Of a stretch of DNA of 64,000 nucleotides, positions 1-64,000 are shown piece after piece; position 1 is the first letter of the stretch; each line of letters opens with the position of its first letter. The DNA comes from Utricularia gibba (lineage: Eukaryota > Plantae > Magnoliophyta). Under the pieces are notes generated by a model that did no database searches, was not told the origin of the DNA, and saw nothing but the letters and a program-made list of their open reading frames with translations. The DNA lies in contig NEEC01000016.1 in the NCBI GenBank assembly GCA_002189035.1, positions 2,294,001-2,358,000 on the forward strand. Reading direction: 5' to 3'. The position numbers and the translations under genes are program-made.

Positions 1-734
1 GGGCCGTTCCCCCAAACCTTGGGCCAAAGGAAATTTGTCATCGTGGGATTCGAGTATTTCCCCAAATGGGTGGAGGCTGAGGCCGTGGAAAAAATATCAG
101 AGGAGACCACTATTCGATTTCTGTGGAGAAATATCTTCATCCGGTTCGGAATCCCTCAAGAACTTGTGACCGATAATGGAACCCAATTCGTTGGGGAAGA
201 ATGGAGGCATTCCTGGATAAATATACGGTCAAACACAACTTCACCTCGGTGGATCACCCGTAGAGCAATGGTCTCACAGAGGTAACGAATCGAACGCTCC
301 GGCTAGGAATGAAGACTAAACTTGAAGATTTTGGAGGATCATGGGCAGATCGCTTCGATGAAGTGCTGTGGTCATATCGCACCACCCCTCGAACCACCAC
401 GGAAGAATCTCCGTTCTTATTGGTTTACGGTGCAGAAGCCGTATGCCCTATCGAACTAACCCTGAAAAGACATATATAGCCGACTAGGGCTCATCAGAGG
501 AGAACGGAAAAGAGATATAAAAAGACGGTGTCCCCAAGGGAATTCTCCAAGGGAGATTTGGTGCTCCGAAGCATTCAACCACAAAGACATGTTGGAAAAT
601 TAGATCGCAAGTGGGAAGGCCCTTATCGGATTTCAAGGGTAATCAGAAAAGGAGCGTATCGTCTAGAACAATTAGACGGCGTGGAATTCTCAAGGTCGTG
701 GAATGCATCACACCTAAGGGAATTCTATACCTAA
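1..734 (+). pseudogene. Gypsy integrase core and C-terminal GPY/F module, frameshifted
   Basis: ORF pieces 19-285 and 528-734 plus in-between W..VLWSYRTTP motif; frameshifts and stops. Confidence 0.9.
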
Positions 735-1609
735 CTGGCTCAATGTCAATCTCCATCACAGGATTGCACAGAATTCGGTATTCTCTCCCTCAAAACACTC
801 AAGCATAAGCCCAGGCAGACCGTGAAAGATCTAAACCACAAGCCCTGGCCAAGCAACGCGAACCCAGGCACATCCCCCAAAATGGCATCCCTTGCGGGAT
901 ACGTCAAACCAACTCGGGATCTCCCCGATACATATACATGTGATCTCCCAAAAACCAGGCATAAGTCGATGACAAGAATAAGCCCTGGTATAATTCGGGC
1001 ATTGGTTCCCGTAAACCGCACGCGTAAGCCCCGAAAAGCCCTTAAGTTTTGACCTTATTGTCGAAATCTCAAGATGACAAGTGCACCCAAAGAAAATCCA
1101 CCCATGTTCAAAACAATGGGGTTCGGCCAAAAGAGGGCCCTTCCCGATTGGGGAAGTCGCTCAACCCATGAGGGGTTCCGACCTACTTCTTTAGCAGCGG
1201 TTCATCACGCATGAGGAAATACTAAGACAAACAAAAATCAAAAAGCCCAAACAAAGGTTTGGCAAAGAGACACCCACCCTCGGATCACAAAAGCATAGGC
1301 GAACCTTCCAAGCCTAAACACGTGATAGACATAACAAACCAACTTGGGGCTTCCCCCGAAATGTGATATCATCAAAGGCAAAAATGATGCGCAAACAGTG
1401 GAGTAAATCAGAAGGAAATCCCGAACCGGGATATCAAAAATGTTCAAGAAGCCCTACAGCAGGGGAAAATACACCAAGTGGAAAAAGTCACTAAAGTGCT
1501 GGAGGAGATGGGGGATTAATGGGAGGATTGACAGAGGAACCGGTATGTTGCTCCATTCTGGCTCTCAACTTGGAATCATTCTCTCGCTCTATCCTCGCTC
1601 GAATCAGTG

Positions 1610-3530
1610 CAATCAGCCGCTCTCGATCAGCTTCGAACCCGAACTCTGGGGCCTAGAAAGTATCTACGATAACATCAAGCATGTTCTCATCCTTCGTCAA
1701 GGGGTTTACCCTGTTGAAGCGTAGATCCATGATTGAAAGCCCGAATTCCCGGCTGAACTGTCGCCTCTGACGGTACAGAAGTAAGCCGATTAAGTCTCCT
1801 GCATAGATATCGGAGAGTTCGGCAAAACAGGCCGAGTTAACAAAATCATCCAGAAGACCCTGCCGAGATGCTTGTTGATCAAGCAATTCGGCCTCTAGTG
1901 CCGAGATGCGGTCCCTGGAATGCTCTAACTCCGCTTCTGCCTCCTCAAATCAGACTTTGAGGCCTTCTCTCTCCGATTTAGCTTCGTCAACCACCTTTCC
2001 CATTTCCTCGACCACATTCCGCAATTCTTCCTCCTGGTGAGCGCGTTTCCCTAGAACGATCTTCAGCGAACTCCCCTCCTCCTCCAACAACTTTATCTGG
2101 GCATCTTGAGGCACAACCTAGGCTTGAAGTCAAGAGACTACCTCCGACTGGGAACCAATCTCTCTAACCACTCTCCATCCAAGAGTTAAAGCCTGAAGGA
2201 ATATTGTCGAGTCAAGAACCGACTACTTAGAATTTAGAAGAGGAAACGGGATGCGTACCTGCCAGATCCCTTCAAGTACCGTTTCCGATCAAACATCCAA
2301 GGTACTAGGCATAGCTCCATCCAGGATTCTCCTTAGTTCAGCTGGAACTGAAGGTTGGGGAGCATCGGGTTATCTCTTACTTCCACAAGGGTTGAATCCC
2401 TCTGTATCTCAATTGGGGGAGCTGATGTCGAAGCACCAGCCGAAAAGAATCTCGCATCAGGAATGGGAGCATCACTGAGATCGAGTGATGGAGGAATTTT
2501 CTCTTTCCCTTTTCCGGCCTAAGGATGGGGAGTCAACTCCCAAGTCTCGGAGACTTCTACTACTGGATCTTCCCCCGAGGAGAGATCGGTGGCGTCTGGC
2601 TGAGTTCCAAACGTATCAATCCGAAAAAGATTATAAACGGGAATTCACAGTAACTGTTAGATAGAAGAAAGGCCTGTGCAGGGGAGGACACCTCGGGTTC
2701 CTGCGCCCTCTACATCTCGGCAGAGAACCGCGCCATCACCGAATCCTCTAGGGAGTTTCTTCGAGCCATCTCTTCAGCTGAAAACGGAAGTAGGAAAAGT
2801 AATAAGGCATAATGCCGATTCTGACCCTCTTCTTTTTCTTGGGGGCCTCGGTTCGAACAGGTGGGGGATCGGGGATGAAGCCGAAACAAGAGGAAGTGAC
2901 GGAGTGGGGCCGAGAGGAAAGTTTCTCGAATCGGCGCCGTCGAAAGAAATGATATCGGGCCAATGGGGATCTCGAGAACGACCGATAATACTCGATCTTT
3001 TCAGGGATTCACCCGAAAACATCAAGGCACGAGACTCGTACTGGATTGAGCCTCGACTAAGCCTCTCGTAAAGGACCTCACGGGATTTGGAAGAAGATTG
3101 GTATGTGCCGAAGAGCTTAACTCTAAATGGGCTCGGAGGATCGATTGGGAAATTCCATCGAAAACTCGAAGGGGGTGCTACCTATACAAATGATGACCAC
3201 CAATCGTGGTGAGTATCAGGGGCTTTAACAATGAAGTTGGGGTTACCTTCGAATCGGCGAAATTGAAAGTGAGATCGGCCATCCATCGGGGACTTGGCTT
3301 TACGAACGGCTATGGAATTCGGGGGAATAGAGAAGGTAGTAAAGCAGAATATGGAATAGAAAAGGAAAGTAGTAAAGCAGAATATGAAATTCGGGGCGAG
3401 ACAGTAAATCGGGATTGCAAAGATATAGAGAAAACGGACTATTAAAGGATGAAGAGGGAAGCGTAAACTGCTTTCGAAATAATCAAGCTGAATTAGGAGA
3501 CTGAGTACCGAATGCGAAGGGAGGGGATGT
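1610..3530 (-). pseudogene. Retand-type antisense extra ORF (Transposase_28-like N-terminus, coiled-coil C-terminus), degenerate
   Basis: Minus strand ~3500-3370 reads FESSLRFPLHPLIVRFLYIFAIPIYCLAPNF; coiled-coil/acidic segment near 1650-2100 is conserved in the second copy at 22590-23170; boundaries approximate. Confidence 0.7.
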
Positions 3531-3641
3531 TTAGTTCACTAGATCTCCTACCCATTTTCAAAAAAAAATGAAAGAAGCCCAAAACCCTAGAACGAGGCAG
3601 GATTCAGGAAGGGTGAAGGACTTAGAATGACAAGGGGGACC

Positions 3642-4208
3642 TGTCAAAAATCCCAGAAGACCGAACGGAAAAGACGAAGAACCGAATGATACTTAGAAAA
3701 TTGGCGGTTTCCGACAGATATCGCGACAATCGAGCGGCAGATGAGTGCAACGGAGCGCGGAGGGCACAAAACTCTTGCAGGCAACAGAGAGGGCAAAGGA
3801 AAGAACTGACGCGAAGGGCACTTATTTATATGGGAAAGGTTCGGGAGACGAAGTGTCGTGACGTTTGAGGTACCCATAAAGCAACCGACATTTGCAGATG
3901 TCATGATTCGGTCAGATTGAACCCTTCTATAAATAGAAGGAACTATGACAAAAAGGGGGTTGGACACAAAAAGAAGGATTCTTCAACTTGTATTCTCTTC
4001 TTCACCTTCTCCGTCTAGTGAAAACCTTTTCCGATGAGCTCCGGTAGCTCCGCGGTTTTTCCGCTTTCCGGCGGTTTCCACGTAAAAATCTTTGCTCATT
4101 TTTACTTCAATTGAACCAACCGTGAAAAACACAACTAAGTGCGACATTCTCGATCACACCTGTCACCTTAAATCGGCCTCCCACCGGATACCGATTTTAC
4201 CCGTAACA
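3642..4208 (+). repeat. Tat/Retand 3' LTR (567 bp)
   Basis: TGT...ACA termini, preceded by PPT; TATAAATAG box; ends ATACCGATTTT..TAACA like the related LTRs at 11702 and 24190. Confidence 0.85.
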
Positions 4209-4539
4209 AAATTTTATTATCATGTATGTTAAACTAATATCAAACTAATATAAATGTAAATATTCATAAAAAATGATAACGTTTTGTTTAATAGTAATAT
4301 ATAATTATGATTTTCTTACATTTCAATAATTAAAATTAATTGTTCATTATATCATTATCTCAAATGATTCGATGTGTTTTTTTAAAAATAAATAATGTAA
4401 TAGCATTGTTTTAAATTTTTACAAAAAATAATACAAATTACATGTATAATATAGTTACTACATTTATTTAGCATATGTCATTGGTAATCCTCAAATTTTT
4501 TTATATTGAAATTTAATAAAAATAGAAATATATATCATT

Positions 4540-7436
4540 GGTAACCCAGCCCGGCCCTAAATTAAAGAGCTCCCGCTAAAAATCGGGCTAAGGTCGGACT
4601 GAAGCGCGATTACATATATTACTATTGGCATGGCCCTACCTTGATTATTGGTTGGTCCGGGCTTGGTCGGGCCGGCCCACGGGCTTACCGTACAATACAT
4701 AAAATATTTTATAAATTATTCACTATTAATATTAATATTCATTGAATACTTTATATAAAATAAATTAAAATTAATATATGAATTCTCAATTCATATAACT
4801 TATTCAAAAAATAACATAATCCATGATAACATAATTAAAATTATCCTAAACCAAAAAAATGATAACATTATATCAAAATATCAATCATTATTTGAATCTT
4901 GTGTATATGTTTGAGTATCTTCCATCTCCATATCTTCATCTATTTCAATAAAACATATAAATTCAAAATATATTATTAAAACCAATATGCACAATTAATA
5001 AAAAATAAATATTACATTACCTTAAGTATCAAATTCCTTAAATCCATGTAACCAATTACGTGCACAAATAAGAGATTGCACCGTATTCGGAAGTAATCTA
5101 CTTCTATACTTACTCAAAATGTGACTTCCAATACTAAAAGTGGACTCTGAAGCAATTGTAGTTATGGGAATACTCAAAATATCTTTTGCCATCATTGATA
5201 AATTAGGAGAATGATAACTGTTCTTAAAAAATCTAGAACATTCATATCAGAATCATCATCTCCATTCTCCATATCCAAATATATATAAAGTTCACATTTA
5301 CCCTTTCTTAAAAGTTGTTGCTTCATTTCTTTGCGATAATCCTACAATTGTACAAAGAAAAAAGTATGCATATTATAAAAAATATTATACTAAATTAAAT
5401 ATATTAAGGTAAAAAATCAAGCTTACCTCAAGAAAAAGTTTAGAAGAAGATGTAGTTGAGCCTTTTAACTTTGAGCATTCATGTGCATATGAACTGGAAT
5501 CTTTCAACATAATTACACTAGATTGATCAGATAATATCCACATTTGTTCATAAGCATGAAATAATCTTCTCAATACTATTTTAACTATCTACTTTCTCTT
5601 CATAATTATAAGGATCAAGTTTTTCATAACAATATCTTAGAAATTCCAATTTTGTATTTGGATCAAGAACCATCCAAATGCAATAGTAATAGAATACTCA
5701 TCCCAATACTTCTCAATTTTCTCTTTCATTGCTAATATCATTGTTTTTATTACTTCATCTTTGCAACTTCAAAGTTCTTTAAGCTTCAATTCAATCATTG
5801 CAACCTGTATAAAATACAAGTTGGAAGTGGGATACCATGATCCTAATATCAAGTTTGTAATCTCATAAAATAGTCCCAATATATCAGAAATCTTCATTGC
5901 TCTCTCTCATTCATCTTTGGTAAAACTAATAAGAGAATTACCAGTACTATAGTATAATGCAGTGATTGCAAGACGATACTTTAAGACAGTTTGTAACATC
6001 AAATAAGTAGAATTCCATCTATTAGGTACATCTAACTTTAAAAACCCCCACTAACATCTTCCAAGTGCTCATCCCTGATATATTTTTCAAATTCTCTCAT
6101 TCTACCTTGAGAAGATCTAACATATTTAACACAATCTCCAATTTTTTTCAAAGCAATATCTATCACTTTCAATCCTTCATAAACAATCAAATTCAAGATA
6201 TGTGCATAGCATCTTATATGAAAAAAAATCACCATCACATAATAACCCATTCTGCATTTGAAACCTTTCTTTTAAAATTCTGACCATACTGTCATTGGAA
6301 GTAGCATTATCTAGTGTGATTGAAAAGATTTTTAAATCTATTCGCCAATCTTTCAATACTCCATATGGTTTACCCGCTAATAACTCTTCAGTATGTGGAC
6401 CATCCAATTCCACAAATACAAGCAATTTAGAGTTCACTTTCTAATTTTCATCAACATAATGAGTAGTCATAGTCATATACCTTTTAATAGTAACAACTGT
6501 CCAAGTATTTGATGTCAAAGAAAGTCTTCCAAAAATAGAGGACAATAAAGATGTCAATCTTTCCTTCTCATTAGCATATATTTTCATACAATCAACTCTT
6601 GCCATAATTCTACTAATAGATCTAAAATCATGATTTAGAATTCTATTTGCAGCATTAACTTCTTCATATTCATCATAAGCAAATGGAAGATCATGCATGA
6701 TAATTGCTCTTGCTACTGAATCTCAAAATTAATTATGATCAAATTTCGCTTTTTTAATCAAAGTAGTTTGACCACTAAGTAAAGAACTTACATCATGAAA
6801 TTTTGGACACATTAAACAACTTTGAGAATGCCTTAATAAGTGAGATGTACCTGATTTGTCACCACAAGTCAATATTTTCTTGCAATAATTGCACTTGCAC
6901 ATTTCTACACCATTAACTTTTCCAATCTTTTCAAAATGATGCCATACTTCAGACTTGGGCTTCTTAGATAATGGAATAGTATCACTGACATCTTTTGAAT
7001 CCTTTCCAATAGAAGATGTAGGAGATGGTAAAGATGATCGTAATATTTGCCAATCGCAACTATGTTCTTCAATATTATTTATATCCATCCTAACATGTAT
7101 AAATAAACATATAAAAATGATAACAAAAATAAAGACGATATCAAAACTAGAATCATAAGATAAGTCTATTGAATGCATATCAAAAAAATTTGTACTAAAT
7201 CAATTGCTTTATGGAGGCTGCCAATGCGTTTTCTGAAGGTTTAGAATACTAAATGAGATTATTTGGATGCCTAAAACCCTAACCCGCATAGGGCCTTAGG
7301 CCCATCACGCTTTTCGGGCCCTAAACCCAATGAGCCCTAAGGGCTTCAGGCTTTGGGTCCCAAAAGCCCGATCAAGTTTCAGGTCATCAATATTTAGGCC
7401 CAAGCCCATGGACTTGGGCCTAGAGTTTCATCCCTA
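4540..7436 (-). mobile_element. hAT (Ac/Tam3-type) DNA transposon, decayed; only one terminus found
   Basis: TIR TTTCATCCCTA at 7426-7436 (reverse complement TAGGGATGAAA, Ac-type); GGGCC-rich subterminal blocks at 7280-7420 and 4545-4690; left boundary approximate. Confidence 0.85.
4900..7060 (-). pseudogene. hAT transposase (BED finger, DDE core, dimerisation domain), multiple frameshifts and stops
   Basis: SEVWHHF...CKCNYC...GTSHLLRH BED finger; SLTSNTWT; ITLDNATSND; HIRCYAHILNLIV; [17 protein letters not shown]. Confidence 0.92.
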
Positions 7437-8231
7437 TGTATTACGCTTTAAATGTGCTTTACGTTTTTTTATAATTAAAATTTGTTAAGGTGACACACAA
7501 CATATAGTTTTTCGGAAAACAATAATACATATGAATCTTCCATACAATTTGAGGAATTTATATAAAAAATAAATATAACTTAATATATAAAATATTAAGA
7601 AATAAGTTCCAAATTTTAAAAGAAAAATAACTCAAAAATAAAAAATAAAAAATGGAATCTTTTAACATTATTTATCAAAAAAAATATATAACTATACAAA
7701 TACATTAACTATCAACTAAAAGTATAACTATACAAATATCATTAAATAAACATATTTTTTCGAAAATTGTGTATAAATTAAAATTCAAAAAATTTAATAT
7801 AATGAATGAATATATAAAAATAAACAAACAAAATGTAATAAAAATTACTTAGTGAAGAAAAAAGAAGACGAATTGAGGCCAATATACAAAACAAAAAAAT
7901 AACTTATCAACTAGAATGGTAAAAATTGAGAGTCATTACTTTTAATAACAACATTTTAAAGATTTTAAATTTGAAATTAAAATAAATGGATCTAGAAAAT
8001 TAAAAAGTCACACTTTTTAATTTAAAATTGGGATTTTAACTTAATTAAAAATTTATAAAACACTTTTTTTAAGATAGCATGTGTTTTCTGAAGTTAAAAC
8101 AAAAGTCGTTTCAGGCACTGCAAACACATGATACATTGCATGGAAATAACATATAAAAAAGAAAAGGAAAAAAAGCTTGCTTTAGCTACTTCTTCACATG
8201 TTAGCAGTGTACATTGCAGTACATTTATTAA

Positions 8232-8465
8232 GAAATTGAGCGTGAGAGCCAAATGAATCGAAAGATTCTTGTTTGGTTCGGGAAGGGATTAGGGAAGTTT
8301 TAAAATAAGCACACAGATAATCTACTTTCATTAAGTAATTTGTTAGATAATCGAAAGCAGGGAATCTTGAATGCTATTTGAAATTGAGAAGAACTGCGTT
8401 GAACAATTGGAATACGTCTGGATTCCCTTACGTAAAGTGGAAACAGAAACAGATGAGTTTCGTGA
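8232..8465 (+). pseudogene. atpF: Plastid atpF group II intron 3' end plus start of exon 2 (NUPT)
   Basis: AGCGTGAGAGCCAAATGAATCGAAAGATTC..GTTTGGTTCGGGAAGGGAT intron motif, then TAAGT..TTAGATAATCGAAA.CAG..ATCTTGAAT exon 2 from 8332. Confidence 0.8.
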
Positions 8466-8879
8466 AAGTTTATATACATCTGCCCTTTCTCAACGCATTT
8501 ATTTAGAGCATGGAATCCGTCTTTTACTCTCTTCGGATGATAAATATTTCTAAGAGCATGGGTGAATCAAACCTATGTTTGAATTGAAGTATTGATGCAA
8601 GTTATTCCCTTCTGAAACAGATAGATTCATATCTAAAAGAGGTTGACAATAAGTTATTTTCAAAAAATTTGAAATATATTTATTAGATAATAAAAAAGAT
8701 AATTTTGAAAAATTTTCTAACTATGATCTTTTAGCATATAAATTCTTAAAAAGAGTCTTTTTTTTTTCAGACTAGCTTTTCAATCAAATAATAATCAAGA
8801 GATTTTGGAATACGCCTAAAGAAACACTTTTTGAAACGCTGAAGAATCAAACTATTTTAAATGGTTGGAATGATATGCT

Positions 8880-9225
8880 ATATATGAAAAATGACATTAG
8901 TAAAAATAATATTTTGATTGTCAAATTCTCAAATTTGATCTTAGGCAAAAAGATAATATTGAAAGTTACCTTACGACGAATATCAATATATACAAAAATA
9001 CTCAAATTTATAGAAATAATTTAAAAAGAATTCATATTTTTCTTAAATTTCCAGAAATAAAGCAAATAAATTACCAGAACGGGCTTTTCGATTGGACCGG
9101 AATGAATGCAGAAAGAATAAAGGGTAGCATACGAAATCTTGAATTTTGGTTCTTCTCCGAATTTATTTTAATTTGTAAGAGATATAAAAAACAGTGATTT
9201 ATACCAAGTAAATTACTTATTTTAA
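8880..9225 (+). pseudogene. ycf1: Plastid ycf1 fragment (NUPT)
   Basis: Translates YFDCQILKFDLRQKDNIES and FDWTGMNAERIKGSIRNLEFWFFSEFILICKRYKKQ*FIPSKLL, matching recalled ycf1 C-terminal motifs. Confidence 0.8.
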
Positions 9226-9240
9226 TCTACCTAGTTTGAC

Positions 9241-9393
9241 GAGGGAGAACAGACCATTCACTAGGGTGATTCTGAAATCATGGAAATGTAGTTTGATCAA
9301 GCCACTCAGTATTGGAAACAGGCTATCACACTTACTCCTGGTAATTATATTGAAGAACACAATTGGTTGAAGATCACAAGACGTTTTGAATAA
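9241..9393 (+). pseudogene. ycf3: Plastid ycf3 exon 3 with preceding intron end (NUPT)
   Basis: [48 protein letters not shown]; two premature stops. Confidence 0.95.
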
Positions 9394-10337
9394 AACAAGG
9401 CACTTTTATATTTTTTATATATTAATTATAAAAACATTCATTATTGATTTTGGATTCATTTTTATCTCATTATAGAAAAATGGATTATTCATTTGTGTTG
9501 GCTTTGTAGAAAGAATCAAGTAGAGAATTCCAGAATATCCTTTCTATTTATTATATCATTATATATATACATTTCCAAAGAATGGCTGCTCACGTGATTT
9601 GGGATGGAGTAAAAAATTACTATCATCAGGTTGTACAAATGAATCGTTTTTACAATGATCCAAAGCCGAAAAAGAGTTGTATGATAGATCCAAAAACTTG
9701 CCCTGGATCGACTTCCAGATCATAATTACTCTAGTAAGAAACTAAAGAAACCAATAGAAAAATAGAACATAACTAATTTTAGAAATATCTATTAAATAAA
9801 GGTTTACTAATTATAATTTAAATTTGATTGTGGTGGATCTATTGGTTGGTTGAAAACGTTGAAGTTGAAATAGACAAGATTTGGTTCAAATAAGATTAAA
9901 GGGAATTTTATACCCTTTAATTTCTTTGTACTTGTGTTGTTCCTAATTTGTTTCAATACGACTTTATAAAATGGGTCTAAGCAATAGGCACAATACAAGG
10001 CTCGTGATGTAGAACTTGGTTGATTTATACTATTAATTTAGTTTGACTCAGAGGCACTAAGTATTTTCCAAATTAATGGAAGAATTGCAATTTTAGTAGC
10101 CTATGCATAATTCTATAAAACAAAATAGACTTCGCTTATTCAGGTTAATCTAGAACATAAAGGCTGATCTTGGTTCTTGTTGAAATTGGATAAGTGGAAT
10201 TTACTTTCTTATCATTCAATGAGCATCTTGGATTTCATAAAAATTAGGAGCAATATAATCCTTACGTTTCAGGCATTAAGATATGTTTCAAGCCCAAATG
10301 ATTATAATAGGAGATTCTCAAGATATCTTAAGATTTT

Positions 10338-11677
10338 TGATGAATGTCGTTTCTACAACAAATTTTAAAGATTTTTTAAAATTCATAAAACACAAATGCG
10401 TAGTTGTATATCGAATGTAGAGAGTTGTTTTTTAGTGAAAGATGAAGTTATATCGAATACTACTATCACGATTTATAAATGATTTTATAAAGTAAAAGGT
10501 GTGAGAAAATGATGAAGCTTGAGTAAGAAGGTAAGAGGGTTATAAGCAAACAACGGATTTAAACTTAAGCAATGCATCTTAAATAAAGATAATGTTTCTG
10601 GGATTGGAATCTTTTCTAGCTACGTTCATCGCATCTTCACTCTTCTGTGATCTTCTTAAGTACTCGGTTATAAGAGTAAGGAAATGCCAACCATCCCTTA
10701 CACTCTCTTGCAAAAAGGCATGGGTATAGCTTGATATTGCTCCTCCTTGGACGAACGTGAAGATAAAGGGTCCTACCGTCATACCCTCATGGTCGAATAG
10801 CGCACATGTGCCTTAGTGTTGCCAATGATCTAATGAGTGCAGATACAAAATCACTATCTGTCCATTGATCTTGAGGTATGGCTACAAACAAAACGTTTTC
10901 TTCCTCTTGGCAAAAGGGCATGAGTTGGTGCTTTCCATCTTACTCCTTTTCAAAACTCGTATGTAGTGATCAGCTAACCATGAATCTTAAATAAGGGGAC
11001 TGTTACAAGAAGATTGCAACATAGTCGTGCGAAAACATATGAAACTCGATCACATTCAAAGAAGAAATGAAGATCAATTAATGAAACATAGATTTGGGAG
11101 TATCCCGACCCGAAACGGAAGTTGAGCCACAAACGAACTAAGTAAACGAAAACAAAGTTCTAGAGAGAAACTAAAGGAAAAATCCTGTAGAGAGAGAACT
11201 AAAGTCTAAACTAAAACTGGAATTCAATGCTCATGTCTGAACTGAACTGAACTTCAATGAAATTCTGAGTTTTCATGTCCCCTTGGATCTACTGTGAATT
11301 GGAGTGACTTTCATGAAAGTTCCTACTTTAACACTAGTATGCTAATGATTTCATTTGTCAGAGACTTCCGTTTTCAACACCTCAAGGCTCATCATTAGGC
11401 ATCTGCAGTCTTTCGGAAATCAAGGAGATGTCAGTTTGGGAAGATATGTTTTTTCGCCATCTGATGCTTCGTTCCTCATACCTCTTATCACGTGTTCGAC
11501 TCTAGAAAAACTTAAACAAAACTAGAAAAAAACATTAGTTAAAATATAAGATGTAACATAATTATCCTAATCTAGATAAAAATTTAAATCTTATATTATA
11601 GACTCCTAACTAAACAAATTTGATCACATTTAAACATAAAAACGACCTAAAAGATAGTGAGAAAATGACATTTAACA
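10338..11677 (-). mobile_element. Athila-like solo LTR (family A, 1340 bp)
   Basis: Minus-strand termini TGTTAAATGTC...TCA; homologous to 36860-38023; TSD ATTTT/ATTCT (1 mismatch). Confidence 0.8.
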
Positions 11678-11701
11678 ATTCTCGTTCTTGAAAATCCACA
11701 C

Positions 11702-12226
11702 TGATGGGGTATAAATTGTTCTCTGAAAAGGCTGCCGAAAGGAGCTATGGGGGGATAGCGCCAGCCGACAGACCGATATGTGTCAGAGATTTGACAGCAG
11801 TGACCGTATAGCGTAATCTGAAAAGCGGCCGAATCATAGCAGAACAGGCGGCGATCATCTGAAAAGTAAGGTCACCGTACAAGTACAAAAAGCAACTGAC
11901 ACCTGCAGAAGGGAGGAGGTGGCCGGATCGACCTTTTCTATAAATAGGAGAAGTTATGAAGAAAAAAGGGTTGGACCCTAAGCCTTCCAACTGGTATCAT
12001 TTCTTCACCACCATCGTCTAGTAGAAATCTTCTCTGGCGAGCCCTGACAGCTCTGTGGTTTTTCCGCCTTGCGGTGGTTTCCATGTAAAACATCTCCGCC
12101 CACTTTCATTTCATTAGATCAAACTGAACGGATCACGAGAAGAAGCATATAAAGAAGCGACATTTCTGATCGTATCCATAACCCGAAAATCGGCCCAACC
12201 CCGTATACCGATTTTCTCCTATAACA
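11702..12226 (+). mobile_element. Tat/Retand solo LTR (525 bp)
   Basis: TGATGGGGTATAAAT...ATAACA; perfect TSD CACAC (11697-11701 and 12227-12231); homologous to 24190-24707. Confidence 0.92.
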
Positions 12227-13423
12227 CACACTTTTTCAAACCCAGATTCAAATTCCTTCTCTAGGTAAATACTTTTATGCATAACTCTTCTGGTTGATCT
12301 ACACTATACTATATTCTGGTAAGATGATAAACACTAACTAACACTCCTCCAGGTGCTCTCTCTCTATATAAAATAGACTAAAACCTAATTTGGAGATTTC
12401 CAACAATGACAAACTTCAATTTGTATTCAATCCTCAAAATTTTTAATTTGGCATACTTCTCTATATTTTAACTATTGTTGAGTTGGATGAAACTTCAACC
12501 AAAGAGCATTTAGGTAAAATTACATATATTTAGATATTTCATTTTGAACTATTTAAATTCTTTTATTGCAAAAGTACAAAGAAATGATAGAAACCACTCT
12601 TGCGTATGATCACAGAGAGCATGATTTCTATGAATGCTTACAAATTATTATTTTATATACTTGATATTACAATATTTTTAAATTTATTTCTAAAATATCA
12701 ATTCAGTCAACAACGTTAATGTCTTTTTTATAGCAATAAACAACTCAATAGTTCAAGGGAAACATGCATTTCCAAAAACATTCATTTGGTGATTTTGATA
12801 ATTTTTCAAGTGAATATATGCATATAAAGAACATATGATTAATGATAAAGTTCTTCAATAAATAATTAAAGCTACCACTACATATTTCATAAGTCAACTA
12901 ATTCTTCAAAAAGGGAAAATGCATTTAGTTGTGCATACACTTTTGAAACAATTGATGTTGTGTCATATTTCAACATATTTGTTTCAATTTGCGTGTTAGA
13001 TTGACAGCATTGTTTGAAGTTGAATAGGAAAAATGCAAAAAGCATGTCAGTTAAATTATATTATGTAAAAACGTGATTGGGGCTTTTTTCCTTATTCTGA
13101 GGGTGAGGTGGGTTTAACATTCGTCAAAGCCCAGTTTAAAAACCCCATTTTGAGGGTGAGGTGGGTAACATTGTGTTCCATTTGGGCTAGATAATGTAAT
13201 TTCACCAGTTTGTAAAGTTTTTTTTAGTGCAGGAGCAAAAGAAGATTAATAAGGTGAGGTGAATGTGAGGATTCAAGTTCTCATAACTCACCTTTTCAGT
13301 TTTTAACATGTTCTACTTCATACTAACTAAACATTAGAGTATTGGATGAGTGAATTAGGAGGAAGGTGTTGCTCTAGATTCATGCAGCCAATCATATATG
13401 TCCAAGTATAATCATGAGGTGGT

Positions 13424-13519
13424 GCCACATGTTTATATTGCATGTGTGCCAGATGTTTCTATTGCATGTTTGCCATACATTCACATTGCATGTGTGACAC
13501 ATGTCCATATTGTTTGCAA
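13424..13519. repeat. 24-bp minisatellite, about 4 degenerate units (GCCACATGTTTATATTGCATGTGT)
   Basis: Direct inspection. Confidence 0.75.
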
Positions 13520-13624
13520 GATAAGGATAGAGTATATAAGGGGCGTTTATATGATGGAGTTTTACAAAGGTGAGGAAAAGAAGTTTATTTGGAAAAGTGG
13601 AAGGAAAAGTTTCAATACCTACAA

Positions 13625-15716
13625 TGTTGCATGTCATTTCCTCAACAAATTTTAAATATTTAAAACGTAAAACACCAAAAAGCGTAGTACGAGTATCGAT
13701 CTCAAGGAATTGTTTTTCATGAAAAGTGTTTTGTAAAGACCTTTCACAAAATGTCATGGTTTTGCAAAATGTGGTTTTTAAGATGCACAAAGAAAAGTTA
13801 CAACCTAAGTGATGGGCCTTGACTACGGGACGCAGTTCCTGCGAATAAGATTCCATCTCCTTCCTTTGTCTATCCTCGCTTCGGTTTTCACTGATTTCTT
13901 CCGAATAGCTGGTTATAGGAGCAAGGAATAGTCTACTCTCCCTTACACTCTGATTGACAAGGAGGCACGGGAATAGCCTCATGTTATTTCCCCTTGGACG
14001 ATTAGGAAGACAAGAGGATTGCCTTCGATTGCCTTCATAACCGAATTGCACGCGTGTGCCCAGCTGTTGCCAATGGCCAGTGGCAGGTCTAAGGTCACAA
14101 CCTGTATATTGTCGCGGTACCTAGGCCACAAACAATCCGCTACATCCCTCGAATCGGCAGGGTTGGAGTTGGTGCTCTTCTCCTTGATCTTCACCAAAAT
14201 CCGCGAGGAGTGGCCTGCTACTCATGGACCTTGACTAAGAGTCATTATAGAAAGACTACAAAGAACCAAGTGTATTGCTCAAGACTTGGAAGGAAATTTC
14301 ATCTACTCCCAGAAACTAAAGAGTTTTAGCCACAAAGGGCCATCAAAACAGAAATGAAATTGGAAACTAAATGTTCTTCCTCCTTGGAGAGGAGGAAGAA
14401 CCTAAAAGTTGTAAGTACAAGAGAAATTGTTTAAAAAAAGTCCAAAACTAAGTGCTCCAAGTGACTTTTATATCTCTCCCCACGTGTATTAATTCATCTG
14501 GGTCCCCTTCCCATCATTCCTTCTATCTTGCATGCTCCAGTAGCTTTCCTTTGCGTATAAGTTAGCGCCCAATCATTGCTGCAGACTCTGACATGCCGTA
14601 AGTCAGGAGCCTTGACCGGTGTTAGTTTTCCACCCATAATCGCTCCAAGTCGCGTACAAAGCACGAAAAGTCAGACTCTGACCACCTACAATACTCCTGC
14701 AACACTCCTTACATGTCTCGGTCAAAGTGTGAGCAAAAAGACATAAAATATATAAAAAATAGGAAAATAGGAATTTTCTAATAAAAATCAAATACTTAAT
14801 AATAAGACTCCTATTTGGGCGACTTAGCAATTAATTAATACATAATAATACTAATAATTAACTAGAAAATGACACTTAACATATTCCCCCACACTTAAAT
14901 CATGCTTGTCTTCAAGTATGAAAATCATAGCAATCCATGAAAAACGGCAGAACCTAAGTCATGATGCATTACTAAGGTACATTTGTTCCTACAACAGGTA
15001 TTTACTCCAATTCTTTTCTTGTCCTTCAATCAAATTAAGGCAAGCCACTCAAGTTCGCATGCATCAGTTAAAGACTTAACCAATGACTATTTATACACTA
15101 GCATCATCAAAGTAAAACAGCAAGAGACATACACTATAGTGACACAAGACCTTCTTCTCTCTTTTCTCTCTTTTTTTTTTTTTTGATAGAGGTCCCCGCT
15201 TTGGGGAAGAATATTTGGATTACGGAACCTCATGTGTGGTGTTAACCACGGTTTCGCCAAGCATTCTTACCTTTGGCACCCCTATTATCTCTTCTTTCTC
15301 TTTTTTTTTCGGTCTCGGTCTGGTCACTATAAGAGCAGCAAAAATTTATTCACAGCATAATATATACAAGGAATGAAAATGTAATCATAGCCACGGTATA
15401 ATCTTTTCTAAAACATGCAACAAAAGCTTGATATCTAGAAGGAAAAATAATTGAAGTATTTTCCTAACAGCAAGGAATTCATAAACCTAAGCATGATCAA
15501 TCCTAAAAATTCTAGCCTTATTCATGGAAGCAAATGTACTTGAGGAGCATAGTGGGGATTTTTCATAAACAAAAACAAAAGAAAAACAAAACATGAAGCA
15601 CGAAATCAGAAAAAAATTCAAAACAATTCAACACATAAGTCCTAATGCCCAGAAAATACTAGAAAATAAAAAGAGGTGTAAACTCCTCCCCCACACTTAA
15701 TTTTGAGGATGCACCT
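13625..15716 (-). mobile_element. Athila-like 3' LTR (13625-14881, family C) with PPT and 3' internal region, truncated
   Basis: Minus strand TTAAGTGTGGGGGAATA|TGTTAAGTGTC at 14881-14900; second TTAAGTGTGGGGGAGGAG at ~15683-15700. Confidence 0.8.
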
Positions 15717-15739
15717 TAGTATTATATTGAGTTAAAATC

Positions 15740-16005
15740 ACCACTTGTTACATTTCGCATTGAAATCTGATTTCGTTTACTAAACTTACTTACCACTACT
15801 AGTCCAAGTTTGGACTAAGACTTACTATTATTCCAAATTATAAATTTACTAAAACACTTAACAAGCACAAGCTCTTCGTGATCGACCCCGACATTCACTA
15901 TACAAGTTTTCTAAATTTGTATTTTTTGTAGATTAGGGACTTTAAATTTATTTGATATGGAAGTTTGCTTTTATTGCAACGACCATCTAAAATTTCCATT
16001 TATCA
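15740..16005 (+). repeat. 3' fragment of an Athila-like LTR ending TTTCCATTTATCA
   Basis: Reverse-complement homology to LTR ends at 46711 and 53592. Confidence 0.7.
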
Positions 16006-16298
16006 TACTATGATTTCATGTTATTTTGTAAAACTGTTTTCCAATCCCAAAAATATGGTACTTTTTGCAAAGGATAGCCACCCCTGTAAGCTTTAAGATG
16101 ATATGAGTTTGTTGTAGCTTATGCAATCTATATCTCTATGTATCATTTGATAAACAAGTTAGGAAAGAATGAAGAAGACATAGATGCATATCTCCAGCAC
16201 TATGGTTGTACCACGTGTACTACGGCTAATATGTCAAGCATGTCTGAGATATCATATATAAGTGAAAGGCTAATAAGTATGAAGGTGAAGTAAGAAAG

Positions 16299-17471
16299 TG
16301 ATAAACGAAAATTTATGCAAATCATTAAAATTGCAAATTCACTTATCAAATTAATTTTATAAACCTAATTCACAACCAATCATACAAAAAATATGAACAT
16401 AATGGTTCAGGGTTGAACAGAAGAGCCACGTGTTTACCACGTAAAGGTTGATGCATGCTGGTTTTTGTAACGGTTGGAAATTAAGTCTAAGCTAGGACTA
16501 ATAGTTTCACAATAATATGCAGAAAGACAGTAAACGGGTAAAAGTAGATCTTTATTTAAAATCGATAAAGGTGATCTTTGGGACTTGTAGGGGCTGCATG
16601 CTCATCACTAAAATAATCTCATCTAAACTACAAATCAAGCATCCAACAAGAAAAAGTTTAGGTTTACCCAAACTCTTGTTTTCCTTTAATCTTTAGTCTA
16701 CCTTTAGTTAGGATTGCTTAGGATGAGTGTCACTACCTCTACCTCTTAAATCTATGCTGGTTTGTTAAAGAAGTGGTTGATTTATGACTAACAAGATTAA
16801 AAGAATGATTTGCATATTCTCCCTTTTAGTCCCAAGGCACCTCTAGTTGCTTAGTTATTTATACTAAAAGAAAATAAAACACTTTCATAACACAGCGTAA
16901 ACATCATCCATGTTTCAGAGTTGGACAACCAAAAATAAACAATAATAGAAACAAAAATCATAAGTAGTTTGTGGTGATAGCTAAAACTACTCCTGGATAG
17001 GAGTAGTACTCTTGAGAAGAAAATCTCCAAGTGTAGTTGAGTTCTTCATCGTCTTCCTTCTTCCTCATGGTTCTTCTACAATTTCCTAATAGATCCCTCT
17101 CTCCAAAATTGTTTGTCATGTTCTTCAAAGTGTGGAGATATTTTTTTTTTCCTCATTATGTCAAAAATCTACTTTTTCTTTCACATTGAAATTCGATGTC
17201 TTATTTTTTCAGCTTTTGTCCCTACCTTCTGTCACTTCATTGTTCTCTTTTGGCTCCTTGAGATTTAGGCTGCTAAAATGTGTTGTATTGCTCAAGAGAA
17301 TAATTAGGACAAAGATTGGAACTAAATGCATGTTTCACTCTCAATTAGGAATAAAATACGCAAATAGTGGTGCTAGTCACCAAAATATAGAAATACATAA
17401 TGAAATTTGAGTTTTATAACAAAATATTAATTATTTTTCAATCATTAAATACTCAAAAATATGTGTTATCA
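16299..17471 (-). mobile_element. Athila-like LTR, probably solo (about 1173 bp)
   Basis: TGATAAACG at 16299 and GTGTTATCA at 17471 match the family termini; TSD degenerate (GAAAG/AAAAA). Confidence 0.6.
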
Positions 17472-18676
17472 AAAAAATATGACTGTGAAAATGTGATAAT
17501 CACTTTGCAAACGCATAAAAACTATCAAAGTAATAAATATTATCGCTTCCACATGAAATTGATTATTTATATTTTCCTTAAAAAATGACCTAAAAAGGAC
17601 TGAAAACAAAACAATATAATTGTTTTTTTTAAAAAATATAGAAAGATAGTCTTAAATCAAGGTTCCACTTCTACTAAAACTCACCAATGTGTATCTATGT
17701 AAATCTAGAGGATTGACCAACTTATACAAGTTCTGAAATTGTTATTCTAAAGTAGTAATACTCGATAACTTTTATAATATCATGACTTGTTTAATAGGAT
17801 TATATAATAAACTATGCCACAAGAGTCATTTCATCTTCACTTGATTTTAAGCAGTACCACAAGATTAGATCTAATATACCTTACCCATGATGTTTCATTT
17901 AGTTCTTCTTTTTAGGCACTTGAGGCTAATCATAGATTCTCTCATACTCCCTTAGGATTATATGGCATTAATGAGTACATTGATAAAAAAAATGTTAAAT
18001 AACATGGTAAAATAATCATATACATAGAACTTGTGCGAGTAAGGATTTGCCCCAGATTTTTAGCCATAAGTGCCTATAGGCATATGTTTGACTCACAAAA
18101 TAAACTTCTCTCAAAATAAATCAAATTGATTAAAAAATATATAAAAATAATTTAAGAATATAAAGAAAGTGAAATGAAAAAATATACAAAACCTACCTAT
18201 AGTATCATAAAAAGTACAAATAAAAATGACGTAAAATCACTTACGGCATGTCAGAGTATCGCATACGTGTGTTCTAATTCAAAACACATTTGAGAAAGTT
18301 AAAGAATATTTTGAACCTTATAGAACATATGCATTTCACAAACAAAAGAAATAGATTCATTTTTGTGAAAAAATTGGGAGCAAGTATGATAAATTACCAA
18401 GAATGCTTCTAAATTCTTACATATATATGACTCTATAAACATGTCATTGGATGTCAACACTTTTTTTTTTCTTTTAGTTGATCAATCGAGGAAATGATTA
18501 CAACGTGTCATCCTAATACAATAAGGTACCTACATATTTTCTATAATTAGGGAGACATTGGAGAGGTCTTTGGAGCTCTTAAAATCCATATGATTCAAGT
18601 ACTCATTTATCAAGTTAACCATACTACGAAATGGGATATAGACCTATTACTATTGCGAGACTAGATAATATTCTAA

Positions 18677-18861
18677 TGTAAGGCCAAGGGTCTTGTGACG
18701 GTTATGTATCCCACATTCATTATAGATGGGGGAGTGGACATGCTTAAATAGAGGAACATTGCTAATATAAGGTCTTTTCCTTGGAAGGGGAGAACATAAA
18801 ACTGTGAGGGTTGGATACCCAAAACGGACAATATCATGCAAGGCGAGTGTGGGTCGTGACA
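18677..18861 (+). mobile_element. TRIM solo LTR (185 bp)
   Basis: TGTAAGG...GGGTCGTGACA; perfect TSD TCTAA; TATCCCACAT and CGGACAATATC motifs typical of plant TRIMs. Confidence 0.85.
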
Positions 18862-19185
18862 TCTAATGTCTTCAGAATATGATGACGTATTAGAACATTA
18901 TCGACATTCATCATATCATAGAGAAACTGACATATCTTTTAACACTTCTTATTTTGCCGTTGTTAGGAACTCCATGTCACTATTGCAATTATCCATGAAA
19001 TGTTTAAATGAGGGGCCACACAAACCAACTAATATGATACCATTACAACATTCCACTTCTACATTTTAAAAACTTGAATAGTGAATTTCTTCTTTAAAAA
19101 AAGGACAACAAAAAAAAGTATTTTGTATTTTTTTTATTTTCATACTATGTATTTATTTTACATTATATTTGATTTCATATCTATT

Positions 19186-20185
19186 TGTTAAGTGTCATTT
19201 TCTAGTTAATTATTAGGTATTATTATGTGTAATTATGTATGAAGTCGCCCAAATTAGGAGTCTTATTATTAAGTATTTGATTTTTACTAGAAAATTCCTA
19301 TTTTTCCATTTTGTGTATATTTTATGTCTTTTTTCTCACATTTTGACCGAGACATGTCAGGAGACTCTAAGTATATGTTGCAGGAGTATTGCAGGTGGTC
19401 AGACTCTGAGTTTTTGTGCCTTATACGCGAGTTGGAATGATTGTGGGCGGAAGACTTACACTGGTCAAGGCCCATCACTTACGGCATGTCAGATTTTGAA
19501 GCAATGATTGGACGCAAACTTGCACGCAAAGAAAGTCTAGTGGCGTACACAAGACAGAAGGAATGATAGGAAGGAGACCCAAAGGAGTTAATGCACATGG
19601 GAAGTCATATAAAAGCCACTTGGAGCACTTAGTTTCGATATTCTCTTCGCACTTTTGAACAATTTCTCTTGTACTTAGAACTTTTGAGTTCTTCCTCCTC
19701 TCAAGGAGGAAGAACACTTAGTTTCTTTTCGTTTCTGTTTCCATGGCCCTTTTGGGCTAAAACCTTTAGTTTCTGGGAAGTAGATGAAGTTTCCTTCTAA
19801 GTCCTGAGCAATACACTCGGTTCTTTGCTGAATTGATTTCGGATTCCGCATACTTCCACGCGCCTTGTTGCAGTCTTTCTGTAACGACTCTTAGTCAAGG
19901 TCCATGAGTAGCAGGCCACTCCTCACGGATTTTAGTGAAGATCAAGGTGAAGAGCACCAACTCCAACCCTGCCGGTTCGAGGGAAGTAGCAGATTGATTG
20001 TGGCCTAAGTACCGCGACAATGGACAGGTTGTGACCTTGGACCTACCATTGGCCATTGGCAACAGCTGAGCACACGCGTACAATTCGGTTTTGAAGGCAA
20101 TCAAAGGCAATCCTCTTGTCTTCCTAATCGTCCAAGGGGGGATCACATGAGGCTATTCCCATGCCTCCTTTTCAATCAGAGTGTA
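19186..20185 (+). repeat. Athila-like LTR (family C), 3'-truncated
   Basis: Starts TGTTAAGTGTCATTTTCTAG; homologous to 13625-14881 and 55437-62596. Confidence 0.8.
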
Positions 20186-20379
20186 AGGGAGAGTATACTA
20201 TTCCAAAAAAATTATTAATGAGTCATTAAACTATAACTAATATATCATATCAATGTATTACAAAATATTTATTTAAAATTAGAAAACATATTTTATTTGC
20301 AAATATTCATTGTTAATTAAAAGTTGCGTTAGAGACCAAATTAAATTATATTCAATAGATCAGATTAAACATAGTTTTG

Positions 20380-21720
20380 TTGAGCTTTTGTTAGAGACGA
20401 ACATGTGACAAGAAGTGTGAGAAAGGAAGCATCACATAGCAACGTTCATCACCTGGATTTACCGCTTCTACATTATTTTCTTTGTGAATGTGTTGTATAA
20501 TGTTTGTTCAGACTTATAAATATTTGTTGATGAGGAAAACCTTTAGGAATGCGACACCTTTAGAATTTTCCTTCCATTAGTTGATTTTCGAGGGAATGGT
20601 GAAGTTATATCGAATACGGCTGTCGTGATTTGTAAACAGTTTGTAAAGTAAAAGATGGTAGAAACATAAATGATGAAGGCTTGAGTAAGGAAATTGTAAA
20701 CAAACAACAAAAATGAACTTAAGCGATAAATCTTAAATAAAGAGATGTTCCTAGGATTGGAATCTTACCTAGCTATTTTTGTTAGATCTCCCTTCATTTC
20801 TGATCTTCTCAAGTACTCGATTATAGCAGTAATGAATTGCCCACCCTCCCCTTACATTCTCTTCCAAGGAAGTACGAGAATAGCCTGATATTGATCTCCC
20901 TTGGATGGACAAGAAGATAAGAGATCCAATCATTGTTACATTCATGGTCAAATTGTGTGCATGTGCCTGAGTATTGCCAATGACCCAATGAGTTCAGATA
21001 CGAGGTCATTATCTATACAATTATAGACAAAAATTTTTCCCCCAAACAAAAGAGCATGAGTTGGTGCTTCCTACCTTGCTTCTCTTCAAAACTTGTAGGC
21101 AATGATTAGCTAACTATGAATCTTGAATAAGGGGCTACTATAGAAAGACTATAACATAATCGCATGGAGACATATGGAATCCGATCAAATTCAAAGAAGA
21201 AGTGGAACTAACAAAATATAGAGCCGGGAGTCTATCAACTAGAAACATGGGTGTCTAGCCGTGAATGGTCATATAAAGCAGGAAAAATAAAAGCAAACTT
21301 CTAGAGAGAACCTAGAGGAAAATCTTTTGGAGAGATAAACTAAGTGTAACTGAAATCGAAACTGAAACTAAAACTAGAATGAAAGTCTGAGAATTATCCA
21401 TGTCATCTAAATTTTGTGTCCATCTAATTCTGCAATGATCTTGAGTGACTTGAAAGGGACCTCCTACTCTGACACTGCAACACTAATGTTTTCTTCTGTT
21501 AGAAGTTCCCATGTACCACATGACAAGGCTCATCATTAGGCATCTGTAGTCTTCTAGAAATCAAGGGGATGTCACTTTGGGAAGATCTATTCTATCACCA
21601 TGTGATGCTTCCTTTCTCTGCTGCATGTTCACCTCTAATCAAACTTCAACAAAACTAAACTAAAATATTAGATAAAATACATAAATTAAGATAATTATCC
21701 TAATCTAGATACAACCAAAA
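20380..21720 (-). repeat. Athila-like LTR fragment (family A)
   Basis: Colinear homology with 10400-11600; boundaries approximate. Confidence 0.7.
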
Positions 21721-21779
21721 ACATATATTGTAAACCTATAATTTGACAATTCTAATTACATATAAACATAGATACAACG

Positions 21780-24707
21780 AAGAAGAAAATGCTGATTTAC
21801 GAAAACTGGAGTTGGAGCTATTGGAAGAAAAATGACAAAGTATTTATAGTCGGTAAGGGGCTTATTCGAGAAGAATGGAAAAGGATTATAATAAGTCCGT
21901 TTCCCCAAGAGAATTTTCAAAAGGAGACTTAGTGCTCCGAAGCATTCAACCATAGAGGCATGTGGGCAAATTAGACCGCAATTGGGAAGGCCATTATTGG
22001 ATCTCAAGGATAATAAAAAAAGGAGCATATCGTCTAGAACAACTAGATGGCGTAGAATTTCCAAGGTCATGGAATGCCTTGCATCTGAGGAAATTCTACA
22101 CCTAACCAACCCGATATCAATCTCGATCACAAGTTTTCATAGGTTTCGATATTTTCTTCACCAAAACATTCAAGTGGTTATAAATCCCTCCAAAGTGGAG
22201 ATGAGATTACAAAATCGTAAGCCCTGGCTAAGTCATATAAGCCCAAGCAGACCTCTGAAGTCCACGCCCCCTGACGTGCATCGTGAATCATGAGCCCTAG
22301 CCAAGCCATGTAAGCCTAGGCAAATCTCTTAAGTTTCCACCTCTTGGTGAGCGCAGCAAACCAGCTCGGGGCTCCCCCCGAAATATAAAATCCTCAAAAC
22401 CCAGGCACCAGTGATAAGGGTTAGCCCTGGTACAACACGGGCACCAGTTTTCTAAAACCGTTCGCGTAAGCCCTTAAAAGGCCCTTAATTACAAATTTTA
22501 CTGTCGAATCTTGAGACGGCAAGAGCACCCAAAGCAAATCCACCCGTGTTGTTAAAACAATGGGATTCTGGCCAGAAGAGGGCCCATTCAGATTGTTAAA
22601 GCAAATCCACCCTTGTTGTTACAACACGGGCACCGCAGCTTGGCATCGTTCTCTCGACCGATCCTTGCCCGAATGAGTGCTATCAGGCGCTCCCAATCCG
22701 CCTTGCTTCCGAATTCGGGAGCTAGACACACGTCTGCGATCACATCCAACATGTTCTCATCCTTCCTCAAGAGATCGATCCTGTCGAAGCGCTGGTCCGT
22801 GATCGACAACCTGAACTCCCAGCTGATTTGACGTCTTTGCCGATACAAGAGAAGGCCAATTAAGTCCCCAGCGTATATATCTGTTAACTCGGAAAAGTAG
22901 GCCGAGTTAACAAAATCGTTGAGAAGCCCCTGCCGAGAAAATTCACAATCATGTAACTCCCTCTCGAGAGCCGAAATGCGATCCTATGCACGCTTCAATT
23001 CCGTTTCAGCCTCTTCAAACCTCACCTAGAGCCTCCTTTTTCCGACTTGGCGTCATCAACTGCCTTCCCTATTTCTTCGACGAGGTTTTGCAACTCTTCT
23101 TCCCGATGAGCACACTTTTCGAGAATACTTCTCAACGAACTTCCCTCCTCGGCCATTGAATTCATCTTTGCGTCTTGGCCCTCAACATGTTTTCGAAGTC
23201 AAAGGATCTCCTATGAATGAGTATCGGCTCCTTTGGCCATCCTCTAGCCAAAAGTCAGAGCCTGAGAAGGGGACACCGAAGAAGGAGCTGAACCATGTAT
23301 AACTCTGAGAAAAGAAGAAAACTTGTACCTGCAAGATCCCTTTCAATATAACTTCCGGCTGAGCGTTCGAAAGACTTGGCGCAGCCTCCTCCAACAACCT
23401 CCTCAATTCGGTCAGAACCGACGATAGAGGAAGCACCGGATCGCCCCTAACCTCTGCATGAGCAGGCTCTCTCAGTACGGCATTAGGGGGCCGAGGTAGA
23501 GGCATCCGCCGAAAAGAGCTCCGCGTTGCGAATCAGAGCTTCATCCGGAACCAGTGAAAGATTGAGTTTCTCTTCCCCTTGTCAGCTAGGAGAGGGGGAG
23601 TCGGCCCTCGAGTCTCAAAAACTTCAACCATTTGATTCCCCTCTGACGGGTGATCGTCAGCATCTGAATGAACTTCTAGGGATCCGATCTAGAAAGAAAG
23701 GTAACAAAGTGAGAATCGGGAACCTATATTCACCAATAACAGAAAACAAACCTACACAAAAGGTGTTGCCTCGGGTTCTTGCATCCTTTGAATCTCGGCA
23801 GAGAAGCAGGCCATGACCAAATCCTCCAGAGCACTTCTTCGGGCCATTTCTTTAGCTGCAACCAAAAATCGGGAAAACAATCACGATTCACCGCGGATGT
23901 TGAAACCTGGGGAAGCAGAGCCTAACTACCGCTTTGCTTCTTAGAGGGTTTATGGGCAAGCGCCTTAACCCTCTTCTTTTTCTTGGGGGCCGCAAGTTGA
24001 CCAGTTCGGGGAATCGGAGACCAGGCAGGAACAAGGGAGAGATTAAGGCGACACGTGGTGATGAAATCGGCCTAAATCGGTTTGAGACTTACCCACAGAA
24101 AAGCGATATGCCTGAAGTCGGTATATTAATAATTCTGATTCACCGACTTGCCTTGAAAAGGCCAATATCGGTAAATCAGAGGGGCTGAATGATGGGGTAT
24201 AAATCGAGTGAGGGAAATTGGCTTCTAAAAGATTGCCAAAAGGAGGTCTGATGGGATAATGCTAGCCGACAAACTGATATGTGTCAGAAATCTGACAGCG
24301 ACGGCCATATGGCATAGTCTGAAAAGTAGCCAAATTACGGCAGAGCAAGCGGCCGATATCTGAAGAGTGAGATCACAATGCAGGCGCAGAAAGCAACCGA
24401 CATCTGTAGGATTCAGGACTCAGTTAGATTGACTTCTTCTATAAGTACAGGAAATCACAAAGGGAAAGGGGTTCGATCCTTAACTTCCCCACTTGTATTC
24501 TCTCCCTTCAACTCCATCTAGTGAAGATTATCTCTGGCGAGCTCCAACAGCTTCGTGGTTTTTTCCGTTTTACGACGGTTTCCCCCTAAAAATCTTGCTT
24601 TATCGGAACCCCAAATACCACGCCAATTCAAACCGGGTACACTGCTCCCGGCCACACCCGTAACTCAAAATTCGGCACAACCCTGATACCGATTTTTGCC
24701 CTTAACG
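21780..24707 (+). mobile_element. Second Tat/Retand element, 5'-truncated (integrase tail, internally deleted antisense ORF, 3' LTR 24190-24707)
   Basis: 21890-22110 is homologous to 520-734; PPT AAATCAGAGGGGC; LTR homologous to 11702-12226. Confidence 0.88.
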
Positions 24708-24711
24708 TAAG

Positions 24712-25345
24712 TGATAAACGAAAAATTTTGAATATTGTTGCAATAAATCAAATTTTCATATCAAATAAATTTGTAAACCTTAATTCTCACAAAATTGAAT
24801 TTCAAGGTCGATGAAGGAGCATGTGCTTGCCATATTTTTCTTATATACAAGATCGCAAAATAGATGTCACTTTTAGTCTAAGCTCAAACTAATAGCAATA
24901 CGCAAATTTCGTAAATAAAATCGAATCACAATTTAAAAGATAACAAGTGCAAGTTTTGTGCACAATGTAATACTATGATACCTCAAAGTGGTCTATACTC
25001 ACAATTCTAAACAACCTGAGTCTACTCAAGTCATTTCTTATGTTTTTTATTAAGATAGCCCCTAATGTCATCATACATCTCTTATTTAGGTCTATCCATA
25101 TGCAAAATATGCAGAACTAGATCTACTCATCTCTACTGATTCTACCTAGGACTAACATCTACTATCCCCACCTTAATTTGTTGATCTAACTCTAAATCAA
25201 GTATCCGAGTTACAAAGCTGTACATTCCCCTCCTTAGGTCTACCCAAGAAATTATAGAAACCAAAGCTATGATGCAATGATCAATTATCTCTTGAACCCT
25301 AGTCCCACATCACCATTCTACACCTTAAGACATTCTTAGCTAGAG
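24712..25345 (-). repeat. Athila-like LTR fragment
   Basis: TGATAAACG terminus; homologous to 46711 and 53592 LTRs. Confidence 0.7.
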
Positions 25346-25699
25346 CGTTGTGTGCGGATAGGATCATAGAATTGGCACTATTCCATGTTGAGACAAAAAT
25401 TGTCCCTTTAAATGCTCATTTCCTTAAGACCTCAGGACTAATTCAGGCACGAGGGAGTGGATTTCTTTAGGTCTCTTGCAGGATTATGCGGGAAAGAACC
25501 CCCATTGAAGGAAAAGGGAGGAACCTCTGCTCAAACACTCACAAACCGAACGAATGAAAAGGGCTGCTGCTGCAGGGAATGAATTGACATGGTTTATGAT
25601 AGGTTTGGGGATTTGTTAAGGGAAGTGAAGGAACTGAAACAGGGAGTGAAGGACTCCTCCCTGACCAAGTAACATCGCTACATTACCTCATCTTTAGTT

Positions 25700-27520
25700 C
25701 TATTGTTATTTTTATTTTTATTTTTATTTTTATTTTCATTTTCATTTTTATGGCGTTAGTCTAAGTTAGGAGTAATTTAGTAGTAAGACGTTATTGTCAG
25801 GAGAATTTTGCGAACGGTTGAGGAATTTCCTTACGAGCATGGGATGTTTTCATGATGCACGAAATGCATGAATTTTGTTATGGCCAATTATGAACCCATG
25901 ATCATGTTTTCCCTTGATTCTTTTTGTGAGACAGCAACATGTTCAATGTAGTCAGATTGGTGCATTCAAGATTTTTTAAATAGATTGGCATGTGTTGATT
26001 TTTCATGAGGGACTGGTTGTCACGAAATTTGTAGATAGCAAAAACAAATGGGTCAAAAAAGCATCATCACCAGAAAAGTGATGAGACCCACGTCTTGAAA
26101 AGCAACACACAACAAAAGAGCGTATGTAGACGGCAGAGTAAAGAGCACAAGGGGGGTTATGAGAACAACTCAGAGGAGTAGAAGGGACCTCTGGAGGAAT
26201 AAAGAGGAGAGTGCATAGCCCACACTCACATACAAAGAGGGGAAGCAATAGTTTACCTGAGTCGAACTCTAAATTCTCCCTAGTCTCGATCTCTGTAGAA
26301 AGAAAAAAAAGAGGATGAAAAAAAAAAGAAGAAGAAGAAAAAAGTATAGCAGTGGCAATCAGCATTCTTGAGAGTTAAGCACATGCTATTTTCGCTCATT
26401 TAATCTTCGAATGCACCTTTCAGGATAAAATTGTCATGTATGCTTGAGTGACACCCTCACATGCACACTGGCACCCTACAATTCATGTGTTTTTAGCTGA
26501 ATGATAAGCATCTGCATCGCTCTATAGGAGATTCATCAACTATTTACCTCTTGTTAGTCTTAGTTAGGACTTGAGGACAAGTTTAGTGTCGTTGTAGCAT
26601 AATGTGATAACACATATTTTTGAGTGACTCAATGTATGGAATTTACTCATTTTGTGCTACAAAAATTATGCTTTATTGCCTAGTTCTATATTTTTGAACA
26701 TAAGTACCATAGTAGTGTCAATTTAATCTGCGATTTAGTCCCAACCTTCTAATAGTTTTATTTGAGTAATGCAGTGCAGGTTGCAACACAAATCCCTAAG
26801 AGCCGAATATGCACAGTGTAATGGCAGAAGATGAGTCCAAAAGCCTGAAAAGTGGTACACACAAAATCCAAGGAGAAAAAAAGGGGAGATTTTGGACAAA
26901 AGGAGAAAAAAGTTGGAGAGAGGGGTAGATCTTCCCTTGGAGACTCACAACAAATTTCTGGAGATTTTTCTGGAGGAAGAAGAAGGAGGGGAACGATGAA
27001 CTAGAAGAACAAAGCTTTTTCTTGAGAATTTATTTTCGTTCTTGACGTTTACTGTTACTAGCTAAGACTAGATATTGCTCGTTATTGTTTAGCTTTAAAG
27101 CAAGGATGTTGTTTAGGATATGCTATGAAAACATTTTCCTTTACCTTATCATGAGTGGCTAAGCACTTAGGGGGGTGCCTTGAGGTGAAAAGGGGAGAAA
27201 TATGCTAATCCGTCCTCAGACCTAATAAACCATAAGTCACACCATTTTCTTAACAAACCACGATAGATCCAGGAGGGGAAGTAGTGAAACCCAACTTAAC
27301 AACCATAATTAGAGGTAGACCAAATATTAGGGGGAAAAACAAGAATCCGGGTAGACCTAGATCTTGTGAGTTAGTTGTTTGATTTATGATTTATGTGAGC
27401 TTGTTTAGTGATAGGCATACATTCCCTAGGAGTCCCAAGGCATCACTCATTTCATTCCAGAAACTACCGAATTCCAAAACTTGTTGCTTTTCCTTACTGC
27501 ATTCCATCGTAGTTCTGTTT
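25700..27520 (+). mobile_element. Athila-like 3' internal region plus 3' LTR (family B, LTR from 26605), truncated
   Basis: 26010-27520 is colinear with 38180-39700; LTR start TGATAACACATATTTTTGAGT is defined by the solo copy at 48907. Confidence 0.8.
26588..26604 (+). other. tRNA-Asp 5'-end-like 17-mer at the PPT position
   Basis: GTCGTTGTAGCATAATG versus recalled plant tRNA-Asp(GTC) nt 1-17 GTCGTTGTAGTATAGTG (15/17); abuts the LTR TG. Confidence 0.7.
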
Positions 27521-28365
27521 TATTCCTAACTAAACAAATTTAGTCATATTTAGACATAAAAAAACCTAAAACATAGTGAGAAAATGACACTTAACATTTT
27601 CATACTATAAAAATAGGAAAATTTGCGTGTTATCACTAAGGTAACTTCTTCACAATATCAAATGTTGATGAAGAAGTCAAAGTTGATCTTAATGTGTTAA
27701 GTAGAGTCACTTCCTATCAAAGGGAGTGATTGCGCAACAAAGAAGTAACGTGGGCGTGAGGTGGCTTGTTCCATCCGAGCTAGAGTGATAGTTGGGCTAG
27801 ATTGAGCCTTTGTAGTAGTTGTTGTGGAGGCAATTGATGAGTAAGACTGACAACAACTTGCATCATGAGAAATGTGGGGAGAGGATGTAGAACTTTGTCT
27901 ATGTTCTAGAGGGTTATACTAAGTGTGTAAGACTAAAATCCTTGAAAAAGGATTGCATGAGTTGTTGTATGCTTCGATTCATATAGCAAGTTCTTGTATG
28001 TTGGATATTTATGAGCCTAGGAGGTTTCTCGTTTTGGGTTTTACTCGGCTATATCTGTCAATCAATTGTTTACTCATAAATCAGATCATAGATGCATGCA
28101 TATAAACAATCCCAAGTAGCATTGTGTTGTTTTGGATTACTATGCATCACTTATGAGGTGCGCTTTAGCATTTTTCAATACTTTTTTCACAATTTGTACT
28201 TGTTTGAGCATTGGTTTGTCATTTAAAGAATAGTGCTTTAGTTAGTTTCTACTCTTGTAGTAACAATCTTTCCTCAAAAAGCAAACAAACAAGTAGAGCA
28301 TTAGTTCCCACAAGTATGATGATGGAAAATTCATTGATTTGCAACCTGATCTTTTGGTTGTCAAT

Positions 28366-29320
28366 GAAGAAAATACGTAGAATCGAGGGATGCACAGGAA
28401 ATTAGCTTCAAAATGTAGCAATTGATGGAGCAAGAGCCATCATATTACGATGATTATGGCCCAAGTTATGTGCACAATGCACTATCACCCCCTCTCTCTT
28501 ATTCTAAGTACCGCCACCATTCCCTGTAGTTCACCTTCGAGGACAACCTATTGGCTGTGGACTTCTTCCATGGTTTCTATATTATTGATGTGGTATTTGT
28601 CCATATGGGTGAAAAATTAATTGGAGAAACATATTTTTATTGAGATATACCCATCGAATAGATTTCGCTTTGCCAAACATAGGTTGCAGATATGCAAAGC
28701 AATAGAAAACAGGAATGCTATAAGGCCATAGCTAATGAAGTTTTTTATGCACCTAGTAGCTCATATCACCATATTGTTCCAAGAGCAAGTTCTAACAATG
28801 AGGTGAGGGACATGTTTGACTTCTAAGTATTATTGTGCTTGAGGGGATTGCCTTTTTCTACTATTGTGAAGGAAATTAAAACCTTCATTAGAGGCTTGGA
28901 TCTTCCAAAAGAAAAGATTCATTTGATTGCATATTCTGAGGAACAAGCAATTGTCGAGTTATCAAGTCTTGGAGACTCCATAGCTTTTTCCTGCACCACA
29001 AGAGGAGCTAACATAAGAAGTTTAATGAATGTCCCTTGTGATTGACTATGTGTTTCTTCAAAGTCTCTGATTGTGGTTTCGTTATTGTGTGGAGGGAAGG
29101 TATTGCTCCTACACTGTGAATGAGAGGCTTACCATTCTCTCTAGGAAAGGATGATATAATACACTTGTTCAATGCTTTCACACTATTACAGGACTCGTGA
29201 ACTGGGAAAGAAGGCCAATTGAAGAAGCCTCTCCACTGCAGCAGACGCAAAAGAGGCATTAGCGAAGGATCCAATGACTCCATAGAGCTTTTCTCATCTC
29301 CAAAAGAGCAGCCAGCCATG
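28366..29320 (+). pseudogene. hnRNP F/H-like (qRRM) RNA-binding protein pseudogene with three qRRM units
   Basis: PPPFPVVHLRG...IDVVFVH..KQECYKAIANEV; LCLRGLPFS...LFPAPQEEL; MRGLPFSLGKDDII...RPIEEA..TAADAKEALAKDPMT..IELFSS; many stops and indels. Confidence 0.85.
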
Positions 29321-30049
29321 ATGCACCCCACTCATTCGTTCTCTTCTTTTATGCCTTTTGTGGTCGAAAAATAAACATTCATAAAGTATATGTTTATTGA
29401 AACTTAATTACATAATATATATTATATAAACACATTTAAATTCATATGCAATCAATTATATTCTCGTAAAATTACTTTTATTTTTCAAATATATATCAAA
29501 TTTTTTTAATGAGAATGGATTTTAAAAATTAATTTAATTTTATCAAAATATATGAGATGATAAATCTTTTTGAAAATTAATTTTTTATAAGTGGTTTTAC
29601 GATTAAATTTATAATTATACATGTTCTTTTATAAAAGATATAATTAATAATATTATAAATAATTGAATTATTTTAATATGAGTCTATTTAAATTAAAATA
29701 ATTGATGAAATATAAATTATTAAAAAAAATTCTCATTTAGTTAGATTGAAAAATAAATCAATTCTGTAATAATTATTTTTAAAAAAACATATATCAAATT
29801 AGAATTTTCATTTCCATGAGGAGGTGTGTGCATGTGCTTGTGATGTGGTGTTGATGTGTTGCGATGATGATAAGATGCGGATGCGGAACCAGACAACGTT
29901 CACAAAAACATTTGGAGGCCAAAAAAAGAAAACCTTGGTATAATTATTGCATTGCATACCGCGATGCTGAATGTGAACCGCCGAGGGTTACACATTATTA
30001 TATAACCCCACCAGAGCGACCCAATGCTTCTCTTTCGCTCTCCCCAAGT

Positions 30050-32696
30050 ATGGCGACGTCATTTGGAGCCTCCGGCGCTGCCATATCCACCGGCTTCAAC
30101 GCCGCCTCCAATTCGCTCTTTCTCGTTGACGGATATCGGGCCCTCCGTGCCTCTACCTCCGCCGTCAGGGCTGTCTCCGAGGTATCATTTGCTCTTCTAT
30201 TCACACTTTGTCGGATCGTAGATTACGATTTCCATTCATCCGCCAGCCTTTTCAAAGCATAAAAATCATGATTCTTCGCTGTTCGTCATCCAGATGGATT
30301 GGTATTTCATGAGTAATATAAAAGCCTGAGATTAATATTGCCTGTTCCAAATTGGAGTTCCTTGCTATTTACAGTACAATTGAGTTTTTTTTTTTTTTTT
30401 CTTATCAAGGCATGGGTATTTTCTTGCGCTAGTGGGGGGTTTCTTGTTATGGTTCTTAATCTGGGTGGTTGTTTGCACGTTTGCAGAACGTGAAATCAGG
30501 CACTTCAGTAGACCCGAAACGAAGTAAAGTCGAGATCATCAAGGAGAAGAGTAACTTCATAAGATATCCATTAAACGAGGACTTGCTCACTGATGCTCCC
30601 AACCTCTCTGATGACTCAACACAAGTGATCAAGTTCCATGGTAGCTATCAACAGTACAATAGAGATGAGCGCGGTTCAAGGTCATACTCGTTTATGCTTC
30701 GCACAAAGAACCCCTGTGGAAAGGTCCCAAACAGACTTTATTTGGTAATGGATGATCTAGCCGATGAGTGTGGGATTGGGACCCTTCGTTTGACAACTAG
30801 ACAGACATTCCAGCTTCATGGTGTTTTGAAGAAGAACCTTAAGACTGTAATGAGCACTATAATTAGAAATATGGGTTCTACTTTGGGCGCTTGTGGTGAT
30901 CTCAACAGGAATGTTCTGGCTCCAGCAGCCCCTTTCCAGAGAAAAGACTATTTATTTGCACAGGAAACTGCAGAGAATATTGCCGCATTATTAGCTCCCC
31001 AGTCAGGTTTTTACTATGATGTGTGGGTGGATGGAGAAAAATTTGTATCTGCAGAACCTTCTGAGGTTGTGGCAGCCCGGAATGATAATCTTCATGGTAC
31101 AAACTTTCCCGACTCCCCTGAGCCTATTTATGGAACTCAGTTCTTGCCGAGAAAGTTCAAAGTTGCGGTTACAGTGCCATCCGACAACTCAGTGGATCTT
31201 TTTACAAATGATATTGGTGTGGTTGTTGTGTCCGATCCAAATGGAGAGCCTCAGGGCTTCAATATCTATGTAAGTTTACTTGGTAAAATTATTAAGTCTT
31301 CGCGTTGTTTTGAAGTTGAACGTTGCAGGTTGGTGGTGGGATGGGAAGAACGCATAGGATGGAGAGCACTTTCCCTCGGTTGGCGGAACCACTGGGATAT
31401 GTGCCCAAGGAAGATATATTGTATGCAGTGAAGGCCATCGTTGTGACACAAAGAGAAAATGGTAGAAGAGATGACCGCAGATACAGTAGAATGAAATACT
31501 TGCTCAGCTCCTGGGGGATTGAAAAATTCAAAAGTGTGGTGGAACAGTACTATGGGAAGAAATTTGAACCTTGCCACGATTTACCCGAGTGGGAATTCAA
31601 AAGCTACTTGGGATGGCATGATCAGGTTCATCCTCCGGTTTCAGTCATGCTGACATGTGTGCATTAATTGAACAGATTAATTGTTTTGTAGGGCGATGGT
31701 GTGCTGTTCTGTGGTCTTCATGTTGATAATGGGCGGATCAAGGGTGCAATGAAGAAAACCTTAAGGGAAATAATTGAGAGGTATAATTTGAACGTGCGCA
31801 TAACTCCCAACCAAAACCTTGTCCTATGTGATATTCGGGAAGCATGGAAGCAGCCTATAACCACGGCTCTTGCTCAGTGTGGTCTGCTGGTAACACACTA
31901 TACAACTCACTTACGCCCTTATCATCCATTGTTTCATTGCTTACGAGTATTTAACCAGTTACACTTTTACTGAAAAGCAACCGGAGCATGTGGATCCTCT
32001 CAATATAACAGGAATGGCTTGCCCAGCATTGCCTCTTTGCCCCCTGGCAGTTGCGGAAGCCGAGCGTGGGGCACCGGACATCCTTAAACGCATTCGTGTG
32101 ATGTTTGAGAAAGTAAGGATCTCAGTCGTGATTTCAAATGGAACCCCCTGATGCAATATACACTAATGTGAAACTTTTGATAGGTTGGTCTCCAGCATAA
32201 CGAATCTGTGGTGGTAAGGGTGACGGGTTGCCCCAATGGCTGTGCTAGACCATACATGGCTGAGCTCGGGTTGGTTGGCTCCGGACCAAATGCTTATCAG
32301 GTAGGTGCATCTCCGCTTGAGTCTTACAACCGAATCACCGCGGGCTGATCACCATAGGGTGGGTCCATGTTTGTTTGTTTGTTTTCTAAAAGATTTGGGT
32401 TGGAGGGACACCCAACCAGACGTTACTAGCCAAGGTGTTGTACGACAAGGTGAAGATTCAAGATCTGGAGACAGTCCTGGAGCCCCTGTTCTACAACTGG
32501 AAATGGTTGCGGGTGTCAAATGAATCCTTTGGTGAATTCACAAACCGTGTGGTAAGCCAAGAGAAAAGGGGGTGTGTGCGTGGATAGAGGCAAGTTGTAG
32601 TTGACATTGTTGAGGTTTACTGATCATCAGGGCGCTGAAAAGCTTCTCGAGATGGTGGACAAATGGGAAGGGGTGTCGGCGGCATCATCCCCGTGA
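30050..32696 (+). CDS. SIR: Ferredoxin-dependent sulfite reductase, plastid-targeted; 8 exons: 30050-30181, 30487-31269, 31329-31625, 31692-31889, 31978-32112, 32184-32300, 32393-32551, 32631-32696 (628 aa)
   Basis: All introns GT-AG and phase 0; no internal stops; motifs [32 protein letters not shown]; siroheme/Fe-S ligands [10 protein letters not shown] and VTGCPNGC intact; Ser/Ala-rich transit peptide. Confidence 0.97.
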
Positions 32697-34371
32697 GGCC
32701 GTGGGGCGGCGGAGGAGGGCCTGGCCACATTCTCAGTGCTTTCTTCCCTTCTTGTTGTTGCTTTTGAAAAATATGGAGTACATTGTTTAGACGCCAAAAG
32801 ATCATTAATAAAAGATGGGTAAGGTTGCAACTACCAAGCCAACAGGGCAGCTTTCCCTTTCCTTGCTGTTTTCTGATGAGCGGATGGCAGCCCGTTCCAG
32901 TTTGAGGGAGTTCCGGAGCTCGTAGTAGATCTGGACGGAATCTGAAGGTCGCCTCCATGGAAGCGTTTTCCGAGCGAGTAGCATCCCCACAGCCTAAAAC
33001 ACAAATTAGAAATTTTTTTGTTCGAATTAATTAACCCGAGCCTTGATTGGAATAGCCTCCGAAATTTAACATAATTGTAAAATTAGTTTCTACCGTTTCA
33101 TTTTGTATCCTTACTGTTGCAATTAGTTTATTTGCAAATGTGACAAACTTAGTTCCTAAAAAAATAGTCTCCATTGTTTATTCAATTAGTATTCCATAAA
33201 TGATCCTCATTATTTGAAAAAATAGATGCAGACAGTGCCTTATTATTTACTGTTTTGACAGAATAGGCTCCCAATAAATATTATATATATGGTGTTTACC
33301 AGACAAACCTTGCTACGATGATCATCCCTTCAATTCAATTCGTAATCATCAAAACAGAATTTCGCGTGTGAAATGAAAAGTATTTGTTCATTTTTGTGTT
33401 GAAAGTCGTTTTCATATTTCACCAACACAACATACATGCTGGTCGCCTGATCCATTCGTATACCAAAACACTCATAAAACCAATGGAAACGGATTCAATA
33501 CAACATTAATGTTCGTGGTGACTTTCTCTTCATGCATTAATTAGAGGACTTTTTTCCCATAAAATAAGCAACAAAGACAACCCTCACGCTTGCACTGGGT
33601 TAAAATTTCACAAAAAGCTCAAGACTGTAAAAGTGAGAACTGACTCTTCTCATCTAAAATAATCATCAGAAGATCATCATGTCAACTCCTGATGTTACAG
33701 TAATCGTTGCATCTATCCGCACATGTATACAAGATGCTTAACTTTCGGCAATTTGGGCCAGTAAGTGCTTCCTTTTCACTGTCTTTGAGTGTATAAAAAA
33801 GAAGAAGAAACATATAGATCTGGGGAAAGTCTTCGATGCGAAAAAACAACTTGAATCATGGAAAAAAATGCTGTCTCCCTGTCCATACGTTTGTCATTTA
33901 GTCAAATAAACGTATTATATGGAATCCAATTCAATAGTCATCATCATCATCTTCTTCTTCTTGAACTACGTGCCTATATTAAATTGCTCAAAGAATTCCA
34001 GAACTTTTTGAATTTTTGAACCACTCAAATCATGTATTTACATGTTGCTATGAGTAGAAATCTGATAGGGGATTCGTTGCAGATTTCAAACATATGAATT
34101 AGCACTTGGCTGATTTGCATGATCAAGATTTGATTGTTTGGTAGATTTCTAAGTGATAAATCAAAACAAAGATTTTTAATATGAAAACTAATGTGACGGA
34201 AAACCACAAAGTCAGGGGAGCTCATTAGAGAAAATGATTCTACTAAGAAGAATGAGGAAGGCTATAAGGTTTGCAACAAATGCAAAGTGTTTCTCTCTTG
34301 AATTGAACTTCTATTCATAGAGAAGCTCTAGTCGATCGATTCTGAGAGGGGTAGATACTTTAATACAAAAG

Positions 34372-35658
34372 TGATGACATACATTTTCTTATTATTTAAT
34401 AATACAAAATTATGATATTTGGCTATGGTTTAGGTTAGGTTTGTGTAGTTTTTCATATTTTATATGTTGTTTAGTTTATTTTCGTGTTTATGTTAAAAAG
34501 TGCACTAAATCCATTGATTTAGTCCACCTTTTTTTATTGACTTTTAATTAAATCTAGCAGAAGGATTAGCAGCAAATCGGGCTGAAAGATATATGAATTA
34601 AGTTGAAGGAGGTAAAATTTCTAAAGGGAGAGAAAAAGCATTGTTCTGCCGCCTGTAGTATGTAAGGCAAAGAACAGTACTGGTGTCAATAACAATGTAT
34701 TGGAGTAAAGAAGATAAGATATTTTTGGAAGATTGAGAGAAGAAAAAGAGTACAGTTTCAACAGCGAAGAACATAGAGAGAGGCTTGAGAACGAACGAAA
34801 GGGGGTGAGGAAGACGATTTTTCTTGAAGAAAAACCTCAATGTGAAGAACAAGCTTAAGAACTCAGTTTGGTGCTATTGCTCTAGCTGTGAATAGCAGCA
34901 AAAGAAGAACATAACTATTTCGTCTTATTTTTCGTTTGCTAGATATTTAGTTTCTGTGACAATTTATCTTACAATATTTAAGATATTTCCATTAGTTTAT
35001 GATTATGAAACCTTGCTTTACTTACTAAATATGATTGGCTATCATTTCTCGGTAGACCTAAGGGAGGGGGAGGGGAATGAATAGCTTCATAAATTAGATG
35101 CTTGAGTTAATGGTAAACCAACAAATTAAGGTGAAGAGAATAGGTATTGGTCCAAGGTAGAATCAATAGAGTTGGATAGACCTGTTTCTACATATTTTAC
35201 ACATGGGTAAACCTAAGTATTATATGGATGATGATATTAGAGGTTATGTTAACCAAGAACACGAGAAATAACCTAGGTAGATTTAGGTTATTTGAAGTTG
35301 TAATCATAGAAATATTGTAGATTAAATTAGGGATCTTAGTACCATATCACCTACACTACCTTGAGGCATCATAATGTTACATTATGCACAAAACCTATAT
35401 TTATTACCTTTTACATTGTTATTTGATTTTATTTACTAAATTTGCGTACCGCTTTTAGTTTGAGCCTAGACTAAGAGTATTGTTTATTTTGTGAACCTGC
35501 ATCTAAGAAAACACACAGCAAGCACTTGCTTCTTAATCGATCTCAAAATTTCACTATACATCTTGTGTTTAATTTCTATCTTTTGAAAAGTAGAGATTAC
35601 AAATTTATTTAATAAGAAAATTCTATTTTTACAATGATTTTGGAATTTTCATTTATCA
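34372..35658 (+). repeat. Athila-like 5' LTR followed by a degenerate tRNA-Asp-type PBS (35668-35681)
   Basis: TGATGACATAC...TTTTCATTTATCA, then AAAAGTTTT TGGTCCACTGCGGG. Confidence 0.7.
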
Positions 35659-36859
35659 AAAAGTTTTTGGTCCACTGCGGGTTTCTTCCATTGCCCGAAA
35701 TTTGATCTTTGAGAGACTCGAAGAAACTACCGTCTGAAATGAGTCCCCCACCTCTACGATTTCAGAGTCAGCTCTGACTCAATTAGGGATTCTCGGTCAG
35801 ACTCGTAATAAGTATTGACCTGATTTCCTTTTTTCCCACAACATTGATTCTATGTGACTCATTATCAACTACTCTCCTTTGGCACTCACACCAGTTCCGA
35901 TTGTTATTCGATCCGGAACACCTCACACTCCGACACGTAAATCTTCTCAACCCCAAGTCTCAAAGAAAAAAAAAGGTTAAGACTTGTGTCATCAAACCCA
36001 ATTTAAAAAAGCAAAGAGGAAGTTAGGCTTATCTTTGCCATTTTCTACTGAATTATAAGGATAACCTATTTTCTATTTATTTTTGTAGTTGATGAAATGG
36101 GAAGATCACAAGCCCTACTGGCTGCCGCAAAAGCTCGCTTGGATACTCAAATGCAACAAGTGTGTGAATGGGGCCCTTGTGAGGCCTCTGAGGTTGGTTC
36201 TCCTCTTCTATTCTTTTCCCGATTCTAAATTCCATTGCTGATTTCAATTTTTGGTCTTTAGAGCCCTCTTTCATTTGAGATCAATCCTAACAGCTGCGGC
36301 CCTTATGTGAAGAGTAGCTTATGTTGTGTCAAAATTGATTATATTTGTGGTATTTTTAGTCTTAGGATAGGGAATTAGGTGAGTTAGAATAGGAAGAAGT
36401 GTTGAAAGTAGAGTTACTAAATTTATTTTAGGGGCCTGTTTTGATTTGATCCATTTCTTGGGGTGAACTTACTTTTCATCTAAACCTAGGACTATCTAGC
36501 CCATTTGGGCTGGACTGTGTATTTTAACCATTCTGTGCAGCAATTATTAGTCTAGGGGCAAATAGACAATGTGCGTTTGCATGCACAAAGAGATAATATT
36601 ACATGATAGGAAACACAGAACGAGAAGTGTTCCCCACCCCACAACATGCAAGAGGGGCATGCATGGTCGAGAAGAGAGAGAAGGGAGATTTTTTACATTG
36701 AAAAGCCCTTTTTTCAGTGAGTTTGAGCAGATTTCAGGAAGAAGATGAAGAAAGAATTGTTCCAGCGTGACAATGGAACTTACCTCCAATGTCTAGAACC
36801 TAGCAAAAACTGAAACCTATCTATTGAGAAGGAGATAACGGAAGCAATTTAAGAGTGAT

Positions 36860-38023
36860 TGTTAAGTGTCATTTTTTTACTATTTCTTTGGTTGTTTTTA
36901 TGCTTAATTGTAATTATAAATGTCCAATTAGGAGTCTATAATATGAGATTTAGATTTTTATCTAGTTTAGGGTAATTATCCTAAATCTTGTATTTTATCT
37001 ATTAATTTTACTAGTTTTAATTGAGTTTTTCTAGAGGCGCACACGTGGTAGGAAGTGAGAAAAAGAGGGCATCAGATGGTGACAAATTGGATCTTCCCGA
37101 GCTGACATTCCCTTGATTTTCAGAAGACTGCAAACGCCTAATCATGAGCCTTGACGTGCGGAAAACGGGAGTCTTTGACAGGCGGTATCATTAGCGTACC
37201 AATGTGAGACGTTGCTTGCAAGTCATCCCAAGTTCAACAGAATCACAGGAACACGAAATCTCAGACTTTCATTGAAGTTCCATTCTAATCAGACATTAGG
37301 GGAGTAGTTAGTTTAGTTTTAGACTTTTGTTTCTCTCTCTAGAGGATTTTTCCTCTATCTTCTCTCTAGAATTTTGTTTTCCTTTCCTTCGTTTCTGGGT
37401 GGGAACACCCCTAGTTCTATGTTCCGTTAGCTTATCTTCATCTCTTCTTTGAATCCGAACGGGTTTCGTATGTCTTCACGCGATTATGTTGTAGTCTTTC
37501 TGTAATAGTCCCCTTATTCAAGGTTCATGGTTAGCTGATCACTACCGCGGATTTTGGAGAGGAGCAAGGTGAAAAGCACCAACTCATGCCCTCTTAGCAG
37601 GAGGAAGAAAATGTTTTGTCTGTGGCCGTACCTGAGGATCAATGGACAGGTAGTGACCTCGTATCTGAACTCATTGGGCCATTGGCAACACTTGGGCACA
37701 CGCATGCAATTCGGCCGTGAGGGTATGCTGGCAGCACCTCTTATTCTCACGTTCGTCCAAGGAACATTTACTTTATTTAAGGTTCATCGCTTACGTTTAT
37801 TTCATTTGTCTATTCAAAACCCCCCTTATTCCCTTACTCAAGCTTCATCATCAACGTTTCTCACACTTTCTACTTTCAAAACCGTTTACAAATCATCACA
37901 GTTGTATTCGGGGTACCTCACCTTTCACATAAAAACAACTCCCTGTATTCGACACCCGTACTACGCTTTTGTGTTTTACGTGTTTTAAAATATGAAAATT
38001 TGTTGTGGAAACGACACGCATCA
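36860..38023 (+). mobile_element. Athila-like solo LTR (family A, 1164 bp) inserted in another Athila internal region
   Basis: TGTTAAGTGTC...GCATCA; perfect TSD GTGAT. Confidence 0.92.
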
Positions 38024-38740
38024 GTGATACTAGAACTACCTCCATCATCCAGAACAACAACAAAACTATGAACTTTCACAGGGAAGCTTGAGAACCATCT
38101 TATTAGAGTAGAATAAGATGACACACTCGCAATAACTAATTTTGAGGATTGAAAGAACTTTTTATTTTTTGCACAAAATCTGCAGATAGCAAAAACAAAG
38201 GGGTCAGAAAAGCATCATCACTAGAAAAGTGATGAGACCCACGTCTCGAAAAGCAACACACAACAAAAGAGCGTGTGTAGATGGCAGAGCAAAGAGCACA
38301 AGGAGGTTATGAGAACAACTCAAAGCAGTAGAAGGGACCCTTGGAGGAATAAGGAGGAGAGTGCATCGCCCACACTCACATACAAAAAGGGGAAGCAATA
38401 GTTACCTGAGTTGAACTCTAAATTTTCCCTGGGCTCGATCTCTATAGAAAAAAAGAAAGAAAAAGAATGAAAAAAAAATAGAAGAGAAAGAGGAAAAATA
38501 GCAGTGACAACCAGCATTCTTCGAAGGTAAGCATATGCTATTCTTGCTAATTTAATCTTCGAATGCATCTTTCAAGATGAAATTGTCATGTATGCTTGAG
38601 TGACACCCTCACATGCACACTGGCACCCCTTCAATTTATGCATTTTGAGCTGAATGTTAAGCATTCTCATTGCTACGTAGGGGATCCATTAACTATTTAT
38701 CTTCTGTTAGTCTTAGTTAGGACTTGAGGACAAGTCTAGT

Positions 38741-38757
38741 GTCATTGTAGCATAATG
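38741..38757 (+). other. Second tRNA-Asp 5'-end-like 17-mer at the PPT position
   Basis: GTCATTGTAGCATAATG (14/17; the extra difference is a CpG-type transition); abuts LTR start at 38758. Confidence 0.65.
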
Positions 38758-39878
38758 TGATAACACATATTTTTGAGTGATGGAGTGCATGGAAATTACT
38801 CATATTGTGCTACAAAAAAACAGATTTTACTGCCCGGTTCTATATTTTTGCGCAAAGTACCGTAGTTATGCTATTTTAGTCTTAGTTGGGACTAAATCAA
38901 TATAGGTCGCAACACAAATCCCAAGGAGCCGAATATGAACAGTGTGGTGGTAGAGGATGAGGCAGAAGTCTGAAAATAAGTACACACAAAATCCAAGGAA
39001 GAAGAAAATGGGAGATTTTGGACAAAAAGGGGACAAGATGGAGAGAGAAGGCAGATCTCCCCCATTGAAGACTCTCGACATTTTTCCTGGAGAAGGTTTT
39101 TCTGGGGAGGAAGAAGGAGGAAGATAAACAGGAACGAAGCTGAAGTTTCAAGACTATTTTCTATTTTCGAAGAATATTACTCTTAGTTAAGAGTAGCTAG
39201 CGACGTTTCTAGTTTTTGTTGACATTTCACATTACTTGCTTGTTTGCTTTCTGGTATTCGACTGTGAAATGAGTGCACTGTGGATGATGTTTTCTTTTCT
39301 ATTTTTGTTTACCTTAAGCATGAGTAGCTAAGCACTTAGGAGGTGCCTTCGGGTGAAAAGGGGGATGTGCTAATGAATCTTTAGACCTAATCAACCATAA
39401 GTCACGACACTTCCTTAACAAACCAGGATAAATTCAGGAGGGGGAAGTAGTGAAACCCAGCTTAACAACCTTAATTAGAGGTAGACCAAAGATTAGGGGA
39501 AACAAAGAGTGTGGGTAGACCTAGACCTTGTGAGTTAGTTGTATGATTTATGGTTTGTGTAAGCGTGTTTAGTGATAAACATACATCTCCTAGGAATCCC
39601 AAGACATCACCCATTTCATTCCAGAAACAACCGAGCTCCAAAACTTATTACTTTTCTTTACTGTATTCTGTTGTAGTTCTACCTTAGTCCTAGTTAAGAC
39701 CAATTCTACCAACTTGACACTGATTTCATGCATTGACGCTCACATGACAAGCACCTGCTCTTAGTGTTCGACCCTAACCACTATTTTCATAATTGTGTTA
39801 TACTTGAATGTGTGTTAGGTTATATATTTATGTGATAGAAAAAATTGCAATTTAACGACGTTGCTAATTTTTCGTTGT
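38758..39878 (+). repeat. Athila-like LTR (family B)
   Basis: Colinear with solo LTR 48907-50017; 3' terminus damaged. Confidence 0.8.
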
Positions 39879-39889
39879 TGATAAATGTC

Positions 39890-41165
39890 TCGAATTGATG
39901 GAAGAAGAACATGTGAAGGCAATGGGATATTTGGAGCCACAAAGGAAGAAATATGGTCCCTATTCGAACACCTACAATCCTAGATGGAGGGATCATCCAA
40001 CTTTCAGATGGAGTAACAATGATAATTCTTACAAGAGTGAAAGTTCATCTGCTAGATAGCAAGGATTTCAGCAAAATTTCCAGGAGCAGCATCAACGTTC
40101 TTATCAAGCTCCACCATTTTGCAAGTCAAACAAGCAGATGCAATAGCAACTTCAGCCTTCAAACCAGAATAATTCTAGAGGAAATTCTGGAAATTCATTG
40201 GAGGATATTTTGAAGACTTTCATGACCCAATCAATCAAGAATCAAGTTGAGAACCAACAAGCTATCAAGAATCTAGAAATGCAAGTTATGCCTATAGAAA
40301 TTTTAGCTATCAAGAATCAAGCTGAGAACCAACAAGACAGACAACTTTCACTTGTCCATTTGGGACTTATACCTATAGAAGATTGTCTTTTGGATTGTGC
40401 AACGCCCCTGCTACCTTCCAAAGATGTATGACCAACGTCTTCTCAAACTTTGGTGAGGATTTTATTGAAATTTTTATGGACGATTTTAAAGTGTATGGAG
40501 AGGATTATGAGTCATGTTTAGACCATTTGGATCAAGTATTGCAAAAATGTGTTGAAAAAAAATCTTGTTCTTAATTCTGAAAAATGTCATTTTATGGTTG
40601 ATCATGGAATTGTGCTTGGCCATGTTATTTCTAGGTAAGGTATTGAGGTAGACAAAGCAAAAATCGAAATTATGACTGAATTACCGTATCCAATTGATGC
40701 TAAAGGTGTGAGATCATTTCTGGGGTATGTCGGTTTTTACAAGAGATTTATTCAGACTTTTTTTAAGATTGCTTTGCCTCTTAGTAGACTTTTGCATAAT
40801 GATGTAGAATTTTTTTTTTGATGATTCATGCAAAAATGCTTTAAATTGTTTGAAAGAGGCTGTGACCACTGCTCCTGTGATACAACCACCAAACTGGAGG
40901 TATGATTTCGAAATTATGTGTGATGCTAGTAGTCATGCTGTAGGAGCAGTTTTAGGACAGAAAATTGAAAGAAAACATCATGTTATTTCTTATGCCTCTA
41001 AAACTTTAGATGAAACCCAGAAAAATTACATTGTGATAGAAAGAGAATTTTTGGCTGTCATTTTTGCTTTGGAGAAATTCCGTTCCTATCTTTTAGGGAG
41101 CAAAGTGGTGGTCTACACAGACCATTCAATGGTAAAACACTTGATAGAGAAGAATGAAACCAAAC
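39890..41165 (+). pseudogene. Athila-like gag, RT and RNase H fragments with deletions
   Basis: PYSNTYNPRWRDHPTF; FGLCNAPATFQRCM..IFMDDF; FEIMCDASSHAVGAVLGQ; VYTDHS. Confidence 0.92.
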
Positions 41166-41234
41166 CTAATAATACCATGGTGCTTTCCTTCCTAGTGATG
41201 AGGCCCAGAAACATAAGAGATAATATTTCGAAAA

Positions 41235-42043
41235 GGGAAAAATCGTTTTTTAAGACACAATATTTTACCTATTTTCATTTTAAAGTCAAACACTTTAATT
41301 TATACAAAATAAAGTCAATAAGTTTATCAATAAATTCAATTTATGGCATATCGGTTAAAAACTATTTTAAAAATTTTTAAAATTTGAGATAAATATTTTT
41401 AAAGAGAATTAAAATTTAATATACATTTTTAAAAAATATTGTAAATTTTTAAAAATTATGAAAAAAATACTAAAAAATAATGAAAAATTATTACATTTTT
41501 TTCTAGTTTCATTTCTTATAATTTCCTACAAATAGTATTATAGAAATAATAATTCTATACACAAAACCTTCTTTATTTCTTCGTATTTCAATTTTAATTA
41601 AAGACATTTATGCAAATTCAAGTATCAAAATGAAAGGCTTGTTAGTATGTGTGATCCAGTTGGTGTAATCGAAGAAGAAACATACGAGGATCACGTAGTA
41701 CTTTAGAGAAAGGATAAGAAAGCATTATCTATGTTCAGGTATTATTATTAAGATGTTTCAATCTCAAAAAAAATTGGATGATGGAAGTATCATAGAAAAA
41801 ATATTAAAAATTGAGAAAAATAATTTTTAAAAATTTAAAATATTTTTAAAAATATATATTGAATTTTAGTTCTATTTAAAAATATATATCTCAAATTATA
41901 AAAATTTTTAAAATTTTTTTTGGCCGAAGTACGATAAATTGAGTTTATTTATAAACTTGTTGACTGAATTTTGCACAAGTTAAAGTATTTGACTTTAAAA
42001 TAAAAATGACTAAAACATTGTGACTTAAAAAATGATTTTTCCC
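41235..42043. mobile_element. Non-autonomous Mutator-like element (809 bp, about 230-bp TIRs)
   Basis: GGGAAAAATC...GATTTTTCCC long imperfect TIRs; perfect 9-bp TSD TTTCGAAAA (41226-41234 and 42044-42052). Confidence 0.93.
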
Positions 42044-42061
42044 TTTCGAAAACCTAATAAT

Positions 42062-45000
42062 ATTTTCTAGGCCTTATCCAAGGTTTTCGAAGCATAAGAG
42101 ATAACATGGTGCTTTTCTTCAATTTTCTATCTCAAAACAGCACCCACAGCATGATTACTTGCATCACACATGATCTCAAAATCATATTTCCAATCAGGTG
42201 GTTGTATCACGTGGAGTAGTAACAGTGTTTTTCAAAGAATTAAAAGCATTCTTACATAAATCATCAAAATTAAAGGCAACATCATTATGCAACAACCTAA
42301 TAAGAGGCAAGACAATTTTCGAAAAATTTTTAATGAACCTCATATAAAAACCAATATGTCCTAAAAATGATCTAATACCTTTCACATCAATAGGATAAGA
42401 AAATTTAGTCATAATCTCAATTTCTTCCTTATCTACCTCAATTCCTTTTTTCGAAATGACATACCCTAAAACAATTCCATGATCCACCATAAAATAACAT
42501 TTTTCAAAATTTAAAACCAAATTTTTCTCCACACATTTCTTCAAAACCTAATCCAAATGGTCTAAGCATGACTCAAAATTTTCTCCATATACCATAAAAT
42601 TATCCATAAATATGTCAATAAAATCATCCCCAAAATTAGAGAAAATACTAGTCATACACCTCTGAAATGTGACTGGGGTGTTACACAATCCAAAAGGCAT
42701 CCTCCTATTAGCATAAGTTCCAAATGGACACGTGAAGGTTGTCTTGTCTTGGTCCTACCGTGAAATAGGAACCTGATTATATCTAGAGTATCCATCCAAA
42801 AAACAATAAAATGATTTTCCAGCTAATTTTTCCAACATCTGATCAATAAAAGGCAAAGGGTAATGGTCTTTCTTTGTCACTTCATTTAATTTTCGATAAT
42901 CAATGCAAACCCGACATCCATTTTGCACCCTTTGTGGAACAAGGTCGCCTCTCTCATTTTCCACCACAGTCATCCTTGTCTTCTTTCGCACAACGTGAAT
43001 GGGGCTCACCCATTCACTATCTGTGATAGAGTAAATAATCCCTACATCATGAAGTTTAACAATTTTTTTTCTTACCACCTCCATCATGTTTGAGTTCAGG
43101 TGTCTTTGAGGTTGACGAACTGGTTTTGCACATAAAAATCAGCTAAGAACACAAGATTGTTGCGTTTCTCGTAGACATTGTATGTCTTAAAAGCAGCGGA
43201 ATTTTAAAAATTTTGAGAAACCCCAATCGCAGATCTTGGAATACGGTATACATCAGACGAAGGGATGTTTAAAGTACCTTTCAGATGACTCTGTTCTTCA
43301 CCAACCACCAATAGCAGATGGCCTCTATGGTATCCACACGTGGAGCACTCTGTCGATAACCTTCTCAAGGCTCTTGAATGCTGGTCGAATTTCTCAAGTG
43401 CTAGTAGAGAAAAAAACGCCCTTGTAGATCAGTCTCAGAGAGCACGAAGACCTTGGAGCAGATCTCAAGATCTAAATCTTTTTTATAGATATTTTTGTGA
43501 CATATCAAATCATATCTATATGAGATCTTTTATTTTGAGTTTCATCAATATTAATTTCAAAATAACTCTCTATTTAATTTATTCACTTTACCAATTACAT
43601 CTCATGTAATTGTGTCATTCTATTTTATATCGATAAGTGACTCAATTATTGTGTGTGACCCTATAGGCTTCTTCAATCAAGGCTGTCATAATGGATTTAT
43701 TAATTAACTCTTAATTAATCAAATCCATCATTATTGATGATGAGTGATGTCTAGCAACATATCATGATCCCCAAGATTAAAGAATAATTAGGTGAACTAA
43801 TTGAGCCTTTCCATGACCAACCACCATGCAATGAACAGCTTTCATCATACTTATATCTCATTCGATACCAGAACATGGGTGTGTGTCTTTCTGATGTATC
43901 AAACTTATAATTGCATTCAAGCATTAACACTCAATGACCTACTCAAACAATTCGAGTGTCATTACTCTGGGCCCAGGACTTACTGTTAGGCTTTGATGCA
44001 ATTACTTGAGATATGATCTCATTGCTAACATGAGTGATGAATCTTTTATTGATCAATCAACTATCTCCAACCTTAAGGAGTCACATCCCTACTCATCCAT
44101 ACTAGGCAAGCCATGGTTAGGCTCCCATTAGTAATGAGCGAGAATGTGAACTTAAGATCAAGATAATTTTGTTGACCTCAAGTCTAAGCTTACTTGCACG
44201 GCTGTCATATTCGAGATCTTGCTACTGACACTTGGTTAGCTTCCCATAGTAGCATCTCGAAGATGAGTCATCTAGTGAATCGATTCTCTAATCGACACCC
44301 ACACATAGGTTCTAGTAATCTCATTACATCAATTGTGAGAACCATTGCCTAAACAATTTAGGGAACTCAATGTGTGCCAGCTTATCCGTATTTGTGATAT
44401 CCTCATTTCACAAATACTCTAGCTAGGGAGTTCGTAACTTGAACATAAATGCTTGAAGAATCTCACATTATGATCTCATCATAATTTCTATAGCACATAG
44501 ATCAAGTAGAGGATTTTATCAATGATATAAATTTGATCACAATTCAAAGTAAATATCAAAAGATAAGATTTTCCAATGAGTTGATTGTCTCTAGAACACA
44601 TACACTAACAAAGATGCTCAATTTTCACCAGAACATCCTCCACCAAGCCTTTGGGAGAGATCACTCTCCTATCCACTAGCTCAATTTGCACGCTCGATGC
44701 TTGCAAAGGTCCCAACCTAAGTGCCCCATAAATAGAATTCGATATGACATTTATAGAAGCTCCCAAGTCTACCATGGCTCTCCTGATGCACAAATCTCCT
44801 ATTTTGCATGGGATAAAAAAATGTACACGGATCCTTACGCTTCTCAAGTAGTTTCCATGTGAGAAGTGCTGAGCAGCTTTCATCAATTTCACCTTCCCCT
44901 TCTCTTTCAGCTTGGGTTTAGACATACATAGCTGCTTCAAATATTTAACACTCTTCAGCACAAGAGCAATATACTCCAAGAGAGTTAAATTCAATTGAGT

Positions 45001-47737
45001 GTTTCCCAATGCTTTCAGCATTTTCTCTTTTTCGGTTTGCTCATCTTTCAGCTTCAGCCTTCTTGGAAAAGGAGGCTGTGTCACCTTCATCTTGACAAGT
45101 TCTAGAAGTACTTAAAATTCATCCTCACTTTGCTCAACAATTTCGTACTCTTCTGTTTCGTTCTCCTTAGTCTCAGTCTGGACTAGTTCTCGTCCAGGCT
45201 TCTCTTTTCCACTCCTAAGTGTCATGGCGCTGATGTTTGGTCATCCACTAGAATTTGGATTTGGCTTGGGTTAAGATGGTAAGCTCCCTTTCTGTTTCAG
45301 GTCTCCAAGCTCTGCTGCCAATTGACTCACTTGAACCTCCAAATTCCGGATTGCTTGTTGATTTTTAGCTTGATTTTTAATTGATTGCGCCATGAATGTC
45401 TTCAACATTTCTTCCAACGAATTTCTAGAATTCACTCCAGCATTGCCTTGATTTGGGACTTGGAATGGCTACTGGTTCTGCTGATTTTGCCTTCGAAATG
45501 GAGGCACCTGATATGATTTTTGCTCCTGAAAATTTTGCTGCCCCATGGTTAAGCTCTCCCCTTTGTAAGAGTTTTCGTTGTTGCTCCAACGAAAATTTGA
45601 ATGATCCCTCCAGCTTGGGTTGTAAGTATTTGAATATGGATCATATTTCTTCCTCTATTGAGGCTCCAAATATCCCATATCCTTGACATGCTCTTCTTCA
45701 AATAAATCTGGGCACTTACCAGCGGCATGCCCTATTCTATGATAGTTTCTGCATGGCATATTCTTAGCCTAGAATAAGAACAACTCCTTCATCATTTCAG
45801 ACATAGCAGCAACATTTTCCGTGAGTTCATTCTCTAAAACCCTGGGCTTGCTCTCCACTTCATACACCCTCTTGTTTGAGACTTGCTTCCTGATAATATG
45901 TCTCGAATGCTCAGCTAACTCCTCAAGCAAGAAAAGAGCTTCGATTGGTGTCTTCTTCCTTAAAAATCCTCCCGCCGCCGAATCTACCATGGCTCGGTTA
46001 GTGCATAGTAATCCATCAAAGAAATACTTGACCAAAGCATTGGTCTGAAAACCATGGTGTGGGCAGGAACCCAAAAGATGATTAAATCTCTCCCAATATT
46101 AGTGCAAGGATTCTCCACTCATTTGTTCAACATCACTAATTTCTTTTCTTATCCCTTCAGCCTTGGAAGCTGGAAAATATTTGCTCAAAAACACTTTCTA
46201 CATTCCAGCCCAATCGGTTATGCTTTCAAGCCTTAATGAGTTGAACCACGTTTTGGCTCCTTCTTCCAAAGTAAGCTGGAAGGCTCTCAAACAAATGGAA
46301 TCTCCAGTCATTCCAGCTCCTTTGAATGATGTGCATACCGCTGTCACATTATCTAGATGCTCATGAAGGTTCTCTCCAATTTTTCCATAAAACTTGGGCA
46401 AAAACATGATCATCGCCGGTTTCAGCTCGTTTGCTCCATCCTCTGGAAATTTGATGCATAGACCCCTATAAGTATGACCAACAGCATCTAATTCGTTCAA
46501 GGTCTTCTTAGGTTCAGCAGTTTTGAAATTGCTATTAGTGTCGGGTGGGGCTGCCTCAATCTGCTCACTTCCTTAACTCTGACCCTGTTCTTGCTAATAG
46601 CTCTCTCAATTTCTAGAATGAAAGTGAGATTACCTGCACCAGAAGAACATACATACTTAAACTAAAGACACAAAACAATTAACCATCACTCCCCGGCAAC
46701 GACGCCAATTTGATAAATGGAAATTTTAGCATATCGTTGCAATAAAAGCAAACTTCCGTATCAAATAAATTTATAGTCCCTTATATAAACAAAATAAAAA
46801 TTTAGAAAACTTGCATAGTGGATGTCAGGGTCGATCACGAAGAGCTTGTGCTTGCTAAGTGTTTTTGTAAATGCATAATTCAGGCTAACAATAAGTCTTA
46901 GTCTATGCTCGGACCAACAATGGTAAACAAGTGCGGTAAACAAGATCAGTAAACAATATCAGGTTTCAATGCAAAAGGTAACAAGTACTAGTTCTAACTC
47001 AAAATAACACGAAGATGCCTTAAGGACCTGTAGGTGGTGTGATGCTAAATTGCCTAATTCAATTTACCATGTTCCTACACTCACAACTTCAAATAACCTA
47101 AGACTACCTAGGTCATTCATCATATTTTTAGCTAAGCTAGTCCCCAATATCGTAACCAACATTGCAATTAGGTCTGCCCGCATGCAAAGCATATAGAACT
47201 AGGTCTACCCGGTTCTACTGGTTCTACTCCGGACTAACACCTACTGCTCTCATCTTGATTTGTTGGTCTACCTCTAAATCAAGCATTTAAGTTGTGAAGC
47301 TACTTATTTCCCTCCTTAGGTCTACCCACGGATTGATAGAAACAAGATTTAAGAAACAAACATAAAATTTATTATTAAACCTAAGCACACACCACCATAC
47401 TTCACCTTAAGGCATCCCTAAGGCTTTAGCTACTTATACTTGGAAAATAAAACATGATTTCATTCAGATAATATGGAAAAAATGACAGAAACATTGTAAG
47501 CAAGTCAGGTACAAAAAACTCGAAACCTTCAGAAAACGGAAAGGAAATAAAGATTGTTCTGCTGCCCGGTTGCTACTGTTCACGGCCTAGACTGGGCTCT
47601 GGTGCTGCTCTTGAAGATGAGGGCCTTCTTCTCCTCTTTTAGTTGGTATTTTTCGCATTGGGGGAGAAGCCCCTTGTGTGCGTTTTGTGCTCCTCTCGTG
47701 TGTCTGGCTGTTGTCTTGAGCATGACCTTCCTTGAGA
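42062..47737 (-). mobile_element. Athila-like element, 5' half (LTR 46711-~47737, PBS, gag, protease, RT, RNase H), truncated and interrupted
   Basis: PBS TGGCGTCGTTGCCGGGG (46691-46707, tRNA-Asp type); gag FLPKFYG..ENLHEHL (46198-46500); protease AMVDLGASINV (44605-45090); RT DHYPLPFIDQML, FYCFLDGYS; RNase H HHVISYASKTLD. Confidence 0.92.
43158..44598 (-). repeat. Probable Ty1/copia (Angela-like) LTR inserted in Athila pol, with flanking deletion
   Basis: Minus-strand TGTTCTAG...ACGCAACA termini; homologous to 51105-52400; no TSD; family assignment from recalled motifs only. Confidence 0.55.
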
Positions 47738-47989
47738 TGCAATAACCAAATGGAGTTTTGCATAGCATGAAGGTCTTGAAATCAAGCAGAAGGAAGACAA
47801 AAATTTCGTGCAATAACCAAATGGAGTTTTGCATAATGACTTTGTAGAATACATGGGATAAGTGAGCTCTGAACCTTCCATGGGTTAGTAGGATACTATC
47901 AATGCTTCACATAATGATTCTCTTGAATCACTCAACCCCTTATGTAGCTCACCAATAAGTCAAGGTGCTACGAGTGGAGTTTCGAGTGT

Positions 47990-50830
47990 GAGGATAGCTT
48001 CTACCAACTCAAGCATGACGTCAATGCTTCCTCTTATGTGAACAAATCAAGTCTTTACTATCAATATGGATGCCTCTAGAATAGGCCTCGAGGTAGTGCT
48101 AATGCATGAGGGATGTATGATAGTATATGCCTCTTGACAGCTCAAGTACTATGAACATAACTATCTAGTGCACAATTTGCAACTTGCAATAGTCATGCTC
48201 GTGGTCAAGTTATGGCAACAATATTTTATGGAACATATGCGAGCTCTATATTGATCATCAAATTCTCAAGTACTATTTACACAAAAGGAGTTGAACTTGT
48301 GCCAATGAAGATGGATATAGCTTCTTAAGAACTATGAATTGGAGGTTGAAGCACCATCCCATGAAAGCAAACATGGTAATAGATGACCTTAGAAAAAGGT
48401 CTATTGCCACATAAGGAGAAAAACAAAAAAAAGAGGCAGATCATATGCAAAGACTGGAGGAATTACTAGCAATCGTCTTCCTTGAGCTTGCCATTGTGGC
48501 GAGAAAATGAAATGTCAAGGAATGAGAAGACTCACGATTGGAACAAGAATATTGGAGCATAGAGAGAAGGGACCCTTCGAAATACATAACAATTACACTA
48601 TTGTTAGGAACAACTTAATCTAGGTATCAACAAACTGTGAGCTCAAGCTAGAACATCCTAGGGAGGCACATGCCTTGTGACTAACCACTCACCCTAGAAG
48701 TACTAACATATATAGGGACCTTCGACAAGGTAACTGATAGGATGGCATGGAGTGAGAGATGTCCAAATAAGTGGCAAGATGCTATATCTATCAATAGGCC
48801 AAGACTGACCCGATGCATTACTATAGCCATGAGAGATCCTCATGTGGAATTGGGAGCATATACTTTGACTTCATAACAACATTATCCAAGACCAAGAGCA
48901 TCATATTGATTACACATATTTTTGAGTAATTGAGTACATGGAAATTACTCATATTGTACTACAAAAATCAAGTTTTACTGTCTAGTTCTATATTTTTGCG
49001 CATAGCACTGTAGTTATGATATTTTAGTCTTAGTAACCTTCTAATAGTTTTCTTTGAGCAATGCAGCACATGTCAACAACACAAATTCTAAGGAGTCGAA
49101 TATAAACAGTGTAGTGGTAGAAGATAAGTCAAAAGTCTGAAAAGGAGTACACAAAAAATCCAAGGAAGAAGAAAAGGAGGATTTTGGACAAAAAGGGGGG
49201 CAAGATGGAGAGAGAAAAAGATCTCCCCCATTGGAGACTGACGACACAACTTTTTGGAGAATTTTTCTTGGGGGGGAAGAAGGAGGAAGATGAACATGAA
49301 CGAAGCTGATGTTTGAAGACTCTTTTCTATTTCTAAGGAATCTTACTCTTAGCTAAGAGTAGCTAGCGACATTTTCTAGCTTTCTGTTGAACTTTGAAAT
49401 CCTCTGCTTGTTTATTTTCTGGTAGTTGAGTGTAAGATGAATACCATGTGGATGATGTTTTCTTTTCTATTTTCATTTATCTTAAGCATGTGTGGCTAAG
49501 TACTTAGGGGTGCCTTGGGGTGAAAGGGGGAGAAATGTGCTTTCTTAACAAACCAAGATAAATCCAGAGAGGGAAGTAGTGAAACCCAGCTTAACAACCC
49601 TAATTAGAGGTAGACCAAAGATTAGGGGAAAAACAAGAGTCCGGGTAGACCTAGATCTTGTGTGTTAGTTGTTTGATTTATGGTTTGTGTGAGTTTGTTT
49701 AGTGATAAGCATACATCCCTAAGAGTCACAAGGCATCACCCATTTCATCTTAGAAACAACCGAGTTCCAAAGCTTGATAGTTTTCTTTATTGTATTCTAT
49801 CGTAGTTCTGCCTTAGTCCTAGTTAGGACCAATTCTACCAACGTGACATTGATTTCATGCATTGACTTTCACATAGCAAGCACCCAGCTCCTTGTGTTCG
49901 ACCCTAGTCTACTATGCTCATATTTTTCATATGATTTGATGTGAATTGGGTTTATAAATGTTATTTGATAGGAGAAATTTACAAATTAACGACTTTGCAC
50001 AAATTTTTCGTTTATCACATATGCTACCTATCCAAGCAAATTGGAACATGAGATAGCCAGCTCAAGTCTACATTGGGAAATCATGCATTTGAACGAGGTA
50101 CAAACTTCAATCATGTTGGATAGGGACTTGTATTTCACCACAAAATTCTTAGCAACATTAAAAAAGGACTTGGGTACTAAGTTGCTTGTCAGCACAACAT
50201 TTCCTCCATAGACCGATGGGCAATTTGAGCAAACCATTTGCACCCTAGAGGATCAGGTGTGAGCTTGCACACTAGAGTATCAAGACAAGTAGGAGGAACA
50301 TGTCTACATAGTGGAATTCATGTACAACTATAGCCACCAGGTGAGCTTGAGGATGGCCCCCTTTGAAGCATTACATGGATGATGGTTCTACACCCCATTG
50401 CATTTGAGGTGAGGGAGCACTCGATGCTAGGGTTGGAGTTGGTGCATCAAACTAGGATTACAAGCTGCACAAAATAGACAAATGAAGTGGGTGGATACGT
50501 GGAGGCAACTTTTGTAGCTTGAGAAGGGGGCCTAGGTGTATCTCAAGTTTTCATCATGGAAGGGGATCACACGGAAGCTTACCTTAGGGAAGTTGTGTCA
50601 CGATACATTGACCCCTATGAAATCATCGAACAAATTGAAGAGGCGGCCTATTAGCTAGCATTACCCACATGGATGCAAGGCATGCACAACATCTTCGAAT
50701 TACAGTTGAGAAAATATGTGACTATGCTTGAAAATGTTTGTGGTGAGAGTTCACATTAAGAGATAATTTGACTTATCAAGTGCAAACACTCAACATCTTC
50801 GAATGCCATGTGAGCATGCTCGAGCAAAGA
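47990..50830 (+). pseudogene. Highly decayed Tekay/Del chromovirus RNase H-integrase region, split by a solo LTR
   Basis: Degenerate D-A-S-R-I-G-L, YASRQLK, IDHQILKY..QKELN, integrase HHCC and D-R-D core on both sides of 48907-50017. Confidence 0.75.
48907..50017 (+). mobile_element. Athila-like solo LTR (family B, 1111 bp)
   Basis: TGATTACAC...TTTATCA; perfect TSD CATAT. Confidence 0.92.
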
Positions 50831-51104
50831 TTGCCTGAGTAAGGGAAATGTAAACAAGCAACAGAAATGAAGCTACGCAATGAAACTTAAATAAAGAGAA
50901 TGTTTTTGAGATTGGAATGATGTCTAGCTATGTTTGTCGTATCTCCACTCTTCTCTAATCTTCTCGAGTACTCGGTTATAGGACTAACGAATTACATACC
51001 CTCCCTGATATTTTCTTACAAGAAGGCACGAGAATAGCTTGATGTTCCTCCCCCTTGGACGAACGGGAAGATAAAAGGTCTTGCCATCATACCTTCATGG
51101 TCAA

Positions 51105-52400
51105 ATCTTGGAATACGACATACATCAAATAAAGCAATACTAGAAGTACCTTTTAGTAGACTCCGTAGTTCACCAATCTCCAATAATAGATGCCTCTATA
51201 GTATCCACATATAAAGTACTCTTTTGATAACTTTCTTAAAGCCACAGAATGATGGTCTATTTCTTAAGATGCTAGTAGAGAGAATCATCCCTCATTAGAT
51301 AAACTTCAGAGAGAATGAATGATTAAGAATCTCGAAAAATGAATTTTTTATATTATCTTATATAGATATTTGACAATATATCTAATCAAATCTCCGTGAA
51401 TACTTATCTCGCAAAAATCTAACAAGCACATATATTTCCAAATATCATTTATATCATATCTTTTGTTTTGAGTTTAATCAAAAAATAATTTTTTATTTAA
51501 TTTATTTATTTTACCAATTACATCTCATGTAATGTTATCATTTTATTTTATATCGATAAATAACTTTACTATTGTATGTGATTTTATAGGCTTTTTCAAT
51601 TAAGGTCGTAATAATAAATTTAATTAATTAATTCTTAATTAATCAATTTCATTATTATTGATCATGAATAATATCTAACAACATATCATAATTCTCAAAA
51701 TGTAATAATAATCAAAGTGAACTCATTAAGCTTTGCTATGATCATCCACCATGCAATTAATACCTTTCATCATACTTATATCTCATTGGAAACCAAAACA
51801 TGGGTATGTGTCCGATGTATCAAACCAATAATGGCATCAAAGCACTAACATTAAATGGCATACTCAAACTCTTCGACTGTCATTAACTTGGATCCAAAAA
51901 TTATTACTAGGCTTGATGCAATTACTTGAGATATCATCTCATAGTTAACATCAATGAAGAATCACTTATTGATCAATCAACTATCTACAACTTTAAGAAG
52001 TTGCATTCCTTCTTATCCGTACTAGGCAACCATGGTTAGACTCTCATTAGTCATAAGTGAAAATATGAAGTTAAGATTAAATTAGCTTTGTTACTCTCAA
52101 GTCTAAGCTTACTTACATGATTGTCATATTCGAGATCTTACCAATAACACTTGGTTAGTTTCCCATAGTAATATCTCGAAGATGAGTCATCCAATGAATC
52201 GATTTTCTAATTAACATCCACATATTGGTTCTAGTAATCTCATTACATCAATTGTGATAATCATTACCTAAAGAATTAGAACTCAAAAATGTACCAGCTT
52301 ATTTGCACTTGTGATATTCCTGTTTCATAAAAGCTTTAGCTAGAGAATTTAAGTAGAGAATTTTATCATTCATATAAATTTAATCACTATTGAAATCTAG
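51105..52400 (-). repeat. Second copy of the probable copia LTR, truncated
   Basis: Colinear homology with 43230-44540. Confidence 0.65.
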
Positions 52401-53591
52401 AAGACAATCAATGAATAACAGAGAGTCGTGCTCAAGATATTGAAGGAAATTTCATTAATTCTCAAAAACTAGGACATTGAAACAAATTTCTTCAATGAAA
52501 GTCTAGCCACGAACGGCCATGACAAATAGAAACAAAAATAGAAAATTAAAAGTCTTCCCCCTTCTATAGTAGAGAGGAAAAACAAAAGTGATACAAAACT
52601 CAAGTGCGAAAAAGGGAAGAGAAGTTTGATCTAATGAGTTAAAAGCTTACTTTTGTTCACATCCCCAAAGTGCATTTATGTCTCCTACTCTTTTCTTTCA
52701 TTCTTTCTGTCTCAACGTGCATTTAGCTTTTTCATTTGTGCAAGTAACTTCTCTAACCATCATAGCAAATTCTGATAGGTCATAAAGTATGAGTCATGGA
52801 TAGTGTCAATCTTCTACTCACCATGGATCTAGGTTGCATATAAGTTCCATAATGACAATGTTTAATCTTCTCAGGTGCCAGAGTCCAAGGGTGCTTCCTA
52901 TAATTTTTGGGTGAAATTACACAAAAACAAAACAAAAAATATATACAAACATAATAATAGTATTTTTCTTATAAAATATAATAATTATTAATATAAGTGC
53001 TAATTGGATAACTTATTTTTAAATTAACACCTAAATATATGTAATAAATATGTAGAAAATGACACTTAAGAGTAACTGAATGTGAGTGAGGTATGTTTCG
53101 AGACATAACATGCACCATGGGATAGTGATGAGGCATATCACCCACCATCGGGTGGTGGCGAGGCATTTCATCCATTGTGGGAGAGTGGCAACATTTCGAT
53201 CTAATTTTTGAGGTAGGCTACAGTCGATGCTCTAGTGGCAACATCGAGCATGAGCTTGGTAGAACAAGACCAACTAATAAATAGAGCTATAGATGATGCC
53301 CGTATGCGGCAATGCCATGATGCGAGTGTGTTAGTATGATGGCCAGTGTTGGTAGGAGTGAGGCTTGGCCACCACTCACATGAGGAGTGATTGGTGGGGG
53401 CACTTCACCATAATGACTACCTAAGGGACCTCGCTCAATGATGTTGAATATGTTATATCATGAGAGAAGGACAAGTCACACATGAGTTGTAACCCTTACT
53501 TGGTTTTGTATATAGATGGACAAAGCGCATAGGTGTAGAGCAGTGGACAGAGATGTTGAGCAATCAAGCAAGGCATGGGGCACATGGGGGT

Positions 53592-55016
53592 TGATAAATG
53601 GAAATTTTAGCAATGTCGTTGCAATTAAAGTAAATCTTCGTATCAAATAAATTTATAGACCCTAATCCTCACAAAATACAAATTAAACACAAAGTGTACA
53701 GTGGAATTCGGGGTCGATCACAAGGAGCTTGTGCTTGCTAAGTATTTCAATAGATGCATAATTCGAGATAATAGGAAATCTTGGTCTAAGCTCAGACTAG
53801 CAGTGACAAGTATGTTCAGTAAACGAAATCAGGTTTCAATGCAAAAAGTAACAAGTACTGGTTCTAACTCAGAAAAATACCTAGATACCATAAGGGTCTA
53901 CGGGTGGTGTGGTGCTAAAATGTCTAAGTTAAATTACCATGTTCCTACACTCACAACTTCAAATCACCTAGGTCTACCTAGGTCATTCATCATATTTTCA
54001 GCTAAGCTAGTCCCCAATATCATCACCAACCTTACAATTAGGTCTACTCGCATGCAAAGCATATAGAACTAGGTCTACCCGGTTCTACTGGTTCTACCTC
54101 AGACTAACACCTACTGCTCCCATCTTGATTTGTTGGTCTACCTCTAAATCAAGTATCTAAGTTGTGAAGCTACTTGTTCCCCTTCTTAGATCTACCCATG
54201 GATTAATAGAAACAAGAGCTAAGAAACAATGATAAATTTTATTAAGAATCCTAGACCCACACTCCCATGCTTTACGTTAAGGAATCCCTAGGGTTTTGGC
54301 TACTCATACTTTGAAGGTAAAACATGATAGCATTAACATAAAACAACGAAAATGTCAAGAACATCATGAAAGAGTTGGTTGCAAAAACGAAAAACATCAA
54401 CAAACGAAAGTAAGATAGTAAGAGTTCTGGTTTCCGTCTACTACTATTCCTGGATCGGAATAGTAGCGCTGAACTAGTTCTGATGCTGTTCTTGAGGATG
54501 AAGTTCTTCTTCTCTTCTTCTTGTCGGTGTTCTTCATGTTGGAGGTGTTGTTGTTGGTGGAGAATTTGTTCTCCCAAACATTCCTCGATGATGGAGGGAA
54601 AACCCCTCCGTTCGGGCCCCTTGGGGGAGAAGCCCCTCGTGCGTATTCTGAAAAATGTATTGTCCCTTTGCGATTCTATCTCATTGCATTTCCCAAAGCG
54701 GGTACGGTTTCTGACAGCTCTGCTGCTCTTGCCCTTGACTTGCAGACTGCTGTCGTGACAGTATTCTCATTGCTCCCTGCTGCATGGTGACTTGCACGCG
54801 ATCCCTGTTTCTTCCATGATTTTCAGGTAGCTGCTGGGCTCAAAATTGGGTTGGAACATGGGTGGGATAAATCCAAGGATTTAGCTCACTAACACACAAA
54901 AAAAATAACATTTTCCTAAATCACATAAAAACACTTAAAACTATAAAATAAACAATTAAACATAATTAAAACTTGTAATTTTCTTATCCTAAAAGTGGGA
55001 AAATCTTATGCTATCA
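53592..55016 (-). mobile_element. Athila-like solo LTR (1425 bp)
   Basis: TGATAAATGG...GCTATCA; perfect TSD GGGGT; homologous to the 46711 LTR. Confidence 0.92.
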
Positions 55017-56473
55017 GGGGTGTAGTTTAGGAATCTACCCAAAGGGTGTGTGTATGGGCTTTTGTAGGTTGGATGAGCAGTCCTTTGTTGGGAATTTCAC
55101 GACTACCTTATAGTATTCTAGCCACATGAGATGGTACATGGGCATGGGAAGGCCCGAGCACTCTTCTAGAACACCTCCTCCCTTATAATATTCGAGATAA
55201 TGATACTAAACATCAAACCATTGAAAAAGGCATCATTTTTGGGATTACTTGGGCACAGGTCATCACCTAATAGTATCACGTCATGATATATACTCCTCTT
55301 GTACGATATTTTCTATTTTGGGAATCTAACCCTCATGATTTTATGTTCATTCCTTTAGAGAATAAGGTGTCATAAAAAATTAGGACACTTTTATTTAAGC
55401 ACGTCATCTCCCTTCTCTGTAACTAATGTGGGATATTGTTAAGTATCATTTTTTAGTTGTTTATTATGTATTATTATGGGTTAATCTAGTATAAAGTCAC
55501 CCAAATTAGGAGTTATATTTATAAGTATTTGATTTTATTAGAGAATTCATATTTTTGTATTTTGTACATATTTTGTTGTCTTTTTTTGTGCACTTTCACC
55601 CAAAATGTTAGGAGGCAGGCTTGGATTGTTGCAGGAGACTTGCAAGAGACTAGATACTAACATTTCGTGCTTTGCATGTGACTTTGGTCAATTGTAGGTG
55701 GAAGACTGAGGCCCTATTTATTTTTGCTTCAATATTAATGGTTCAAAAAAAGTGATTTTATTGAATCGCTTTTGTTGGAGCAAAGATTGTTTTCAAAACT
55801 GCTTTAAATACTTTTGAAGCAGATTTGTTTTCAATGTGTTTTCTAAGAAGTGATTCTATTTTATAATAAATTACTCTTTTACCCTTTTCATTATAATATA
55901 TAGAATCAATCAGTTTCCCATTAAAATTAGATCTGCTATGCGTGAACTGATTGAATCTGTGAAATCCAAAAAAAAACTACTAGAATACAGATCCAAGGTA
56001 GTTGTTTTGTATTCAAAGTTTTTGGTAGAGCCCATTTCATTATTTTATTGCAAAGTTGGTGTTTGATTAGATTGAGCTGGAACCCTTTTCTTCATTCTAT
56101 TATTGCATTGGAACTTTTTGAATTGTTTTGATTATTGTTTGAGATGTGCAAGTAGAGATTTTGCAGTTCTAAATCTAATGAAAATACATTTTATTCATAG
56201 AGAATTTAAGAAAATTGATGATAAAACCAAGGTGATAAATTTTAATTGGTAATTTGATGCTCATTCGTAGAAGTAATTCTGTCATTTATGACTCTTTGCT
56301 ATAATTTATTACAATCTCATTACATCTCTACGCTTGAGAAAAAGTATAGGATTTTCATTCATTGTAATCTTTTCTAAAATTCATTAACTCAAAGCTATAT
56401 TATTTTAGTTTTCTAATAGCTTCCTCCGAATTCTGTTTTTTGGTTTTTAGTAAGACATATTGCAATTTTTCAG

Positions 56474-56824
56474 ATGTCAGATGATAGTGGATATTCAACT
56501 GAATTCAGTTCGAGTGACAACAATGAAACATCCTCAAATAGTTTTGAGCATACAAGGAAAATAATTGAAAGATCATTCGGCATATGGAAAAAGAAATTTA
56601 AGTTGGTTAATGATATTCCTTCTCCAATTCATTGAAAAACTCAGATTCAAATAATTATAGCTACAACGGCTATACATAATTTCATTAGAATTATGAATAT
56701 GAATGATCCAGATTTTGAGGAAGATGCAATGGAGTATGATGATCAATACATGATAAATGATGTAGATGATAATATGGACAATGAAATGGATGCAATCTGA
56801 GATACGCTTCGGGCGAGAATATAA
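56474..56824 (+). pseudogene. Internally deleted Harbinger nuclease (acidic N-terminus fused to C-terminal region)
   Basis: MSDDSGYSTEFSSS...HTRKIIERSFGIWKKKF...TQIQIIIATTAIHNFIR...EMDAI*DTLRARI*. Confidence 0.8.
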
Positions 56825-58256
56825 ACTGATACTTGAGAACTTTGTGTATTGTTTGCGTAGCTTGTTGGGAATTGATCATTTGTACTTGTACTTGTTTATG
56901 AAGGTTTGATGATATTTCATAGTCTTTGGAATATTAATACAATAATATTCGAACAATTCATGTGATTAAAGCTATTGTTTTCATTAAAACCATCAAAGTT
57001 ACACATTGTTTTCAATTTTACCATCAAACATTAAAATTAAAGTAATAAAATAAGATTGTATCCACAGGGAATTGTTATTGGAATTTTCTTTTCAAAACAA
57101 GGACTTAAAAAGATTCAAAACAAAAGAAAGATTTGGTTTTGAAAACAATAAGGAAAGTAGCATTGGATTTATAATTCACCTTACTTGAAACTCGTCCTTA
57201 CGTGTGTGCAAACCTTGAAGACCGACCTGCTTGCGCAAGCTCTGGAGGTGTTATTCTAAAGTGGTGCTACTCGTTGACCGTTATAGCACCGTCCCTTGTT
57301 TTGTGGGATTATGGAATCAACTATGCCACCAGAGCCATTTCACCTCTTGTGATAGCTCATGTTTTCCCCACACCCAAATCTAACCCCTACACCTCACACC
57401 TCGCAGACGGATTAGATAGAATGTGCCTTACTAACAATGTCCGATTGAGCCCTTCTCCTTAGGTGCTTAAGGCCAACCTTTAATTCTCTCACACTCCCTT
57501 CGGGTTATGTGATACTAAAGAGCATGTTGGTAAAGAAAACGTTGCGAAAAACAGAATCAAACCTCAATTTAAATGTCGAAAAACATAGTAAAACAGTCAC
57601 ACGTGCAGGACTTGCACAAGCAAGGCTTCACCGTAGATCCTCAGCCACAAGCACCTACACGTGCAGACTTGACTCTAATATGAAAATAGACACGAAAATA
57701 GGAAAAGTACAAAGGAAAAGTGGTCAAAGACGTCTCTAATGGTTGAGAGAGTTGGGTATTTATAGGAGAGTAATAGAAAAACATGTTTTGAAACGACACA
57801 AAATCACTTATCATAAAGCATTAAAAACTTTCTTATTTCAATAAAACCATTAAACATATCAAAATCTCTTCATTTTAAAAATAAACATAAAAAAAAATGA
57901 TTTTTATTTGCCAAAATCGTTGGCCAAGCCTATTTAATGAAAGTATATTTCAAGTTAAAAGAAAATTTTGTTAAATCTGTTAAATATACATACAATTTCA
58001 ATGATTTTGTGAAAATTATTAAGAATTTCATTAATTTAATTTTATGTATATCTAATAAAATAATTTTCATTTATAATTTTTAAACTATTAAACTATTCTA
58101 AATCATTACCAAGAAGTTGTTCTAATCTAATCAACACTTCAAACTCATATGATACAATTATAAAAAAGGAATAGCACAACAAGATGGGCTGTGTGTACTG
58201 AAAAAGAAAATTTCTTGTTGTATTTGTATTAGCATTCGATCTTTAGGTATGATTCG

Positions 58257-58451
58257 GATCGAGTGGATATTTATTTATTTTAAATTTATATTAACGCTCA
58301 ACCCTTAGGAGCAATTTAGATCGAGTGCATATTCATTTATTATAAATTTTAATTCACAATTGATCCTTAGGAGCACTTTAGATCGAGTGCATACTCATTT
58401 ATTTTAAATCTTAATTAGCGTTCAATCCCTAGGAGCAATTTAGATCGAGTA
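58257..58451. repeat. 62-bp tandem repeat, three full units plus a partial one (GATCGAGTGCATA...CCTTAGGAGCAATTTA)
   Basis: GATCGAGT recurs at 58257, 58319, 58381, 58443. Confidence 0.9.
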
Positions 58452-58699
58452 CACACGACAATGCCACATGGGCGTGGTTTACACTTGTAGATACACGCAA
58501 CAGCATGACAACGCCACACGGGTGTGGTTTATGCGTAAACCACGCTCGTGTGCACAGGCAGCAGCCACAAGGCCATATAGCCGTAGTTTACATATAAACC
58601 ATGCCTGTATGCACACGTGCTACTGCATGTGTCTACGGGCGTAAACCACGTCCGTGTGGCCTTGTGGTGCTGCTGCGTATGCACACGGGCGTGGTTCAC

Positions 58700-59182
58700 A
58701 TAAACCAATACAAGAGGTTTAACCCATACAAGAGACATCCGAACACAAGCTTTCAAAACATTTTGAAAAGCTTTGTGAATTGTATCTGCACCATGCTGAA
58801 AAAACTCTTGTAATGCTCGATTGGTTTCTCTGTGACCTACAGCTTTAAGAGAGATTGCAACTTCTTCTTCTACCGTAATATATTTCCTCTTCTTTAGACC
58901 ATATTCATTCACCAATAGACCGCAAAATTGAAGAAACGTATGAGTGTTCATACGCAATGAATTATAAGCTCGAGAATCATGCCCATTAAGCATATTCAAA
59001 AGTAAAGACCATCCACTAGTAGGACGATTGTTGATGGGTTGCTTCAGTAAGTAACGTTCATGGTACTGTGCTACGAGACCCATGATTTGCTCAATCTTTG
59101 AAGTATCTCCATCTTCAGAACCTGAACTTGCTTCTGAAGAACCACATGACATATCTTCTTCGAAAGATTGTGATGAAGACAT
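58700..59182 (-). pseudogene. Harbinger nuclease N-terminal half, truncated before the DDE domain
   Basis: LRMNTHTFLQFCGLL...VEEEVAISLKAVGH..TNRALQEFFQHGADTIHKAFQNVLKA; fused to unrelated repeat DNA at about 58700. Confidence 0.88.
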
Positions 59183-59230
59183 TGAGAAAACTTGGTTCAA
59201 TAGATTGAAAGTTTAGCTATGTATATATAA

Positions 59231-59390
59231 GCACCCACTTTAGTTCACAATCATCCACTTTAGTTCACGCGCATCTACTTTAGTTCACGAGCATCCACTT
59301 TAGTTCACGAGCATCCACTTTAGTTCACGCATATCCACTTTTGTTCACGTGCATTTACATTAGTTCACGAGCATCCATTTTAATTCACAA
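59231..59390. repeat. 20-bp minisatellite x8 (GCATCCACTTTAGTTCACGA)
   Basis: Eight in-register units read directly. Confidence 0.95.
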
Positions 59391-59529
59391 AAATTACTTT
59401 AAGTCATAAGAATCACTTTAAATAAAAGTATTGTCATAATAAAAATCAAATCTAAAGTAATGTCATCAGAATAACCATACTAATGTCACGAAAACAATAA
59501 AAAGTAACATAATACAGTAGCATACCCAT

Positions 59530-60586
59530 CTACTTATGTGGGGAACTAGCAGTAGACCTCAAGTCACTAGACATGGTCCCATGTGAAGAACCAGTAGTCG
59601 TGCAATGATCATTAAGCCATGCTACTCGATCTTCATCACGATCAAGCGCTAGAAATATCTCTCGATTAACTGTTCTAGTAAACAGACGGAGAGCCATACA
59701 CCAACATGTATCACCTCGGTTGATTCCTGCAGTTCGTTGCAAAAGCTCAACACATTTAGCAACGCTGAAGTCTGTCTTCAAGTTCTTCCGGTAGGTATTG
59801 TTCTCAGCGATCTCCTTCATCGATTTAGCAATTATGTCACTGTTGGTAGAACGACGACCTTTGCGTTTTTTTTTATGAAGAATTTTCGCCCTCGTTCGAT
59901 ACTGGAATTGAACCTTGTCCAGAAGGAGGTGTACCAAAGTCATCAATAGGAGTGAAATCCCAAATCAAACCTGTGTCCTCAATCGGTTGGGAATCATGAT
60001 TTTCATCGAAATCTTGAGGAAGAATACCATAATTTGGTGTATAACTATGCTCCCCATATGCAATGATACCATCAAAAAGTTTTTCTTGAATCTCAAGATG
60101 TGGTGGTGGTCCATCACGGTATTTCTTTGCATCTGGATTCTCCTAAACACAGAAAAAAAACATCAAATAATGAATCAATCAAAATAATGAAGTATATACC
60201 AATAAGTACTAGCATATAAATATAATCGTAAAATATACCGTAATTCTTTCATTCCACCACTCTTCTTCAGCCAAGATTGTATTTTTTTCACGATCCCAAC
60301 CAGTACCTGTCCAATTCTTTAGGCGATTCCACAATGTCCATAAACCTCGCAGTTCTGTCCATTTGTTCTTTATTTGCTTCATTGTGTACTCATCACCTGT
60401 TTTATCATTCAAATTTTTCAAGATATTGTTCCATCCTTGCTTGTTAAAAGAAGTTGTTGGTCTGTTTCCTGCCTCGGTTTCAGTTAAACAAATCTGCAAA
60501 AATAAGAGAAGTCGTCCAGATATCTTGTCCCATTTTGCACTTGGTTTCTTGATGGGTAATTTCGCTCTACCAATAGAATTATCCAT
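59530..60586 (-). pseudogene. Harbinger Myb/SANT-like DNA-binding protein; 2 coding exons (60586-60239, 60142-59530); one frameshift at about 59875
   Basis: AKWD...FNKQGWNNI...QIKNKWTELR..W..LKNWTGTGWDREKNTILAEEEWW; ENPDAKKYR; C-terminal FSVAKCVELL...REIFLAL..RVAWL; GT-AG intron. Confidence 0.9.
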
Positions 60587-60794
60587 CAGAATTTGCAGTC
60601 AGTGTGAATTTGATTTTTGTACCTGTCAAGTAAGATTAAATAAATATGAATTGCTATAGTTCAAATATGAAATAATCAAAATGGAACAAATAAACTATAA
60701 CATGCAATTAATTGTGATGTTGTGCACATAGGTGATGATCAATAAAGTGAAGAATAAAGTGACCACATTCTTTAAGTGATGAATATCCGTTTGA

Positions 60795-60995
60795 GCATTC
60801 TCTAAAACAATTCCCACACAAGGCACGTGTTTCCTTACTTCATGTATCCTCCAATTATGGCAGTCCAATTTACCACATTCCTTTGAGGCAACGAACACCT
60901 TCCTCAAGCTCACAACATCCCCACATTTATTGTAGATATCAACCAAATAAGTACCCACTATTACATGATTTCCTTATACTATTTAGCAACCCATT
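60795..60995 (-). pseudogene. Captured PLS-class PPR gene fragment inside the Harbinger
   Basis: HVIVGTYLVDIYNKCGDVVSLRKVF, frameshift, then RNVVNWTAIIGGYMK*GN...WELF*RM. Confidence 0.8.
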
Positions 60996-62931
60996 CATAT
61001 TTCAGATATGAAAAGTAGAGAAAACTCACAGATTGAAATCAGACATTATGCATTTAGACTGATGAAAAAATGAAAAATACAGAGGAAAAATTATTAACCA
61101 GATGACTTACCGCTTGGAAAATCGTAGGAGCACTAATTTCTGTGCTGAAACTGGTACATATCGAAGATGGACTTGCGCTTCCTAGGGTTTGTTGCTGAAA
61201 TCCCCTTTCATTCTTTATCGGTTTTAGAAGGGTATTCTAGTGAATAAAGCGTGAGAAGTAAAAGTGGAGATAAGAAGTAGCCCATGTGCTACTTCTCATT
61301 TATTAAAGAAAGAAGGAGCAGTAGAAGTAAAATGGACAGCAAGAAGATAAGTAGAATAACGTGTTGTTCTGTGAAAATTTTAATTCTACTTTTTTTTTAA
61401 AAAAAAGTAGAATTTATGTGATGAGAAGTTGTGCCGAACATGCACTTAGAAGTGCTTCAATATTTCTGCTTCAAAAAACTCAAAAGTTGTTTCTGTTTTC
61501 AACAAAAATCGCTTTAAAAGCACTTCATTTGAAGCAGAATCAGAAATAAACAGACCTTGACACTATTCAGGACTCCTGACTTATAGTAAGTCAAAGTCTG
61601 CAGCAATGATTAGGTACTTACTTGCACGTATGGAAAAGTTGGTGGCGCATGCAAGATAGAAAGAATGATGGAAGAGAATCATAAGGAGTTAATGCACGTG
61701 GGGAGTAAGATAAAGCCAACTCGTAACACTTGTTTTAAAACTTTTGACACTTACTTTTCAAACTTAGAACTTTTGGTTCTTCATCTCCTCCAATGGAGGA
61801 AGGATACTTTAGCTTTCCATTTTCGTTTCTGTTTTCATGACCATTCATGACTAGACTCTTTTAGTTTCTGAGAATAGATGAAATTTCCTTCCAAGTCTTG
61901 AGTACTAATCTCGGTTCTTTGCTGAATTCATTCCGGATTTTGCATACTTCCACACGTCTTGTTGTAATCTTTCTGTAACGTTTCCTAGTCACGGTCCATG
62001 AGCAGCAGGCCACTTCTCATTGATTTTGATGAAGAGTGAGGTGAAGAGCACCATCTCCAACCCTATTGGTTCGAGAGAAGTAGCAAATTGTTTGTGACAT
62101 AGGTACTACGACAATGAATAGGTAGTGACCTTGTACCTGTCATTGGTCATTGACAATAGTTGGACACATACGCAGAATTCAGTTTTGAGGGCAATCGAAG
62201 ACAATCCACTTGTCTTCTCAATCGTCCAAGGGAGAATCACTTGAGACTATTCCCGTGCATCCTTATCAATTGAGTGTAAGGAAGAGTAGGCTATACCTTA
62301 CTCTTATAACCACCTATTTGGAAGGAATCAGTGAAAGCCGAGGCAAAGATAGATAAAAAGAGTAAACAGAATCAATTTTCCAGGAACTGCAATCTTAATC
62401 AAAGTCCATTACTTGCATTATAACTGTTATTTATGTACTTTAAAAAACTTCTTTTATGAACCCGTGACAATTTGTACAAGTTTTCTACAAAACACTTTTC
62501 GCAAAACTCAACTCCATGAGATCAACATTCATACTATGCTTTATTGTGTTTTATGTTTTTTTAAATTAAAATTAGTTGAAGAAACAATACGCAACAGATA
62601 CTGTTACTAGGTCTTTGACCTTACATTCTCTACCACTAGGCACCCAACATCCTCATTGAGTACCCCTTATCCCACCATTGATATGTGCCCCTATTTGACT
62701 TTAATACCAAATGCCGCGACTCATGCTACTCTCGTATGAGATTGTGTGCTTTGGACATCTAATACTTACGATTTTACCTTATCCCCTCCTAGAGAAAAAA
62801 ATCTCAAGGTCCCTTTATTTAAGAATATATCATCTTCCATTTACAACTAATGTGAGATATTATTATTAGATTTTTACCCTTACATTGTTTCCTCATGATT
62901 TACATAATATTATGAAATTTTACAATTAATT

Positions 62932-63136
62932 TGTAAGGTCAGAGGCCTTGTGGTGGTATTCCACATTAGTTGCGAATGGAAAAGAGGATGTACTTAAATA
63001 GAGAAACACTTCTAATCTGTGAAATTTTTTTTGTAGAAGAAAATAACGTAAAATTATACATCGAAATAGCATAAAACTGTAAATATTATATGCCCAAAAT
63101 AGATGATATCATACAAGGTAAAGATAGTTTGTTACA
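62932..63136 (+). mobile_element. TRIM solo LTR (205 bp)
   Basis: TGTAAGG...GTTACA; perfect TSD TAATT. Confidence 0.82.
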
Positions 63137-63922
63137 TAATTACTATAAATTATTCATTAAACATAATATGGCGTACCAAACAAATCTTGAATTTTAATAA
63201 GGTGGTGCGTGTTGATACATCATCTAAATATATAATTGACGAGTGGATGGTATTTATGTATTGTTTTGTCGACGATGGTGTGTATTTTCAGAAGTCAGGA
63301 CCCTACGGAGCGTTGACTGGTCAAAAGCAGAAAACCAAGAGAAAGCAACCTGCGCAGGTAGCGATTGGCTCCGCACCCCAACGGATCGCGCTGCAACATT
63401 TATCTTTTTGTTGACCAGTTGCCTCTTCTACAATTCGCCGCTGATTCGCAGGATTTGCTCCTTTCCTGGGCATGTTTTAGGGAGAGCTGTCGATGTTCCT
63501 TTGTTCTTTTGGAAGCCGTTCTTGATTCCTGAACAGATAGGTAAATAAAGGTTTCTAGGTTTTCATTTTCCTCTTCGTCTGCGTCGAACCCTCTTTTGTT
63601 CGGTCGATGGTTGATCCAGATCCTGTGTTGGTTGCCTTTATCCGGGCTATAATTATCCTTTCCCTTTGCGTCTAGATAGCCAAGAGGGAGATATTTTGGT
63701 TGTTTATGTTTCAGATCTAGTTGCTGGTTGTGGAAACCTTAACTGCATCATTAAAGTTTGTTCCGTTTCTATGTGATTTTTCAAAAAAGGTCCGGTACAA
63801 GATTTGTGCCGAGGGGTTTCCTGATTTTTGTAGGGTATACTGTCACTTTTTTTGTTTTAACTCTTGGTTTCGGTTGCAGAATCTTCTGGGATACGTATGC
63901 TTATACTGCTTACAGAGAGAGA

Positions 63923-64000
63923 ATGAGCGCGATGAATATACACTCTTCAACTGGTGCTAAAGATGGCAGTAAAAATCCTGGTGTGTTGGACAGGCTGCCG
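63923..64000 (+). CDS. N-terminus of a probable SHAGGY/GSK3-like kinase (clade I type); runs off the window; 5'-UTR intron 63541-63879
   Basis: MSAMNIHSSTGAKDGSKNPGVLDRLP resembles the G(V)DRLP(EEMNDMKI) N-terminal motif; GT-AG leader intron; only 26 codons visible. Confidence 0.6.
   Translation, partial: MSAMNIHSSTGAKDGSKNPGVLDRLP

Follow-up and report, generated by a model that had tools for sequence, protein, structure and literature searches.

A tRNA-Asp 5'-like sequence at the polypurine-tract position of an Athila-type LTR family in Utricularia gibba, with possible priming of both DNA strands by one tRNA

The reviews consulted here treat the purine tract as the universal starting point of the plus strand in LTR elements and retroviruses alike (PMC12789967, PMC5371799, PMC7197481). 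In the Athila lineage, the LTRs are long and bounded by TGATAA...TATCA, insertion generates a 5-bp TSD, a conserved core precedes the 3' LTR (ATHILAfinder preprint, 10.64898/2026.03.20.713144; Neumann et al., PMC6317226), and an AT-rich spacer of 3-6 nt is found at the PBS end. The junction between the polypurine tract (PPT) and the 3' LTR is conserved in 97% of Brassicaceae Athila (10.64898/2026.03.20.713144). Three other systems link LTR elements with tRNA or small-RNA sequence in different ways. In half-tRNA priming (copia, Ty5, Osser, Bryco, Bianca and the fungal Helenus; PMC6317226, PMC10886601, PMC5371799), a 5' piece of the tRNA provides the 3'-OH for the minus strand at the PBS, following a cut in the anticodon arm, in Ty1/copia-type elements. 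In the bipartite PBS of Ty3 (PMC5371799), the primer tRNA, its D arm included, contacts the 3' end of the element through sites that, at the RNA level, form the complement of the tRNA sequence and function in starting the minus strand, and the PPT is kept. In Helenus, Ajax and Cassandra (PMC10886601), sequence from a small RNA has become fixed as a whole promoter-like gene inside the LTR, again with PBS and PPT retained.

The window analysed here is a 64,000-nt stretch of Utricularia gibba DNA. Sulfite reductase relatives reach 87% at best, with Coffea, Catharanthus and Paulownia among the top named ones, in keeping with a eudicot. The window contains four LTRs of one Athila-type family (family B), two of which, in old copies of the element, retain the sequence upstream of a 3' LTR:

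26021..26587, + strand: 3' internal non-coding region of copy 1, 87% identical to that of copy 2
26570..26581, + strand: conserved CTTGAGGACAAG core of Athila-type 3' junctions, copy 1, 23 nt before the LTR
26588..26604, + strand: tRNA-Asp 5'-like 17-mer at the PPT position, copy 1; 15/17, and 13/14 over tRNA nt 1-14
26605..27528, + strand: family-B LTR, copy 1 (B1), without its 3' part
38172..38740, + strand: 3' internal non-coding region of copy 2, homology to copy 1 beginning abruptly at 38172
38723..38734, + strand: conserved CTTGAGGACAAG core, copy 2, 23 nt before the LTR
38741..38757, + strand: tRNA-Asp 5'-like 17-mer at the PPT position, copy 2; 14/17, and 12/14 over tRNA nt 1-14
38758..39876, + strand: family-B LTR, copy 2 (B2), its final ~5 nt lost, fused to mid-gag
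39902..41330, + strand: broken gag, RT and RNase H remnants downstream of B2, Ty3/gypsy type
48907..50017, + strand: family-B solo LTR (B3) with TSD CATAT, sister of B2
16299..17471, - strand: family-B solo LTR (B4), the most diverged, its flanks alike at 3/5 positions

Two further loci serve for comparison:

14881..14916, - strand: canonical family-A junction (hairpin, G-run PPT, LTR) with 23 nt spacing
46690..46707, - strand: tRNA-Asp/Asn-type PBS, 3 nt (AAT) past the end of a family-C LTR

The presumptive assignment of family B to the Athila lineage rests on junction features. All four LTRs begin with TGAT and both B3 and B4 finish with TTTATCA, while CATAT on either side of B3 (the B4 flanks agree at 3/5 positions) bears out the proposal of the first-pass annotation that the LTR start is set by the solo copy at 48907. 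Remnants of gag, RT and RNase H follow B2 in that order and on its strand, those of pol matching only Ty3 among PDB entries, and by their adjacency they are taken to belong to family B. The canonical junction at 14881 (-) was confirmed as described, and so was the central observation that two 17-mers abut the LTR where the G-run should be. Both lie 6 nt downstream of TTGAGGACAAG and immediately 5' of TGATAACACATATTTTTGAG; a G-rich PPT is absent from both, the longest run of G being 1, against at least 2 in 74 of 78 comparison junctions, and the hairpin-to-LTR distance is nonetheless 23 nt in each; 73 of those 78 likewise fall between 21 and 25 nt, a point in favour of the model set out below. 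Where Athila has the G-run, these two junctions carry an equally long stretch of tRNA-Asp 5' sequence. Purine tracts also occur at 26297-26344, ~260 nt upstream of the LTR; priming from these was considered and set aside, as it would be expected to miss the observed LTR start.

The reported matches of 15/17 and 14/17 to plant tRNA-Asp were reproduced against published 5' ends from plants other than the host, namely soybean reads of 23/24 nt (PMC3519564) and the forward primer given for N. benthamiana in PMC6521008. For 15/17 or better, the probability is 1e-7 per site, with 0.012 such matches expected over both strands of the window, and it is still 1.3e-6 without the first two bases, which are shared with canonical junctions. 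Among 117 hairpin-anchored metagenome loci, scores against the tRNA 17-mer ranged from 6 to 11/17, with none above 11/17. Out of 6396 tiles of the window, the tRNA 17-mer pairs best with the two motif sites, in favour of a tRNA-based model, at -25.9 and -24.1 kcal/mol against -8.5 for the canonical junction (RNA parameters as a proxy, the tRNA modelled from a 24-nt published read). The analysis supports, at the level of sequence, a motif that is tRNA-Asp-like beyond chance, occupies the PPT position and, as had been argued, is not a second PBS. Unlike a half-tRNA-type site, which is complementary to the tRNA 5' half and directly follows the 5' LTR, the motif precedes the 3' LTR and is tRNA-sense in the RNA, so that, unlike in Ty3, only minus-strand DNA could bind the tRNA. 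Compared with half-tRNA elements, it would putatively serve the plus strand with a 14-17-nt piece in a Ty3/gypsy element, and compared with Helenus or Cassandra it is 17 nt lying outside the LTR and replacing the PPT, with no tRNA- or 5S-like gene within the LTR. ARAGORN and Rfam found no tRNA gene in the window, and a Pol III promoter or SINE remnant was ruled out (no tRNA fold, and T5 already 12 nt inside the LTR). Searches outside the window returned no counterpart: a strict metagenome scan found hairpin and motif together at 0 loci, which counts against the favoured model, motif scans of viral contigs picked up 9, 3 and 36 loci, which on inspection resembled neither plant DNA nor the window, two scans of prokaryote genomes gave 0 and 0, and an RNase H query against viral contigs gave 14 pattern matches, 0 confirmed.

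The history of the family-B LTRs bears on whether the junction has been active. B2 and B3 group against B1 with a bootstrap of 100 (43 informative sites versus 18 and 17), and the B1-B2 distance is 0.31 in the LTR versus 0.14 in the upstream region (Fisher p 1e-8). Together, the tree and the larger LTR distance point to divergence through replication, not to one DNA duplication, and the concern that the two copies are a single local duplication is rejected on these grounds. With LTRs twice as diverged as the upstream region, the motif-bearing lineage probably went on replicating, and the precise left end and TSD of B3, within the B2 clade, favour the same view. Against it, the B2+B3 signal peaks at alignment columns 300-750 and is weak in the first 300, with 7 sites versus 8 for B1+B2, so that LTR swapping may have occurred; B3 has lost its upstream sequence and may descend from a parent with a PPT; and the window holds just two motif junctions.

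The window contains one clear PBS, which the first-pass annotation had used as a check on the primer; it is present, but it lies behind a family-C LTR, and 0 family-B LTRs are followed by one. The accompanying acceptor-stem comparison depends on PBS position 6 being T; the published Athila PBS carries C there. The U5 of the PBS-bearing family is 74% like that of family B, and from this and the likeness in gag-pol, tRNA-Asp is the putative minus-strand primer of family B as well; the Asp/Asn-type PBS of this sister family is itself an Athila feature, as is Ty3-type RNase H.

We tentatively favour, with a confidence not far short of even, a model in which nt 1-14 or 1-17 of tRNA-Asp were captured by an RT template switch onto the primer tRNA, whose 5' end then primes the plus strand. 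Minus-strand DNA extended past the LTR start would pair with the tRNA D-loop through a 6/7 microhomology (element GTGATAA, tRNA nt 15-21 GTGGTAA), copying would continue to the tRNA 5' end, and synthesis would then return to element RNA at a common GT. It had been claimed that the tRNA sense of the motif rules out read-through of the primer; simple read-through is indeed excluded, but a minus-strand template switch fits, with microhomology at both ends of the match. Once captured, the motif would render minus-strand DNA complementary to the tRNA 5' strand, which would be left unpaired when the tRNA 3' end is bound at the PBS and could anneal, whether still tethered or released as a 5' fragment. 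RNase H would then cleave ~13-14 nt from the tRNA 5' end, leaving a 3'-OH from which synthesis would begin with a 3-nt spacer (ATG) ahead of the LTR TG, mirroring the 3-nt AAT at the PBS end. Cleavage by RNase H directed by a 5' end is familiar from retroviral work. The active sites of Ty3 RT lie ~13 bp apart, in keeping with the model, whereas the failure of the same enzyme on a foreign PPT suggests that new primers are poorly accepted and speaks against it (PMC5371799). The 3' end of the match may be nt 14 followed by the spacer or nt 17; the earlier view that it stops at the D-loop cut of 5' fragments is thus possible, but a 14-nt match plus spacer is also allowed and needs no D-loop fragment. 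Reported Asp 5' fragments are 23-24 nt (PMC3519564) or, elsewhere, 31 nt, another study gives 19-26 nt within a range set by its design, and in vitro RNase T2 yields none but long Asp fragments; given these lengths and the ambiguous 3' end, a ready-made 16-18-nt fragment is not the most economical primer. Also in favour of this capture-and-priming model, the motif spans exactly from tRNA nt 1 to the LTR, the matched tRNA is the one Athila PBSs use, and every mismatch retains G-U or G-T pairing, a weak point since 13/17 positions would. The broader proposal, that this Athila-type family has lost its PPT and that one tRNA-Asp primes both strands, its 3' end at the PBS and its freed 5' end cut by the element RNase H at the captured site, is possible and is put forward at rather less than even confidence.

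An unlikely alternative is that the tRNA piece is a template-switch accident that primes nothing, plus-strand strong-stop DNA being supplied by a co-packaged PPT-bearing relative, or few copies existing with LTRs swapped by recombination. The mismatches at positions 11 and 15, common to both copies and hence fixed before the lineage split, suit an inert scar and weigh against tRNA priming, as does motif conservation that is indistinguishable from that of its flank (1 difference in 17 positions versus a flank rate of 12.6%) and so gives no sign of selection for tRNA pairing; the weak tree signal beside the junction and the two copies point the same way. Rescue, on the other hand, would be required in each cycle across a U3 divergence of 0.41, the normal spacing is preserved, and in the first 150 columns B3 differs from B2 at 15 positions versus 29 from B1. 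It is also unlikely that the sequence, though tRNA-derived, acts as a surrogate PPT, in which the copy carried by the element's RNA escapes RNase H and acts as the primer, placed by the upstream hairpin, with the tRNA uninvolved. This would account for the conserved hairpin spacing and leave the common mismatches in no need of explanation; moreover, Athila-type PPTs allow pyrimidines (e.g. GGGGTTG before the LTR), the longest G-run is 2 or less in 18/78 junctions, and AGCAT stands directly ahead of the G-run in some relatives. The motif, however, has purines at 9/17 positions and no GG, RNase H resistance of such a tract would be unexpected, and an identity of 13/14 to the tRNA outlasted the lineage split.

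That the motif owes nothing to a tRNA is improbable; on this reading a PPT in decay, or a 7-mer either taken over from the PBS or able to pair with U5, would resemble the D-arm by accident. The PBS in the window does contain GTCGTTG, canonical junctions share the first GT and some of the spacer, and the length is that of a normal junction. Yet the D-arm part alone has P = 8e-4, a decay null reached 15/17 in 2 and 14/17 in 21 of 900,000 trials, alignment to the nearest canonical variant scores negative, U5 pairing amounts to just -6 to -12.5 kcal/mol, and p stays <0.01 on a rough estimate that corrects for every window of every tRNA (~40,000 comparisons). A weak hairpin is possible between motif and LTR start, but junction folding is no better than in shuffles (z -0.43, -0.31), and fold-back of the motif onto the LTR start was rejected. 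A reversed element, whose motif would bind a 5' tRNA fragment just as the minus-strand PBS does in half-tRNA-primed copia elements, is very improbable and already close to refuted: the inverted LTR ends (TGATAA...TTATCA) make the geometry symmetrical and such priming is known, but the far end of the family-B LTR is homologous to family-C U5 ends, one with a PBS behind it, the upstream core is of the type that precedes PPTs, and gag-RT-RNase H follow B2 on the + strand.

No precedent for such a motif in place of the PPT was found in the literature searched, where subscription journals were thinly covered, or in the portion of the PMC6317226 supplements consulted. A lineage multiplying with a tRNA 5' end at the PPT position would constitute a natural exception to purine-tract priming, whether by revealing a new primer or by proving that elements can lose the tract. 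If dual priming is true, capture should have recurred in other plants, since the LTR start common in Athila is similar to the D-loop of the primer tRNA, and such families would escape annotators seeded on the PPT junction. Furthermore, 5' tRNA sequence, whose fragments are assigned a silencing role (PMC5605234), would gain an opposite, pro-transposon one.

In two copies of an Athila-type family (family B), the position of the polypurine tract (PPT) is occupied by 17-mers resembling the 5' end of tRNA-Asp. Both were found where the first-pass annotation had placed them, lying 6 nt past TTGAGGACAAG and directly against TGATAACACATATTTTTGAG, with tRNA matches of 15/17 and 14/17. The tRNA-Asp 5' end agrees with the sequence in the primer table of PMC6521008 and the 23/24-nt reads shown in PMC3519564, and the LTR start is indeed set by a solo copy.

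26588-26604, plus strand, tRNA-Asp-like 17-mer of copy 1, followed by its LTR (B1)
38741-38757, plus strand, tRNA-Asp-like 17-mer of copy 2, followed by its LTR (B2)
48907-50017, plus strand, solo family-B LTR (B3) with CATAT on each side
17471-16299, minus strand, fourth family-B LTR copy

In both motif-bearing copies, 23 nt separate the LTR from the core, the conserved hairpin sequence upstream of Athila-type PPTs, and GG is absent from the junction. Under window composition, the probability of at least 15/17 is 1e-7 per site, or 1.3e-6 per site without the first two bases, which are common to canonical junctions; for nt 8-17 alone it is 8e-4. Metagenome contigs (6/64 parts of the collection) were also scanned for the upstream core, requiring neither PPT nor motif, and all 117 resulting loci scored 6-11/17. 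Of these, 78 combined a GC content below 45% with an LTR-like beginning, and the other 39 were left out of the spacing count. The 78 are not independent, because many are copies of a few families; among them, the core-to-LTR distance was 21-25 nt in 73 and a G-run of at least 2 lay within the last 10 nt in 74. When 41 canonical junction variants were decayed at random, 2 of 900,000 trials reached 15/17 and 21 reached 14/17; together with the comparison loci, this makes a chance likeness to tRNA-Asp highly improbable. On this evidence, the PPT has been swapped, at unchanged length, for sequence from the 5' end of tRNA-Asp; Athila PBSs use a tRNA of this type according to the ATHILAfinder preprint (10.64898/2026.03.20.713144). 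A strict scan of the same collection for core plus motif gave no match, and the variant is therefore not widespread in the plants represented there. In comparison junctions L034, L053, L066, L072, L081, L083, L084, L087, L089, L104, and L115, the LTR is immediately preceded by a short tract broken up by pyrimidines (GGGGTTG or GGGGTCG), by which PPT composition is looser than commonly stated. Each of the two motif-bearing copies also has A-rich purine tracts ~260 nt ahead of its LTR (26297-26344 and 38446-38498), which could be an upstream plus-strand start.

The two copies do not stem from one local duplication, the case that the first-pass annotation had named as refuting its model: their homology begins at 26021/38172 without extending beyond the element, and the tree of the four LTRs in the window, through which the family was examined, groups copy 2 with B3, apart from copy 1 (bootstrap 100; 43 informative sites vs 18 and 17 for the alternatives), although the signal lies mostly in alignment columns 300-750 and is evenly balanced between groupings in the first 300. 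The upstream regions are 87% identical (K2P 0.14) and the LTRs 75% (K2P 0.31; Fisher p 1e-8 vs upstream), with large indels, as expected of a U3 evolving over replication cycles. Read most simply, the motif is older than the B1/B2 split, and B3 integrated out of the motif-bearing clade; B3 has a TSD and its left end is precise, but its upstream sequence is lost. The motif differs at 1 of 17 positions between copies, no better than the flank rate. The junction is real and unusual, and two or more separate insertions carry it.

The window consists of nuclear DNA from a eudicot. Between the motif-bearing copies lies a sulfite reductase (ferredoxin) gene (29855-33000, plus strand; Pfam; best relatives 87% identical) surrounded by decayed retrotransposons, and self-comparison separates three related LTR families, A, B, and C. 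Also present are an Rfam group II intron match (8244-8331, plus strand, 57.8 bits), probably an organelle-derived fragment; BED-finger (6177-7199, minus strand) and Myb/SANT (58529-60659, minus strand) transposon remnants, presumably hAT-like and Harbinger-like, respectively; a ~200-nt palindrome (58495-58707); and a short tandem repeat (58222-58456).

The PBS at 46690-46707, previously offered as an in-window check, is the sole clear PBS in the window, but it follows a family-C LTR. Because the U5 of family B is 74% like that of family C, and the gag-RT-RNase H remnants behind B2 are 52-77% like those of family C, an Asp PBS is likely for family B, although the window holds none: a deletion behind B2 took the last ~5 nt of the LTR and any PBS, joining it straight to mid-gag (39872-39902) in an internal-LTR-internal layout. 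The acceptor-stem agreement (CAACGAC/GTCGTTG) is softened, as the window PBS has T where the Athila PBS in the ATHILAfinder preprint has C. In families B and C, the U5 end carries AACGA(C) (46711-46740 and 53591-53620, minus strand; 15975-16005 and 39855-39865, plus strand), which is complementary to the central part of the PBS and would probably form a U5-PBS stem.

The tRNA-sense orientation, taken in the first-pass annotation to exclude RT read-through of the primer, excludes simple read-through but not copying of the primer by a template switch, since a growing minus strand switching onto the tRNA yields the same orientation. The junction aligns either ungapped with tRNA nt 1-17, or with nt 1-14 (13/14), two extra bases, and GTGATAA against GTGGTAA of nt 15-21 (6/7), which makes the LTR start itself D-loop-like; TGATAA opens 28/78 comparison LTRs. 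A minus strand that paused where the PPT/U3 cut falls could have landed on the D-loop, copied to the tRNA 5' end, and returned to the element at the shared GT. Such capture would place on minus-strand DNA a site predicted to bind the tRNA 5' end more strongly than any other tile of the window (-25.9 and -24.1 kcal/mol; tile mean -6.2; RNA parameters as proxy).

Once the tRNA 3' end sits on the PBS, the 5' acceptor strand is unpaired, and the tRNA would be tethered to the same DNA. Retroviral RTs are able to bind at the 5' end of an RNA and cleave it at the distance between polymerase and RNase H sites; here, this would yield a primer of 13-14 nt whose 3' end coincides with that of the clean match. 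In Ty3 RT these sites are ~13 bp apart (PMC5371799). ATG and then the LTR would follow, a counterpart of the AAT spacer before the window PBS and comparable to the ATT spacer given for 56% of Brassicaceae Athila (ATHILAfinder preprint). A free 5' fragment, the primer first suggested, could serve instead, but the Asp fragments described in the sources consulted are longer than the 17-mer: enriched among 19-26-nt tRF-5D (PMC5389709), 31 nt (PMC11962134), or only long with RNase T2 in vitro (PMC6344867). Counting against a tRNA-primed plus strand are the two mismatches common to both copies and the reported failure of Ty3 RT to recognize the HIV PPT (PMC5371799). Template-switch capture followed by tRNA priming of the plus strand has a little under an even chance, and the full mechanism, with both strands tRNA-primed, is more tentative still. 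That the 17-mer is a non-functional scar in elements rescued by helpers is unlikely, as, to a similar degree, is a surrogate PPT formed by the element's own RNA; a reversed orientation of the element is scarcely credible.

No report of plus-strand priming by tRNA was found in the literature searched, of incomplete coverage. Neumann et al. (PMC6317226) distinguish three types of primer, each acting on the minus strand, with half-tRNA priming confined to Ty1/copia lineages, and the PPT serves as plus-strand primer or supporting annotation feature in PMC7197481, PMC12789967, and PMC13570524. Athila6 is reportedly silenced by 5' tRFs (PMC5605234). Helenus and Ajax are described as keeping both PBS and PPT (PMC10886601). 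The tRNA-Asp-start junction represents a new variant among Athila-type elements.
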